NCBI RefSeq assembly: GCF_000218625.1
Contig: NC_015672.1
Coordinates: forward strand, 1,647,451 to 1,711,450
Length of the DNA stretch: 64,000 bases
Source of the DNA: Flexistipes sinusarabici DSM 4947
GTDB taxonomy: Bacteria; Chrysiogenota; Deferribacteres; Deferribacterales; Flexistipitaceae
Reading direction: 5' to 3'
Shown: positions 1-64,000 of the stretch, in pieces
Position numbering within the stretch: position 1 is the stretch's first letter
Layout of the letters: each line of letters begins with the position of its first letter
Notes under the pieces: generated by a model
What the model saw: the letters and a program-made list of their open reading frames with translations, nothing else
Told to the model about the DNA's origin: nothing
Database searches by the model: none
Position numbers and translations under genes: made by a program

Positions 1-420
1 TTTACCCTCTTCAACAGCCAGAATAATCTTATCAAATCTCATCGGGATAAAATCAAAATCCTCCCCGAAAAAATACTTAAATATCATATAAGCGGTGGTA
101 TTTTCTCCGGGAATGGCTATCTTGCCACCCTTAAGTTCATCAACAGTAAAAATGCCTGATGAAACGACAACCGGACCACAGTTGTATCCAAGTGCCCCGC
201 CGGATTTTAATATGTTGTATTTATTCTTGACTTTTGGAACAACGCCGTATGACACCTTTACAACATCCAAAATCCCTTTGACCGCAAACCCGTTAAGCTT
301 TTCAACATCGTCCAGAACCACCCTGAAAGTGAAAGGAGACGTATCCACAAAATTATGAATAATGGGCATAAAAATAAAAGTGTCATTTGGACATGTGGAA
401 ATCCCCAGTCTAAGTTCCAT
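1..420 (-). CDS. Partial (runs off window) MqnA/MqnD-family protein of the futalosine menaquinone pathway (1,4-dihydroxy-6-naphthoate synthase-like)
   Basis: Own translation of the minus strand from ATG at 420-418 gives MELRLGISTCPNDTFIFMPIIHNFVDTSPF...GGALGYNCGPVVVS. The GIS(T/P)CPNDTF motif is characteristic of the MqnA/MqnD periplasmic-binding-fold family. The ORF track misses it because it lacks a stop inside the window. Confidence 0.5.
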   Translation of the reverse strand, partial: MELRLGISTCPNDTFIFMPIIHNFVDTSPFTFRVVLDDVEKLNGFAVKGILDVVKVSYGVVPKVKNKYNILKSGGALGYNCGPVVVSSGIFTVDELKGGKIAIPGENTTAYMIFKYFFGEDFDFIPMRFDKIILAVEEGK

Positions 421-459
421 GAACAGCCTCCTGTAAAACCCAAGCCGAAAGCGGGATTT

Positions 460-2031
460 TTACTGCGTCGGAAACGGAACTTTCCCCAGCAGATATTTCA
501 AATCGTTGTCTGTAAATCTTATCCCCCCGCCGACAAAAAAGGAGCTGGTCTCTTCATTTAGAAAATCATCGTAACCGGCATCAACAAAAAAGTTCTTACC
601 CAGTCTGTATCGCAGCTTTGTTTTCAAATGAGGATCTCTTACCGAATCACTGTTAAAATCATATGCATCCAAATACAGTGTAAAATTATCATCAAAAAAC
701 GAATAATCGGCTCCTATACCGAACTCGGATTCCATAAGACCAAGCCTGAGAAAAAGGTTTTCATAAAACATCTGATGGGCATATTGTGCTATAAATGTCA
801 GTGAGTTCTCTTCTCTGGCAACCTCTGTTTCCGTGTAATCATGACCCACATCATTAGGCGGGTTGTCAAAGGTATGGGAAGTAACGGTGGTTGTGGTGGT
901 GCCCTGCTCACTTGAGGCAAGCCCGAGAAGATAGTATTTTTCCTCATTTGGATCTATTCTAAGTTTAAAATAACCCTTTGTCTCTCCGGTATCAACCATC
1001 TTTTCCCCTGCAAACTCGAGATTGAGCTGAAATTTATCATATTGTGTCACCATATTTTTCAATCCTCTGATTGTTTCTTTTACATCTTCAGCTGTTTCAT
1101 TATCATTTACCAGGGCACCAAACGTACCGGTTCCTTCGTTTATCTTGCTTGTGATTTCATTTACATTGTCCACTGTTTTCTCAAGCCTTGAAGTAACATA
1201 ACGTATACTGTTAATAGTCTCTTTCAGATCCTGTTTTGAGCTGCTCATAACATCATCCACATCACCTGTGATATTATTAAGCCGATCAGCTATACGGTTA
1301 ACTTTTTCTGCAATAACAGGTGTCTGTGTTCTCAACTCAGCCGAAAAGACCTCAAGGTTTTTTATAAGATTGTTAATACTCTTTTCATTCGATACAGCCA
1401 TTTTCTCCATCGTATTTGCCAGTTTCTCAACACTTTTGACGATATTGTTTACCCTTTGCTGATTACTCTGTATCATTTCCCTCATCATTTCTGTAGTGGC
1501 TCTGACATTCTCCAGAGTAGCTTTCATGCTGTTTTTACCTTCTGTTGTTGCAATTACTTCCTTTAGAGCCGAAGTAATTGCTTTCACATCACCGGCAATA
1601 TCTCCCAGCTGTGATGTCAGTTCATCAATATCTGTGCCGGATTTATAGCCCTTTAAAACTTCTCCATCCGCCAGATAGCCTTTTGACGGTTCTTTAGTTG
1701 TCTGAAGTTCAATATATTTTTCTCCCAAAAAGCCGGTTGATCTGACTGCCAGCTGCACATTATCAGGGATTTTGTATTTAGATTCTATACGCAGCTTAAC
1801 ATTAACTTTTCCGTTACTAAGCATGATATCTTCCACCTTTCCGACAGTTACCCCGCGGAACTTCACAGAAGCATCTTTTGTGACACCGGAAGCAGTGGGA
1901 ATTTGATAAGTTACGATATAACCCGATGATTTGTAAAAAGAAAATTCACTCACTTTGGTAGTCATATATCCCAGCATGACAAAAACAGCGATTACAAAAA
2001 CCCCCACCTTCGCTTCCAGACCAAACTTCAT
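460..2031 (-). CDS. MCE/MlaD-family protein with long coiled-coil and C-terminal extension
   Basis: N-terminal TM helix plus MCE domain (VKFRGVTVGKVEDIML). Sits downstream of the MlaF/MlaE genes in the same operon. Confidence 0.7.
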   Translation of the reverse strand: MKFGLEAKVGVFVIAVFVMLGYMTTKVSEFSFYKSSGYIVTYQIPTASGVTKDASVKFRGVTVGKVEDIMLSNGKVNVKLRIESKYKIPDNVQLAVRSTGFLGEKYIELQTTKEPSKGYLADGEVLKGYKSGTDIDELTSQLGDIAGDVKAITSALKEVIATTEGKNSMKATLENVRATTEMMREMIQSNQQRVNNIVKSVEKLANTMEKMAVSNEKSINNLIKNLEVFSAELRTQTPVIAEKVNRIADRLNNITGDVDDVMSSSKQDLKETINSIRYVTSRLEKTVDNVNEITSKINEGTGTFGALVNDNETAEDVKETIRGLKNMVTQYDKFQLNLEFAGEKMVDTGETKGYFKLRIDPNEEKYYLLGLASSEQGTTTTTVTSHTFDNPPNDVGHDYTETEVAREENSLTFIAQYAHQMFYENLFLRLGLMESEFGIGADYSFFDDNFTLYLDAYDFNSDSVRDPHLKTKLRYRLGKNFFVDAGYDDFLNEETSSFFVGGGIRFTDNDLKYLLGKVPFPTQ

Positions 2032-2047
2032 ACAACCCCTCCCGAAG

Positions 2048-2821
2048 TTAATTCACCTTTATAGGACCTTCCATGGACCCTGACAAAAACTGTTTGACAT
2101 AAGAATCGTCAGTTTTCCTGAAGTTATCTATAGTGTCGTTAATTATCGTTTTACCATTATAAATCATCGAAACATAATCGCCAATCTTATTGGTGCTGTC
2201 AATATCGTGGGAAATAACCACAGAGGTCACGTCTAATTCCTTCTGGGTTTCGTAAATAAGATTGTCCACCATATCTCTCATAATAGGATCAAGGCCGGTA
2301 GTTGGCTCATCATATAAAATAATCTGAGGTTCCAGAGCTATAGCTCTTGCAAGACCGACACGTTTGCGCATACCTCCTGAAAGCTCAGACGGCATTTTAT
2401 TTTCCACATTAACAAGTCCCACAAGCCGCAGCTTTTCCATTACAATATTTTTTATCTCATCTTCTTTAAATTTGGTGTGCTCTCTAAGAGGAAAAGCTAC
2501 ATTTTCATAAACGCTCATGGAGTCAAAAAGAGCGGCACTCTGAAAAAGCATGCCGAATTTCTTCCTCACCTTCAAAAGCTGTTTTTTGTCCATTTCAACC
2601 AGATTTTCACCGTCCACAAAAATATTACCCTTATCAGGCATAATAAGCCCCATCATCTGTTTTAACAGAACACTTTTCCCCGTTCCGGATGGCCCCAGAA
2701 TCACGGAAATTTTATTCCTCGGAATAAGAAGATTTATTCCTTCATGCACCTTCTGAGAACCGAAACTCTTATATATGCCGGACATTTCTATTACAATATC
2801 GCTGTCTTTAATACCCATCAA
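2048..2821 (-). CDS. mlaF: ABC transporter ATP-binding protein (MlaF-like)
   Basis: Walker A GPSGTGKS and ABC signature LSGGMRKRVGLARA. Adjacent to the permease and MCE genes. Confidence 0.85.
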   Translation of the reverse strand: MMGIKDSDIVIEMSGIYKSFGSQKVHEGINLLIPRNKISVILGPSGTGKSVLLKQMMGLIMPDKGNIFVDGENLVEMDKKQLLKVRKKFGMLFQSAALFDSMSVYENVAFPLREHTKFKEDEIKNIVMEKLRLVGLVNVENKMPSELSGGMRKRVGLARAIALEPQIILYDEPTTGLDPIMRDMVDNLIYETQKELDVTSVVISHDIDSTNKIGDYVSMIYNGKTIINDTIDNFRKTDDSYVKQFLSGSMEGPIKVN

Positions 2822-2830
2822 TACTCCCGA

Positions 2831-3601
2831 TTAAAACATAAAAGCGGTCAAAATATAGTCAAAAACAAGAATTAAAACGCATGAAAGAACAACAGATTCT
2901 GTCGTAGCCCGCCCTACTCCCTGAGCTCCTCCATGGGTGTAGAAACCTTTGTAGCATCCAACAAGGGTGAGGAGCAGTCCGAAAACCACTGCCTTGATTA
3001 TGCCGTTGTACAAGTCTTCAGCTCCAACATATTTATACATATTTTCCAGGTATAATGTTTTGTTAATCCCAAGAATATTAACACCTACAAAATAGCCGCC
3101 GACTGTACCGCAAAATACTGCTATGATATTCAAAAGAGGCATAACAATCAAGCCTGCAAGAATCCTCGGAACAATAAGATATTGAACGGGCTCCACAGCA
3201 AGTGAATTCAGAGCATCAATCTGCTCACTCACGCGCATAGTTCCTATTTCAGCAGTAATTGCAGAACCGGCTCTTGCCGCAACCATAATAGCACTTAAAA
3301 CCGGTCCCAGCTCCCTTGCCATTCCCAATCCGACTATTGTGCCAACCATGTATTCGGCACCAAACTTATGAAACCCTATATAGCTTTGAAATGCAAAAAC
3401 CATACCGGTAAAAGTTCCCGTAAGAACAATAACTGAGAGAGAGTTCACTCCGATAAATTCAACCTGCTTTAAAAGCTGCCTGAACCTGAAAGGGGGTATA
3501 AAAACCCACTTAAATGCATCTATAAGTAATAAAACCATCCTTCCCGCACCAAAGGATAAATTCAAAAAAGGCTTGCCGATAAAACTGAAAAAGCTGTTCA
3601 T
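2831..3601 (-). CDS. mlaE: ABC transporter permease (MlaE-like)
   Basis: Polytopic membrane protein of about 256 aa. Sits in the conserved operon position. Confidence 0.8.
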   Translation of the reverse strand: MNSFFSFIGKPFLNLSFGAGRMVLLLIDAFKWVFIPPFRFRQLLKQVEFIGVNSLSVIVLTGTFTGMVFAFQSYIGFHKFGAEYMVGTIVGLGMARELGPVLSAIMVAARAGSAITAEIGTMRVSEQIDALNSLAVEPVQYLIVPRILAGLIVMPLLNIIAVFCGTVGGYFVGVNILGINKTLYLENMYKYVGAEDLYNGIIKAVVFGLLLTLVGCYKGFYTHGGAQGVGRATTESVVLSCVLILVFDYILTAFMF

Positions 3602-3623
3602 TTAACCACCGACTTTTGATCAA

Positions 3624-4721
3624 TTAATCTGAATTATAAACTCTCGGAATCCTTTCCGAAATAGCACACAGCATTTCATAAGAGATACTGCCGGCCCACT
3701 CAGCCCACATTTCGGCTGTAACATGCTCGCCCATAAGCTCAACATCGGAAGAATAACTGCTTTCAGGCAATTCCGTTATATCCACCATCATTATATCCAT
3801 GCAGATATTACCAATGACAGGACAACGGTAGCCGTCAATATATACATGCCCTCTATTGGAAAAACATCTGAAATAGCCGTCCGCATAACCTACGGGAATA
3901 ACCCCGATTGTCATATCTCGCAGTGCATAGAAGGTTCTGTTATAACTTACGGATTCTCCCTTTTTTATACACTTGATTTGAACTATCTTCGAATAAATCC
4001 TCATGACAGGTTTTAAATCCACTTCATAATCCGCATATACATAACCGTAAGTCATTATCCCCGGTCTGGTATATGTGTATTTGTTACGGAAATTTACCAC
4101 AGCTGACGAATTAAAAACACTTGTGGGATAATCAAGACGGTTTTTGTGCATAAAATCGTCAAACCTTTTCATCTGCAGATTGGTATACTCAAAATCCGTA
4201 TCGGAACTGGACAGGTGTGTCATAAACATGCTTATTTCAAAACGGTCATATTTTTCCATAAATCCACAAATATCAAAATTATCAGTGTTAAATCCCAATC
4301 TGTTCATGCCTGTTTCCAGTTTTATAACAACATTTGCATTTGTGTCTTTTTCTTGGAGGAATTTGTGATAAGTCTCGGCTATATAATAATCGAAAACAGT
4401 CAGTATAATATTATTTTCATAAACTTCCGGGTAAAAATTTTTATCGATATAACCCATTACGGTGATATTGACATCATTTCCCAAAACTTCCCTGAGTTTG
4501 ACTGCCTCACTTATAGTCGCGACACCAAAATTTTTTATCCCGTTTTTTTTCATTATATACTCAGCCAGCCTGTCAGCTCCATGTCCATAACCGTTAGCCT
4601 TGACTATTGCCATCACCTCACCCCGGCCGGAAAGATGTTGGGCTATACTGATATTATGAGAATAGCTCGGCAGATCAATAACGGCATAAGTAGGTCTTAA
4701 TGTTTTTATTCTAGTCAGCAT
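3624..4721 (-). CDS. alr: Alanine racemase
   Basis: PLP-binding motif AIVKANGYGHG near the N-terminus and a length of 365 aa. Confidence 0.85.
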   Translation of the reverse strand: MLTRIKTLRPTYAVIDLPSYSHNISIAQHLSGRGEVMAIVKANGYGHGADRLAEYIMKKNGIKNFGVATISEAVKLREVLGNDVNITVMGYIDKNFYPEVYENNIILTVFDYYIAETYHKFLQEKDTNANVVIKLETGMNRLGFNTDNFDICGFMEKYDRFEISMFMTHLSSSDTDFEYTNLQMKRFDDFMHKNRLDYPTSVFNSSAVVNFRNKYTYTRPGIMTYGYVYADYEVDLKPVMRIYSKIVQIKCIKKGESVSYNRTFYALRDMTIGVIPVGYADGYFRCFSNRGHVYIDGYRCPVIGNICMDIMMVDITELPESSYSSDVELMGEHVTAEMWAEWAGSISYEMLCAISERIPRVYNSD

Positions 4722-5823
4722 CTGTTATCCCGGCTGTGAATAATAAATAGGATTTGATAAAATCATCTATATCTCCGTCCAAAACTGCATCAACATTGCC
4801 TGTTTCATGTCTTGTTCTGAGGTCTTTCACCATTTTATAAGGGTGCATAACGTAAGAGCGAATCTGATTACCCCAGCCCATCTCTGTTTTGGAGTCCTCC
4901 AGTTCCTGCCGTTCCTCATTTTTCTTTTCAAGCTCACGCTCATATAACCTTGCTTTAAGAATCTTCATAGCATGGGCTTTATTTTTATGCTGACTCCTTT
5001 CATTCTGACAGCTTACCACTATCCCGGTCGGCTCGTGCGTAATTCTCACAGCTGAATCAGTGGTATTAACATGCTGTCCTCCCGCACCACTGGCTCTGTA
5101 TGTGTCAATTCTCAAATCGGATTCATTTAAATCTACTTCAATATCATCATCAATCTCCGGAAGCACAAAAACGGATGCAAAGGAAGTGTGCCTTTTGTTA
5201 TTCGAATCAAAAGGAGATTGCCTCACAAGTCTGTGAATTCCGTTTTCGCCTTTGAGATAACCGTAACTGTAGTCACCTATGACATTAAACGTGACAGACT
5301 TTATACCCGCCTCATCTCCGGGAAGATAGTCCAGAAGCTCCTGTTTGTAATTTTTTCTCTCTATCCACCTGCTGTACATCCTGTACAACATTGCAGCCCA
5401 GTCATTTGCTTCTGTACCCCCGGCACCGGAATGTATTGTAACAATTGCATTGTTGGAATCGTTTTCATCGTTTAAAATCAAAGTCAATTCAAACTCATCA
5501 ACAAGATTTTCCAGATTATGAACACTGGTCTCAATATCCTGCTTAACCTCTTCTGACCCTTCTTCAAAAAGCTCCATGTAAACATCTATATTTTCAAGTG
5601 TTTCCAAAAGTTCATCATAACGGTTTAAAAACTTTTTAAGTTTAGACTGCTCTTTCAGCAGATACTTTGACTCTCTTTTGGACCAGAAATCAGGCTCTTC
5701 CACTGACCTTCTTTCAATTTCTTTTATTCTCTTCTTTTTATCATCAGCTTTTACGGCCTCTGAAAAGGATTCAATACGTTTTTTAAGTTCATCAACTTTA
5801 CTCTGAACTTCATCTATGAACAT
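4711..5823 (-). CDS. prfB: Peptide chain release factor 2
   Basis: GGQ motif (RASGAGGQHVNTT) and the RF2-specific SPF motif (RQSPFDS). Contiguous 370-aa ORF. Confidence 0.9.
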   Translation of the reverse strand: MFIDEVQSKVDELKKRIESFSEAVKADDKKKRIKEIERRSVEEPDFWSKRESKYLLKEQSKLKKFLNRYDELLETLENIDVYMELFEEGSEEVKQDIETSVHNLENLVDEFELTLILNDENDSNNAIVTIHSGAGGTEANDWAAMLYRMYSRWIERKNYKQELLDYLPGDEAGIKSVTFNVIGDYSYGYLKGENGIHRLVRQSPFDSNNKRHTSFASVFVLPEIDDDIEVDLNESDLRIDTYRASGAGGQHVNTTDSAVRITHEPTGIVVSCQNERSQHKNKAHAMKILKARLYERELEKKNEERQELEDSKTEMGWGNQIRSYVMHPYKMVKDLRTRHETGNVDAVLDGDIDDFIKSYLLFTAGITDAD

Positions 5824-5869
5824 ATTTTTCTACCTACCCCGCTTGCTCTTTGAAAATAATATTTTATCT

Positions 5870-6334
5870 TTATTTAGAAGTTTCGTCAAATTTTCTCATC
5901 ATGGCAATTTCATCACAATCCGGGAACATGGGGCACTTAAGACAATCAGACCAAATTTTTTTAGGCAGCAGATCTTTGCTTATTTCATCAAACCCGAGTT
6001 TTTTGAAAAACTCAGGCTTATAAGTAAGAGCAAAAATATTGGTAATTCCGAATTCAAGAGCCCTGTTTAAACAGTATTCCACCAACGCTTTGCCTACGCC
6101 TTTTTTATGTGACCGGCTGTCAACTGCCAAAGATCTGATTTCGGCCAGATCCTCCCACGCCGGGTGTAGTGCACAACAGCCGATTATTCCCTCACCTTCT
6201 TCCCATACAGCAAATTCAAATATCTTTTCATAAATCTCGTTAAGGCTGAGCTGAAGCATTTCACCCTGCCTGGCGTATGAATTAACCAGTTTCTGAATGG
6301 CTTTGGCATCACCCATGTTCGCAAGTCTGATCAT
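5870..6334 (-). CDS. GNAT family N-acetyltransferase
   Basis: Acetyl-CoA binding motif (RSHKKGVGKALVEYCL) and a length of 154 aa. Confidence 0.7.
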   Translation of the reverse strand: MIRLANMGDAKAIQKLVNSYARQGEMLQLSLNEIYEKIFEFAVWEEGEGIIGCCALHPAWEDLAEIRSLAVDSRSHKKGVGKALVEYCLNRALEFGITNIFALTYKPEFFKKLGFDEISKDLLPKKIWSDCLKCPMFPDCDEIAMMRKFDETSK

Positions 6335-6723
6335 TTTAATCTTTGAACAACCTTAGTGTAAAATTCCACCGCTTTATCTCTGGCCGGCAAGAGATTATAT
6401 CCTTTACGTGCTGTGATTGTCAGTCTGGAAGAGTTTTTGGTAAGGGATTTCACATCAAGAGTGTATTTTATTTCATTAACCTCCGCTTTTACTTTACCTT
6501 CTGAAATACTCGCAAACATAACGCTGCCGTTCCTGCTGTTAACCTCGTTAATGAATGCATCAACAATTTCTGAAACCTTTGCATCCACATTATCCGATAC
6601 CGAGTCCGTAGCCAGACTGTAAGTCACACCTGCACCTGCAGCACCTGCTACAATAACGGGAGCAACACACCCACTGATATAAACACTGCAGCAAATCACA
6701 AGAACCAGCAAATATTTTTTCAT
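6331..6723 (-). CDS. Small lipoprotein, function unknown
   Basis: Signal peptide plus lipobox MKKYLLVLVICCSVYISGC. Start placed at the internal Met. Confidence 0.5.
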   Translation of the reverse strand: MKKYLLVLVICCSVYISGCVAPVIVAGAAGAGVTYSLATDSVSDNVDAKVSEIVDAFINEVNSRNGSVMFASISEGKVKAEVNEIKYTLDVKSLTKNSSRLTITARKGYNLLPARDKAVEFYTKVVQRLK

Positions 6724-6924
6724 ACAATCCTCCGTTACTCTTTCAAACAATATAATTTTGTATTTTTTTAATATATTATTATTATTAGAAAAAAACTACT
6801 CAAAATTTTCAGAAAATATACTAATGAATTAATAATAAATCTTCAACCATTTATTTTTCTGGCATCACCCCAAAAATCATATAAAAGTATTGTTTTACAC
6901 ATACTTAGCTAACATGACACTGAT

Positions 6925-7115
6925 TTCAATGTAATTTGCACAAATGAAGCAGCCGATGTCTGAGAAACGTACTGCCGGTTAGCGGTCACACCCTGCGTTG
7001 GAAAGTAAAGTGGATAAATATTTGCAAATAAAAACAATTATGAGGGGAGGGTGTAGACGGTTAGCGGCAGTAGTTTCGAGTTTCGGCTGCGAAATGCGTG
7101 CAAATTACATTGAAA
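6925..7115. ncRNA. Candidate structured ncRNA: about 190-nt long imperfect hairpin with internal bubbles (6S-RNA-like architecture)
   Basis: 6926-6943 (tcaatgtaatttgcac) is perfectly complementary to 7098-7115. Further paired blocks follow inwards (gcagccga, aaac, actgccg), separated by bubbles. Intergenic location. Confidence 0.25.
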
Positions 7116-7321
7116 AATATTTGCACTACTAGCATCGGTCGAAAACCGATAAATTTGTGTACACAATAAAAAATGGGGTGACGTCAGATTTATTTTTGGC
7201 GGCCTCCCAAATTTTTTGTATTTATATGTACTTGATACGTAATGCAAGAATGTTCAACGTTCAAAATTCAGCGTGACTTAGCACTTAACACTTAGCACAA
7301 ATTCCCTATCTCACCATCTCA

Positions 7322-8161
7322 CTACAAATTAGCTCTTATTATCAACACCCCCACTATAATTACAATTGATCCGGCCAGCCTTTTATATGAAAATTTCTCT
7401 TTAAGAAACAAGACGCCGAGAAGTACACCAAACAGAGCATTAACCTGCCTCAGTGTTGTTGCATACGAGACCTGAACAAAAATAAGTCCCAGTCTGTAAA
7501 CAAAAAATGACATAAAAAGAATAATACTCCCGGCAAGCAGATATCTAATATTAGCTTTAAAATGTTCCAGATGATTGGTAAAACGCCTTGCAGAATACAT
7601 ATACATAAAAAATGTCATAAAAAAAGTTAATGAATAAACGTACAGTATAAAATTACTTACATCCACCCCAACCTTGTCCACTATTGCTCCCACAGAATAA
7701 AAAAACGCCGATATAAAAGCAAAAACTATTCCTTTGTCCAATTTTATATCCGATGTTTTTGAACTGTTAATAACCAATACACCTCCCAGTGTTATTACGA
7801 TTCCCAATAAGCCTAATAGAGTAATCTTTTCATGAAGAAATATAGCTGCCCACAATGCAACCCATATCGGCGAGGAGGTTGTTACCGGATAAACCATGGA
7901 AGCATCTGCGTACCTATAGCTTGTTGATAAAAAAAGATGATATCCTGTAAAAAAAAGTGCTGCACAAAAAGCAAGAACCACGGCCCGTAAATCAAAAAAC
8001 ATGTATTCTCTGAAAAAAACGACATAAGCAAACGTCATTATACAGAAGTTTAAAAAATGCATCTGGTAGTTAAAAAGATACTTGTTATTTGATTTTTTAA
8101 GTATGATATTCCAGAGAGAATGCATAAGCGCACTAGAGATTATTAAAAGAAAACCGGTCAT
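7322..8161 (-). CDS. EamA/DMT-family transporter (10 TM)
   Basis: Polytopic hydrophobic 279-aa protein with the duplicated EamA-like topology. Confidence 0.65.
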   Translation of the reverse strand: MTGFLLIISSALMHSLWNIILKKSNNKYLFNYQMHFLNFCIMTFAYVVFFREYMFFDLRAVVLAFCAALFFTGYHLFLSTSYRYADASMVYPVTTSSPIWVALWAAIFLHEKITLLGLLGIVITLGGVLVINSSKTSDIKLDKGIVFAFISAFFYSVGAIVDKVGVDVSNFILYVYSLTFFMTFFMYMYSARRFTNHLEHFKANIRYLLAGSIILFMSFFVYRLGLIFVQVSYATTLRQVNALFGVLLGVLFLKEKFSYKRLAGSIVIIVGVLIIRANL

Positions 8162-8446
8162 AGATAAACTTGATACATATATTCCCCGTGTAAATCAAGT
8201 TTAATTATCAAATAATTTTTTAGTGAATAAAAAAGAAGATTTTTCCCTAACTTACAGAACACAAACATAGCAATCAATTTAAATCATAATCATAACAGAG
8301 ACTTAAAAGAATACAAAATTTCCGGGCTGAGTCAATTGTAAATATTTTGTATATTGTATACAACAAATTTATTGACATTTCCTATAAACACTGATAAAAA
8401 TAAACAGTGGTTTATATTCGGGCAACAATAATAAAAGGAGGTATAT

Positions 8447-9754
8447 ATGTCAACATTGAAAGATGTACTCGCCAAAAAAATTGACGAGCACAGACCCAGA
8501 ACAGTAAAGCTGCTGAAAGAGCACGGTGATGTTAAAATCAGCGACGTTACAATTTCTCAGGCTATAGGCGGGATGCGAGGCGTTAAGTCTCTTGTAACTG
8601 ATATTTCATACCTTGATCCTTATGAAGGTATCAGATTCAGAGGTTACACTATCCCTGAAGTTATGGAAAAACTCCCAAAGCCTGAAGGAAAAGACTATCC
8701 CTATGTGGAAGGTTTCTTTTATCTTCTTTTAACAGGCGATATCCCTACTAAAGAACAGGCTGAAGAAGTAGTGGAAGAGTTCAGAAAAAGATCACAAATT
8801 CCACAGTACGTTATAGACATACTCAGAACAATGCCCAGGGATTCGCACCCCATGACAATGTTTTCCTCTGCTATTCTTGCAATGCAGAGAGAATCGGTAT
8901 TTGCCAGGAATTACAAAGAAGGTAAATTTAACAAATTCACATGTTGGGAAGATATGTATGAAGATGCAATGAACCTGATGGCAAAACTTCCCCATATCGG
9001 TGCTTACATCTACAGGATGAAATATAAAGGTGACACACCTATCGAACCTGATTTCAGCCTTGATTTGGGCGGTAACTTTGCTCATATGATGGGAATAGAG
9101 CCTCCTTATGACGAGGTTGCCAGAATGTATTTCATTCTTCACTCAGATCACGAAAGCGGAAACGTATCTGCTCATACGACACATCTTGTGGCATCTGCAC
9201 TTTCCGATGCCTATTATTCACTTTCAGCAGGTATTGACGGGCTTGCAGGCCCCCTACACGGACTGGCAAACCAGGAAGTTCTCGGATGGATTCAGAATTT
9301 TATGGATCAATTGGGCGGCGAAGTTCCTACAAAAGAACAGCTTCAGAAGGCAGTATGGGATACACTGAACAGCGGTCAGGTAATCCCCGGATATGGACAT
9401 GCTGTGCTCCGTAAGACCGACCCAAGATATACATCCCAAAGAGAATATTGTCAGAAGCATCTGCCTGATTATCCGCTTTTTAAACTTGTTAGTATGCTTT
9501 ATGATGTTGTACCGGATATTCTCAGAGAGCAGGGCAAAGCTAAAAACCCATGGCCGAACGTTGATGCTCACTCCGGTGTTATTCAGTGGTACTACGGTCT
9601 GGTTGAATATGATTTTTATACAGTTCTTTTCGGTATCGGAAGAGCTCTTGGTGTTCTTGCAAACATCACCTGGGACAGAGCACTCGGATATCCGATTGAA
9701 AGACCTAAATCGGTTACAACCGATATGCTGGAAGAGGCTGCAGGCATTAAGTAA
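8447..9754 (+). CDS. gltA: Citrate synthase
   Basis: Signature GYGHAVLRKTDPRY. Length 435 aa. Confidence 0.9.
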   Translation: MSTLKDVLAKKIDEHRPRTVKLLKEHGDVKISDVTISQAIGGMRGVKSLVTDISYLDPYEGIRFRGYTIPEVMEKLPKPEGKDYPYVEGFFYLLLTGDIPTKEQAEEVVEEFRKRSQIPQYVIDILRTMPRDSHPMTMFSSAILAMQRESVFARNYKEGKFNKFTCWEDMYEDAMNLMAKLPHIGAYIYRMKYKGDTPIEPDFSLDLGGNFAHMMGIEPPYDEVARMYFILHSDHESGNVSAHTTHLVASALSDAYYSLSAGIDGLAGPLHGLANQEVLGWIQNFMDQLGGEVPTKEQLQKAVWDTLNSGQVIPGYGHAVLRKTDPRYTSQREYCQKHLPDYPLFKLVSMLYDVVPDILREQGKAKNPWPNVDAHSGVIQWYYGLVEYDFYTVLFGIGRALGVLANITWDRALGYPIERPKSVTTDMLEEAAGIK

Positions 9755-9766
9755 ATCAAAGAAAAC

Positions 9767-9799
9767 CGTTAATATAAAAGGAGCCCGAAATGGGCTCCT
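9767..9799 (+). terminator. Rho-independent terminator after citrate synthase
   Basis: aaaggagccc-gaaa-tgggctcc followed by a T8 run. Confidence 0.7.
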
Positions 9800-9963
9800 T
9801 TTTTTTATAACAAATATATTAAAAACAACCTGGCATATTTTCTGCTTTTCCTTCGCAAAACAATCCACTTCTACGGAGGAATAACCAAAAAAGTGTATCC
9901 CCTATGTATTTTAAATATTTTTCTCGGAAACCGGTGTGACCCCCTGCGACCTATAAAACTCTA

Positions 9964-10770
9964 TCATGATAAAAATTTCCTTATAACAACTTTATTGCCT
10001 TTTTTATTGTACTCAACCGAATCAAAATAAATTTTGGTAAGCATAATGCCTCTGCCGTGAAGTTTCAGCAAATCATCGTCTTTAGCCTGAAGTTCGGCAT
10101 TTTCCACGTCAAATCCCAAACCTTCATCCTCAATGATAAATTCAACAGTTTTTTTATCCATATAAATCTCCAGCCTAACCCTACAGTCACAGCCCTTTGA
10201 ATTTTCAACTCTGCTTTTAAGAAAATCTTCGTAGGTTCCGGCCTCCGTATGTCTAAATTTTTCTTCTGCACTGATCCCGAGATTCCCGTGTTCAACTGCG
10301 TTTGCAAGCATCTCTGATAATCCTATACGTATCTTCTGGATTTCTGAAATACCGGCAAAAAAAATCAGTTCTCTTGTTATAAAGAAAATTATTTTATCAA
10401 GTTTGAAAATATCATTGCCTATCAAATAACTTTTTTTTATAAATTCCGGCCATGAAATCCTGGAATACAAATCATCACTCACTCCGTGCATAAGCTGATC
10501 CAGCAGTGACCTAAACTGTATCTTATCAAAAGGAATTTTCAGATTGAAAACATTTTGAAGTTTTCCTGACTGTGAGACAAAGGCTACCGGAATATCAGAG
10601 AATTTAATTTTTTCGGCGGCAAGGCTGTCATCGGTGACAAAAAGCATATAATCCGATAATTCCTCAAGAGAGGAATCCGTATTCTGAATTTCAAAACCTT
10701 CCTCTTCAGCTGCGGCGGATAAAGAGTGGTAAAAGTTGATATTTTGCATAAAACATGCTATTTTTTTCAT
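9964..10770 (-). CDS. HATPase_c-type regulatory protein (anti-sigma factor / Ser kinase-like)
   Basis: C-terminal GHKL ATPase-like motifs (LANAVEHGN...IEDEGLGFD). Confidence 0.4.
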   Translation of the reverse strand: MKKIACFMQNINFYHSLSAAAEEEGFEIQNTDSSLEELSDYMLFVTDDSLAAEKIKFSDIPVAFVSQSGKLQNVFNLKIPFDKIQFRSLLDQLMHGVSDDLYSRISWPEFIKKSYLIGNDIFKLDKIIFFITRELIFFAGISEIQKIRIGLSEMLANAVEHGNLGISAEEKFRHTEAGTYEDFLKSRVENSKGCDCRVRLEIYMDKKTVEFIIEDEGLGFDVENAELQAKDDDLLKLHGRGIMLTKIYFDSVEYNKKGNKVVIRKFLS

Positions 10771-10827
10771 AAGTTTATTATATCATAAAATACTTTAAAT
10801 TGAACAAAAATCAGGAGGTTTACTCAT

Positions 10828-12258
10828 ATGGTGGATTCAAATATTTTCAGACAATATGATATCCGCGGGGTTGTTCCGGATACATTTAATAAGGATGTTG
10901 CTCAACAGATTGCAAATGCTTTTGCGTTTCAGGTTAAGAGTGAAACGGGCAACAGAGTCCCGGCAATTGCTGTGGGCAGAGATGTAAGATTGTCCTCCAA
11001 AGATATTTTCAATGGAGTGGCTGACGGGATAAAAGATGCCGGCTGTGATGTTGTGGAACTTGGTGTATGCCCGACACCTGCAACTTATTTCAGTTCTTTT
11101 TTTATGGAAGTGGATGCTTTTATAATGATTACCGGCAGTCACAATCCTCCGGAATATAATGGGATAAAACTGGGTATAGGTCATTCCACATATCATTCAG
11201 AAAAAATAACATCCCTTTATGATGATATAACCCGTTACGGTTACATTAATGCCGACATGAGGGGGCAGCACAGAGTGGATACCATTAACAAACATTATAT
11301 AGACTGGAATATAGAGCACTTTTCCCCCCTTAAGGATAAAATCTCTTCGCTGAACCGGAACATCAATGTTGTAATCGATGCCGGTAACGGAGTTGCATCA
11401 CATGTAGCTCCTGAAATATTCGAAGCTCTTGGCGTAAAAGTAACAAAGCTCTACTGTGAGCCTGACGGAAATTTTCCCAACCACCACCCTGATCCCACAG
11501 TGGAAGATAATCTGGAAGATTTAAAAGATAAAATAAAAGAGAACGGGGCTGATTTTGGCGTAGCCTATGACGGAGACGCAGACAGAATAGGAATTATCGA
11601 TGAAAAACAGGATGTCATATGGGGTGATCTTCTCCTGCTCATCTATGCAAAAGAGTTGAAGAAAAAATATGAAAAACCTAAAATCATTGCGGACGTCAAA
11701 GCATCGAAAGTTTTGTTCGACTCTCTTGAAAAGATTGGTGCAGAAAGTATTATGTGGAAGACAGGTCATTCTCTGATAAAAAACAAGCTCCTGGAAACAG
11801 GTGCCGAATTGGCCGGAGAAATGAGCGGACACATATTTTTTAAAGATGACTATTACGGTTATGACGATGCCATTTACGCATCACTGCGGTTTCTGCAGGC
11901 TTATGTCAACAATCTTTGCGAGGAAAATATCGGAAAAGTCTCTGATATGCTCGGAGATATTCCAAAAGTCTATAATACCCCTGAAATCAGATTCGACTGT
12001 CCTGATGATAAAAAGTTTGAGATTGTCAACAAATTAGCAGAAAAATTTAAAAAATATCTAAAAGAAGGTAAGCTGGGAATAAAAGAAATTATCGATATTG
12101 ACGGTATAAGGGTGGTTTTTGAAAACGGCTGGGGGCTTTTAAGGGCAAGTAATACGCAGCCGGTACTTGTTATGAGATTTGAAGCCACCGACAAAGCTGA
12201 AATGGAGCAATACCGCAAAATAATCGAAAAAGAACTGAAAGAGATGATGGATCTATAA
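10828..12258 (+). CDS. Phosphomannomutase/phosphoglucomutase (alpha-D-phosphohexomutase family)
   Basis: Active-site TGSHNPPEYNGIK and metal-binding GVAYDGDADR. Confidence 0.85.
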   Translation: MVDSNIFRQYDIRGVVPDTFNKDVAQQIANAFAFQVKSETGNRVPAIAVGRDVRLSSKDIFNGVADGIKDAGCDVVELGVCPTPATYFSSFFMEVDAFIMITGSHNPPEYNGIKLGIGHSTYHSEKITSLYDDITRYGYINADMRGQHRVDTINKHYIDWNIEHFSPLKDKISSLNRNINVVIDAGNGVASHVAPEIFEALGVKVTKLYCEPDGNFPNHHPDPTVEDNLEDLKDKIKENGADFGVAYDGDADRIGIIDEKQDVIWGDLLLLIYAKELKKKYEKPKIIADVKASKVLFDSLEKIGAESIMWKTGHSLIKNKLLETGAELAGEMSGHIFFKDDYYGYDDAIYASLRFLQAYVNNLCEENIGKVSDMLGDIPKVYNTPEIRFDCPDDKKFEIVNKLAEKFKKYLKEGKLGIKEIIDIDGIRVVFENGWGLLRASNTQPVLVMRFEATDKAEMEQYRKIIEKELKEMMDL

Positions 12259-12300
12259 GTATTAGGGGGGTATTAGAGGTATTAGGGAGTATTAGAGGTT
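12259..12300. repeat. C-free (GTATTAGRGG)n degenerate repeat directly after the phosphohexomutase stop codon
   Basis: gtattaggggggtattagaggtattagggagtattagagg. Confidence 0.65.
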
Positions 12301-12385
12301 CAATACTGTTTCCGCCTACGGGCATGCCTGTTAAGGTACTTAAAACTTAGTACTTAGCTCTTAACACTAATATTTCACTCCCTCT

Positions 12386-13981
12386 CTACCTCACTATATT
12401 AGGCGCACCTTTTATAATGCTTTTATCCACGTGATTTTCATAACGCTTGAAGTTCTCCACAAACTTACCTGCCAGTTGATTCAGTGTTTCATCATACGCA
12501 TTTTTATCATCCCATGCCAAAGCCGGATTAAGCACGTCCTTAGGCACATTTGGAGCTTCCTGTGGAACAAGAAAGCCAAAAACATCATTTGCCGCATACT
12601 CAACATCTTCCAGTTTACCGTCCAGAATTGCATTAATTATTGATCTAGTGTGCTTTATTTTAAATCTTGAACCTACTCCGTACGGGCCTCCCGTCAAACC
12701 GGTGTTAACAAGCCAACACTTAACATCGTGTTTTTCCACTTTTTCACCCAGGAGTTTTGCATAGACCGACGGATGGTGAATCATAAACGGAGCACCGAAA
12801 CAGGCGCTGAAAGTTGCTTTGGGCTCTTTTACCCCTTTTTCCGTTCCTGCAACCTTGGCCGTATACCCGGAAATAAAATGGTACATAGCCTGACTTGTGC
12901 TTAATCTTGCAACAGGCGGCAAAACACCAAAAGCATCATATGTCAGAAAAATTATATTATCCGGAGCAACAGCTTTACCGTCTTCCACAATATTCGGCAG
13001 ATGAGTAATGGGATAAGACGCCCTGGTGTTTTCAGTAAGTGAATCATCATCCAGATCGACATATCTTGTTCTGGAATCTATAGTAACATTTTCAAGTATC
13101 GTTCCGAATTTTCGTGTACATTCATATATATCCGGTTCAGCTTCCGCAGATAAATTTATTACTTTGGCATAACATCCGCCTTCAATGTTAAATATTCCTT
13201 TTTCACTCCATCCGTGCTCATCATCTCCCACCAAAGCCCTTCCGGGATCTGTGGAAAGAGTCGTTTTGCCCGTCCCGGACAATCCGAAAAAAAGTGAAGT
13301 ATCACCATTTTTCCCGACATTTGCAGAACAGTGCATTGAAAGTATCTCCTTTTTAGGCAAAAGGTAGTTCATCACACTGAAAATAGATTTTTTTATTTCA
13401 CCGGCATAGCTGGTACCGCCTATCAGCACCAAACGTTTGTTAAAATTGATTATAATAAAAGTTTCTGAGTTTGTTCCATCCACTTCAGGTATAGCATGGA
13501 AACGGGGAAGATCGATAACTGTAAAATCCGGTTGGAACCCTTTCAGTTTACTTCTGTCCTCTTCCCTGACAAACATATTTCTTGCAAAAAGGTTGTGCCA
13601 CGCCGTTTCAGAAATAACCCTTACTTTTATCCTGCTGCTTTCATCTGTACCTGCATAACATTCCTGAACAAACAAATCTTTTGTCTGTAGATATGATCTC
13701 ATTCTGGTAAAAATTTTTTCAAAATTTTCTTCACTGATCGGTTTGTTATCTTTAGACCAGTTCACATCATCCAGTCCCTTAGATTCAACAATAAATTTAT
13801 CGTTAGGTGACCTGCCGGTGTGATGCCCTGTGCGCACCACAAGCGGCCCCAAGTGTGCCAATATCCCTTCCCTTCTCATAATGGACTGCTCGTATAATTC
13901 CGGTGTGGATAAGTTCCAGTATATCCTGGATAAATTATCGAGTCCCAGCGATTCCAGGCCGGTAATTTCCGTTTTAGCCAT
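12386..13981 (-). CDS. pckA: Phosphoenolpyruvate carboxykinase (ATP)
   Basis: Kinase-1a motif FFGLSGTGKTTLS. Start chosen at MAKTEITG. Confidence 0.9.
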   Translation of the reverse strand: MAKTEITGLESLGLDNLSRIYWNLSTPELYEQSIMRREGILAHLGPLVVRTGHHTGRSPNDKFIVESKGLDDVNWSKDNKPISEENFEKIFTRMRSYLQTKDLFVQECYAGTDESSRIKVRVISETAWHNLFARNMFVREEDRSKLKGFQPDFTVIDLPRFHAIPEVDGTNSETFIIINFNKRLVLIGGTSYAGEIKKSIFSVMNYLLPKKEILSMHCSANVGKNGDTSLFFGLSGTGKTTLSTDPGRALVGDDEHGWSEKGIFNIEGGCYAKVINLSAEAEPDIYECTRKFGTILENVTIDSRTRYVDLDDDSLTENTRASYPITHLPNIVEDGKAVAPDNIIFLTYDAFGVLPPVARLSTSQAMYHFISGYTAKVAGTEKGVKEPKATFSACFGAPFMIHHPSVYAKLLGEKVEKHDVKCWLVNTGLTGGPYGVGSRFKIKHTRSIINAILDGKLEDVEYAANDVFGFLVPQEAPNVPKDVLNPALAWDDKNAYDETLNQLAGKFVENFKRYENHVDKSIIKGAPNIVR

Positions 13982-14043
13982 CTCTAATACCCCTCTGTTT
14001 TTTTTGTTGAAAATATATGACATTTTAAACTATAATTTTCAAC

Positions 14044-14361
14044 ATGAATTGTAAACAGGATTTTATTTTTTTTGAAAAGGCCGATGAAAAGGAAATAAAA
14101 AAGGAAAAAGAGAAAGCAAGGTCTTTGAAAAAAAAGCAATGGTGGAAAAATAAACTGGCTTCTGGTATATGTCACTACTGCGGGAAAAAAGTGGGGCGGG
14201 AAAACCTCACGATGGATCATGTTGTACCGTTAATCAGAGGCGGCAAGTCCACAAAAGGTAATATTGTTGCTGCATGCAAAGAGTGCAACAGCAAAAAGAA
14301 ATACATGACACCTGTTGAGTGGGAAGAGTATATACAAAAATTGAAAGGGGAAGACGGTTAA
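14044..14361 (+). CDS. Stand-alone HNH endonuclease-domain protein
   Basis: HNH motif CHYCGKK...DHVVP...CKECNSKK. Length 105 aa with a basic N-terminal tail. Confidence 0.7.
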   Translation: MNCKQDFIFFEKADEKEIKKEKEKARSLKKKQWWKNKLASGICHYCGKKVGRENLTMDHVVPLIRGGKSTKGNIVAACKECNSKKKYMTPVEWEEYIQKLKGEDG

Positions 14362-16979
14362 TGACGGGAAAAGAAATCAGACAAAAATTTTTGGATTTTT
14401 TTGAACAAAAAGATCATACAATAGTAAAATCTTCATCGCTGGTTCCGGAAAATGACCCCACACTTTTGTTTACAAATGCCGGAATGAATCAGTTCAAGGA
14501 TACCTTTCTGGGTGTGGAAAAACGGAACTATTCCAGAGCCGCAACTTGCCAGAAGGTAGTCAGAGCAGGCGGCAAACACAATGACCTTGAGAATGTTGGC
14601 AGGACAGCACGACATCATACGTTTTTTGAAATGCTCGGAAATTTTTCTTTCGGGGATTATTTCAAAAGAGGTGTTATAAATTATGCATGGGAATTTCTCA
14701 CGGAGGTCTTGGGGCTTGATAAGGAAAAATTATACATCTCCGTTTTTCATAAGGATGATGAAGCTTTTAACATATGGAAAAACGAAATCGGCATACCGGA
14801 GGAAAGAATTTCAAAACTGGGGGAAAAAGAAAATTTCTGGTCTATGGGTGACACTGGGCCATGCGGTCCGTGTTCTGAAATTCATATAGACCAGGGTCCC
14901 AAAATTGGATGCGGCAGGAGTGACTGCGATCCTGAATGTGACTGCGACAGATTTTTGGAACTTTGGAATCTCGTATTTATGCAGTACGACAGAGATGCTG
15001 AAGGAACCCTGCATCCACTGCCCAAACCCAGCATAGACACGGGAATGGGGTTGGAGCGTATAGCAGCAGTTGTCCAGAATGTCACAAGTAACTTTGATAC
15101 AGACCTCATCAGACCAATCATTGAAGAAACGTCATCCATTGCCGGGATCAGGTATAAAGATAATGAAAAATTTGATATCAGTCTCCGTGTGATAGCTGAT
15201 CACGCCAGAGCAACAACATTCTTAATTTCAGACGGCGTTATACCTGCAAATGAGGGGCGCGGATATGTGCTGAAAAGGATTATGCGCAGAGCCATGAGGC
15301 ACGGGAGACTTATCGGTATTAAAGAGAACTTTTTCTATAAAATTTGTGAATTTGTAGTGGATTTTATGAGTGATCATTACCTGGAGCTTGTTGACAAGAA
15401 AAATTATATTTCCAAAATTGTTAAACAGGAAGAAAGCAGGTTTAAAAATACATTGACAACCGGTCTGAAAATTACCGAGTCACTTATAGAAAAATACAAA
15501 TATGACAAATATATACCCGGAAAAGAAATATTCACCCTTTATGATACATACGGATTCCCCGTGGATCTGTTAGAGGATATTGCGGAAGAAAACGGATTCA
15601 GCTTAGATATGGAAGGTTTTAAAAAGGAAATGTCCGCTCAGCAGGAAAAAGCTAAAAGAGCCTGGAGCGGCAGCGGAGATACCGCAGTTGATGAAAGATT
15701 TAAAAAACTTGCATCAAAATTCAGAACTGAATTTGACGGATATGACAAACTTTCCTTAGAAAGTGAGATTCTCGGAATCATTAGCAAAGGAAATAACACA
15801 GAAGAGGCAAAACAGGGAGATAAAATCGAAATAATTCTGTCAAAAACTCCCTTTTACCCGGAAGGTGGAGGAGAGACAGGTGATAAAGGTTATATAAAAA
15901 GTGACAATGCCGTAGCGGAAGTAAAAGATACAAAAAAATATGCCGAATCACTAATAGTTCATGAGGCTGAAATATTAAACGGTACTTTAAAGGTGGGGGA
16001 GATTATAACAGCAGAAGTGAACAGTGAATTTCGTAAAGCGGTTGAAAAAAACCATACTTCCACTCACTTGATTCACAAAGCTCTCAGAGAGGTATTGGGT
16101 GACCACGTGAGGCAGTCAGGTTCACTTGTGGATTCGGAAAAGCTGCGTTTTGATTTCACACACTTTTCCCCATTAAGCAGGGAAGAAATTGTAGAGATAG
16201 AAAATATAGTAAATAAAAAGATTCAGGAGAACCTCCCTGTAAAAAAGGAGATTACGGATATAGATTCTGCAATACAAAAAGGTGCAATGGCAATATTTGG
16301 AGAAAAATACGGTGATACAGTCCGTGTGGTTTCTGTAAATGATTTTTCCAAAGAGCTGTGCGGAGGCTGCCATGTCAATTATACGGGTGAAATCGGCCTG
16401 TTCAAAATTACAACGGAAACCAGTGTGGCATCAGGGATAAGAAGAATAGAGGCACTCACAGGTATCAAAGCATTTGAAGAGCTGTCCAAAATTTACAGAA
16501 TGGCGGAAGATACGGCCGGACTATTAAAAACATCCATTTCAAAATTGTTTGAAAGTGTTGATTCTCAGAATAAAAAGGTAAAAGAACTGGAAAAGCGGCT
16601 GAAAGAACTGAAAGACAAACTTAATTCACGGCAAACGGAGAAACTGCTCGAAAATGTGAAAGAGAAAAACGGAATAAAAATTCTCACATTAAGAGCTGAT
16701 GAACAGGATATAAATTCCCTGCGAAACATGACCGATGTTGCAAAAGCCAAACTAAAATCCGGTATTGTCGTTATAGGCTCAGAAAACAAAGGCAAAGCAG
16801 TTTTCATATGCGGCGTCACAAAAGATCTTACTGACAGATACAAGGCAGGCGATATTGTAAAGAAAGTGGCAGCCGTCTGCGGAGGCAGCGGAGGCGGAAA
16901 GGCTGAAATGGCACAGGCCGGAGCAAAAGACATAAATAAGATTGATGAAGCCCTCGAAACGGTTTATAATATATTATAA
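14361..16979 (+). CDS. alaS: Alanine--tRNA ligase
   Basis: Class II aaRS motifs. C-terminal editing-domain zinc motif HTSTHLIH...CGGCHV. Start at MTGKEIRQKFLDFF. Confidence 0.95.
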   Translation: MTGKEIRQKFLDFFEQKDHTIVKSSSLVPENDPTLLFTNAGMNQFKDTFLGVEKRNYSRAATCQKVVRAGGKHNDLENVGRTARHHTFFEMLGNFSFGDYFKRGVINYAWEFLTEVLGLDKEKLYISVFHKDDEAFNIWKNEIGIPEERISKLGEKENFWSMGDTGPCGPCSEIHIDQGPKIGCGRSDCDPECDCDRFLELWNLVFMQYDRDAEGTLHPLPKPSIDTGMGLERIAAVVQNVTSNFDTDLIRPIIEETSSIAGIRYKDNEKFDISLRVIADHARATTFLISDGVIPANEGRGYVLKRIMRRAMRHGRLIGIKENFFYKICEFVVDFMSDHYLELVDKKNYISKIVKQEESRFKNTLTTGLKITESLIEKYKYDKYIPGKEIFTLYDTYGFPVDLLEDIAEENGFSLDMEGFKKEMSAQQEKAKRAWSGSGDTAVDERFKKLASKFRTEFDGYDKLSLESEILGIISKGNNTEEAKQGDKIEIILSKTPFYPEGGGETGDKGYIKSDNAVAEVKDTKKYAESLIVHEAEILNGTLKVGEIITAEVNSEFRKAVEKNHTSTHLIHKALREVLGDHVRQSGSLVDSEKLRFDFTHFSPLSREEIVEIENIVNKKIQENLPVKKEITDIDSAIQKGAMAIFGEKYGDTVRVVSVNDFSKELCGGCHVNYTGEIGLFKITTETSVASGIRRIEALTGIKAFEELSKIYRMAEDTAGLLKTSISKLFESVDSQNKKVKELEKRLKELKDKLNSRQTEKLLENVKEKNGIKILTLRADEQDINSLRNMTDVAKAKLKSGIVVIGSENKGKAVFICGVTKDLTDRYKAGDIVKKVAAVCGGSGGGKAEMAQAGAKDINKIDEALETVYNIL

Positions 16980-16995
16980 AATTAAGGGGGAAAAA

Positions 16996-17364
16996 ATGAA
17001 CGAGTTTGCCAGAAAATTTTTCCTGGCCGGTTTAGGCCTTGCTGCAACAACAGAAAATAAAGCCAAAAATGCCTTTAATGAGCTGATCCAGAAAGGTGAG
17101 AATTTACAGTCCAAAGAAGCTAAGTTTCTCAAGGAAGTAATGGACTCTACAGAGAAGACAGCTGACGAATTTTCGGATCGTTTTGATGATTTAAAAAACG
17201 AGTTTATGCAAAAAATGGGCGCAGTCTCCAAAAAAGAGTTCGAAGATTTAAAAAACAGTGTGAATAAACTGAAAAAACAAAATGATGAACATAATGAAAA
17301 CTTAGAGAAACTTACCGGAGAGATAAAAAAGCTAAAGAATGAACTTAACAAAAAAACAGGTTAA
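16996..17364 (+). CDS. Phasin-like coiled-coil protein
   Basis: 122-aa alpha-helical protein with a good RBS (ggggg) upstream. Confidence 0.35.
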   Translation: MNEFARKFFLAGLGLAATTENKAKNAFNELIQKGENLQSKEAKFLKEVMDSTEKTADEFSDRFDDLKNEFMQKMGAVSKKEFEDLKNSVNKLKKQNDEHNENLEKLTGEIKKLKNELNKKTG

Positions 17365-17980
17365 GGAAATAAACAAAGTAAGAGCCGGTTGTGAAAAGCT
17401 GGATTACTGCGTTTATACCACTTTTTCCTTATACAACAGATTCAAAATTGATATCCCGAGAAGGCAAGCGGCTATACTAGTGCCGCTTTATTTTTTAAAT
17501 AACGAATGGTACATAATTTTCACCAAAAGAACAAACCACCTCCCCTATCACAGCGGAGAAATCTCTTTTCCCGGCGGCTCAAGGGAAAAACAGGATTCGG
17601 GCAAAAAGGAGACCGCATTAAGGGAAACTGAAGAGGAAATAGGAATTCCCAGAGAAGCCATGACTATATTAGGTAAGCTGGATGACCAGCTTTCAGTAGC
17701 TGATATCAATGTCACACCTTACGTTGCCAAAATAACAGATCTTACCGCTTTAACACATATGAAACCACAGGAAAGTGAGGTTGAAGAAATATTTCAGGTA
17801 CCTCTGCATTTTTTTTACCGTAAAAGCACATTCTGGTATGAAAATTGGATAAGAAACAAACAGCCGCACAAAGTATACTTTTACAATTTCAACGGCCGTA
17901 TCATATGGGGGCTGACAGCAAGGGTGGTTAAGAATCTGATTGAACTCCTTGAATTTTGCAACACCTGCGAAGAAAACTGA
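17339..17980 (+). CDS. Nudix hydrolase (CoA pyrophosphatase-like)
   Basis: Nudix box GGSREKQDSGKKETALRETEEEIG. Confidence 0.75.
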   Translation: MNLTKKQVKEINKVRAGCEKLDYCVYTTFSLYNRFKIDIPRRQAAILVPLYFLNNEWYIIFTKRTNHLPYHSGEISFPGGSREKQDSGKKETALRETEEEIGIPREAMTILGKLDDQLSVADINVTPYVAKITDLTALTHMKPQESEVEEIFQVPLHFFYRKSTFWYENWIRNKQPHKVYFYNFNGRIIWGLTARVVKNLIELLEFCNTCEEN

Positions 17981-18161
17981 TTCCTGTTTATTATTTATGA
18001 ATTTATGCAGTTTTCGTAAACAAAACAAACTATTTCAAAAAATAAAAACTTGTTGTTGTCAAAGGCACTTTTATATAATAAAAGACTTGAATAGAAGTGT
18101 TTAACTTCTGTAAATTTTAAGAGTTCAGAGGCAGAGCTTATAAAATAACAGGGAGTGGTAA

Positions 18162-21100
18162 ATGTTTAATATTTCTTTTTTAACCGGCAGCGAAATCAAA
18201 GAAAGGAAAAATATCGAAACGGTAAAAAAAAGGCATAATGAGGTCTTCGGCAAATTCAGACAAACAAATCCGCCTTTTTATTTTTTCACGGAAATATTCA
18301 TTATGCAGCTCCCCCTGAATTTTCTTGAGATACTAACGGATACGGATCTTCTGGAATTCCTGAAATTTTTGTTTGAAGATTTTAACGAAAGAAAAAAGAA
18401 AAAATACCGGATGAATTATACCACACCTTTCAACTCGTCCTTTTTTATAGGCAATTTCTCACTTATTACTCTTTCCACAGATGACAGGCCGTTTCTCGTA
18501 GACAGTATCAGAGAATATTTCTTCGAGGCTAATATTTCCCAGCAGTTTATACTGCATCCGATATTCAGCGTAAAACGCAACAACAAAGGAGATATTACAG
18601 ATATCAAAGACGCAGATATAGGAACCAAAAATGAATCCTATGTCGTTGTTTTTCTGGAAAACGTTGAAGAACCTGAATTTAAAAAAATCCGTTCGGAAAT
18701 TAAAAAGATATACAATGAAGTAATACTTGCTGTGGACGACTTTCCATCCATGAGTAATCTACTGAAAAACTTATCCGAGTCATACAAAAATATCACTCCT
18801 GAAGTATCAGAATTTATCGATTGGCTGATGAACGAGAATTTTATTTTACAGGGCGTAAGGATTTTAAAAAACGTTAACCTGCAAACGGGCGATTATTCAA
18901 TGGAACAGTTTGGCGTTTATAAACTTAACAGAACACTTTCATTAATCCCCTCAATAATTAAAGCAATACAGTCAAACAGATTAAAATATATAAACAATTA
19001 TCCCATTGTGGTGGATAAAGCCATACATGAATCCAAAGTTAAGAAAAGAATAAAATACGACCGGGTAATGATTACCGATTTTAATGAAAACTCCTGCACA
19101 GTCATAACACTTATCGGTGTCTTTTCCAAAGAAGCAATCAACACTCCGCCTTATAAAATCAGCATTTTAAGAAAAACAATTGCAGAGGTTTTCAATTATT
19201 TCAAATTTGTGCAGGGCTCACACGATTTCAAGTGGATTAGAGACATTATAAATTACTACCCCAAAACAGAAATATTTAATTTTGACAGAGACACGCTAAT
19301 TGATATTCTTGAAACTATTCTTTCCCTGCAGGGGAAAAATCAGATCAGACTGTACTGGAAAGACTTCAGACCGCTGAAGAATTTTTACATACTTCTTGCC
19401 ATCCCTTCCGAAAAATTTTCAAACGAGCTTATCAGAGAACTGAGCGGCAACTTCGCCGAAATACTCAGGGCAAATTTACTGGATTTAACGACCCGCAGCG
19501 ATGAGCACGGTTATCATTTAATACACTTTCACTTTTACCTGAAGGATTTAAACACTTTGGACAAATTGAAAGACAGTGATTTAAAAGAAATGGTGCAGGG
19601 CATCCTGAAAGACTGGGATGACGAACTTTATGAACTGCTTTCCATAAGATATTCCGGTTTAAAAACCGATCAGATTTATCATTCTTTTGTAAATTCGTTC
19701 TCTGAGAATTATAAAACGAGGCTCAGCCCCCGGGAAGGCGCATTTGACATATCATATCTTATAAAATTTAAGGGTCTTAGATCGGCTATTTATCATGAAA
19801 ATGATAAAATAGTATTAAAAATATACTCCGAAGAAAAGATTCTTCTTACTGATATCATGCCTGTTATTAATAACATAGGTTTAAAAGTACACGAGGAGGA
19901 AATATATACACTCTCCACAAAGGGTAAATCGTATTACATAAGCAATATCTATCTCGCCGAAATCGATAATAACAAAAAATTTGCCGACATTTACGGAGAC
20001 AAACTCTCTGAAATCCTGACAGCCGCAATGACAGAAAAGGTTGAAAACGACAGACTGAACAAATTGCTGGTTCTTGCCGAACTGAGCTACAAGGAAATAG
20101 ACGTTTTGCGGGGGCTGAGGAACTATGTTGAACAGATAAATTACACATTCAGCAGACAGTCTATTAATGAAACACTAATTAACAATCCGAAAATTGCAAA
20201 GCTTCTTTTCCAACTTTTCGATGAGAAATTCAATCCTTCCTGCAGCAAAAGGGATACAGAAGCTTTGGAGAAAAAGCTGCTTGAAGAAATTGACAAAGTA
20301 TCTTCTGTTCTTGGGGATTCAATATTAAGGCATCTGCTGAAAACAATAAACGCCGCCAGCAGAACAAATTATTACCAAACACCTGTCAGAAATTATATTT
20401 CATTCAAAATTCGAAGTAGCACATTGGATATTTTACCGGAACCCAAACCGATGTTTGAAATATATGTACACGGACCGCATATGGAAGGGGTTCATCTTAG
20501 AGGAGGAAAAGTAGCCAGAGGCGGCTTACGCTTCAGCGACAGGTTCGACGACTTCAGAACGGAAATTATGGGGCTTTTGAAAACACAGATGGTAAAAAAT
20601 ACAATCATTGTTCCGGTGGGCTCAAAAGGTGGATTTATAGTCAAAAAACGCTTTCAGGACATTGACAAAGACAGAGCTTTTGTAGTGGAGCAATACAAAA
20701 ATTTCATACGTGGTCTTCTCGACTTAACAGACAATTATGCGGGTAAAAAGATTATTCAGCCTGAAAACACAGTAATATATGATGATAAGGACCCTTATCT
20801 TGTTGTTGCCGCAGACAAAGGAACCGCCACATTCAGCGATGTTGCCAACTCCGTTTCCAAGGAATACAATTTTTGGCTTGGGGATGCATTCGCCTCAGGC
20901 GGCAGTGAAGGTTACGATCACAAAAAGGTGGGAATAACAGCCAGAGGCGCCTGGGAATGTGTAAAGAGACACTTCCGGGAGCTTGATAAAAACATTTCAA
21001 AAGAGGACTTCACAGTTGTCGGTATCGGCGACATGAGCGGGGACGTTTTCGGTAACGGCATGCTTTTATCGCGTAAAATAAAACTGCTCGGAGCATTTAA

Positions 21101-22859
21101 TCATATTCATATTTTTGTGGATCCCGACCCTGACCCGGAAACAAGTTTTTTAGAAAGACAGCGTCTTTTTAAATTACCAAAATCCACATGGAAAGATTAT
21201 AATCACGATATCATATCTGAAGGAGGCGGGGTATTTGACAGATCGGCCAAGAAGATAGAAATATCACCGCAAATGAAGGAGATTTTTGGTATCGTAAAAG
21301 ATACACTGACAGGTGAAGAACTGATACAGTATATTTTAAAAGCACCTGCTGAGCTTCTGTGGAGCGGAGGTATCGGAACTTACATAAAAGATGCAAGTGA
21401 AACCCATGAAGATGTCGGAGATAAAGCCAATGATAATGTAAGGGTGGATGCTCAGGAAATTCATGCCCGGGTCATTGGAGAAGGCGCTAATCTGGGACTT
21501 ACGCAAAAAGCAAGAATAAGTTTAGCCAAAAGTGGAGTTTTGATAAACACGGATGCTATAGACAATTCCGGCGGCGTAGATATGTCCGACCATGAAGTAA
21601 ATCTTAAAATCCTGCTGGATATACTTTTGAAAAAGAAGGTGTTAAAAAGCCGCAAAGAAAGGAATTCACTGATACATAAGCTTACAGAAGAAGTTACCGG
21701 CCTGGTGCTGAAGGATAATTATGAGCAGTCGGAAACAATCTCATGTGATATTTTGAGAAATAAGGACAATTCCATCCCTTTTGAAACCACTGCAAAATAC
21801 CTTAAAGAGACCGGGCTTTTAAACTTTAAAATTGAACATATCGATTTTATCAAAGAAAACAGAAATATAACACGGCCGGAACTTACTGTCCTGCTGTCTT
21901 ATGTCAAGATACTGCTTTTTGATGAAATAGTTGATGATGTGAAACTGGATGACGAGCTCATGGTAAATCTATACAAATCTTACTTCCCAAAAACAATTCT
22001 CGGTAAATACGGGGATCATATTTTCGATCATCGTCTGAAAAATCAGATAACGGCAACAATGATTGTTAATAAAGCTGTAAACCAGGCAGGAACAACTATA
22101 TTTCCGATGATTCACAGCAATACAGGTGCAGATTACAAAAAACTGCTGAAAAGATACATTTTTGCCGATAAGCTGATGCAGGCGGAAAATATCAGAACAA
22201 AGATAAGAAACCTTGATTACAAAATACCATCACAAACTCAATATTATATGCTGATTGAACTTGAAAAGACCCTTAAAGTAGCATTGGAGTGGCTTATAAA
22301 CGATAAAAACTTCGATATGATTCAGGAGCATAAAACTTTGTTTGACAAAATAAAGGTCACCGTACCCAAAAATCTTACCGGACATTTAAAAAATAATTTT
22401 AACAGAATTAATGACAAACTGGTTAGCGAAAAATGTACCAAAAGTATTGCAAAAACAATCTGCGAAATTCGTTACACTAAGCCGGCATTCGATATCTTTG
22501 AAATCTGTATAAACAATGAGCTTGATTACAAAGAAACTATTAAGAATTATTTTATTATAGATGACAAGCTGGCTCTCCACAAGATTACCGGCGGTATTAA
22601 GCATATCCCGCTGAAGACATCCTGGGACAGCATAAACAGGGAAAATCTTTTAAAACGTACCAAAAACCTGCAAAAACATTTAGCCAAGAAATCCACAATA
22701 AACTCATTATCCTGGTTTAAAAATCTTATGAAACAAGAGTCGGTATTTTTTATGAACTATGAAAAGTTTTTGTCATCTATTGAAAAGGATGAAATCAAAA
22801 GCTTAGTACCGTTTAATGTGATAATAGACAGCATGTTTGACATAATAAATAAATACTAA
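18162..22859 (+). CDS. gdh: NAD-specific glutamate dehydrogenase, large (~180 kDa) class
   Basis: 1565 aa. Catalytic core has GIGDMSGDVFGNGML and KGGFIVKK motifs typical of giant Bac_GDH enzymes. Confidence 0.85.
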   Translation: MFNISFLTGSEIKERKNIETVKKRHNEVFGKFRQTNPPFYFFTEIFIMQLPLNFLEILTDTDLLEFLKFLFEDFNERKKKKYRMNYTTPFNSSFFIGNFSLITLSTDDRPFLVDSIREYFFEANISQQFILHPIFSVKRNNKGDITDIKDADIGTKNESYVVVFLENVEEPEFKKIRSEIKKIYNEVILAVDDFPSMSNLLKNLSESYKNITPEVSEFIDWLMNENFILQGVRILKNVNLQTGDYSMEQFGVYKLNRTLSLIPSIIKAIQSNRLKYINNYPIVVDKAIHESKVKKRIKYDRVMITDFNENSCTVITLIGVFSKEAINTPPYKISILRKTIAEVFNYFKFVQGSHDFKWIRDIINYYPKTEIFNFDRDTLIDILETILSLQGKNQIRLYWKDFRPLKNFYILLAIPSEKFSNELIRELSGNFAEILRANLLDLTTRSDEHGYHLIHFHFYLKDLNTLDKLKDSDLKEMVQGILKDWDDELYELLSIRYSGLKTDQIYHSFVNSFSENYKTRLSPREGAFDISYLIKFKGLRSAIYHENDKIVLKIYSEEKILLTDIMPVINNIGLKVHEEEIYTLSTKGKSYYISNIYLAEIDNNKKFADIYGDKLSEILTAAMTEKVENDRLNKLLVLAELSYKEIDVLRGLRNYVEQINYTFSRQSINETLINNPKIAKLLFQLFDEKFNPSCSKRDTEALEKKLLEEIDKVSSVLGDSILRHLLKTINAASRTNYYQTPVRNYISFKIRSSTLDILPEPKPMFEIYVHGPHMEGVHLRGGKVARGGLRFSDRFDDFRTEIMGLLKTQMVKNTIIVPVGSKGGFIVKKRFQDIDKDRAFVVEQYKNFIRGLLDLTDNYAGKKIIQPENTVIYDDKDPYLVVAADKGTATFSDVANSVSKEYNFWLGDAFASGGSEGYDHKKVGITARGAWECVKRHFRELDKNISKEDFTVVGIGDMSGDVFGNGMLLSRKIKLLGAFNHIHIFVDPDPDPETSFLERQRLFKLPKSTWKDYNHDIISEGGGVFDRSAKKIEISPQMKEIFGIVKDTLTGEELIQYILKAPAELLWSGGIGTYIKDASETHEDVGDKANDNVRVDAQEIHARVIGEGANLGLTQKARISLAKSGVLINTDAIDNSGGVDMSDHEVNLKILLDILLKKKVLKSRKERNSLIHKLTEEVTGLVLKDNYEQSETISCDILRNKDNSIPFETTAKYLKETGLLNFKIEHIDFIKENRNITRPELTVLLSYVKILLFDEIVDDVKLDDELMVNLYKSYFPKTILGKYGDHIFDHRLKNQITATMIVNKAVNQAGTTIFPMIHSNTGADYKKLLKRYIFADKLMQAENIRTKIRNLDYKIPSQTQYYMLIELEKTLKVALEWLINDKNFDMIQEHKTLFDKIKVTVPKNLTGHLKNNFNRINDKLVSEKCTKSIAKTICEIRYTKPAFDIFEICINNELDYKETIKNYFIIDDKLALHKITGGIKHIPLKTSWDSINRENLLKRTKNLQKHLAKKSTINSLSWFKNLMKQESVFFMNYEKFLSSIEKDEIKSLVPFNVIIDSMFDIINKY

Positions 22860-22871
22860 AAAGGGGAAAGA

Positions 22872-24161
22872 GTGAAAAAACTGATTCTGGCTCTAACATT
22901 CTTTTTTATCCTGGAGGGATTTTCAATGGCGTTACAAACCCATGAGCTGCCAAACGGTGTCCAGCTTGTCTACAAACATGTGCCCGGAAACAAAATAACA
23001 TCCGTACAGCTTTGGATGAAGACGGGTTCCGTTAACGAAACTGCTCAAAACAACGGAATATCTCATTTTCTTGAACATATGGTATTCAAAGGAACGGAAA
23101 AATTTGCACCGGATGAAATCGATACTCTCGTTGAGGCCAAAGGCGGTCAGATGAATGCGGCAACCAGCAAAGATTATACATTTTACTATATCACTATACC
23201 CACTTTCAATGTGGAAACAGCTTTTAATGTAATCAGTCAAATGGTTTTTGAAGCCACATTCCCCAAAGAGGAAATAAAAAAAGAAAAACCCGTTGTCATT
23301 CAGGAAATAATGCGCAAGTACGACAGCCCGACATACGATATGTGGACATATTTATCGGAAACACTTTTCAAAAATACTCCTTATGCAAGAGAGGTCATAG
23401 GAAGCGTTGAAAACATCAAATCTTTTGACAGACAGACACTCTTAAAATATTACAACAGTTTTTATCACCCTGAAAATATGACACTCGTAGTGGTTGGTGA
23501 TTTATCAGAGGATAAAGCAAAAGAATTGGCAATGCAGTATTTTAATAAAACAAAAGATGCCAATCCTATTAACAAAAGCTTTGGGATTCCGGATAAGCTT
23601 AATAAAAATGTAAAAAAAGTTTTTGAAAAAGATATTACACAAAGCTATACCGCTTTGGTTTATAGAGCCCCCTCATTAATGAGTGAGGATAAATACGAGA
23701 TGGAAGTACTAACGGAAATTTTATCGGGTGGAGAGTATTCCCTCCTTAACGAAAAGCTCAAAAATATAGAAAACCCCCTTGTAAATATGGTTTTTGGCGG
23801 TTATCTGGGGCAAAAGTACGGAGGCAGTTTTACCTTCTTCTACACCAAACATCCCTCTACAGACGGTGATCCACTTTCAAAAATACGTGAAATTATAGAT
23901 AATTTGCAGAAAGGAAATTTATCTGAAAAAGATTTGAAAAAAGCAAAAAACAGACTAAAGGCGGAAACAGTTTTTCAGAGAGAAAAAGCGTCTAATGAAG
24001 CCCATGATATCGGGATGGCTTACACGTTGGGGATAACCGACTACTACAAAGATTATGTAGAAAATATAGAAGCTGTTGAATTGGGTGATATAAAGGATGT
24101 TGCACGCAAAATCTTTTCAGATAACTATATCCTTGTAAAAACTGTTCCGAAAAATCATTAA
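22872..24161 (+). CDS. M16 (pitrilysin) family zinc peptidase
   Basis: Signal peptide plus inverted zinc motif HFLEHMVFKGT. Confidence 0.8.
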   Translation: MKKLILALTFFFILEGFSMALQTHELPNGVQLVYKHVPGNKITSVQLWMKTGSVNETAQNNGISHFLEHMVFKGTEKFAPDEIDTLVEAKGGQMNAATSKDYTFYYITIPTFNVETAFNVISQMVFEATFPKEEIKKEKPVVIQEIMRKYDSPTYDMWTYLSETLFKNTPYAREVIGSVENIKSFDRQTLLKYYNSFYHPENMTLVVVGDLSEDKAKELAMQYFNKTKDANPINKSFGIPDKLNKNVKKVFEKDITQSYTALVYRAPSLMSEDKYEMEVLTEILSGGEYSLLNEKLKNIENPLVNMVFGGYLGQKYGGSFTFFYTKHPSTDGDPLSKIREIIDNLQKGNLSEKDLKKAKNRLKAETVFQREKASNEAHDIGMAYTLGITDYYKDYVENIEAVELGDIKDVARKIFSDNYILVKTVPKNH

Positions 24162-24227
24162 TGAAAAACAGCCGATCTTGGCAATCTGCGTTAATATACT
24201 CTCTCAAACATTAATTTACTCGTATAT

Positions 24228-24262
24228 TTAAAGGAATTCAGGGGGCTTAAAGCCCCCTTTGT
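24228..24262. terminator. Bidirectional hairpin terminator between convergent genes
   Basis: agggggcttaaagccccct flanked by T/A runs. Confidence 0.55.
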
Positions 24263-24264
24263 AG

Positions 24265-24927
24265 TTAAAGAAATCTGTATAGGTTTTCAATTGTCTTTTC
24301 AATTCCGGCAGCCACTTCAAGGGTATTTTGAGCCAGCATAAACGCAGGAGTTGTTATAATTTTATTTTCTTCATCAACAACCGCCTCTTTAACCGGACAC
24401 TCAACATGTGTGGCTCCGAAGGATTCTATCGAACCGGCTACATTTTCATCGCTACCGATTGTAATTTTGGATGTTATACCTGTCCCTTCAAGAGCTTTAG
24501 CCACCAGAACAGGAGCTATACATATTGCCGCCATCGGCTTTTTTGAAGTTACAATGGTATTAACCGCCTTTTTCACATCTTCATTGACTTTACAGTCATT
24601 ACCTTCAATAGCATAAGTGGTAAGGTTCTTAGCAGCACCAAAACCGCCGGGGATAACCAGTGCATCAAGCTCATTGATGTCCACCTCGCTGATATCTTTC
24701 ACATTGCCTCTGACAAGCCTGGCTGCTTCTTCCAATACATTCCGTTTTTTACTTTCATCTACATCACCCGTTAGATGGTTAACAACATGATATTGTTCGA
24801 TATTAGGCGCCATACAAACAATGTCAGCTCCTTTCTTCTCAAGAAAATATAATGTCATAACAGCTTCGGTAATCTCCGTTCCGTCGAAAACACCGCACCC
24901 GCTGAAAATCACACCTATTTTTGGCAT
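24265..24927 (-). CDS. elbB: Isoprenoid biosynthesis glyoxalase ElbB (DJ-1/PfpI superfamily)
   Basis: N-terminus MPKIGVIFSGCGVFDGTEITEAV...LDALVIPGGFGAAKNL closely matches ElbB. Confidence 0.8.
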   Translation of the reverse strand: MPKIGVIFSGCGVFDGTEITEAVMTLYFLEKKGADIVCMAPNIEQYHVVNHLTGDVDESKKRNVLEEAARLVRGNVKDISEVDINELDALVIPGGFGAAKNLTTYAIEGNDCKVNEDVKKAVNTIVTSKKPMAAICIAPVLVAKALEGTGITSKITIGSDENVAGSIESFGATHVECPVKEAVVDEENKIITTPAFMLAQNTLEVAAGIEKTIENLYRFL

Positions 24928-25222
24928 ACTGCACCTCCTAATAGCTTTTATTCAGTAGAATTATATCACAGAAAAAAGTTCATTTACAATATAAACCATT
25001 CTTGGCGCCCTCCTAAAAATTCCACATTTAAAATCCGTGATGCGTAATGAGGAGATATTTGATGTTATTGAGGTAATAAGGGTCTTAGGGGTAGTATGGG
25101 TTGTAGATGTATTAAATAAGTTAAGAGGTAATCGTGCAAACAATTATATCAACTCCCTAAATATCTGCCTCAATCTGGACTTTTCTCCTTGGCTCTGTAA
25201 ATTTAACGCTTAGTACTTAGTA

Positions 25223-25310
25223 CTAATAACCAATACACAAATATACCAATTTACCACTCATCCATTACTCCACTATTCCAATATCCTACTCAACCTTTTT
25301 AACTTTATCA
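25223..25310. repeat. G-free block of about 90 nt adjacent to the 25339 minus-strand gene stop
   Basis: ccaatttaccactcatccattactccactattccaatatcctactcaacc... No G. Confidence 0.6.
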
Positions 25311-25338
25311 ACCACTTCAAGTTCAGCAATCTGAATTT

Positions 25339-26448
25339 TCAGTTGCCCCTTAAAACAATCTTGTATTTGTCCAGCTCTTTAATCTCATATTTTATTAAAT
25401 CATTTATAGCTGTTGCAAGATAAATGCTCTTTTCAGGATATTCCACCAACAGTGTGTCTTCTGACTTGGTTTCAACACTGAGTACCCAGCTGATAAAAGA
25501 TAATTCATTTTTTAACTCCATAAGCTTGTCCAAATCATTGTTTCCTGCCAGAACAACTTCTATTCTTTTACTATTTATTCCCTTTATCTTTTCCATAACC
25601 TCAGAGATTAACCGGTTGGAGGCAGCGGTACTTAAATTTTCCATCATTCTGTAAGCAGCATCCTCCACAGTCGGCCCCTGTCCCCTTTCAGAAACGTAGC
25701 CGCTTGCAAGCACAAGTTTCTGACCGTTTTTTTCGCCTATCAGTCTGTAAGTAAGCCTGCCTGTGACTACATTAAAAGGCAGTGTTATTCCATAGCCCAC
25801 ATCCTTGCCGCTTTTGGCAGTAACAGTGGAATCAACTTTACCCACCAGTATCAAGCCGGATAAAAATTTATTGGCAATATTTCTTACTTCCATAAAATTG
25901 CCGCTCTTCATTGCAGACTCAAGCTCTTTAACTGACATCTCTGAGCCTGCTGAAAACAGATCAACTACTTCAAGACTTTGTGATGCCAGCTCATTTATAA
26001 TTTTTTCCGATAAAGGGTTTGTCTCTCTTACCTCATTGTTCGGAAGAACTACAGGGAGCATAACTGCAACCTTTGTATTCTTTGATAAATAACTGAAAGC
26101 CTTTTTGGCTTTTTCCGGTAAAACTTCAGCACTTAACTTAACCCAATATATACCATTATCTTTTCCTTCATCTGTGATTTTATAATCTTCAATAACCCCG
26201 CTCACTTCAGTCTTTATTGCTTCATCCACTAAAACAGCATCCTGCACAATGGTCTCTACTTTCACCTTTATTCCGGCAGCTTTTTCAAGCCCAGCCCATT
26301 TTGCCCTTGCTACAGCCCTGAGTTTTGCAGAAGCAATATCATCATTCTTAATCTGTGCTTCGCCAACTGCAGAAACAATCTTTGCCTGCAAAAAAAATGG
26401 CATTAGTAAAACTGATAAAATTATTAAAAATTTCTTCATAAATCGCAC
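25339..26448 (-). CDS. Secreted protein of unknown function (possible LPP20/FlgT-like partner of the CsgG-like gene)
   Basis: Signal peptide MKKFLIILSVLLMPFFLQA. Sits downstream of the CsgG-like gene. Confidence 0.3.
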   Translation of the reverse strand: MRFMKKFLIILSVLLMPFFLQAKIVSAVGEAQIKNDDIASAKLRAVARAKWAGLEKAAGIKVKVETIVQDAVLVDEAIKTEVSGVIEDYKITDEGKDNGIYWVKLSAEVLPEKAKKAFSYLSKNTKVAVMLPVVLPNNEVRETNPLSEKIINELASQSLEVVDLFSAGSEMSVKELESAMKSGNFMEVRNIANKFLSGLILVGKVDSTVTAKSGKDVGYGITLPFNVVTGRLTYRLIGEKNGQKLVLASGYVSERGQGPTVEDAAYRMMENLSTAASNRLISEVMEKIKGINSKRIEVVLAGNNDLDKLMELKNELSFISWVLSVETKSEDTLLVEYPEKSIYLATAINDLIKYEIKELDKYKIVLRGN

Positions 26449-26469
26449 CTTTATCCGAAAAAAATAACT

Positions 26470-27699
26470 TCAGTAGAGTTTATCCAATAACCCCTGACCT
26501 TCATATGGGGCTTTTTCAACCAATGTCCCTACTTTTAACCTCGATTTAGCTGACTCATTACCCTTAATAATTACCCATGCGCTGTTCTGATTCACTTGGT
26601 TCGTAACTATCATATTTACAGGTATTGTTGACTTATAACACTCAACTTCCCCGGTCATAAAATCTTTTATGGCTGCAAATTGATATGCTTCAACAGTATC
26701 ACCCGGTTTAATACCGTCACTTTTGCCGATAGAAATCAAAGCCACAGATTTCCCGCCCCTGAGCTGGTTGATATAACCGCGAGCATTAAATATCTCTGAA
26801 AAAACAGATTTTATATCTGTGACAGATTCGCCCATGGCTTTCTTAGCTGCAGAAATAATTAATTCAGGATTAAATGCCGGCTGAACACCGCCAAGTTCTC
26901 TTCCTCTGACTTTTTTGGAAACAAGAACCTGCCCTGTGGCAACATCTATCAGTTGAATTGTCATTTCTGTTGTAACATTCCAGCCTTCCGTCATTGATTT
27001 TGCCACTGCTTGGGTGAGGTTTAACCATGCATTGCCCGTGTCTTTAAATTTTGTTTGGGGGATATATCTTGCATTTATATAATCTACGCTTCCGGAAATT
27101 ATATAATCCACTCCTGCCAGTTTGCCAAATTTTACGACAGTATTCTGATCCGCAAGATTCATTTGAAAATTCTGTTCATCAAGGACATTCTGCATCTGTG
27201 ACCTTGTAAACACATCTACGCCGCCGAGATTTACTATTGTATTCTCAACTGCAGACTGGGCAAATTCACCTATCTTAGGAGCTATTTGACGCATAAATGT
27301 ATTAACATTGCCGGAATATTTAATATCTGTTCTGCTGGCTCCGGCATAACCTAAACCGGCAGCCCCCGGCCCGACAATGACTCCCGCCGCTCCTGCCTGT
27401 CTGCGATTGATATCTGCCCGCCCCTCGATCTGTGAGTTCCGGACTGTCATTTCACCATATATTGTATTATTAAGAAATGGAACAACCGCTACTCTGTAGA
27501 TTTTACTTTTATACTGGGATTTACAGGCATCAGGGATTACAACCTGCTCCTGATCTTCCTGTTTAATCTGCATGGACAGCGGATCAAGTTTCGGCGGAGC
27601 GCATGAAATGGTAAAAAAAAATGTTATAACTGTAAGCAGAAAAAACTGAAAGAAATATCTTTTCACCCATTCCCTCTGAACAAAATATCGATTAGACAC
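26470..27699 (-). CDS. CsgG-family lipoprotein
   Basis: Lipobox (FTISC). CsgG-like segments RVAVVPFLNNT and GVDYIISGSV. Confidence 0.55.
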   Translation of the reverse strand: MSNRYFVQREWVKRYFFQFFLLTVITFFFTISCAPPKLDPLSMQIKQEDQEQVVIPDACKSQYKSKIYRVAVVPFLNNTIYGEMTVRNSQIEGRADINRRQAGAAGVIVGPGAAGLGYAGASRTDIKYSGNVNTFMRQIAPKIGEFAQSAVENTIVNLGGVDVFTRSQMQNVLDEQNFQMNLADQNTVVKFGKLAGVDYIISGSVDYINARYIPQTKFKDTGNAWLNLTQAVAKSMTEGWNVTTEMTIQLIDVATGQVLVSKKVRGRELGGVQPAFNPELIISAAKKAMGESVTDIKSVFSEIFNARGYINQLRGGKSVALISIGKSDGIKPGDTVEAYQFAAIKDFMTGEVECYKSTIPVNMIVTNQVNQNSAWVIIKGNESAKSRLKVGTLVEKAPYEGQGLLDKLY

Positions 27700-27738
27700 T
27701 TACTCAATATTACCATGAATAAAAACCAATGAAAAAAC

Positions 27739-28407
27739 TTATTGTTTAAGATTCAGAATTTTCATAACCTCCTGCAAATCCTCCCAGGCAGGTCTTTTCA
27801 TCTTCGGATTTCTTAATAAATAAGCGGGGTGAAATGTGGGCATTAATTTAATACCGTTTAGTTCTGTAAACTTACCCCTTAACCGGGAAATACCTTTTTC
27901 GGTATTCAGCAGTGCCTGCGCCGCAACACCGCCCAAAGAGATAATCACTTCGGGCTTAATTATTTCAATCTGTTTATATAAATAGCCTATACAGGTGGAT
28001 ATTTCATCTTTAAAAGGATTTCTGTTCTGTGGAGGTCTGCATTTTACAATATTTGCTATAAATACATCTTCCCTTTCCAGACCCATAGCATTGATCATTT
28101 TGGTAAGAAGCTGCCCTGCCCTGCCCACAAAAGGGCGCCCCTGTCTGTCCTCTTCAGCACCGGGACCTTCACCGATAAACATAAGACGCGCATCGGTGTT
28201 GCCTTCACCAAACACAACGTTTGACCTTGTTTTGTGCAGGGGGCATTCCACACATACTGAAACTTTATCAAACAAAACCTGCATTTCTCTGTTCATATCT
28301 TCCGCAACATAACCCGTTTCTGATGAATTTTCGCTAACACGGGAATGTCCCTCTTTTTCATCAAAAAGTAAAAATTCCACTCCATATACATCTTTTAGAA
28401 TATCCAT
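27739..28407 (-). CDS. Uracil-DNA glycosylase, family 4
   Basis: GEGPGAEEDRQGRPFVGRAGQLL motif. Confidence 0.85.
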   Translation of the reverse strand: MDILKDVYGVEFLLFDEKEGHSRVSENSSETGYVAEDMNREMQVLFDKVSVCVECPLHKTRSNVVFGEGNTDARLMFIGEGPGAEEDRQGRPFVGRAGQLLTKMINAMGLEREDVFIANIVKCRPPQNRNPFKDEISTCIGYLYKQIEIIKPEVIISLGGVAAQALLNTEKGISRLRGKFTELNGIKLMPTFHPAYLLRNPKMKRPAWEDLQEVMKILNLKQ

Positions 28408-28509
28408 ATTAAACGCCTTTTTATGTTTCTGGAAGTGAGACTTAAGTAATATTTGTTTGAAAAATGATTAAGTAGTTAAGTGGTCAAATTATTACTTAAT
28501 AATTTAACC

Positions 28510-28575
28510 ATCTCTCTGCTTTCTACTTCACCATTTCACCCAAACCCATAACCCATAACCCATCACGATATCACG
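28510..28575. repeat. G-poor block with (CCCATAA)n adjacent to the coaBC stop codon
   Basis: cacccaaacccataacccataacccatcac. Confidence 0.6.
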
Positions 28576-28607
28576 CATCACGGCGTTTTACCGCAGTACT
28601 TCCTGAC

Positions 28608-29852
28608 TTATTTAAAACCTTTTTTATTCTTAAAAATATTTACAGCAAAATTAAGTATATCCTCAGCAATTTCACTTTTTCTCTTTTTACCAATATGTTC
28701 CACCTTTCCGTCTGCAAAAAATACAGTAACTTCATTGTACAAAGAATCAAATCCTATATCTTTTCTGGAAATATCGTTAGCCACTATCATGTCAAGCTTT
28801 TTGTCTTTCAGTTTTTTCAACGCATTTTCCTGTAAATTGTCACTCTCAGCGGCAAATCCCACAAAAACCTGATTTTTACGTTTATATCCAGAAATTTCCT
28901 GAAGGATATCAGGGTTTTTCTCAAGGTCAACACACATATGACCATTATTCTTTTTGATTTTGGAAGAAAAATATTTTTTTGGCTTATAATCCGCAACTGC
29001 GGCAGCCATTATCAAAATATCGCATTCGGAAATAAAATCATTAACCCTTGCAAGCATATCACCAGCTGTATCAGCAAAAACAGCCGGATAATGCGCTTCA
29101 ACGGATGACGGACAGATAAGACGAAAACTGCCCCCTCTTTTCTTTACGCTGTCACAAAAAGCCAGCCCCATTTTCCCACTGGATTTGTTCGATATGAACC
29201 TAACAGGATCAATATACTCTTTTGTCCCTCCAGCCGTTATAAGAAAGTTTATATTTTTATATTCCTCACGGCTTTTCAACCTTGAATCAACCAAATCAGC
29301 CAAATCTTCCGGTTCAGGCATTTTCCCGATTCCCACATCCTTACATGCCAAATTCCCAATAACCGGATCCACAATTTCATATCCTAACTCATAAAGTCCG
29401 GCCAGATTGTTCTGATTCTGACGGCTTTCATACATAACGGTGTTCATGGAAGGTACAACTATCAAAGGTACATCATCAGGTTTTGCCAAAACCGAAGATG
29501 TAAGGAGGTTATCGGCTATTCCATAAGAAATTTTCGCAATCGTATTAGCCGTTGCAGGAGCTATTACAAAAACATCAGCCCACTTCACAAGATCAATATG
29601 ATAAATATTGTCAGGTTCTTCCCCTTCCCTGAAATCATCAATGTATACTCTCTCATGCGTTAGTGATTCAAAAGTCAGCGGAGTAATAAATTTGGTTGCA
29701 GCTTCCGTCATAATAACCCTAACACTATGCCCTTTATCCAAAAGCCTTCTGCACAGTGAAGGAATTTTGTAACAGGCAATACCACCCGTTACACCAATCA
29801 AAACATTACTCATCAGATTCTCCAGTTTCCTTTTTAACAGGCTCAAAAGCAA
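28608..29852 (-). CDS. coaBC: Bifunctional phosphopantothenoylcysteine decarboxylase / phosphopantothenate-cysteine ligase
   Basis: N-terminal flavoprotein domain plus C-terminal DFP domain. Length 414 aa. Confidence 0.9.
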   Translation of the reverse strand: MLLSLLKRKLENLMSNVLIGVTGGIACYKIPSLCRRLLDKGHSVRVIMTEAATKFITPLTFESLTHERVYIDDFREGEEPDNIYHIDLVKWADVFVIAPATANTIAKISYGIADNLLTSSVLAKPDDVPLIVVPSMNTVMYESRQNQNNLAGLYELGYEIVDPVIGNLACKDVGIGKMPEPEDLADLVDSRLKSREEYKNINFLITAGGTKEYIDPVRFISNKSSGKMGLAFCDSVKKRGGSFRLICPSSVEAHYPAVFADTAGDMLARVNDFISECDILIMAAAVADYKPKKYFSSKIKKNNGHMCVDLEKNPDILQEISGYKRKNQVFVGFAAESDNLQENALKKLKDKKLDMIVANDISRKDIGFDSLYNEVTVFFADGKVEHIGKKRKSEIAEDILNFAVNIFKNKKGFK

Positions 29853-30039
29853 TTTTACCGTTTATTATTTCTGAAAGAGCCTTAGTAGTATATTTATCGT
29901 AATTTTCTTCCTGACAGGGGAGCGTATCTTCTTTGGGATTAAGGAGTTCCCTGGAACGTAAGCCGGCCAGACGAACAAGCCTGAATCTACTTTTAATTTC
30001 CTTTTTTCTGACACCTTTTTCAATATCAAGTAATGGCAT
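29806..30039 (-). CDS. rpoZ: DNA-directed RNA polymerase subunit omega
   Basis: SRFRLVRLAGLRSREL motif. Conserved gmk-rpoZ-coaBC order. Confidence 0.7.
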   Translation of the reverse strand: MPLLDIEKGVRKKEIKSRFRLVRLAGLRSRELLNPKEDTLPCQEENYDKYTTKALSEIINGKIAFEPVKKETGESDE

Positions 30040-30723
30040 TTAAACCTCCAGTTTCATAATATCTTCTATATTTTCGATTTCCAACGTCTTTAAATGTTCA
30101 GCAACAAATATACATTCCAACTCATAAAAAGCTTTATTATAATTATCATTCAGAATTAAATAATCGTAATTTTTATAGTATCTTACTTCCTTAATTGCAT
30201 TTTGCAATCTTTTATTAATCTTTTCCTCACTTTCACTGCGCCTTTTCTTAAGCCTGTTTTCCAATTCTTTAAGACTTGATGCAACTATAAAAATATATAC
30301 TCCGTATCCCAGCTTTTTCCTCAGAATCCTTGCTCCCTGAGGGTCGATATCCAGAATAACATCATAACCGTTTTTCAGCTGCTGCTTTATAAAATCGGCC
30401 GATGTGCCGTAATAATTCTCATGAACAACAGCCCACTCGATAAAATCTCCGTTCTCTATCATCTGATTGAACTGATTTTCATCAACAAAAAAGTAATCTT
30501 TTCCATCTTCCTCATTTTTCCTCGGTTTTCTGGTGGTATGTGATATAGAATATTTCAAATCAGGGTATTTTTTAATCAATCTGTTGCACAGACTCGTTTT
30601 CCCGGCACCGCTCGGTGCACTTACAACAAAAAGCTTACCCGGACTTTTAGCAATATCTTGGTTAGACAATATTCTGTACCTGCTCTCTGATCTTATCAAT
30701 TTCACTCTTTGCAGAAACGACAA
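30040..30723 (-). CDS. gmk: Guanylate kinase
   Basis: P-loop SAPSGAGKTSL. The true start may be an internal non-ATG codon. Confidence 0.85.
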   Translation of the reverse strand: MSFLQRVKLIRSESRYRILSNQDIAKSPGKLFVVSAPSGAGKTSLCNRLIKKYPDLKYSISHTTRKPRKNEEDGKDYFFVDENQFNQMIENGDFIEWAVVHENYYGTSADFIKQQLKNGYDVILDIDPQGARILRKKLGYGVYIFIVASSLKELENRLKKRRSESEEKINKRLQNAIKEVRYYKNYDYLILNDNYNKAFYELECIFVAEHLKTLEIENIEDIMKLEV

Positions 30724-31534
30724 TGTTCACCACATCTGCTGAGTTGCTTTTCGAACCAATTGTATTGAATTCTCTGTGAAGCTCCTGCGATATAAAATCA
30801 AGTTTTTTACCGCAGAAATCCTCCTTCTCCAGCGTGCTCATAAATTGATTAAGATGTGAATCAACTCTTACCACTTCTTCGGTAATATCAGCCTTCTCTG
30901 CATAAAAACCTGCTTCCTGGGTAATTCTGTCCTCCTGGGCTTCTATATCCAGCTTCTCCATCCGTTTTTTAAATTTATCAAACCAATAATCAAAAACACT
31001 GTTCTTCAAGTTATCTATCTTTTTTGCCGATTCCTTAAGTCTTTCTATTCTTTCCTTTAAATCATTATAAAGGTTTTCTCCTTCTTTCTGCCTCATACTG
31101 TTAAGCTCCTGGAGCGCCTGGCTGACAGAATCCTTTATGAATGCACCCACCTTCTCTTCAGTCTCTTTGTCTTCATTAAATTCCAATATATCATCGTAAT
31201 GAATCAGATGGTCTATACGGATATCATCCAAAACCTCGCTTTCCATCTGTATTTCCCTGAGAGCATCAAGATAAAGGTTGAGCATGTTGTGGTTTATTTT
31301 CGGTATTTTAACAGGTTTCCTGAACTGCACATCCACACTTATGTCAATTTTACCTCTCAGAGCTTTTTCCCTGAAAATATTCATCAGATCGATTTCAAGA
31401 TAATTGAATAATTTCGGAAGCCTGAATCTTAAATCGAGATATTTGCTGTTTACACTTTTGATTTCAGTTTTCACATAACAGAAATCGTTCGCAAGAAAAT
31501 TCCTCCCAAAACCGGTCATACTTAAAATCATCAA
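30662..31534 (-). CDS. yicC: YicC-family stress-induced protein
   Basis: N-terminus MMILSMTGFGR plus the C-terminal DUF1732 region. Length 290 aa. Confidence 0.8.
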   Translation of the reverse strand: MMILSMTGFGRNFLANDFCYVKTEIKSVNSKYLDLRFRLPKLFNYLEIDLMNIFREKALRGKIDISVDVQFRKPVKIPKINHNMLNLYLDALREIQMESEVLDDIRIDHLIHYDDILEFNEDKETEEKVGAFIKDSVSQALQELNSMRQKEGENLYNDLKERIERLKESAKKIDNLKNSVFDYWFDKFKKRMEKLDIEAQEDRITQEAGFYAEKADITEEVVRVDSHLNQFMSTLEKEDFCGKKLDFISQELHREFNTIGSKSNSADVVNIVVSAKSEIDKIREQVQNIV

Positions 31535-31607
31535 AACACCTTTATTATTTAAATTTAATAAGTTATAATAAACGTTAATAGTACAAAATATTCAACAGGA
31601 GGTCAAT

Positions 31608-32393
31608 ATGTTTAATACCACAACATTGATTGCGATAATTATTTTGCTTGTGTTGTCTTTACTCGTTAATATCCTTAAAATTTTAAGGGAATATGAGCGC
31701 GGAGTAGTTTTCAGACTGGGTAGGTTTGTAGGAGTAAGGGGCCCCGGGTTAATTATTCTGATTCCTTTTATAGAAAAACTTGTAAAAGTTAACCTGAGAA
31801 CCGTTGTTATGGACGTACCCCCTCAGGATGTAATTACCAGAGATAACGTTTCAGTAAAGGTAAATGCGGTGGTCTATTTCAGAGTCGTACACCCTGATAA
31901 AGCAATTCTGGAAGTGGAAAATTATCTGACAGCCACATCCCAGCTCTGTCAGACAACATTGAGAAGTATAATCGGACAATTTGAACTGGATGACATACTC
32001 TCCAACAGAGATAAAATAAACAGTGATCTACAGTCGGTTATCGATTCACAGACCGATCCTTGGGGAGTAAAGGTGAGCGCTGTGGAAATAAAACATATCG
32101 ATTTGCCTAATGAAATGCAGAGAGCAATGTCAAAGCAGGCTGAAACAGAAAGAATAAGGAGATCCAAGGTAATCAATGCTAACGGTGAACTGGAAGCTGC
32201 CGAAAAGCTTTCCCAGGCAAGTGACATAATGTCCACCAATCCGATAACCATTCAGCTGAGATATCTTCAGACTCTCAACGAAATCGGCAACGAGAAAAAT
32301 TCCACCATTGTTTTCCCAATTCCAATAGAAATGTTTAAACTTTTTGAAAAATTTATGAAGGATGATAACAAAGACGAGAAAACAAGAGAGTGA
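31608..32393 (+). CDS. SPFH/band-7 (stomatin/slipin-like) membrane protein
   Basis: N-terminal TM helix plus band-7 domain (VVFRLGRF...VITRDNV). Confidence 0.8.
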
Positions 32394-32510
32394 GAGAGTG
32401 AGATAGTGAGGTAGGGAAATAGTGAGATATTGAGGTAGGGAAATAGTGAAATAGGGAGATAGGGAGATAGGGAATTAGGGAATTAGGGAGATAGGGAATT
32501 AGAGATGAGT
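32394..32510. repeat. C-free degenerate minisatellite with G3 tracts ((A)TAGGGA(R)T / TAGTGAG units)
   Basis: About 115 nt immediately after the SPFH gene stop with no C. gggagatagggagatagggaattagggaattagggagatagggaa. Confidence 0.7.
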
Positions 32511-32804
32511 TTTAAATACCTTATTTCACAAACAGACAGAGCAGGACAGGTTTTTACCAATTAATAACTATGAATAAATCAAGTTTCGCACTTGCACATA
32601 TTACGCGTCTTTGTTCACCCTGTTAAATATCAGCTTCGCTGATTGCCTGTGGCATTTAACAGAGCAAGGGGTGATGACGACGAAGCAATCTCTCTTTTTA
32701 TATTATTTTGAGATTTCGAAACTTAAATAAATAACGATAAATAACTATATTTTACTAACATTGAACTTAAAATGTTGAACGTTGAACCTTGAACTTAGAA
32801 TATA

Positions 32805-32875
32805 TCCCTTAACCCATAACCCATAACCCATCACCCATCACCCATTACCCATTACCCATCACGGCATCACGGCAT
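32805..32875. repeat. G-free telomere-like minisatellite (CCCATAA/CCCATCA)n; complement is (TTATGGG)n
   Basis: aacccataacccataacccatcacccatcacccattacccattacccatcac. Confidence 0.7.
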
Positions 32876-32994
32876 CTTTAGATAAGATTCTTAAAAAAAC
32901 TCTTGATTTCAGCCATTTTTGTAATTATACATACCATTCGGGAGAATTTGGCAGAATGCCATTTTTTTCGTTATCTTGGGAATATAGTGGCCCG

Positions 32995-33098
<104 letters not shown>

Positions 33099-33130
33099 TT
33101 ATCAATTTATTATTTACTAAGAGGTAGACG

Positions 33131-35032
33131 ATGCTGAAACAATTCAGAAATCAAAAAAGACTTCTCAGTGTTTTCTTATGGCTGGTCATTGCTGCATTTA
33201 TAGGCACAATCTTTCTGGTCTGGGGTGTGGGGAGCAGAAATCAAAGCAGCAACAACTATGCACTGAAAGTTAATGAATATAAAGTTTCTTATGAAGAGTA
33301 TCAAAACTCATATCAAAATACAGTTGATACACTAAGGCAGCTATTCGGGAATCAGTCCAAACAAATGCCTTCTAATGAGGAAATACAAAAGCAGGATATA
33401 ACAGAATTAAAAAACAAATATCTTTTGCTGGGACAAGCAAATAAGCTCAATATCCCGGTCTCAGACACCGAAGTAATGAATGAGCTCACCAATATCTCAT
33501 CTTTTCTGCAAAACGGACAATTCAGTCCGGAAAGGTACACCAATATTTTACGGGCAAACGGTTTAACACCTGCAGCTTTTGAGCAGAGTTTAAAAGAAGA
33601 TATAAAAATTTCCAAACTGAGAAATATGATTAGAAACTCAACACGGGTTACCCCTTCAGAAATAAAAAAAGAATATACTTACCGTAACACCGAAGCTAAA
33701 ATAAGATATATTCCATTCTCCCCTTCATCTTTCAAAGATAATGTAAATATCAAAGATGAAGACCTGAGGGCATATTTTGTTGAGAACAAGGAAAACTACA
33801 GAATTCCTGAGGAAATCAAATTAAAATACATAGAATTCAACCCCCGGGACTTTGACTTTAAAACCAACATTACTCAGCAGGAAATGGAAAGTTATTACTT
33901 TCAAAATAAATCTGAATTCAGTCAGCCGGAAAAAGTCAGGGCCAGCCATATCCTTATAAGAGTAAAAGACTTTGATAATGAAACCGAAGTAAAAAATGCC
34001 AGAAATAAAATTGAAAATATCCTGGCACAGTTAAAAAAGGGAAAAGACTTTTCAGAAATGGCAAAAAAATATTCTGAAGATGCCAGTGCACAAAACGGCG
34101 GTGACTTAGGATATTTCAAAAAGGGAGAGATGATAAAAGAATTCGAAAATACCGCCTTTTCTCTGGAGACCGGGAAAATAAGCGGTATTGTAAAAACTCC
34201 TTTTGGTTTTCATATAATTAAAGTTACAGACCACCGGAAAGCTAAAGAACTTACATTCCAGGAGGCCAAAGACTCCATAGCTGAAAAGCTGAAGAAGCGT
34301 AATAAAGAACAGTATTTCAATGACAAGGTTTTTAATATTTACAGTAAAATTTTAAAAGCTTCAAATATTTCAGCATACCAATCTAAAAATGAAAATATTA
34401 CTGTTCATACAACAAAATACTTCAACACTTACGAGAATGTTTACCCCTTGGAAGGTAAGCCGGATGTGAAGAGACAATTGTTTAACCTTCCTGAAGCTGA
34501 GGTCAGTAACGTTATCGATATAGGCGATAAAAAATATGTTTTTGAAGTTGCTGACAGAAAGGATTCATATGTACCGGAATTCAGCAAAATAGAAGAAAAA
34601 GTCAGACAGGATTATATTCAGGAACAAAGCATACAAAAGGCCCGGAATTATGCCGAGAAGCTTCTAAAGGAAAATAAAAATATCGAAAGCATATCAGACA
34701 GTGTCAATAAAAATTATACAACAACACCTTTTTTTAAAAGGGCTGAGAGCATTCCTGGAATCGGTATCAACAGCAAGTTGACTGACAATATCTTCGCTGC
34801 TGAAATGGGAAGTACACTCGATAAACCATACACAGTAAATTCAAGGGTGTATCTTGTCGAGTTGGCAGATATAAAAACTCCGGATTTTCCGGCAGAAAAA
34901 GATCATCCGGATATCAGAAACTTCATAGCCAATATAAAAAGCGAAGCAGCATTGAATTCCTATATCAGCAAACTCGAGTCAAAAGCTGAAATATGGGTAG
35001 CACCATCCCTTAGAGATTATATCGGTAACTAA
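33131..35032 (+). CDS. ppiD: Periplasmic chaperone PpiD / SurA-like peptidyl-prolyl isomerase
   Basis: N-terminal TM anchor. Parvulin domain (ASHILI...FGFHIIKV). Length 633 aa. Confidence 0.7.
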   Translation: MLKQFRNQKRLLSVFLWLVIAAFIGTIFLVWGVGSRNQSSNNYALKVNEYKVSYEEYQNSYQNTVDTLRQLFGNQSKQMPSNEEIQKQDITELKNKYLLLGQANKLNIPVSDTEVMNELTNISSFLQNGQFSPERYTNILRANGLTPAAFEQSLKEDIKISKLRNMIRNSTRVTPSEIKKEYTYRNTEAKIRYIPFSPSSFKDNVNIKDEDLRAYFVENKENYRIPEEIKLKYIEFNPRDFDFKTNITQQEMESYYFQNKSEFSQPEKVRASHILIRVKDFDNETEVKNARNKIENILAQLKKGKDFSEMAKKYSEDASAQNGGDLGYFKKGEMIKEFENTAFSLETGKISGIVKTPFGFHIIKVTDHRKAKELTFQEAKDSIAEKLKKRNKEQYFNDKVFNIYSKILKASNISAYQSKNENITVHTTKYFNTYENVYPLEGKPDVKRQLFNLPEAEVSNVIDIGDKKYVFEVADRKDSYVPEFSKIEEKVRQDYIQEQSIQKARNYAEKLLKENKNIESISDSVNKNYTTTPFFKRAESIPGIGINSKLTDNIFAAEMGSTLDKPYTVNSRVYLVELADIKTPDFPAEKDHPDIRNFIANIKSEAALNSYISKLESKAEIWVAPSLRDYIGN

Positions 35033-35265
35033 AAATCGGGCAAATAAAATCTTGCTCTTCGTTCTGCCACTGCGGGGCTTCGCCTCCGCCCGTCGGCGGA
35101 CGGAGACAAGACGTGACTGGAAACTTCGTAATCTCTCAAAACATCTACCTCTATACCTCACTAACATCCCGCATTATACATTACGCGTAACGGTTATAAT
35201 CCAATCAACTTGACTATACCGCTATTTTTCTTTATATCTAAGTAAATAAGCGGGTCAGGTTAGAT

Positions 35266-35613
35266 ATGATTTCCGGTCTTTTTATACTTTTTCTATTCCT
35301 TTTTCTCGGCAACACCACTTCAGAGATCCTTAATATCCCTATTCCGGGCAGCGTCATAGGGATGTTATACCTGACAGGTGCACTTCGATTTAATATTGTA
35401 AAACTCGATTTGGTAAAAGATGCAGCAGAAGTTTTGGTGAAAAATATGGCTTTTCTTTTCATTCCTCCAGGCGTCGGAGTCATGCTTTACTTCAAATTGA
35501 TTGGAAATTCTTTTTTATCTATTGTCGTATCATTTTTTTTGAGCGCAATTTTGGTTTTAATTGTGGTTGGGGTTTCACAACAGATACTCGATCGGGGAAA
35601 ACAGAATGATTGA
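35266..35613 (+). CDS. lrgA: CidA/LrgA holin-like protein
   Basis: 115-aa protein with 4 TM helices. Followed by the LrgB gene. Confidence 0.7.
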   Translation: MISGLFILFLFLFLGNTTSEILNIPIPGSVIGMLYLTGALRFNIVKLDLVKDAAEVLVKNMAFLFIPPGVGVMLYFKLIGNSFLSIVVSFFLSAILVLIVVGVSQQILDRGKQND

Positions 35614-36298
35614 ATCTCCTGTATTTGCCGTAATGTTCACTTTCGGGGTTTATTTTTTATCTTCAAAATTATATTCAAAATTTAATTTTTTTCTTTTTAA
35701 TCCTATCCTGTTGTCAATTGTTTCCATTATTGTTTTCCTTAAAATTTTTAACATAGACTATAATACTTATTTTGCAGGAGCTAAAATAATAAGTTTTTTT
35801 CTGCCGGTATCTGTGGTAGCCCTGGGTGTCCCTCTTTACCTACAGCTGGGTGAAATAAAAAAGCGCGGTTTCTCGATAATACTGTCCACCATAATCGGAA
35901 GTATTGTAGGCATACTATCAGCGGCGCTTACCGCAAAATATATGGGTGCATCCAGGGAAATAGTTGCAAGTATAGCCCCCAAGTCCGTCACCACACCGAT
36001 AGCCATGTCGATTTCTGATAAAATTGGGGGAATACCGCCGTTGACGGCAGCTTTAGTCATTTGTACAGGAATTTTCGGTGCAATACTGGGGCCTGCAATT
36101 TTAAATCTGTTCAAAATAAAAGACAAAGTTGCATTCGGGCTGGCAATGGGGTCCGCTTCCCATGGGATAGGAACGGCAAGAGCAGCAGAAGAAGGTCAGC
36201 TTGAAGGTGCTGTGTCAGGTCTGGCTATATCCCTCAACGGAGTAGCTACTGCAATTCTTACGCCAATCTTGTTTAAACTGATCTATCTGATCCTATGA
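35606..36298 (+). CDS. lrgB: CidB/LrgB family membrane protein
   Basis: Polytopic protein of about 230 aa. Start at MIESPVFAVMF. Confidence 0.75.
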   Translation: MIESPVFAVMFTFGVYFLSSKLYSKFNFFLFNPILLSIVSIIVFLKIFNIDYNTYFAGAKIISFFLPVSVVALGVPLYLQLGEIKKRGFSIILSTIIGSIVGILSAALTAKYMGASREIVASIAPKSVTTPIAMSISDKIGGIPPLTAALVICTGIFGAILGPAILNLFKIKDKVAFGLAMGSASHGIGTARAAEEGQLEGAVSGLAISLNGVATAILTPILFKLIYLIL

Positions 36299-37080
36299 TT
36301 GATATAGTAGATATTCTCATAAAAAAATATGATTTGAGCGGCAGACAGGCCAAAAAACTTATAAAAAAAGGATGTGTGCTGCTTAATGATAAGCCTGTAA
36401 ACTCAAGATATATAGAAAAAAGCGGAACGGATAAAATTACAGTCAACCTAAAAAGACCGGAAATCATATACGATACCCATGATTTCTTTATTAAACAAAC
36501 CCCGCATGTCCTTTTCCTCTACAAACCTCCGTTTATGCATACAGAAAGGATAACCCCTTTTGACCCTTTAACACTGCAGGATATTGTACAAAACGAATTT
36601 CCAGGTTACAAGCTGATTTCAAGACTGGATTTTGAGACAGACGGAGTTGTTGCAGCAATCAGGGATTTACCGGAATATTCTACAAAAAAACAGTATCTCG
36701 CTTTCATTTGCGGAAAACTTAGGGAAAACATAAAGCTTTCAAATGAAATAGACGCATCTCATCGAAAAAAGGTAAAAGTTTTAAACAAGCAGGGAAATAA
36801 TACAACAATTTTAAGCCCGATAAAGCAGTTCAAGGATAATTCCGGAGATGAGGTCACACTGATCGGCGTTTCACTAAATTATGCTGTAAGACATCAAATC
36901 AGAGCCCTTTGCGCCCATATCGGCATGCCTATTGTAGGTGATACTTTATACGGTTTCAAAGATTACAAACGAATGCTTCTTCACTGCAAATACACGAAAA
37001 TTGTCTCCCCACTGCTTAATGAAAAGGAAATTCAGACTTTCAGCCCCAAGTGGCAGAGTTTTGTAAAATCTTTCGATTAA
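36295..37080 (+). CDS. RluA-family RNA pseudouridine synthase
   Basis: S4-like N-terminus plus the catalytic motif SRLDFETDG. Confidence 0.7.
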   Translation: MIDIVDILIKKYDLSGRQAKKLIKKGCVLLNDKPVNSRYIEKSGTDKITVNLKRPEIIYDTHDFFIKQTPHVLFLYKPPFMHTERITPFDPLTLQDIVQNEFPGYKLISRLDFETDGVVAAIRDLPEYSTKKQYLAFICGKLRENIKLSNEIDASHRKKVKVLNKQGNNTTILSPIKQFKDNSGDEVTLIGVSLNYAVRHQIRALCAHIGMPIVGDTLYGFKDYKRMLLHCKYTKIVSPLLNEKEIQTFSPKWQSFVKSFD

Positions 37081-37118
37081 AGATTTTTTATGTTATAATT
37101 CATTCAAAAGGAGGAAAT

Positions 37119-38450
37119 ATGAAAGTTGCTGTTATCGGAGGAATTGCCGCCGGATTGTCCGCTGCAAGCAGGGTAAAAAAAGAGAACAAAAACGCCGAAG
37201 TTGTTGTGTTTGAAAAAAGAGGTGACCTCTCCTATGGGGCATGTGGTATGCCCTATAATCTAACAATGGAAAATAGCCCTCCGGAAAGTCTTTACGCTCT
37301 TGATTATCAAACCATAACCCAAAAAAGGGGTATTGATTACAGACTGTATACCCAGGTTAATGAAATACTGCCTGAGAAAAACAAGCTTAAAGTATATGAT
37401 TTCAACAATAACGAAAGATACGATTACCATTACGATTATCTCGTTTGTGCAACCGGTGCAATATACAACAGGCTTGATTTCGAAGGATTTGACGAAAGGG
37501 TTTTCTATTTTAAAAATCTTAATCATCTGCGAAATCTGAAAAACTTTCTCTATAAAAATAAACCGAAAAAGGCATGTTTGGTTGGTGCCGGCTATATTAA
37601 TCTGGAACTGGCTGAAAACCTTGTTAACCTCGGTATTGATGTTACTATAATCGAAAAGTCAGACAGGCTGCTGCCTTTTTTACCCGTGGAACAGCAGCAA
37701 TTTGCTCTCTCACACCTTGAGTCAAAAGGGGTAAAAGTGTTTCTAAACACAGATATAATTTCAAAACAGGGCAATCTGTTTAACACTTCCAAAGGAACTT
37801 TTGAATGTGACTTTGTTGTTGTGGCAATAGGAGTAAAACCTAATACCGAAATTTTTCATGGCTCGGGCATTACCCTTGGTATAAAAAATGCTGTAAAAGT
37901 AAACCACAATCTGCAGACTAACATCGAAAACATCTTTGCAGCAGGCGATTGCGCAGAACATTATGTTCCGCTTTTGAAAGACTGGACATATATGCCTCTG
38001 GGAACAACAGCGAATAAAATGGGAAGAATTTCAGGTTACAATATTGCCAACATAAATAATATGGAAACCTTTTACGGAATAAACCAGTCAGCGGCATTCA
38101 GGATATTTGATATTTCCGTAGCAACAACCGGCCTGAACGAAAAGCAATTAAGTGATTACAAGTTCAACTATAAAAAAACCGAAATAAGTATCCCGGACAG
38201 ACCTGAATATATAGGGGGCGATACACAGAAAATATGTTTACTGTACGACAGCAAAACGGGACAAATATACGGCGCTCAGATAACGGGACACGGAACGGTT
38301 GCAAAAAGAATTGATATTTTATCAACAGCCATACATGCAGGAATGACTGTTGAAGATTTTTCCCATACAGATCTTACATATGCTCCGCCTTTTGCAAATG
38401 TATGGGACAGTCTTCTGGTGGCAGCAAATGTAGCATTAAAAAATTTATAA
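37119..38450 (+). CDS. Pyridine nucleotide-disulfide oxidoreductase (CoA-disulfide reductase / NADH oxidase type)
   Basis: FAD fold VAVIGGIAAG plus the redox Cys in SYGACGMPY. Confidence 0.75.
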   Translation: MKVAVIGGIAAGLSAASRVKKENKNAEVVVFEKRGDLSYGACGMPYNLTMENSPPESLYALDYQTITQKRGIDYRLYTQVNEILPEKNKLKVYDFNNNERYDYHYDYLVCATGAIYNRLDFEGFDERVFYFKNLNHLRNLKNFLYKNKPKKACLVGAGYINLELAENLVNLGIDVTIIEKSDRLLPFLPVEQQQFALSHLESKGVKVFLNTDIISKQGNLFNTSKGTFECDFVVVAIGVKPNTEIFHGSGITLGIKNAVKVNHNLQTNIENIFAAGDCAEHYVPLLKDWTYMPLGTTANKMGRISGYNIANINNMETFYGINQSAAFRIFDISVATTGLNEKQLSDYKFNYKKTEISIPDRPEYIGGDTQKICLLYDSKTGQIYGAQITGHGTVAKRIDILSTAIHAGMTVEDFSHTDLTYAPPFANVWDSLLVAANVALKNL

Positions 38451-38465
38451 TAAAAGGAGGATAAA

Positions 38466-38909
38466 ATGTACAAAACAGAAAAAATATTGGTTCCCACTGA
38501 TTTTTCAGAGTTCTCCGATAAAGCTTTGAAGAAGGCTGTCGATATCGCTGAAACGTTTAATTCCGAAATTTTTCTTCTTCATGTAATCCCCGATGAAGTG
38601 GGAATATCCATGGCTTATTTGGATAACGAAACCCAAAAAGAACTTAATGAAAGAATGAAAAAAGAAAGTATGAATGAGATGAAAAAGCAGGCAGAAAAAA
38701 TTCTTAAAGGAAAGAACTTAAAAATAAATTATACCGTTAAAAAAGGTGTACCATATCATGAAATTTTAAACTATGAAACCGAAGCCGGAACCGACCTTCT
38801 GGTCATTGCATCACACAGCAAATCTTTTATCGAGGAAGCTTTCTTCGGAAGTACAACTGAAAAAGTTGTAAGAAGATCAAAGTGTTCTGTATTTGTTGTA
38901 AGAGATTAA
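38466..38909 (+). CDS. uspA: Universal stress protein
   Basis: 147-aa UspA fold ending GSTTEKVVRRSKCSVFVV. Confidence 0.8.
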   Translation: MYKTEKILVPTDFSEFSDKALKKAVDIAETFNSEIFLLHVIPDEVGISMAYLDNETQKELNERMKKESMNEMKKQAEKILKGKNLKINYTVKKGVPYHEILNYETEAGTDLLVIASHSKSFIEEAFFGSTTEKVVRRSKCSVFVVRD

Positions 38910-38982
38910 TTGCAACATATGTAAGTTGCCTTACCTACATTTTTTAAGTGTAGGTAAGGTTTCATTTGATTTAGGCTGCCTG

Positions 38983-40236
38983 TTACAAATCTGAAAAATC
39001 CAGCGTTGCAAAATAATCTTCAATTGTTTCCGCTCTCCTTATCTGCTTTACGCTGCCGTCAGGCCTAATGAGGAGTTCGGCAGATCTGAGTTTACCGTTA
39101 TAATTAAATCCCATTGCATGACCATGCGCACCTGCGTCATGGATTACAATGATATCGCCGATATCAATTTTAGGCAGTTTACGGTCTATGGCAAACTTAT
39201 CGTTATTTTCACACAAAGACCCCACTATATCGTATGTATGATCATGAGGTTTATTTTCTTTGCCCAAGACGGTTACATGATGATATGCCTGATACATGCC
39301 GGGCCTCATCAGATTAGCCATACTTGCATCAAGTCCTATGTAATTTTTATAGATTTCTTTTTTATGAATAGCTCTCGCTACAAGATATCCATACGGACCG
39401 GTTATCATTCTGCCGTTTTCCATATAAAGTTTCAACGGATCCAGTTCAGAACCTTTTATCTTTTTATCAAATATTTTCTTCACTTCACCAGCAACATATT
39501 CGAGATCAACCGGCTCTTGATCAGGCTGATACGGAATACCTATTCCGCCTCCCATATTGATAAATTCAAAATTTATTCCCAGCTTACTGTGGATTTCGAT
39601 AACCAAGTCCACCAGCATATTAACGGTCTCAACAAAGTAATCGGCATTAAGTTCATTTGAAGCCACCATTGTATGAATACCAAAACGTTTCACTCCTTTC
39701 TCTTTTATCATACGGTATCCTTCAAATAGCTGCTCTTTGGTAAAACCGTATTTAGCCTCCTCGGGATTGCCTATTATGGCATTCCCCTCTCTCAAAGGCC
39801 CTGGATTATATCTGAAACTCAGCAATTCCGGCAACCCCACCTGCTCTTCCAAATAATTGATGTGAGTTATATCATCAAGATTAATGATAGCGCCCAGCTC
39901 TTTGGCTTTACTGTATTCTTTTGCAGGTGTTTCATTTGAGGTAAACATAATATTTTCGCCGGTTATACCGGTTTTTTCAGATAAGATGAGCTCCGGAAGG
40001 GAGCTGCAGTCCGTGCCGAATCCTTCATCCTTCATTATTTTTAATATATGAGGATTGGGGGTGGCTTTTACGGCAAAATACTCCTTAAAATCGTCACCAA
40101 GCCAGCTGAAAGCTTTCTTCAGCCTGCGGGCATTTTCTCTGATTGCCTTCTCGTCATAAATATGAAACGGTGTGGGGTACTTTTCAGCAATCTTCTCTAT
40201 TTTTTCTTTATTAAAAGGAACTTTCTTCTCAGACAT
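38983..40236 (-). CDS. Orn/DAP/Arg decarboxylase family 2 enzyme (diaminopimelate decarboxylase-like)
   Basis: PLP site YFAVKATPNP. Length 417 aa. Confidence 0.65.
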   Translation of the reverse strand: MSEKKVPFNKEKIEKIAEKYPTPFHIYDEKAIRENARRLKKAFSWLGDDFKEYFAVKATPNPHILKIMKDEGFGTDCSSLPELILSEKTGITGENIMFTSNETPAKEYSKAKELGAIINLDDITHINYLEEQVGLPELLSFRYNPGPLREGNAIIGNPEEAKYGFTKEQLFEGYRMIKEKGVKRFGIHTMVASNELNADYFVETVNMLVDLVIEIHSKLGINFEFINMGGGIGIPYQPDQEPVDLEYVAGEVKKIFDKKIKGSELDPLKLYMENGRMITGPYGYLVARAIHKKEIYKNYIGLDASMANLMRPGMYQAYHHVTVLGKENKPHDHTYDIVGSLCENNDKFAIDRKLPKIDIGDIIVIHDAGAHGHAMGFNYNGKLRSAELLIRPDGSVKQIRRAETIEDYFATLDFSDL

Positions 40237-40436
40237 AATTTTCCTCCAGATTATTTCAAATTGAAATCATTTTATAAATGCAAATACGCACATTTTCAAC
40301 CAAAAATTAGGATATTGTATAATCGGCAATAAAAATCAGTGATAAAATATTGTTGAATTTACATGGAAAGAGATTTTTACTAATCAATACAAAAAAATAT
40401 ACTTTTAACTTACTGGGAATTATAACTTTTTAAAAC

Positions 40437-40462
40437 AAAAAAGGCCCTTTCAAGGGCCCAAT
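40437..40462 (-). terminator. Rho-independent terminator of the HU gene
   Basis: aaaaggccctttcaagggccc hairpin followed by a T run on the minus strand. Confidence 0.6.
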
Positions 40463-40465
40463 AAT

Positions 40466-40738
40466 TTACTTAACTGCTTCTTTAAAATTCTTGCCGGGCG
40501 TAAACTTAGGAGTCTTTCCGGCTGGTATTTTTATTTCAGCACCTGTTTGAGGATTGCGTCCTTTCCTTGCCTGACGCTGTTTCTGTTCAAAGCTTCCGAA
40601 ACCTACCAAAGTAACCTTGTCGTTTTTCTTTACTGCTTCCATCACACTGTCCTGAAATGCATTCAGAGCCTTTTCAGCGTCTGTTTTTGTCAAACCGCTT
40701 TTCATTGCAATTTTTGCTACAAGTTCTGACTTTGTCAT
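40466..40738 (-). CDS. hup: DNA-binding protein HU
   Basis: 90 aa. GFGSFEQKQRQARKGRNPQTGAEIKIPA beta-arm. Confidence 0.9.
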   Translation of the reverse strand: MTKSELVAKIAMKSGLTKTDAEKALNAFQDSVMEAVKKNDKVTLVGFGSFEQKQRQARKGRNPQTGAEIKIPAGKTPKFTPGKNFKEAVK

Positions 40739-40937
40739 AATTACCTCCTTTTATTAAAGACAACATAATGTAGTCTTTTAACTACACAAAATTACTTGGA
40801 ATTAATCAAACATCTTTAAAGTCTAAATTAGCGTCCGGATAGACTAACTCACTGAAAATATTTTACGCTTAGAAATTATATACATAACTCACTCAAGTTT
40901 GCAAATAAAATTATTACTTTTTTAAAAATTATTATGA

Positions 40938-42512
<1,575 letters not shown>

Positions 42513-42748
42513 TTTGAAGGGGCGTGGACATAATTATGGTAATTTATTACACTTATGTAACGACTTATCCGGGTAAGATTAGTAAGAGCTTTTATTTATA
42601 ATTCAAGTTTCGCACTTAGGTCGGTCATTGCGAAACCGAGCACTTAAATTCTTAAGTGCTCGGTTAGTTGGGGTACTTATTCAAAGCTTTTTTAGTATTA
42701 TTCATTGATAATAAATTAATGTAACGTTATAGATGATAAGGAGTTTTT

Positions 42749-43021
42749 ATGAGAAAAACGGATGACAGGGACATCACCATCACGTTGGGAAAAGACAGAC
42801 TTGTAATACAGAAACGCTATAAATTTGCCAGTATATTAAACGATTTTTTGATAGCTGTATGGTTTCTCATGGGAAGCATTATGTTTTTATATCCCGACTG
42901 GGTCAAAGCCGGGACATGGCTCTTTATTCTGGGAAGTGCCCAGCTCTTAATAAGACCGTGCATACGCTTAGCCCATCATATTCATTTGAAAAAACTTCCG
43001 GAATCTCACTGGGAAATGTGA
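42749..43021 (+). CDS. Small membrane protein (YrhK-like)
   Basis: 90 aa with 2 TM helices. Confidence 0.35.
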   Translation: MRKTDDRDITITLGKDRLVIQKRYKFASILNDFLIAVWFLMGSIMFLYPDWVKAGTWLFILGSAQLLIRPCIRLAHHIHLKKLPESHWEM

Positions 43022-43055
43022 TTAAACTACAAAAAACACAATAACGGGGCATGGC

Positions 43056-44684
43056 TTGTCAATACATCCTGTAATACATAAAATACTTACTGGCAGAGGA
43101 GTGTTGAATAAACAGAAATTTTTACAACCGAGTCTGAAAGATTTATCCGATCCTTTAAATATAGTCCCTCAAGGTGCCGGCGAATTGGTTGCAGACACTA
43201 TCAGGCAAAACAATAAGATTTATATTTACGGAGACTATGATGTAGACGGTGTTTGCTCCGCGGCACTCCTAGTTAATTTTTTTAAAGAATTAGGTTTTGA
43301 AAATTATCAAACACTTATACCCAGCAGATATGAAAACGGTTATGGATTAACACCTGATACAGCACGACAGATGGCTGAAGACGGGGCAGATATGGTTATT
43401 ACTGTTGACTGCGGTATAACCTCTGTTAAAGAAGTAGAATATTTAAAAAATCATAACCTAAAAGTAATTGTCACAGACCACCATCTGCCAAAGTATGGAC
43501 AGCCTGAAGCTGATTTTATTATAAACCCGAAAATAAACCCCAAAAAAAGGAATGAGCCGGATTACAGTTTATGCGGATGTGGAGTTGTCTTTAAACTGCT
43601 CCAGATAATCAGGCGAATTTTAAACAGAAAAGATATAAATTTAAAAAAATACCTGGATCTTGTAGGGATGGCCACCGTGGCGGATATTGTACCACTGACA
43701 GGAGACAACAGGATTCTTGTAAAATACGGCCTTGACGTAATAAACAGCACCCCCTCACCCGGTATAAAAGCATTGGTTGAAATAAGCAAATTAAAAGATA
43801 AAAAAATCAAATCTTATCACCACGGCTTTGTTCTGGGACCAAGAATTAATGCAAGCGGTCGTATGGACATTGCTGATACTGCATTGAAACTACTTACAGG
43901 TGATGATTATGCAAAAAATCTGAAGCTGGCTGAAGAACTTGATAATAAAAATAAGGACAGACAGGACTTATGCGAAATCACTTTTAACGAAGCTGTAAAT
44001 ATTACTGAAAGAGATAAATACGGAAAAAACAGGGTAATCGTTGTATATCAGCCGCACTGGGTAAAAGGGATAATCGGAATAGTAGCTTCCAGAATAATGG
44101 AGAAATACTATCGTCCCGTTATTATTTTTGGCGGCGAAGACAGGCTGCAAGAAGGAGTAACAGGTTCAGCACGCTCAATTGACGGAATTGATATGTTTGA
44201 AATACTTTCAAAAATTGATAGAGACAGCCCCGGCTTACTTAAAAAATTCGGCGGACACGCTAAAGCTGCCGGTTTGTCTGTAACAAGGGAAAATATAGAT
44301 AAATTCAGAAATAAAATTAATGAAATTGTATGCTCAGAATGCAAAGAAGAAGTTTTTATAAAAAAGAACGACTACGATTTAGACATCACTGTTGATGATA
44401 TCGATGTTAATTTAGCAAAAGCTCTGGAATTGCTCGAACCATTCGGCGAAGGCAACAGAAAGCCGTTATTTCGTATAAAAAACCCCGTAATCGAAAATCA
44501 GCGCATAATTGGCAAAAACGGTGAGCATCTGATGTTTGAGCTCGGTAATGTTAATGGTAAAAAAGTGCGGGGTATACAGTTTAATACAGCAAAATCTGAA
44601 ATTAATCCGGAGCAGTTATTTGGATATGTTGAATGTAACAGATACAATGGTGGTGAATACTGTCAGGTGAAAATAATATCATAA
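43056..44684 (+). CDS. recJ: Single-stranded-DNA-specific exonuclease RecJ
   Basis: DHH motifs (YGDYDVDGV, DHH). DHHA1 domain. Confidence 0.9.
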   Translation: MSIHPVIHKILTGRGVLNKQKFLQPSLKDLSDPLNIVPQGAGELVADTIRQNNKIYIYGDYDVDGVCSAALLVNFFKELGFENYQTLIPSRYENGYGLTPDTARQMAEDGADMVITVDCGITSVKEVEYLKNHNLKVIVTDHHLPKYGQPEADFIINPKINPKKRNEPDYSLCGCGVVFKLLQIIRRILNRKDINLKKYLDLVGMATVADIVPLTGDNRILVKYGLDVINSTPSPGIKALVEISKLKDKKIKSYHHGFVLGPRINASGRMDIADTALKLLTGDDYAKNLKLAEELDNKNKDRQDLCEITFNEAVNITERDKYGKNRVIVVYQPHWVKGIIGIVASRIMEKYYRPVIIFGGEDRLQEGVTGSARSIDGIDMFEILSKIDRDSPGLLKKFGGHAKAAGLSVTRENIDKFRNKINEIVCSECKEEVFIKKNDYDLDITVDDIDVNLAKALELLEPFGEGNRKPLFRIKNPVIENQRIIGKNGEHLMFELGNVNGKKVRGIQFNTAKSEINPEQLFGYVECNRYNGGEYCQVKIIS

Positions 44685-44726
44685 AATAGTACAAAAATTA
44701 AATAATTGATCATAAAAAATAATGGT

Positions 44727-44750
44727 GCCTGAGGGGGGACTCGAAGGCTA
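44727..44750 (-). other. tRNA 3'-end fragment (T-loop to CCA) with no 5' half. Putative attachment-site remnant marking the island boundary
   Basis: Minus strand reads TTCGAGTCCCCCCTCAGGCACCA: T-loop TTCGAGT, T-stem 3' strand, acceptor 3' strand, discriminator, CCA. No complementary 5' partners upstream. Confidence 0.4.
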
Positions 44751-44911
44751 AATTGCATATTTTATTAAGTTACAGAAAATGATACAAAGTGAAGTAAAAT
44801 GTTTATATAACAATAAGTTACAAAGTATTGCTGTTTCATTCTATATAATTCCTGATAACGTTTTTTAACAATTTTTGTCAACTTATTGTCCACCTTTTTT
44901 GGCATATATAT

Positions 44912-45460
44912 TTAATCTTTTCCCCCCTTTTTCTCTTTAATTATTCCGCGCGTTTTCATGTAATTATACAAAATCGGATATTTAATATTTAATTCTTTTG
45001 CAATATCAGCCACCCTTTTATCATCTTCCAGATACTTTTTTCTTATATACTCAATTTGTTTATCTAACGGGGATCTTTTAGTGCCAAAAGGTCTTCCTTT
45101 TTTTTCCGCTTGTTTTGAACGTATTTTTAATAACTCATTATTTAGAGTTTTGACTAAATCAAAGTATTTTGCAATTTCTGGAAAATTAATATGATCAATT
45201 TGAATGCCTTCTTCACAAAAATATATATCTGTGTCTTGCGATACAATGTCAGAGATTTCAGTCAAAATGTCTCTTAAACTCGTATTCCCGACTAAATATT
45301 GAACATTTTTCGAAAAAAGCCTCGAATTATTATCGAGAAACGGTTTGATAATTTTTACATTATCGCACGGTACAGTAGTACCCTTAATTTTATGCTTTTT
45401 AAAATAGCTATCATAAAAATTCTTCTCTTCAGGGTCTTTAAGAATTATATAATTTAACAT
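44912..45460 (-). CDS. Small DNA-binding protein with C-terminal resolvase/Hin-type HTH; no recombinase catalytic domain recognised
   Basis: C-terminal KKGRPFGTKRSPLDKQIEYIRKKYLEDDKRVADIAKELNIKYPILYNYMK. First gene inside the AT-rich island. Confidence 0.45.
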   Translation of the reverse strand: MLNYIILKDPEEKNFYDSYFKKHKIKGTTVPCDNVKIIKPFLDNNSRLFSKNVQYLVGNTSLRDILTEISDIVSQDTDIYFCEEGIQIDHINFPEIAKYFDLVKTLNNELLKIRSKQAEKKGRPFGTKRSPLDKQIEYIRKKYLEDDKRVADIAKELNIKYPILYNYMKTRGIIKEKKGGKD

Positions 45461-45617
45461 TTTACCCTCTTTTTACGTCTATTAAAATTTAGTAATTTTC
45501 TTAATAAAAAGTCAAGATTAAAAATAACAAAATATGGTAAAAATAATATTTTATTAATCAACAATAAGTCGAGCAATTATTCTTAGATTTATAAGCTTTT
45601 TTATAAATTTAAAAATT

Positions 45618-45965
45618 GGCTGCCACATTACCATTTAGCAATTTAGTGGAGCTAAGCGTTTACCTGGACGCTACGGAACTGGTTTTTACGGTAAGCGTTC
45701 ACATAATTCTAAGCGGAACTATTACATGATTCATGCATAGCAGCCAAAGGGCGGAAAACTGCGGGAAAATCCAAGAGGACTTATACTAAGGCAAGACAGA
45801 GTGTTAAGTGACAAGGGAACACTTAGAATAAAGATTTACGTGGGCTGGTTATATTAAGTGAAGTCGGTGTATTAAGGGAGAATAATGTGGCACGGCGGGT
45901 TTAACTCTATGTGCGGAACTGATATTACGCATAGTATCGCCCGCCCTGATGGGGATTAGTTTTTT
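45618..45965 (+). ncRNA. Candidate structured ncRNA (GC-rich block in an AT-rich intergenic region)
   Basis: Long-range helix tgccacatt (45621-45629) with aatgtggca (45877-45885). 3' hairpin ggcggg...ctatgtgcg...cgcatag...cccgcc (about 45892-45945) followed by a T run. Internal repeat gcggaact (twice). No ORF. Confidence 0.25.
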
Positions 45966-46369
45966 CCTGTTTGTTTTCAATCTTGCTGATGAATTTTATC
46001 CTATCCATGCCTGCGAGAAGTGACAATATCACGGAATGTCCAAACTTGCTGTTTGCTGCCTTTTAATATCGATTTATATAGAAATAATAAACTTACTCTT
46101 ATTGCTAAATCAATTATTAAAAAGTATTTTCCAGAGTAAAATAGGCAATAAATTAAGGTTTATTGCTTTGGCTTTTTCGGCTTTCTTTATTATCAGATAT
46201 TTACAAAAAGCCAAATAAGCAATAAAATGCAATAAACATACGATAAACTAAAGAATACTTTCATGTTATCAATAGTTTACTAAAGCAATAAAATTAGATT
46301 TCATATAATTTGATATTATCTGCCGCGGGGAACGAATAAGTCTGATAAAGAATTTATCAAACTATTTTA

Positions 46370-47050
46370 TTAATTTGTTTTTTTATTTTCGATTTTTGAT
46401 GCAATTTTCAGTCTTTCCAGTGATCCTAAAATCGGCAAAACCACATAATGTCCGAACTTACTGTCTACTACTTTCGTTAGGTGGTGCATTCTTCTGAGAA
46501 AGGCTATGAGCTGTATGCCCTCATAAGCACGTAAACCAGCCTGCTTAATTGCCTCTCTGATTTCTTGCTCTTTCCCGCTGGTCAAATATCCCACAAGACG
46601 CAAGTAATAAACGATAGTGTCAATTTGTTTGTTTGTTATTTCCCGAGAAGCATCTGGCGACTCAAAAAACATCTCTTTATAAACTTGGCCTGTATATATA
46701 TTCAGACTGGTTCTGGATAAATATTTTGAATATTTAATGCGAATATTCTTATACTCTGAGCTATCTGTAAACTTTTCCCACGTTAATTCATCTTTCGACC
46801 TCTTATACAAATAACTGTAAGTGTCAGCAATTTCTTTACGGAAGGGTTCCCCCATACCGTTAAGTTTTACAGTTCTTTTTTTCCCGCTCTTTTCCGCCTC
46901 TTGCTCCCGAAATACTTTACGCACATACTTATCGCTTGCACCGACCTGAGACTGGATGTTAAGCACATCCTCACGAGTAAGTATATTCTTATTCTTAATC
47001 AGACTGAGGATGTGTTCCTTTTTGGACACATATTGTTTCTGGTCTGACAC
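46370..47050 (-). CDS. Hypothetical protein, 226 aa (island)
   Basis: ORF with basic N-terminal region. Lies downstream of the 20-bp iterons. Confidence 0.4.
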   Translation of the reverse strand: MSDQKQYVSKKEHILSLIKNKNILTREDVLNIQSQVGASDKYVRKVFREQEAEKSGKKRTVKLNGMGEPFRKEIADTYSYLYKRSKDELTWEKFTDSSEYKNIRIKYSKYLSRTSLNIYTGQVYKEMFFESPDASREITNKQIDTIVYYLRLVGYLTSGKEQEIREAIKQAGLRAYEGIQLIAFLRRMHHLTKVVDSKFGHYVVLPILGSLERLKIASKIENKKTN

Positions 47051-47337
47051 ATGACACCCCTCTAAGCGGTTCTGGTAATTTACTTCGCACTATTTTTTTT
47101 ATTGGTTACTTATATGTTCAATGAGCGTAACTTTTCACGAAAGTATAAATAAATTATTTATAAAAAACTTATTAAGTTTTTATTTAAAACTGTTTCTTTT
47201 GTTTCCCCCTGGAAACAACTTTATTTTAAACTTGTTTCCAATGCTGTTTAATTTACGTTTTAAATATAAAAAAACAAGAAAAAATATCTGGAATATTTTG
47301 ATGCTGTAAAAACCATTTAGAGTATATGTAAAATTGC

Positions 47338-47427
47338 GTCAAAATAAGTTACAGTTGTCCAAATTGTGTCAAATTGCGTAACATAGTGTCAAATTGAGTT
47401 ACAAAGAGTCAAATTAAGTAACAGGTA
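47338..47427. repeat. Four to five tandem 20-bp iterons GTCAAATTnnGTTACAnnnn
   Basis: Units start at 47338, 47368, 47388 and 47408, plus a partial unit at 47357. Confidence 0.6.
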
Positions 47428-47510
47428 TACTTATTTCTGATCCGTTAACATCAATACGTCGGATTTTAGGATAAATATTTATAATATCTTTTGCAGAGTT
47501 CCTTATGATC

Positions 47511-48425
47511 TCATCTTTCTTCCATTTTTTCCAGACTGTCCTGAAGATATTTTTTTAGTGTTTGCTTATAATAATCGGGATTTTTTATTTTAATAAACGG
47601 CGCCCAACGCAGTATTTGCAACAGAAAATCCATTTCGTTATAAACTTCAAAAGTTACTTCGATACTGCTTTCGCCTTCACCTGTTATTTTTTGGTTCGTC
47701 AAACAGGATTTCCTTTTAAAATAATCAGCTACTGAATTATCAATTTCCATAGTAATTTTATCTTTGTCATGCTCATTAAACCAAATATTATTAGCATCTT
47801 TTATTATTTCGTCTATATCATCCCTATGACTAAACACATTACCTGTGGTTTTTATTTCTGAGATTTGATCCACAACAAATTTCTTCAGGCAATCTTCATG
47901 ATCACCCAGTAAGTACCAAAAGCCGTCAGATAAGATTATTCTATATGGTTTTACCGTATAATTACGGCTATATCTTTCATAAAAGAAAGTGATTTCGTTT
48001 TGTTCCTTTATTGCAATTTCTAAATCATTTAATACTGAGGATATGTTTTCAAAACCAATCATATTTTCTTTAACAAAATCGTATGAGAAAGTGATACCGT
48101 TTAGGTGAAATATTTTACTTTTTAATTTATCCAGGTATTTCGCGGAATCATTGTTAACATCCCTTTTCAAAAAATCAAACAAAGCACCTACGTAAGACAA
48201 CTCAGTTTGTGATAAAAAAGTTCCTTCAAAAGAATAACTATCTATCAAAGAATAGCTGTTGTCTTTTTCATTATGTACTACTCCAGGAATAATGGACAAT
48301 TCGAGTAAATATCTTTGAGCCGTTCTGATGCTTACTCCAAGTTCTTCAGAAACTTTTTTTGAATCAATCTTCTTGTTTTCATTTAAAAGTTTTATCAAAC
48401 CCAGTGCTGTATATAGTTTATTCAT
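47511..48425 (-). CDS. wHTH-WYL domain transcriptional regulator (BrxR/CapW-like)
   Basis: N-terminal HTH_11 (VSIRTAQRYLLEL). Central WYL motif (FWYLLGDHED). Length 304 aa. Confidence 0.7.
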   Translation of the reverse strand: MNKLYTALGLIKLLNENKKIDSKKVSEELGVSIRTAQRYLLELSIIPGVVHNEKDNSYSLIDSYSFEGTFLSQTELSYVGALFDFLKRDVNNDSAKYLDKLKSKIFHLNGITFSYDFVKENMIGFENISSVLNDLEIAIKEQNEITFFYERYSRNYTVKPYRIILSDGFWYLLGDHEDCLKKFVVDQISEIKTTGNVFSHRDDIDEIIKDANNIWFNEHDKDKITMEIDNSVADYFKRKSCLTNQKITGEGESSIEVTFEVYNEMDFLLQILRWAPFIKIKNPDYYKQTLKKYLQDSLEKMEER

Positions 48426-48442
48426 AAAACTCCTTTAGCAAA

Positions 48443-48790
48443 TTATTCACTCAGCCCTACAATAACAGTAATTTCACTTTCATTGCCTATTTTAACTGCT
48501 TTAAGATATTTGTTAAAGGAAATCTCATTATCTTCCAAAAAATCGACAAACTCATTAATTTTGTTGAACCCATCATTTGATAGAATTGAATAAAGAATTA
48601 TTGCATTACCATTTTTTCTTTTTCTTAAATTTGTTATTTGATTAAACTTTGAGATATCATTGAAAAAAAAGAAACTAAATTTCCTAAAACCCGAAAGATG
48701 TTTTTCAATATCTTCCGGGCTTATAGAAACGTAACAATCACAAAAACCATTATTACATACATAATCTTTAATACGCTCAACCATGCACAC
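48443..48790 (-). CDS. Hypothetical protein, 115 aa; 17 bp upstream of the WYL regulator
   Basis: ORF apparently co-transcribed with the regulator. Confidence 0.4.
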   Translation of the reverse strand: MCMVERIKDYVCNNGFCDCYVSISPEDIEKHLSGFRKFSFFFFNDISKFNQITNLRKRKNGNAIILYSILSNDGFNKINEFVDFLEDNEISFNKYLKAVKIGNESEITVIVGLSE

Positions 48791-48819
48791 CTCCTTTTTA
48801 ATATACTCACACGGCTGAG

Positions 48820-48834
48820 CGTCGAAATCTGACG
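48820..48834. promoter_or_regulatory. CGTC-N7-GACG palindrome (cgtcgaaatctgacg) in the divergent promoter region
   Basis: Seen in sequence. Lies between the 48443(-) and 48878(+) genes. Confidence 0.45.
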
Positions 48835-48877
48835 TATATTTCTTTTAAATTAAAGATGATTTATTTAGGAGGTTTTT

Positions 48878-49510
48878 ATGAAATCAGTATCTTATGCTAT
48901 CAACAACATTCTGGACGCTTGTAATAAAGAAGACGGTCTATGGATTGGAAATACCCGAAAAGGCATCGAAGTAAGCGAAAAGAAAGAAATCGAAAATTTG
49001 TTTGACCTTATAATTTCAGGTAACACAATACTGGACAACATTTTAATTCTCGAAATCGAGGAGCCTTGCTTTTCAAGAAAATTCATAGCTAACTATTGGT
49101 CTGACCTTAATTTGAAAAAATTTTTCCAAAAGAGAAACTCTCAAAAGACTTTACTTTTGTGCAATGGACAGAGCTTGCAGGATATTTATATCGGGTTAAA
49201 GGGAAGCTATGACAAGCAAGAATTGTATTTCAACGTGATAAGCAGCAGTAGCCAAAATTCAAAAACCACGAATAAATTTAAGTTCTTACCCTACCCTTAT
49301 ATTGAAAAGACCGGAGTCTGGATTAAAGCAAAAGACCTGATTAATTCAGAAGTAAATCCTGACAAAATAATCAAAAAAATTGGAAACAAAATACCTGAAA
49401 ATGTTATAAGCAAAAAATATGATTTGATAAAAGCAAATATTCAAAGTTTTATCAATGAGTTTTCAATCAAAAAGAATGCTCATATAAAAATCATTAACGT
49501 TAACAATTAA
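48878..49510 (+). CDS. Hypothetical protein, 210 aa (island)
   Basis: RBS aggagg upstream. Divergent from the 48443 gene. Confidence 0.45.
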   Translation: MKSVSYAINNILDACNKEDGLWIGNTRKGIEVSEKKEIENLFDLIISGNTILDNILILEIEEPCFSRKFIANYWSDLNLKKFFQKRNSQKTLLLCNGQSLQDIYIGLKGSYDKQELYFNVISSSSQNSKTTNKFKFLPYPYIEKTGVWIKAKDLINSEVNPDKIIKKIGNKIPENVISKKYDLIKANIQSFINEFSIKKNAHIKIINVNN

Positions 49511-49570
49511 ACACTGCAATTCCATTTTCTATTGAGCTTCTTGAAATCCATATAAAATTATTTCACAAAA

Positions 49571-50068
49571 CTATTCCACTTCAATAACATTTGTTTTCTC
49601 AATACTAAATACTTCTTTTAATTCAGCTAATGTGCGTAATTTCACATCATTAACTTTTAAATATTTCATATAATTCTTGAATCCAGAGTCAGTTTTAAAT
49701 TCTTTCAAAATTTCCAGGTAGAATTCAGGAAAATATTCTGATTCATAGAAAAATTCACACTCTTTCAAGTGCCCTTTATTATCCGTATGAAAAATGAATA
49801 TCCCGATATTTGAGAAAAACAAGAAATAATCATCTGCTGAAAAAATACCTTCCTTTTCTGACATTGTATTGAGGTAAAAAGTGCCGCAACATTTTCCATA
49901 AAATTCATCATTTTTATCAGATATGCATTCACATATTCCGGTAATAAAAGAATTTCTAAGTTCGTTATTTAATTTTTCCTGAGAAATTTCATTGCAGGTT
50001 TTGGATAACAAGAAAATTATAAAATCATACATCTGCTTAAATTTAACTATTTCTACAGACTTCTTCAC
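49571..50068 (-). CDS. Hypothetical protein, 165 aa, Cys-rich (CECISDKNDEFYGKCCG)
   Basis: ORF with RBS. Confidence 0.45.
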   Translation of the reverse strand: MKKSVEIVKFKQMYDFIIFLLSKTCNEISQEKLNNELRNSFITGICECISDKNDEFYGKCCGTFYLNTMSEKEGIFSADDYFLFFSNIGIFIFHTDNKGHLKECEFFYESEYFPEFYLEILKEFKTDSGFKNYMKYLKVNDVKLRTLAELKEVFSIEKTNVIEVE

Positions 50069-50105
50069 AAAAACCTCCTAATAAATGATTAAGCTTGAAT
50101 TTAAA

Positions 50106-50603
50106 TTAGTCATCATCCCACTCACTTACCCCAGCTTTCTTGCCGGTTTCTCCAGTATCCCATAGCAAAACCATGTTTTCTACTCCGCCTTTCTTCACAT
50201 CTGTCCCTATTTGAATATTACCCAGTTTCTTTGATTTGATATAAAGAGTAATTCCAAGCATACTATCATAATCCAGTATACCATCGTATTCCTCAACTTT
50301 GACAGCTTCATTTGTCTCCACATTTTCATAGACAAACCTACTGCCGCTGATAAGATTTACCTGCTCTTCGTCGTCAATAGACTGAAATCCGGTGTTCCCC
50401 GCAGCTACCATATCCAGTACTTCTCCAGTAAGATTTACTAAAAACACATCATCTACCATATTTTTTTCACTATTAGTCCTTACAAGCCAAAGCAAAGGTT
50501 TTCTTTCCTCTACCTTATCAGACAACGGAAAAACAAATCTACCCTTTTGTTCGTGTGGCGGAGTCCAGTTAAACTGGTCTTTTACTCGTTTTTGTTTACT
50601 CAT
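50106..50603 (-). CDS. Hypothetical protein, 165 aa, acidic C-terminus (WDDD)
   Basis: ORF with RBS ggagga. CGTC-N7-GACG palindrome in its upstream region. Confidence 0.45.
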   Translation of the reverse strand: MSKQKRVKDQFNWTPPHEQKGRFVFPLSDKVEERKPLLWLVRTNSEKNMVDDVFLVNLTGEVLDMVAAGNTGFQSIDDEEQVNLISGSRFVYENVETNEAVKVEEYDGILDYDSMLGITLYIKSKKLGNIQIGTDVKKGGVENMVLLWDTGETGKKAGVSEWDDD

Positions 50604-50702
50604 ACTTCCTCCTTTTAAGTTTTTTGGGTTTATTGATAAATAATGAAATCGTTAGGATTTTGAAAAAGAATTATCTTTTCAAATGTAAAATAGTTCTTTA
50701 AT

Positions 50703-50719
50703 ACGTCAGAATCCGACGT
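50703..50719. promoter_or_regulatory. ACGTC-N7-GACGT palindrome (acgtcagaatccgacgt) upstream of the 50106..50603 gene
   Basis: Seen in sequence. Confidence 0.45.
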
Positions 50720-50972
50720 TAGAAATTAAAATTACAGAAAAAAACAAGGTGTCTTTATGCAGATTCATGCAAAAATCGTCAAGCTCTTCTTCTGTCATAT
50801 CAAGGATTTCTCTCTTTTTAGCTATATCTTGGGCATAAGAATAAAAAAATTCTCTGTATTTTTTATCTTTTGTAATATCAGAAATGAGACTCAGTTTTTG
50901 TTCCAGATCAAGCTGTGAAACAAGCTCTTTTATCTGGTCATACTTAATTTCAATTTCTTTTAGTTTGGGCAT
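50706..50972 (-). CDS. Hypothetical small protein, 88 aa
   Basis: ORF, probably a helical protein. Confidence 0.35.
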   Translation of the reverse strand: MPKLKEIEIKYDQIKELVSQLDLEQKLSLISDITKDKKYREFFYSYAQDIAKKREILDMTEEELDDFCMNLHKDTLFFSVILISNVGF

Positions 50973-51174
50973 AATTTACTCTCGAATAACAACATGTATT
51001 TATTATAATAAATTTAAATTTACAAAACCATTATTTCAATATTAATAATACACTCACACTTTATTTACTACATTACAAAAAAAACAAATTATTTATTTTT
51101 TCGTATTTGGATAATTATTATTGAAATACGAAAAATAGTTGCATTGTTCATTCTTATGAATTAAAATAAGTATT

Positions 51175-52578
51175 ATGAATACACCAGACTTTCTGAACAG
51201 AGAAAAAGAGCTGAATTTTCTACATTCACAATTTGCAAGAAAAGAAGCATCGTTTATCGTTATTTACGGAAGAAGAAGGGTTGGCAAAACATCCCTTATC
51301 AAGGAGTTTATAAAGGATAAGTCTTCACTGTTTTTTATGGCGGACAAACAGTCAGAAAAAGGCATTCTTGACAGATTTGCAAAAACAGCATCAACCTTTT
51401 TAGAAGATGAGTTTTTAGAAAAATTGACATTTAATTCCTGGGAAGATTTTTTTGGTTATATAACTCAGAAACTCGATGAATCAAAAAAATATGTTCTTGT
51501 AATAGATGAGTTTCAATACCTGCCGGATATAAACCATGCTTTTCCTTCTATATTACAAAGGATATGGGATGAAAAGCTAAAAGACAAAAATATAATGCTG
51601 ATATTGTGCGGATCTTTGATAAACATGATGTATTCTACTACATTAAGCTACCAGAGTCCGCTTTATGGCAGAAGGACCGGGCAGATAAAGTTAGATCCAA
51701 TCTCATTTGATTATTGTCATAATTTTTTCCCCAACATTGATGAGCGAAAACTTATTGAATATTATTCAGTAACAGGAGGAATTCCGAAATACATGGAGAT
51801 GTTTGATGCAACCAATGATATTCTTTATGATATAAAAACAAATGTTCTCTCAAAAAACAGTTATCTTTACAACGAACCACGGTTTATCTTAAACGAAGAG
51901 GTTACTGAAACAGCAACATATTTTTCTATACTTAAAGCGATAGCAGCAGGGGAACATAAAATTGGAAAAATTGCATCCATAGTGGGCGTTAAAACGAATG
52001 TGCTGGCAAAATATTTTAATGTACTGGCAGATTTGCAGATAATAGAAAGACAGGTGCCTGTAACAGAAGAAAATCCTGAAAAAAGCAAAAAGGGCTTATA
52101 TTTTATCAAAGATAATTTTTTCAGATTCTGGTTCCGCTACATATTCCCCTACCAAAGTTTTTTAGAAATTGAAAGAGATGACGTAGTGTTAAAAGAGATA
52201 CAAAAAAGTTTCAATATTTTTGTTAGTTTTGTTTATGAAAACTTGTGTCTGCAAAAGATTCCCGATCTTACCCAGAATGGTGTTATTAATTTCAAAATTG
52301 AAAAATGGGGTAGATGGTGGAGCAAGGATGAGGAAATTGATATAGTAGCTACAAGCAAAAAAGATAAAAATATCTTGTTTGGTGAATGCAAATGGAGCGA
52401 CACACCCATAGGAGTGAGCGTTTATGCTGATTTAAAGGCTAAAGCAAAAAATGTAAAATGGCACACAGATGAAAGGAACGAGTATTATATTCTTTTTTCA
52501 AAGTCAGGCTTTACAGAAGATTTAATGGATATAAATGAAAAAACAAGCAGTCTCATCTTAATCGACAGCATCGTATAA
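51175..52578 (+). CDS. AAA+ ATPase (archaeal-ATPase/DUF234 family) with C-terminal PD-(D/E)XK-like region
   Basis: Walker A GRRRVGKTS. Walker B VLVIDEFQYL. C-terminal EEIDIVA...GECKW. Confidence 0.7.
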   Translation: MNTPDFLNREKELNFLHSQFARKEASFIVIYGRRRVGKTSLIKEFIKDKSSLFFMADKQSEKGILDRFAKTASTFLEDEFLEKLTFNSWEDFFGYITQKLDESKKYVLVIDEFQYLPDINHAFPSILQRIWDEKLKDKNIMLILCGSLINMMYSTTLSYQSPLYGRRTGQIKLDPISFDYCHNFFPNIDERKLIEYYSVTGGIPKYMEMFDATNDILYDIKTNVLSKNSYLYNEPRFILNEEVTETATYFSILKAIAAGEHKIGKIASIVGVKTNVLAKYFNVLADLQIIERQVPVTEENPEKSKKGLYFIKDNFFRFWFRYIFPYQSFLEIERDDVVLKEIQKSFNIFVSFVYENLCLQKIPDLTQNGVINFKIEKWGRWWSKDEEIDIVATSKKDKNILFGECKWSDTPIGVSVYADLKAKAKNVKWHTDERNEYYILFSKSGFTEDLMDINEKTSSLILIDSIV

Positions 52579-52677
52579 AAATATTTAAGGCTTAAAAATT
52601 AACGGGTTCTCAAGCTCAGCATTTTGGTCTGTAATTACAAAAATTCAAAGATAAGATAATTATATCTTAAACTGCAA

Positions 52678-52692
52678 CGTCAGGTATTGACG
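52678..52692. promoter_or_regulatory. CGTC-N7-GACG palindrome (cgtcaggtattgacg) upstream of the AddB-like gene
   Basis: Exact reverse complement of 59053-59067. Same motif class as 48820 and 50703. Confidence 0.5.
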
Positions 52693-52779
52693 CATCTTTG
52701 TGCCAATAAAAAACCAAGAAAGATTTTCGTTTAGATGTAATAAATGCTATAATTTGCAATTATTTATTGTGGGTGAATC

Positions 52780-55700
52780 ATGAAATCAGTCTTAAAGTCT
52801 TTGGAAAACATCTGTTCTAAAAATATTACAAAGCGAAAAATACTTGTGATGCCGAGTTACACAGAAGGCTTAAGCCTATTGAATGCTCTTGCTCTTAACA
52901 ATGTAAATATCGCCAATATAAAAGTAGAAACACCCTTAAGTCTCGCAAAAGATATTTCAAAAATGAGCCTATATAAATCCGGCAAAGATTTTTTAGACAG
53001 ATCAAGTGCAAGATATGTTGTTTTAAACTTATTTAACCAGCTTCTGACAGAGAATAAGCTTAAATATTTTCAACAATTATCACCATCTGTAGGGGTAATC
53101 AGTGAATTGGAAAACGTTTTATATGAACTCAGAATTACAGATTACACCCATATAAATTTTCCTGTAAATTCTTTTATAGATCCTGAAAAAGAACACGACA
53201 TTAAAACATTACTGCAAAAATACGAAAACTATCTTGAAAATAATAACCGCATCGATGAGCCAGGTTTGTATAAACATAGCATACAAATGTTGCAAAAAGA
53301 CAGCTTTCATAAAGACAAGCTTTTTCTGATACCGGCTAATCTGGAACTGCCTTTACTCTCCAAAAGTTTTATCTCAATGCTTACGAAAAATAATCATGAA
53401 ATTATAAAATTCGCACAATTAAAAAGCTTAAATGTCCCTGAAAATTATTACTCAAATAATCCATATTCGGATACAATAGATAACTGCTTCAGCTGGCTTT
53501 ATGAGCTTAATAATTCCGAAAATTTGGACAAAAACCCCGGTTTTGAAATATACAGAGCATACGGCGAGTCAAATGAAGCCAAAAAAGTGATAAGAGTACT
53601 CAAGAGAGATGCAATAAATCTTGATGATGCTGTTATTTATACGACCTCTTCCCAACTGTATAATCAAATTCTCTATGATTTATCATGCACATACAATATT
53701 CCCATGACTTTTGAGGAAGGGATAAGTGTATCAAATACTTCTCCCGGTAAGCTTTTATTATCAGTTCTGGAATGGATTTCAGAGAAATACAGTGTTCCAA
53801 AATTTTGTACAATGTCCACAGGGGGATTTTTCAAATTTAGCAACAATGAAATCTCACCATTAAAAATAAGTAAAATACTTAAAGAAAGCAAGATTGCCTG
53901 GGGCAAAAAACGGTATAAAAAAATATTGGAGAATGAGTTAACGAACACTACAAATGATTATAAAATAGAAATTTTAAATGTCGTTCTTTCAGAGCTTAAT
54001 AGTATTTTTGACGAAATACCCGATACAGAAAACACTTCATCTATATCTTTATCTGAGTTTTCGAAAGGCTTAGTAAACATACTAAACAAACATACCCGAA
54101 TAAGAAATGAGACAGACGCATCAGCTTTAACCACACTTACCGAAAATCTTTCAAACTTGGCAGATTATTCAACACAGGAATTTCAGGAAAAAGAAATAAT
54201 AAAGATGCTTAAAAAACTTGTATATGGCATTAATATTAATGCCTCCTCAGCCAAGCCCGGTCATATTCATGTCACTAATTTTCAAAACGGAATCTGGCAT
54301 AACAGAAAGCACAATTTCATTTTAGGTCTTGATGCTGAAAAATTCCCCGGTAAAGGTGGTGAAAGCCCGTTTTTGCTTGATATGGAAAAGGAGCGTATTG
54401 GAAAAATTCAGACAAGTATTCAAAGGAAAAGCAGAAATATTTATAAAATGACAGAACTTCTTGCTAACACAAATGGCAAAATATATGCAATGTTCACCAA
54501 TTACGATACTGAGGCGGCGAGGCTCCAATCCCCATCCTCTTTACTACTGCAAATTTACAGACTACAGGAAAAGCTTGATAAAAGCACACCGGATAAAGAG
54601 CACATCGAAAGCTATCTGCCTTTTAAAAATAGTGAGAAAGAGATTCTTGATGAGACAGAATTATGGTTGCACAAAGCTTTTTATTCCGGTGGTATCAAAA
54701 ACAATGAAGAAATATTCCCTTCTGTTTACCCTGTATTTAATAAAGGTCTTTTTGCATTAAGTGAAAGGCAAAGCAGCATAAATGAGTATAACGGCTGTGA
54801 GTTAAACATAAGTGATGAAATTGTTAATAAATTACTTTATGAAAAGACCTTCTCAAACTCAAAACTTGAAACAATGGGCAGTTGTCCCCTCCGATTTTTC
54901 TTTCAACATATACTCTATCTAAAACCTCTTGAGGAATATGAGTATGACCCGTGGAGGTGGCTGGATCCTTTGGAAAGAGGAACGTTATTACACAGGATTT
55001 TTGAGCTGTTTTATAAAGAATTAATAAATAAAAAAGAAATGCCGGAATTAGATAAGCATATGGGTTTGTTAGAAAATATAGCAAAAACGGAAACTGAAGA
55101 ATTAAAAGATTTATTACAGCCTCCAAGTGAAACTGTATATGAAAGTGAATTTAATGAAATTTTAGATTCCTGCCGTATATTTCTCCAGAAAGAATCCACC
55201 AAATTATCCAAAGAAGGTCATCCTCTATATTTAGAGCTTTATTTCGGTAATTACCCCGAAAGTGAAGGTTCCAGTTTCCCGACGGCTGTGTTTACATTGC
55301 CATCAGGCAGAAAAATACAGCTTAGCGGTAGAATCGACAGGATTGATCAGTTAAATAACGGAAGCTATAAAATAATTGACTATAAGACAGGAAGTACCAG
55401 AGATTACAGCAGTAATGAATATTTCAAAAAGGGTAAACAGCTTCAACACGCTTTATATTCTTTGGCTTTCGAAAAGCTCATGGGGAATAAATACAAAATT
55501 TCACAATCCGGATACTATTTTCCAACAACCAAAGGCGAAGGCTCAGAATACATGTATCCACCAAGTGACGGAAAACATAAAAGAGAAGAAGTATTGGAAA
55601 TCGTTGACATTCTTCTTGATAATATTGAGAACCGTTTCTTCCCGCCCGTTAAGTATGATAACAAAAATGATTCATGTAGATTCTGCGACTATAAAGAGAT

Positions 55701-55797
55701 ATGCGATAGAGAAAAAAATGATTCATTAACAAAGATGCTGGAATATGAGGAAAACAAATACCTTCAAAATTACAGGAGGATTGAAAGCTATGAGTGA
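52780..55797 (+). CDS. addB: AddB/RexB-like helicase-nuclease subunit (no Walker A; RecB nuclease plus Fe-S cysteines)
   Basis: C-terminal PD-(D/E)XK (GRIDRIDQL...YKIIDYKTGS). Cysteines GSCPLRF...CRFCDYKEIC. Confidence 0.65.
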   Translation: MKSVLKSLENICSKNITKRKILVMPSYTEGLSLLNALALNNVNIANIKVETPLSLAKDISKMSLYKSGKDFLDRSSARYVVLNLFNQLLTENKLKYFQQLSPSVGVISELENVLYELRITDYTHINFPVNSFIDPEKEHDIKTLLQKYENYLENNNRIDEPGLYKHSIQMLQKDSFHKDKLFLIPANLELPLLSKSFISMLTKNNHEIIKFAQLKSLNVPENYYSNNPYSDTIDNCFSWLYELNNSENLDKNPGFEIYRAYGESNEAKKVIRVLKRDAINLDDAVIYTTSSQLYNQILYDLSCTYNIPMTFEEGISVSNTSPGKLLLSVLEWISEKYSVPKFCTMSTGGFFKFSNNEISPLKISKILKESKIAWGKKRYKKILENELTNTTNDYKIEILNVVLSELNSIFDEIPDTENTSSISLSEFSKGLVNILNKHTRIRNETDASALTTLTENLSNLADYSTQEFQEKEIIKMLKKLVYGININASSAKPGHIHVTNFQNGIWHNRKHNFILGLDAEKFPGKGGESPFLLDMEKERIGKIQTSIQRKSRNIYKMTELLANTNGKIYAMFTNYDTEAARLQSPSSLLLQIYRLQEKLDKSTPDKEHIESYLPFKNSEKEILDETELWLHKAFYSGGIKNNEEIFPSVYPVFNKGLFALSERQSSINEYNGCELNISDEIVNKLLYEKTFSNSKLETMGSCPLRFFFQHILYLKPLEEYEYDPWRWLDPLERGTLLHRIFELFYKELINKKEMPELDKHMGLLENIAKTETEELKDLLQPPSETVYESEFNEILDSCRIFLQKESTKLSKEGHPLYLELYFGNYPESEGSSFPTAVFTLPSGRKIQLSGRIDRIDQLNNGSYKIIDYKTGSTRDYSSNEYFKKGKQLQHALYSLAFEKLMGNKYKISQSGYYFPTTKGEGSEYMYPPSDGKHKREEVLEIVDILLDNIENRFFPPVKYDNKNDSCRFCDYKEICDREKNDSLTKMLEYEENKYLQNYRRIESYE

Positions 55798-58700
55798 TCA
55801 AGCTCTAAAGGACAGTCACGCAAGAAAGAAAATAATAAATGATCTTGATACAAATTTTTTAGTGGAAGCCGGTGCAGGTTCCGGTAAGACTTCAAGCCTT
55901 GTTAAAAGGATTACGTCTTTAATCACTAACGGAAAAAATAAAATCTCAGAAATAGCCGCTATTACTTTTACCAAGAAGGCTGCTTCTGAGCTTATGGAAA
56001 GACTTTTAAATGAATTGGAAGACCGACATAATTCAGAAACAGACCCTACCATAAAAGAGAACCTATATGATGCGATAAACAACTTTGACCAGTGTTTTAC
56101 CGGTACAATACACTCATTTTGCTCCGGCATATTGAGGGAAAGACCTGTGGAGGCTGGAGTTGACCCGGATTTTGATGAAATAGATGATTCAGACGAGTTT
56201 GGTTTGATTACTGAAGTCTGGAACGAGTTTATCAAGTCCACAAGAGCTGAGAATCCTGATATGCTAAAATTGACGGAGAAAATTGGGGTATCGCCTGAAG
56301 AGCTTCAGGATAGTTTTGTTATGCTGAATAAATATCCGGAAATCAAAATACACGCTGAAAAATCTGAAAAACCGGATTTAAAGCCTGCGGTTAAAAAAGT
56401 ATTAGAAATCTGTAAAGAGGCTTCAAAATACATTCCTGATGAAGAACCGGATAAAGGGTACGATGCTTTTCAGAAAAATGTGCAATCAACGCTCAGACTT
56501 TTAGAATATAGAAATCTCTATGAAGATAAGTATGCAATAGAAATATTAACAAAATTTGAGAAAACACCCAAAATAACACAAAACAGATGGCTTGATAAAA
56601 AAACTGCAAAAAATTTCCAGGATGTAATACTGCCGGATTTGGTTGAAAACACTGTTTATCCGGTATTAAGAAAACACAGGGAACATATTTATACTTATTT
56701 TATAGATTTTTTTCAAGATGCACTAACATATTATGAAAACAAGAGGAATCAGGAATCAATTCTGAATTATAACGATCTTCTGACACTTACCTCAAAGATG
56801 CTAAGAAATAATTCAAAAGTAAGAGAATATTTTCAAAATAAATACAAGACAACTCTGGTGGATGAGTTCCAGGATACCGATCCCATACAAGCTGAAATTA
56901 TCATGTATTTGACCGGAGAAGATTTAAAGGAAACCGATTGGAGTAAACTGAGACCCAAAAAAGGCTCACTTTTTGTAGTTGGTGATCCAAAACAGTCAAT
57001 ATACAGATTCAGAAGAGCTGATATAGATATTTATAACTTTGTAAAAGAAATTATTTCACAAACAGGCGGTGAAATACTCGAATTAACTTCCAATTTCAGA
57101 TCATTAAACAGCATAGCTGATTATCTCAATCCTGTTTTTGAAGAAAGGTTTCCTGAGAGTGGTGACAGGTATCAGGCACCTATGGCAAAGATCCGTGCAA
57201 TCCGTGAAAACAATTATGAACACGGTGTAAAAAAGATATTAGTCCAATGTGACTCCAGAAAAAAAGAAGATGTTGTTGAAATTGACGCTGAAAATATAGC
57301 AAGATATATAAAATATGCTGTAGACGGTGGAATAAAATTAGCCCGAAATGAGGAAGAAAAATCTAAAGGACTTAATGAGAAGCCTGTATATTCAGATTTT
57401 TTGATAATAACCAAACATAAAGATTTGCTGGAACAATATGCAAACACACTGGAAAAATACGGAATTCCTTCAACTGTAACCGGTGATGATTTTTTCAGCC
57501 AGTCAGAAGAGATAAACCATATTTATAAGCTCCTTAAATTTCTCAGTAAACCGGATGATGAGATACTCTTAGTATCAGTACTAAGAGGTATGTTTTTCGG
57601 TTTGAGTGATAATGACTTGTACCAGTTTAAAGCATCAAATGGGTATCTCAATATCTTTAGCAGTATACCGGAATCGCTGGATGAAAACATCAAAAATCTT
57701 TTTAATAACTGTTTTTCAACACTTCGCAAATATAAAAAGATTATCAATGAGTTGCCACCATCGTCAGCTTTGGAAACAATCTTTCAGGACTTAGGGATTT
57801 TACCCTATACATCACTGAAGAACTTATCAAAAAGCCGGGCTGCAAACATTTATTTTTTAATAGAACAAGTCAAACAGAAGGAAACTACCGAATTTTACTC
57901 ATTTGGAAATGTAGTCAACCATATAGGCAGATTGTTAGAGTCAAAATTTGAACAGAGAAACAGCCTCGAAGTTGAAAGCAATTGCGTGAGAATAATGAAT
58001 TTGCATAAAGCAAAAGGTTTGGAAGCACCTGTTGTTTTTCTTGCCCACCCTCACAAAAATACTAAACACGACCCAACTCAGCATATTAACAGACGAGAGG
58101 GCGAACCTATAGGTTATTTTGCACTAACTAAAAAGAAAGGGATACACCATAAAAAAATTTTTGCTCAACCTAAAAATTGGGAAGAATTCCAGGAAGAGGA
58201 ACAAAAATTTTTAGATGCTGAATTTGAAAGACTTGTCTATGTGGCAGCAACGAGGGCTAAAAATCTCCTTATAATAAGCTGTAAAGAAAAAGGCAATGGG
58301 AGTCAGAACCCCTGGCTGAGCCTGCTGGGTAATTTAAAAGATGACGATGTAATAGATGTACCTGATGTCAGTATAGAGCATGATTCAGGTGTAAATGAAT
58401 TATCCGTAAAAGATATAAATGATAAAAAAGCTGAGATCAGTCATTGGAGGCATTCTGTGTCAGAAGAGAATTATTCAAACATGACCCCCACAGAAGTAAA
58501 AGATTTGGAAAAAATATTTGCCGGTGAAAGGCTCGAAGGCGGCGGTCAGGACTGGGGTACCGCTGTGCATAATTTTTTAGAGTTTGCTGTAATGACCAAA
58601 GATACCGGATATGAGGATTTGGATACTTATATAAAATTTACTTTTGAAGAGCTGGATATAAGCTCTGACAGAACAGAGGAAGCTAAAAAAATAATAGAAG

Positions 58701-59038
58701 ATTTTAAACAAACAGACTTATTTAACCGAATAAAAAATGCCGAACAAGTGGAGACGGAAGCCCCCATTTCTATGAAAATTAATCCGGAATCCGAAATCAT
58801 GAATTTGTTTAATACTAAAACGAGTAACAAGCCTATAATCCTGGCAGGCGTAATTGACCTTGTGTTTAAAGAAAAGGACGGCTGGGTAATTATAGATTAC
58901 AAAACCGACAGAGTTAATTCCGAAGAAGAATATGAAAAACTCAGGCAGGCCTATTTAAATCAAGTGGAAATTTATGCAAAAGCATGGGAAGAGATAACCG
59001 GTGAAAAAGTAAAAGAGAAAAATATATACTTTGTATGA
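55790..59038 (+). CDS. addA: AddA/RexA-like UvrD-family helicase with C-terminal RecB nuclease
   Basis: Walker A AGAGSGKTS. Motif II LVDEFQDTD. Motif III GDPKQSIYRFRRAD. Motif VI VYVAATRAK. Nuclease GVIDLVF...IIDYKTD. Overlaps the addB stop by 8 nt. Confidence 0.8.
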   Translation: MSDQALKDSHARKKIINDLDTNFLVEAGAGSGKTSSLVKRITSLITNGKNKISEIAAITFTKKAASELMERLLNELEDRHNSETDPTIKENLYDAINNFDQCFTGTIHSFCSGILRERPVEAGVDPDFDEIDDSDEFGLITEVWNEFIKSTRAENPDMLKLTEKIGVSPEELQDSFVMLNKYPEIKIHAEKSEKPDLKPAVKKVLEICKEASKYIPDEEPDKGYDAFQKNVQSTLRLLEYRNLYEDKYAIEILTKFEKTPKITQNRWLDKKTAKNFQDVILPDLVENTVYPVLRKHREHIYTYFIDFFQDALTYYENKRNQESILNYNDLLTLTSKMLRNNSKVREYFQNKYKTTLVDEFQDTDPIQAEIIMYLTGEDLKETDWSKLRPKKGSLFVVGDPKQSIYRFRRADIDIYNFVKEIISQTGGEILELTSNFRSLNSIADYLNPVFEERFPESGDRYQAPMAKIRAIRENNYEHGVKKILVQCDSRKKEDVVEIDAENIARYIKYAVDGGIKLARNEEEKSKGLNEKPVYSDFLIITKHKDLLEQYANTLEKYGIPSTVTGDDFFSQSEEINHIYKLLKFLSKPDDEILLVSVLRGMFFGLSDNDLYQFKASNGYLNIFSSIPESLDENIKNLFNNCFSTLRKYKKIINELPPSSALETIFQDLGILPYTSLKNLSKSRAANIYFLIEQVKQKETTEFYSFGNVVNHIGRLLESKFEQRNSLEVESNCVRIMNLHKAKGLEAPVVFLAHPHKNTKHDPTQHINRREGEPIGYFALTKKKGIHHKKIFAQPKNWEEFQEEEQKFLDAEFERLVYVAATRAKNLLIISCKEKGNGSQNPWLSLLGNLKDDDVIDVPDVSIEHDSGVNELSVKDINDKKAEISHWRHSVSEENYSNMTPTEVKDLEKIFAGERLEGGGQDWGTAVHNFLEFAVMTKDTGYEDLDTYIKFTFEELDISSDRTEEAKKIIEDFKQTDLFNRIKNAEQVETEAPISMKINPESEIMNLFNTKTSNKPIILAGVIDLVFKEKDGWVIIDYKTDRVNSEEEYEKLRQAYLNQVEIYAKAWEEITGEKVKEKNIYFV

Positions 59039-59052
59039 GTTTTAAGAATTAA

Positions 59053-59067
59053 CGTCAATACCTGACG
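59053..59067. promoter_or_regulatory. CGTC-N7-GACG palindrome (cgtcaatacctgacg) after the AddA-like gene and upstream of vapBC
   Basis: Reverse complement of 52678-52692. Confidence 0.5.
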
Positions 59068-59163
59068 CAATCCTCTTTAATAATAATTTTCACTTGAAGA
59101 TTGCATAATAAGCTTAAAAAGTATATATTGAAGTATATACTTTTCAAAAAGGAGTTATTAATA

Positions 59164-59391
59164 ATGGATACTGCAAAAATATTTGAAAACGGAAAAAGTC
59201 AGGCTGTCAGGTTACCCAAAAAATACAGGTTTGACAGCGATGATGTGTTTATAAAAAAAATTGATGACATCGTTGTATTAATTCCTAAAGATAAAGTCTG
59301 GCAAATTTTTAGTTCATCTTTGGACAAATTTTCGGAAGATGTAGATTTTCAAAAAGACAATTCTATACCACAGGAAAGAGAAGAAATATAA
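59164..59391 (+). CDS. vapB: VapB-type antitoxin (AbrB/SpoVT-like)
   Basis: MDTAKIFENGKSQAVRLPKKYRF. Stop overlaps the PIN toxin start. Confidence 0.65.
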   Translation: MDTAKIFENGKSQAVRLPKKYRFDSDDVFIKKIDDIVVLIPKDKVWQIFSSSLDKFSEDVDFQKDNSIPQEREEI

Positions 59392-59793
59392 ATGTCTTAC
59401 CTTTTTGATACAAACATATGTATTTACATCATAAAAAATAAGTACAAACAAATTGCAAAAAAAATGCAGGAAGCTGGATTAGAAAAAATTTGTATCTCTG
59501 CTATTACCGTTGCAGAGTTAGAATACGGTATATCAAAAAGCTCCAAAAAGGACGAAAACAGGATTGCGTTGCTGGAATTCCTTATTCCGTTTACAGTATT
59601 AAATTTTGATCAAAATGATGCCAGAAAATACGGTCAAATCAGGTACAATTTGCAAAAAGCAGGCACACCTATTGGTAACATGGATTTGCTTATTGGATCC
59701 CAGGCTTTGGCAAGAGATATGACTCTGATAACAAATAACGAAAAAGAATTCAGCCGGATACAAGGGTTAAAAATAGAAAACTGGATTAAATAG
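59392..59793 (+). CDS. vapC: VapC PIN-domain toxin
   Basis: PIN motifs LFDTNICIY, ...TNNEKEF. Confidence 0.8.
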   Translation: MSYLFDTNICIYIIKNKYKQIAKKMQEAGLEKICISAITVAELEYGISKSSKKDENRIALLEFLIPFTVLNFDQNDARKYGQIRYNLQKAGTPIGNMDLLIGSQALARDMTLITNNEKEFSRIQGLKIENWIK

Positions 59794-59814
59794 AAATTTT
59801 ATACGGAGAATCTC

Positions 59815-60261
59815 ATGTCTGACATATGTTTTTTAAGACCAACAGCAGCAAAGCGTATTGAAAACTGGCTTAACAGCAACAATTACTCATTACATAACGG
59901 TTATTTTACGCTGGAGTACAATTTTTCTCCGATTGTAGATGATGGAATTATTCTGAGTTTTATTGATAACAAAACGGGCGATATTCACAAATTAGTTGTA
60001 CAGGATGATATTGAAGGTATTATTGAACCTGATGAAGAATGTTCAGTATCACAAATAAGTATTGATTACATCCCCCTATCCCTTGAGCTTACTCCGGAAA
60101 CTTTGGAAAAATTTTCAGAAATAGAATCAAGAAAATTTGAGGCGGAAGTTGAAGAGTTAGTAGAACCTGTAGGTTGCGGAATAAAATTTGAAATCTATTC
60201 AGACAGCTATGCAATTTTCGCCTGCAAAAAGGAATTGCAACGCACTCAAATCGGAGAATAA
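59815..60261 (+). CDS. Hypothetical protein, 148 aa
   Basis: ORF only. Confidence 0.4.
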   Translation: MSDICFLRPTAAKRIENWLNSNNYSLHNGYFTLEYNFSPIVDDGIILSFIDNKTGDIHKLVVQDDIEGIIEPDEECSVSQISIDYIPLSLELTPETLEKFSEIESRKFEAEVEELVEPVGCGIKFEIYSDSYAIFACKKELQRTQIGE

Positions 60262-60271
60262 TCCTTTATTC

Positions 60272-61819
60272 TAGTTAACCCTGAAAAAGGTATATTTTCT
60301 TAAAATTTGCCAATATTTTTGTTTATTAAATGTAAACTATACATATATTTTGGCATACTTTTTATCCAGAAACACTTCGTTTGCAAAATTTGCTAATTTT
60401 TTTGCAATATTATCCATAAATTTTTTGAGAAAAAATAAAAGAAAGGCCAGTATCAGCCTTAGGTTATGACCACTTGCCGCCAAAATTGCATTAGCTTTAT
60501 CTCCCTCTTTGCCTTTCAGATAATTTCTGTCCATCCGGTTATCTCGCTTAGTATGACCTATCGTCGCCTCAACACAACTTCGTCTTTTCAATAACCTCTT
60601 AAAATTAACTTTGAATTTCTTCATACTGCGTGGAACTACATGGACTTTTGCATCCCCTCTATAATTGTGCTTCCTGTAACCCAAATCTACCAATATCGTA
60701 TCTATTGTACCGTTACTACCCAAAAGGGTTTTTGCTTCACATAAATTCTCTTCTAATGTATGACCGTCATAAGGATTGCCGTGAAATGATTTGCAACTCA
60801 GTATAAAATTCTTCTTCAATGTACCAACAAAACCTACTTTGTTACCAAACTCATACCTCTTATGGCTCTTGCCCTTGCTAATGCACTCAACCTCTGGACT
60901 GTGAAGACTGTAAAGTTTGTTCTTGCTCTTTTTACTCCGATTCCACAAACTCTCGTAAAATAACTTTAGCTGTTGAAACTCATCCGAATTCCTCAATTCC
61001 TCAGGTAAAACCCTTTCTATAGAACGATATAATTTGCCCATCTTTGTCTTCATCTTTTTTACTGCCTTACCCGCTCTCTTGTACTGTTTCGCATGAACAT
61101 AGCCACTATATTTCATCAATAGCTTCTTGCCGGAATATTCATGTGTCTCCTTTAACCTTATCTCATGCTTCTTTGAAAATTTCACAAGATATTTGATCAT
61201 TGTATAAAAAAGTTTTATGTCCGTTGGAAACGTTATGTTCTTTTCCTGCACCGTCGTATCTGCAGCTACTTTCTTTACGTCATTCTTATTAAGATAACCA
61301 CTACGAAAAGCAGTGTTAATTGTCTCCTCTAAAAACTTCAACAAATCTTCTTCTTTTAAACGATTCCGAAATCTTGTCATGCTGGTTGGATTTATCGGCA
61401 CCTTTGTCTGGAATACCTTTTCTCCAGTGAAGTACTGCCAGTAAGGGTTTTCTTTCCAGCCATGCACCACGTCTTCATCACTCAAATTGTACGTGTATTT
61501 CAAATAATGAAACCCAACCATCATACGCATTGGAATTCCTGGGCGACCATCGTTACGGTGATAAAGACTGCCAAATTCTTTCTCAAAATATTCCCAGTCT
61601 ATTTTATCTGCTAATTGTATTAATGGATGTTTCATATCTATAATGTTAACAAGCAGTGGTTCTAAAAGCTCTTGTGTCGTCGAATCTTGCTTCTTAGGAC
61701 GCATATAATCCCCCGGGTTTTTTGCTTATTCCTTTACTTTTCTGTGGGATTACTTTAGCATATTTCCTTGGTTAACTCAAGTATTATCAAATAGTTATCT
61801 AGTTTCTCAGGGCTAACTA
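60272..61819 (-). mobile_element. IS5-family (IS1182-like) insertion sequence
   Basis: Terminal inverted repeats tagttaaccctgaaaaa (60272-60288) and tttctcagggctaacta (61803-61819). Single DDE transposase gene. Confidence 0.65.
60337..61704 (-). CDS. IS5-family DDE transposase
   Basis: InsH-N-like region (GRPGIPMRMMVGFHYLKYTYNLSDEDVV). DDE region (DLGY...NLRLIL). Confidence 0.8.
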   Translation of the reverse strand: MRPKKQDSTTQELLEPLLVNIIDMKHPLIQLADKIDWEYFEKEFGSLYHRNDGRPGIPMRMMVGFHYLKYTYNLSDEDVVHGWKENPYWQYFTGEKVFQTKVPINPTSMTRFRNRLKEEDLLKFLEETINTAFRSGYLNKNDVKKVAADTTVQEKNITFPTDIKLFYTMIKYLVKFSKKHEIRLKETHEYSGKKLLMKYSGYVHAKQYKRAGKAVKKMKTKMGKLYRSIERVLPEELRNSDEFQQLKLFYESLWNRSKKSKNKLYSLHSPEVECISKGKSHKRYEFGNKVGFVGTLKKNFILSCKSFHGNPYDGHTLEENLCEAKTLLGSNGTIDTILVDLGYRKHNYRGDAKVHVVPRSMKKFKVNFKRLLKRRSCVEATIGHTKRDNRMDRNYLKGKEGDKANAILAASGHNLRLILAFLLFFLKKFMDNIAKKLANFANEVFLDKKYAKIYV

Positions 61820-61885
61820 ACTAAATAAGCACTGTTTTTGAAAACTGCCGTCTGTCTTTAACTTCTGTTTGCTGTACTCTGTTAT

Positions 61886-62121
61886 GTCGTAATCCCTTCA
61901 AAACATTTGCGCAATATCTCATCGCAAATGTTTCTGTTCAGAGCTTGCTGGAAATCAGGTCATTAATTCCAATAGTATATCTTAACTTAACAAATGGATT
62001 AGAAGACTTTTGTCGTAATCCCTTCAAATCAGGTCATTAATTCCAATTCGGGTGCTGCGTATTATGCAACTGCTCCCACGGAAGGGGTCGTAATCCCTTC
62101 TAATCAGGTCAATTCCGAAAA
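61886..62121 (+). CRISPR. CRISPR mini-array A: interrupted first repeat, one canonical repeat, degenerate terminal repeat
   Basis: 36-nt repeat GTCGTAATCCCTTC(T/A)A(A/G)TCAGGTCAT(GG/TA/GA)ATTCCAAT. Spacers of 38-39 nt. Terminal repeat degenerate (gtcgtaatcccttctaatcaggtcaattccgaaaat). Confidence 0.8.
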
Positions 62122-62318
62122 TAGGTTTTAGGTTTTAGGTTTTGGGTTTTAGGGAAAGCAGGGTTGCAAATCTTTCGAGCAGGGAATTGGCTTCGCCAAC
62201 GTATCTCGTCTCACGCAAAAAACAACTAAAGCTGAAAACAAATAATCTTTGAAATCTACGTGAACATTAAAAACGTTGAACATTGAACGTGGAACGCTGG
62301 CACGACAGTGCCAGATCT

Positions 62319-62774
62319 GTTGTAATCCCTTCAAAACCCAGCCATCATATAATCGGCTGGGTTTCTGGTCCGAGCTTGCTGGAAATCAGGTCATGGATTC
62401 CAATGGTATAGATAATAAAAAAATTGTCCATGTATTTGATATAGTCGTAATCCCTTCTAATCAGGTCATTAATTCCAATAATAAACTATCCAAGAACTTT
62501 TGGAATTGAGATAGAAGTCGTAATCCCTTCAAGTCAGGTCATGAATTCCAATTGGTTCAGTACAAAAATAGCCATAAAAAAGCCATTAAAAGTCGTAATC
62601 CCTTCAAGTCAGGTCATGAATTCCAATATCCGACCAAATTCCATGGTCGGAGCTCTCTTCAGCTATGTCGTAATCCCTTCAAGTCAGGTCATGAATTCCA
62701 ATAAATTTCCGGACTGAGGCAATTAGGATGGCAAAAAAAGTCGTAATCCCTTCTAATCAGGTCAATTCCGAAAA
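62319..62774 (+). CRISPR. CRISPR mini-array B: leader copy 1 (62110-62318), interrupted first repeat, 4 repeats, degenerate terminal repeat
   Basis: Repeats at 62319-62404 (86 nt, interrupted), 62444, 62517, 62592, 62667, 62740 (degenerate). Spacers of 37-39 nt. Confidence 0.85.
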
Positions 62775-62971
62775 TAGGTTTTAGGTTTTAGGTTTTGGGT
62801 TTTAGGGAAAGCAGGGTTGCAAATCTTTCGAGCAGGGAATTGGCTTCGCCAACGTATCTCGTCTCACGCAAAAAACAACTAAAGCTGAAAACAAATAATC
62901 TTTGAAATCTACGTGAACATTAAAAACGTTGAACATTGAACGTGGAACGCTGGCACGACAGTGCCAGATCT

Positions 62972-63433
62972 GTTGTAATCCCTTCAAAACCCAGCCATCA
63001 TATAATCGGCTGGGTTTCTGGTCCGAGCTTGCTGGAAATCAGGTCATGGATTCCAATGTTGAAGCACTCGGCGCAGTTCTATCTTTTGAGCAGAGTCGTA
63101 ATCCCTTCTAATCAGGTCATGGATTCCAATAGAGAGATTTCTCCATTTCCTAAATTTAATACAGTTGATGTCGTAATCCCTTCTAATCAGGTCATGGATT
63201 CCAATCTTCCGGAGGGTTTTAGATTTAAGTACCTCAAAGTCGAGGTGTCGTAATCCCTTCTAATCAGGTCATGGATTCCAATATATGTCGCCCAGCTCAT
63301 GGGCGGCAGGTTGCCGGAAGGGTCGTAATCCCTTCTAATCAGGTCATGGATTCCAATTACACAACTAAAACAGATACTTTGATTATTGTCTTTTCCTAGT
63401 CGTAATCCCTTCTAATCAGGTCAATTCCGAAAA
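62972..63433 (+). CRISPR. CRISPR mini-array C: leader copy 2, interrupted first repeat, 4 repeats, degenerate terminal repeat
   Basis: Repeats at 62972-63057 (interrupted), 63095, 63170, 63247, 63322, 63399 (degenerate). Spacers of 37-41 nt. Confidence 0.85.
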
Positions 63434-63630
63434 TAGGTTTTAGGTTTTAGGTTTTGGGTTTTAGGGAAAGCAGGGTTGCAAATCTTTCGAGCAGGGAATT
63501 GGCTTCGCCAACGTATCTCGTCTCACGCAAAAAACAACTAAAGCTGAAAACAAATAATCTTTGAAATCTACGTGAACATTAAAAACGTTGAACATTGAAC
63601 GTGGAACGCTGGCACGACAGTGCCAGATCT

Positions 63631-64000
63631 GTTGTAATCCCTTCAAAACCCAGCCATCATATAATCGGCTGGGTTTCTGGTCCGAGCTTGCTGGAAATCA
63701 GGTCATGGATTCCAATCTGAAGCGAATCAATTATATAAAAATTCTTTCTCTTCTGTCGTAATCCCTTCTAATCAGGTCATGGATTCCAATAGTGATGCGG
63801 GGTGGGTACGTCGGTTTGCATATCGAAAGTCGTAATCCCTTCTAATCAGGTCATGGATTCCAATACATCAAGAACAGAAAGCGCTGTTTGAAATGGCAGC
63901 TCGTCGTAATCCCTTCTAATCAGGTCATGAATTCCAATCAGGTTGCCGGAAGGGGCAACAACCCTTCCGGAGGGTTTGTCGTAATCCCTTCAAGTCAGGT
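63631..64000 (+). CRISPR. CRISPR mini-array D: leader copy 3, interrupted first repeat, at least 4 repeats; truncated by window end
   Basis: Repeats at 63631-63716 (interrupted), 63755, 63829, 63903, 63978 (truncated). Confidence 0.85.

What the first reader, a model, noticed from the sequence alone, without database searches (positions are those of the whole stretch)
63206..63977. Three spacers in two different arrays tile one contiguous ~92-bp protospacer region
The spacer at 63283 ends caggttgccggaagg, which begins the spacer at 63939. That one ends cttccggagggttt, which begins the spacer at 63206. The joint target is atatgtcgcccagctcatgggcggcaggttgccggaaggggcaacaacccttccggagggttttagatttaagtacctcaaagtcgaggt. 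Overlapping spacers from one locus in different leader units indicate repeated (primed-like) acquisition against one invader and functional adaptation at several leaders. The target contains a ccggaagg...ccttccgg hairpin.
Basis: seen in the sequence. Interest (0 to 1): 0.7.

Follow-up and report, generated by a model that had tools for sequence, protein, structure and literature searches.

The report
CRISPR spacers tiling an anti-CRISPR gene
Three overlapping memory units in a bacterial CRISPR array all come from the last 90 bases of a mobile-element gene of the family that shuts down type III CRISPR signalling, and relatives of this array are type III, so the host has repeatedly immunised itself against the invader's likely counter-weapon.

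Summary
Spacers 63283-63321, 63939-63977 and 63206-63246 overlap by 15 and 14 nt and merge into one 90-nt sequence (not 92).

The target was not found exactly in any database. Its frame +2 reads YVAQLMGGRLPEGATTLPEGFRFKYLKVE. This is the conserved C-terminus of a DUF1874/PF08960 protein, the AcrIII-1/Crn2 cA4 ring-nuclease family. It is 29/30 identical to metagenomic homologues and 79% to the tested anti-CRISPR of phage THSA-485A. DNA mismatches to homologues fall at codon position 3.

Related arrays have a 33/36-identical repeat and the same odd "long repeat". They lie beside a Prim-Pol–Cas1–Cas2 plus type III-A (Csm) operon with Card1 and Csx20. Their spacers are strongly sense-biased, so crRNAs come from the window's minus strand and are antisense to the acr mRNA. 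Two related arrays also carry DUF1874 spacers, one with a 38/38 protospacer.

The "several leaders" idea is not supported. The 318-nt units match the cas-distal flank of relatives, not their leader. Priming is not needed, because type III hotspots at early-transcribed genes plus selection explain the tiling.

This is ordinary CRISPR biology with a notable target. The window's own cas genes were not seen.

The parts
63283..63321 (-). Spacer Sb (39 nt). Its + strand is the sense strand of target codons YVAQLMGGRLPE, target positions 1-39.
   Evidence: 12/12 aa to P0001; 34/38 nt to L028
63939..63977 (-). Spacer Sc (39 nt). It bridges target positions 25-63 (RLPEGATTLPEG), the most invariant block of the family.
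63206..63246 (-). Spacer Sa (41 nt). It covers target positions 50-90 (LPEGFRFKYLKVE) and ends 1-3 codons before the stop in homologues.
   Evidence: 13/13 aa to P0003
61886..64000 (-). Composite CRISPR array: 12 complete ordinary 36-nt repeats plus one cut by the window end, 4 long repeats, 3 degenerate repeats and 16 spacers of 37-41 nt. It runs off the window end. The functional strand is inferred to be minus (repeat reads ATTGGAAT...GGGATTACGAC).
   Evidence: orientation
63399..63716 (-). 318-nt unit, copy 3, separating the Sa/Sb segment from the Sc segment. It consists of a degenerate repeat (63399-63431), about 199 nt, and a long repeat (63631-63716). Copies at 62087-62404 and 62740-63057 are 100% identical.
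   Evidence: homology to the cas-distal flank of relatives; no homology to their leader
62740..63057 (-). 318-nt unit, copy 2 (long repeat 62972-63057)
62087..62404 (-). 318-nt unit, copy 1 (long repeat 62319-62404)
61886..61973 (-). Long repeat of the second stem type (CATTTGCG/CGCAAATG), 97.8% identical to a long repeat inside related array L023. It is the cas-distal end of the array.
60337..61704 (-). IS5-family transposase abutting the cas-distal end of the array. It is context, not part of the immunity function.

Best explanation
The three spacers are separate acquisitions from the sense strand of the last ~30 codons of a DUF1874/PF08960 gene, the AcrIII-1/Crn2 cyclic-tetra-adenylate ring-nuclease family. 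The gene sits on a mobile element that is richer in GC than the host and is not yet in the databases searched.

The array belongs to a lineage that, in its relatives, is served by Prim-Pol(CAPP)-Cas1-Cas2. In those relatives it is used by a type III-A Csm complex with a Card1 effector and a Csx20 ring nuclease. The array is transcribed from the window's minus strand, so all three crRNAs are antisense to the ring-nuclease mRNA.

On entry of the element, the transcript of its anti-type-III gene would be bound by Csm. That would trigger Cas10 signalling, and the same mRNA would be cut (inferred from how type III-A works).

The tiling needs no priming and no extra leaders. It follows from the documented type III habit of taking and keeping spacers from early-transcribed genes in the transcript-complementary orientation. 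It is reinforced here because the 90 nt encode the most conserved part of a gene shared by many elements.

Shown: the overlaps, the identity and reading frame of the target, the cas content and orientation in relatives, their strand bias, and recurrent DUF1874 targeting. Inferred: that the window's own cas locus is the same, that the gene is expressed early, that it acts as an anti-CRISPR in this host, and the cause of the clustering.
For: - **Target identity.** Frame +2 of the merged 90 nt is open. tblastn hits the DUF1874 gene of phage THSA-485A at 79% over 29 aa, E 2e-8, on the gene's coding strand.
- **Family assignment.** A search of 5.8 billion proteins with the peptide gave 304 hits. 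All 120 listed carry PF08960, and the best are 29/30 identical.
- **Coding signature.** DNA identity to homologues is 57-72 of 90, and most mismatches are at codon position 3 of frame +2 (16/18 for L014, 16/20 for L028).
- **Experimental precedent.** The THSA-485A gene was shown to abolish cA4-dependent type III immunity (10.1101/778746).
- **Array type.** The repeat family lies next to csm1-5 + csx20. In L025 it follows CAPP-cas1-cas2-cas6-card1-cas10...csx20-leader. Csx20 is a cA4-specific ring nuclease (10.1101/2024.09.24.614671).
- **Orientation.** In 77 spacers of relatives, SD-like motifs number 14 on + versus 0 on -, SD+start 8 versus 0, and purine-rich 62 versus 14 (p 2e-8). All five DUF1874-matching spacers are sense on +.
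- **Recurrence.** Spacer u089 of L027 matches 38/38 inside the DUF1874 gene of contig L028, and three to four further spacers of that array hit the same contig. u042 of L026 encodes the family's N-terminus.
- **Conservation.** The tiled residues 63-92 have mean information 2.92 bits against 2.21 for residues 1-62 in 99 representatives.
- **Non-self check.** The 3' flanks of Sb and Sc match the repeat start at only 3/8 and 1/8 positions.
- **Known biases.** Selection gives strong strand and early-gene bias in Thermus (PMC7515739). A transcription-dependent, interference-independent early-gene hotspot exists in S. thermophilus type III-A (PMC13575424).
Against: - No cas gene is visible in the window. 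Type III-A membership rests on relatives whose repeat differs at 3 of 36 positions.
- The exact protospacer was never found. The element, its expression timing and its flanks are therefore unknown.
- Only the C-terminal third of the gene is seen, so the catalytic His cannot be checked.
- The native anti-CRISPR role of DUF1874 has been questioned for SIRV2 gp37, a middle/late gene (10.1101/2023.01.10.523387).
- The window's other 13 spacers show no clear strand signal.
- One spacer of L027 (u081) is antisense to the called gene in L028.
- The S. thermophilus hotspot peaks just after a promoter, whereas this tile is at the 3' end of a gene of roughly 280 nt.
- Enrichment of 5 in 93 is only suggestive. 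Only conserved targets can be recognised, and the three window spacers are not independent.
Confidence: 0.6

Rival explanations
1. Interference-coupled ('primed-like') local acquisition. A first spacer against the gene directs Csm/Cas10 to the transcription bubble, and the resulting local DNA damage feeds Cas1-Cas2. Further spacers are then taken within a few tens of bases and on the same strand.
For: - Sa and Sb are adjacent in the array and lie 10 nt apart on the target, and Sc bridges them.
- Two more same-strand tiled clusters exist among 93 spacers of this family.
- Three random spacers on a 12-kb element would tile with p of about 6e-5.
Against: - No priming is known for type III.
- The S. 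thermophilus type III-A hotspot was independent of interference.
- Cluster B is made of spacers from three different arrays, which priming within one cell does not explain.
- Given three spacers in one 282-nt gene, tiling has p of about 0.12.
- Integration orientation would still need selection. No PAM is shared by the flanks.
Confidence: 0.12
2. Multi-leader array. Each 318-nt unit is a working leader, so the three spacers entered at two different insertion points.
For: - Three 100% identical units are each followed by different spacers.
- Repeats next to a unit's long repeat share its 3' variant (TGGA) in two segments.
- The degenerate repeat lies at what would be the far end of each mini-array if it were read on the + strand.
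Against: - The units are homologous to the cas-distal flank of related arrays, where they stand in tandem without spacers.
- The conserved leader of relatives lies on the other side, next to csx20, and has no homologue in the window.
- Strand bias and the cas orientation put transcription on the minus strand.
- On that strand each unit starts with a hairpin plus U-run.
Confidence: 0.1
3. Cassette shuffling. The segments were assembled by recombination at the long repeats or units from arrays of different strains. Each strain had independently acquired one or two spacers against the same widespread gene, so co-occurrence in one array is secondary.
For: - Identical 318-nt units offer recombination substrates.
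- Repeat variants differ between segments.
- Long repeats occur inside related arrays.
- Related arrays at one locus share no spacers at all.
Against: The overlapping 29 bases are identical, so all three spacers come from the same allele. This reading is compatible with the best explanation rather than opposed to it.
Confidence: 0.15
4. Self-derived spacers. The 90 nt come from the host's own Crn2-type ring nuclease gene, as an accident or a regulatory loop.
For: DUF1874 proteins (Crn2) occur in a few type III loci. The rest of the genome could not be searched.
Against: - There is no copy in the 64-kb window.
- The target has 54% GC and 66% GC3 against 37% for the window.
- The related loci use Csx20, not Crn2.
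- The closest homologues sit in mobile-element contexts.
Confidence: 0.03

Closest known systems
AcrIII-1 / Crn2 (DUF1874, Pfam PF08960 STIV_B116-like), for example the duf1874 gene of Thermoanaerobacterium phage THSA-485A and SIRV1 gp29
   Same: The translated target aligns with the C-terminal 30 residues (GGRLPEG...LPEGF block): 79% to the THSA-485A protein and 29/30 to metagenomic members. It is carried by mobile elements.
   Different: Only the last third of the gene is known. The exact allele (GC3 66%) is absent from all collections searched. Enzyme activity and an anti-CRISPR role in this host are untested.
Type III-A (Csm) CRISPR-Cas with Prim-Pol (CAPP)-Cas1-Cas2 adaptation, as described for Marinitoga piezophila (PMC8211822)
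   Same: Relatives of the array have CAPP type A1, Cas1, Cas2, Cas6, Cas10/Csm1-Csm5, a CARF effector (Card1) and Csx20. Their spacers are 36-41 nt and strongly transcript-complementary.
   Different: The window itself shows no cas gene. The array is interrupted by three identical 318-nt units and by 86-88-nt long repeats, an architecture not described for these systems as far as I know.
Type III-A acquisition hotspots at early-transcribed phage genes (S. thermophilus, PMC13575424) and selection for early, transcript-complementary spacers (T. thermophilus, PMC7515739)
   Same: Repeated sampling of one short region, a same-strand outcome, spacers at gene starts in relatives (8 of 77 span SD+start), and independent arrays hitting the same site.
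   Different: Those systems use plain Cas1-Cas2 (plus Csn2-independent factors) rather than a Prim-Pol. Here the tile is at the 3' end of a short gene, and expression timing is unknown.
CRISPR targeting of plasmid leading regions and leading-region anti-defence islands (PMC3737333, PMC11541004)
   Same: The closest homologue of the target (29/30 aa) lies directly upstream of an ssb gene. It sits near a VirB4/TraC-type ATPase and an actin-like partition gene, a layout like anti-defence islands.
   Different: No oriT or relaxase was seen. Other close homologues lie in large phage-like contigs. The real source element is unknown.
Primed adaptation in type I systems
   Same: Several spacers from one small region of one invader.
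   Different: There are no type I genes in related loci and no shared PAM. Spacers are tiled within 90 nt rather than spread over kilobases, and overlapping spacers are also contributed by different arrays.

Membership tests
CRISPR array | Three or more near-identical direct repeats of 23-50 nt separated by unique spacers of similar length | tested here: met
   There are 12 complete 36-nt repeats with 0-3 substitutions (plus one cut by the window end) and 16 unique spacers of 37-41 nt.
CRISPR array | cas genes nearby | tested here: not met
   None among the 36 larger ORFs scanned, including those nearest the array. The array runs off the window end, so the side where relatives carry cas genes is not visible.
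Type III-A (Csm) system | cas10/csm1-csm5 operon associated with the repeat family | tested here: inconclusive
   Met in relatives L005 and L025, whose repeat is 33/36 identical and which share the same long repeat. Not testable for the window's own genome.
Type III-A (Csm) system | Spacers oriented so that crRNA is complementary to target transcripts | tested here: met
   Three of three DUF1874 spacers are sense on +. In relatives, SD motifs are 14:0 and purine-rich spacers 62:14. The cas operon is co-oriented with the minus-strand reading of the repeat.
Type III-A (Csm) system | No PAM; self/non-self decided by lack of pairing between the 8-nt crRNA tag and the target flank | tested here: met
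   The readable flanks share no motif. The 3' flanks of Sb and Sc match the repeat start at 3/8 and 1/8 positions. Only two flanks are readable on each side.
Type III-A (Csm) system | crRNA processing by Cas6 leaving an 8-nt 5' tag; mature crRNA on the minus strand | not testable with these tools
   This needs small-RNA sequencing. The repeat ends in ...GGGATTACGAC on the minus strand, like the Thermus repeat as I recall it.
DUF1874 / AcrIII-1 / Crn2 (PF08960) | Significant sequence similarity to family members | tested here: met
   E 2e-8 to the THSA-485A DUF1874 gene. E 9e-10 in 5.8 billion proteins, with all listed hits carrying PF08960. The 30-aa peptide alone is too short to reach the Pfam model.
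DUF1874 / AcrIII-1 / Crn2 (PF08960) | Target is a protein-coding sequence in that frame | tested here: met
   Mismatches to eight homologues concentrate at codon position 3 of frame +2 (14-23 of 18-33).
DUF1874 / AcrIII-1 / Crn2 (PF08960) | Catalytic His (His47 of SIRV1 gp29) and cA4 cleavage | not testable with these tools
   Only the C-terminal 30 codons are recorded in the spacers. The His lies upstream (GH motif at residues 37-38 of P0001).
DUF1874 / AcrIII-1 / Crn2 (PF08960) | Encoded by a virus or plasmid and active against the host's cA4 signalling | tested here: inconclusive
   Homologues lie in a phage, conjugative-type contigs, phage-like 100-kb contigs and a contig that is hit by a related array. 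Relatives of the host system carry Card1 and Csx20, which are cA4-linked. The actual source element is unknown.
Primed adaptation (type I) | Cascade/Cas3 machinery and PAM-flanked protospacers | tested here: not met
   No type I genes occur in related loci. Flanks are GCGG and AACC upstream, GGCA and TAGA downstream (read from the merged sequence).
Leader-repeat unit (functional CRISPR leader) | Homology to the conserved leader next to the first repeat of related arrays, upstream in the direction of transcription | tested here: not met
   The ~310-nt leader of L025 (318-nt query reaching 8 nt into the first repeat) has no match in the window beyond chance. The 318-nt units align with the opposite, cas-distal flank.

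The most novel reading that the evidence does not exclude
This Prim-Pol/type III-A lineage may systematically immunise against the anti-type-III gene itself. Five of 93 spacers in three independent arrays hit DUF1874 ring-nuclease genes, three of them tiling its most conserved 90 nt. The crRNAs would use the invader's earliest anti-defence transcript as the alarm and at the same time destroy the mRNA of the enzyme that would quench the cA4 signal. That would be a natural 'anti-anti-CRISPR' strategy, possibly sharpened by interference-coupled local acquisition.
Probability: 0.25. Interest if true: 0.7.

Novelty: new member of a known kind. Interest (0 to 1): 0.45.

Why it matters
If the reading holds, this is a natural case of type III CRISPR memory aimed at the gene family that disables type III signalling. 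It is seen three times in one array and again in related arrays. That gives a concrete, testable pair (crRNA and acr mRNA) for two questions. Does targeting an anti-CRISPR transcript protect cA4 signalling? Why do type III systems keep resampling the same short regions?

It also provides natural spacer data for Prim-Pol-associated adaptation modules, whose in vivo behaviour is unknown. Finally, it flags an unusual array architecture: long repeats with a structurally conserved hairpin, and repeated trailer-like units.

Tried and rejected
- **Exact-match scans for the target.** Three sub-patterns in IMG/VR and one in JGI metagenomes found nothing. blastn against INPHARED gave chance hits only. 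tblastn against PLSDB gave distant DUF1874 genes only. A back-translated search of IMG/VR gave two distant homologues.
- **Other GC-rich spacers of the window.** Scanned in IMG/VR with no hits. They also do not match any of the fetched element contigs.
- **Extending the window.**
  - Look-ups of the neighbouring 148-aa protein gave contigs that end at the IS or lack the array.
  - Look-ups of the IS5 transposase gave only ~1.5-kb contigs.
  - Look-ups of pseudo-ORFs inside the array found no record.
  - The genome collection holds only one related 6.7-kb MAG contig.
- **Rfam.** Nothing in 61700-64000.
- **Promoter/terminator consensus scan.** Uninformative.
- **Short query limits.** The peptide alone does not reach the Pfam model.
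- **Hairpin preference.** Spacers are only weakly more structured than random segments of element contigs (mean z -0.62 against 0.0 to -0.48; p 0.03-0.08 for the best controls), so no claim is made. However, the homologous 90 nt fold better than shuffles in 7 of 8.
- **Shared ending of spacer 62048-62086 and Sb.** They share only 8 nt (CGGAAGGG), which I judged to be chance.
- **Literature.** Searching for the Thermus 8-nt tag found nothing usable, so that comparison rests on memory.
Full report
**Observation**

The end of the window (61886-64000) is a CRISPR array with a 36-nt repeat, GTCGTAATCCCTTCTAATCAGGTCATGGATTCCAAT and close variants. It holds 16 unique spacers of 37-41 nt.
- Spacer Sb (63283-63321) ends with the 15 nt that begin spacer Sc (63939-63977).
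- Sc ends with the 14 nt that begin spacer Sa (63206-63246).

No other pair of the window's spacers shares 12 nt or more. By simple arithmetic, two such suffix-prefix matches among 240 ordered pairs have a chance of about 1e-6. Each spacer occurs once in the window even at 3 mismatches and is framed by full repeats. An assembly duplication or a host repeat within the window is therefore excluded.

**Genomic setting**

The 36 larger ORFs scanned, about 70% of those of at least 120 aa, are ordinary chromosomal genes. They include alaS, pckA, recJ, glpK, lysA and coaBC. Next to the array lie an AddAB-like pair, vapBC, a WYL regulator and an IS5 transposase. No cas gene was seen, and the array runs off the window end.

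Attempts to extend the locus through public contigs failed because assemblies break at the IS and at the array.

**What kind of array it is**

Scanning public collections with the repeat gave one MAG contig (L005). It also gave six metagenome contigs (L022-L027) that represent four distinct arrays. Their repeat is 33/36 identical to the window's. They share the window's peculiar 86-88-nt long repeat, and the copy at 61886-61973 is 97.8% identical to one in L023.

In L025 the gene order is:
- CRISPR-associated Prim-Pol (CAPP type A1), cas1, cas2
- a TPR/cold-shock-domain protein on the other strand
- cas6, then a Card1-type CARF nuclease
- cas10/csm1, csm2, csm3, csm4, csm5, csx20
- a conserved leader of about 310 nt, then the array

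The array is co-oriented with the cas genes when the repeat is read ATTGGAAT...GGGATTACGAC. That is the window's minus strand.

Independent support comes from the 77 unique spacers of the relatives. On the window's + orientation:
- 14 carry Shine-Dalgarno-like motifs, against 0 on the other strand
- 8 carry SD plus a start codon, against 0
- 62 of 76 are purine-rich (p 2e-8)

The + strand of the spacers is therefore the sense strand of the targets, and crRNAs made from the minus strand are antisense to transcripts. This is what type III interference requires. It is also what selection produces in Thermus type III arrays (PMC7515739).

Csx20 is a cA4-specific ring nuclease (10.1101/2024.09.24.614671). 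Card1 is a cA4-activated nuclease (my knowledge of Rostøl et al. 2021). The related systems therefore very probably signal with cA4.

**Identity of the target**

The 90 nt have no exact match in any collection searched:
- INPHARED phages
- IMG/VR
- JGI metagenomes
- PLSDB

Frame +2 is open and reads YVAQLMGGRLPEGATTLPEGFRFKYLKVE. tblastn finds the DUF1874 gene Tsac_2833 of Thermoanaerobacterium phage THSA-485A at 79% identity over 29 residues, E 2e-8. The hit is on the coding strand, at the C-terminus of the 102-aa protein.

A search of 5.8 billion proteins with the peptide returned 304 hits. A tandem copy was needed to reach the length minimum. All 120 listed hits carry PF08960, and the best are 29/30 identical.

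DNA identity to eight homologues is 57-72 of 90. Most mismatches fall at the third codon position of frame +2, for example 16 of 18 for L014 and 16 of 20 for L028. This is the signature of a coding sequence under purifying selection. The target has 54% GC and 66% GC3, against 37% GC for the window, so it is foreign in composition.

DUF1874 is the AcrIII-1/Crn2 family of cA4 ring nucleases. The THSA-485A gene itself was shown to abolish cA4-dependent type III immunity (10.1101/778746).

In an unbiased set of 99 family representatives, the tiled residues 63-92 are the best-conserved part: mean information 2.92 against 2.21 bits. GGRLPEG...LPEG is almost invariant, and Sc sits exactly on it.

The nearest homologues lie in mobile contexts:
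- a phage
- contigs with a VirB4/TraC-type ATPase, an actin-like partition gene and an ssb gene directly downstream
- phage-like contigs of about 100 kb

**The same gene is hit in related arrays**

Of 93 unique spacers in the family, five match DUF1874 genes, all in the sense orientation. They are:
- the three window spacers
- u089 of L027 (EMNRVNVSLSKG)
- u042 of L026, a probable hit (MEKKYLSNAFS, the N-terminus; 9/11 aa)

u089 matches 38/38 inside the DUF1874 gene of contig L028/L029. Further spacers of the same array hit that contig at 39/39, 40/40, 37/38 and 25/28, so it is a genuine target element. One of those four (u081) is antisense to the called gene.

The enrichment is suggestive only. 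The gene is at most 2% of that partial contig. Only conserved targets can be recognised, and the three window spacers are not independent events.

**Tiling is a habit of this family**

Besides the window's cluster there are two more. In the first, four spacers from three different arrays cover one gene start (SD + ATG) at offsets of 3, 8 and 21 nt. In the second, two spacers of L024 overlap by 17 nt with one mismatch.

Given three spacers in one 282-nt gene, a contiguous tile has p of about 0.12. On a 12-kb element it is about 6e-5. The real non-randomness is therefore at the level of the gene or region.

This fits published type III-A behaviour:
- In Thermus, positive selection leaves early-gene, transcript-complementary spacers.
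- In S. thermophilus, acquisition itself peaks just downstream of early promoters. It depends on transcription and is independent of interference.
- In S. thermophilus, chromosomal hotspots fall in the first 10-50 bp of ORFs (PMC13575424).
- Eight of the 77 relatives' spacers span an SD and a start codon.

**The 'leader units'**

Three 318-nt units are 100% identical: 62087-62404, 62740-63057 and 63399-63716. Each consists of three parts:
- a degenerate repeat
- about 199 nt
- a long repeat, which is an ordinary repeat split by a ~50-nt insert

They align with the cas-distal flank of the related arrays, where such units stand in tandem. The true leader of the relatives has no counterpart in the window.

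Read on the minus strand, a unit begins with the long repeat, whose insert folds into a strong hairpin followed by a U-run. The units are thus trailer-type elements, perhaps internal terminators or recombination scars. They are not demonstrated leaders. Sa/Sb and Sc lie in neighbouring segments of one composite array.

**Mechanism proposed**

A mobile element carrying a DUF1874 ring-nuclease gene met this lineage repeatedly. Prim-Pol-Cas1-Cas2 took spacers from the transcribed gene, and those in the antisense-crRNA orientation were kept. Because the 90 nt encode the most conserved block of a widely shared gene, and because type III tolerates mismatches (my knowledge), such spacers stay useful against variants.

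On re-entry, the anti-defence transcript itself would trigger Cas10 and be cleaved. The 3' flanks of Sb and Sc do not pair with the crRNA tag (3/8 and 1/8 positions). This is consistent with non-self recognition.

Inferred, not shown:
- the window's own cas content
- early expression of the gene
- its anti-CRISPR activity in this host, which has been questioned for SIRV2 gp37
- the cause of the clustering

**Comparison and novelty**

This is a CRISPR array doing what CRISPR arrays do, and the clustering has documented precedents. What I did not find in the literature searched is natural type III spacers directed at AcrIII-1-family genes. I also found no natural spacer data for Prim-Pol-associated adaptation modules. 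I therefore file it as a new member of a known kind, with moderate interest.

Noticed in passing
window 62087-62404, 62740-63057, 63399-63716: Three 100% identical 318-nt units interrupt the array. Each consists of a degenerate repeat (3-nt deletion), about 199 nt that begin with a GGTTTTA heptad run, and a long repeat. They are homologous to the cas-distal flank of related arrays, where they occur in tandem.
   Followed up: partly
window 61886-61973, 62319-62404, 62972-63057, 63631-63716; L026 about 1091-1178; L027 (array orientation, the reverse complement of the stored locus) about 1895-2108: 'Long repeats' of 86-88 nt are an ordinary repeat split by a ~50-nt insert. The insert holds a hairpin plus U-run on the crRNA strand. 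Two stem versions (CCCAGCC/GGCTGGG and CATTTGCG/CGCAAATG) differ at almost every position yet keep pairing (z -2.6 and -3.0). They also sit between normal spacers in related arrays. This resembles the long DR reported for type VI-B arrays (from memory).
   Followed up: partly
L025 (native coordinates) 3-12143: The related locus has a CRISPR-associated Prim-Pol (AEP-TOTE plus Gam-like domain) upstream of cas1-cas2. It also has a Card1-type CARF nuclease and csx20 in a type III-A operon. This is a natural spacer set for a CAPP-type adaptation module.
   Followed up: partly
L022-L027 spacers (one search list): Eight of 77 spacers span a Shine-Dalgarno motif plus a start codon, all in one orientation. 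Four spacers from three arrays tile one gene start. This fits the reported type III-A hotspot in the first 10-50 bp of ORFs.
   Followed up: partly
L028 1530-1620, 1780-1870, 2820-2880: The element targeted by array L027 carries repeated structured intergenic elements (...CCCCGGTACGGGGGATAACTGTCTCCTCCC...) upstream of several genes, including the region before its DUF1874 gene. One spacer (u080) lies on such an element. They may be regulatory or ssDNA-promoter-like elements.
   Followed up: no
merged 90-nt target and homologous segments in L013-L032: The target RNA folds into three hairpins (MFE -41 kcal/mol, z -4.7). The homologous 90 nt of 7 of 8 other DUF1874 genes also fold better than shuffles (z -1.8 to -4.6), although with different hairpins. 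Spacers of the family overall are only weakly more structured than controls.
   Followed up: partly
window 32381-32500: A tandem array of 8-nt units (AGTGAGAT / AGGGAAAT and variants, about 15 copies) lies immediately after the ORF 31608-32393.
   Followed up: no
window 47511-60261; L001/L002: The array is preceded by a defence-like neighbourhood: a WYL regulator, a DUF234 ATPase, an AddB/AddA-like nuclease-helicase pair and VapBC. In related contigs the same place holds an extra PLD-nuclease plus SNF2-helicase block, so it is a variable island.
   Followed up: no
window 60337-61704: An IS5-family transposase abuts the cas-distal end of the array. Identical copies are the reason public assemblies break here.
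   Followed up: partly
window 18162-22859: A 1565-aa ORF has no NCBIfam match.
   Followed up: no
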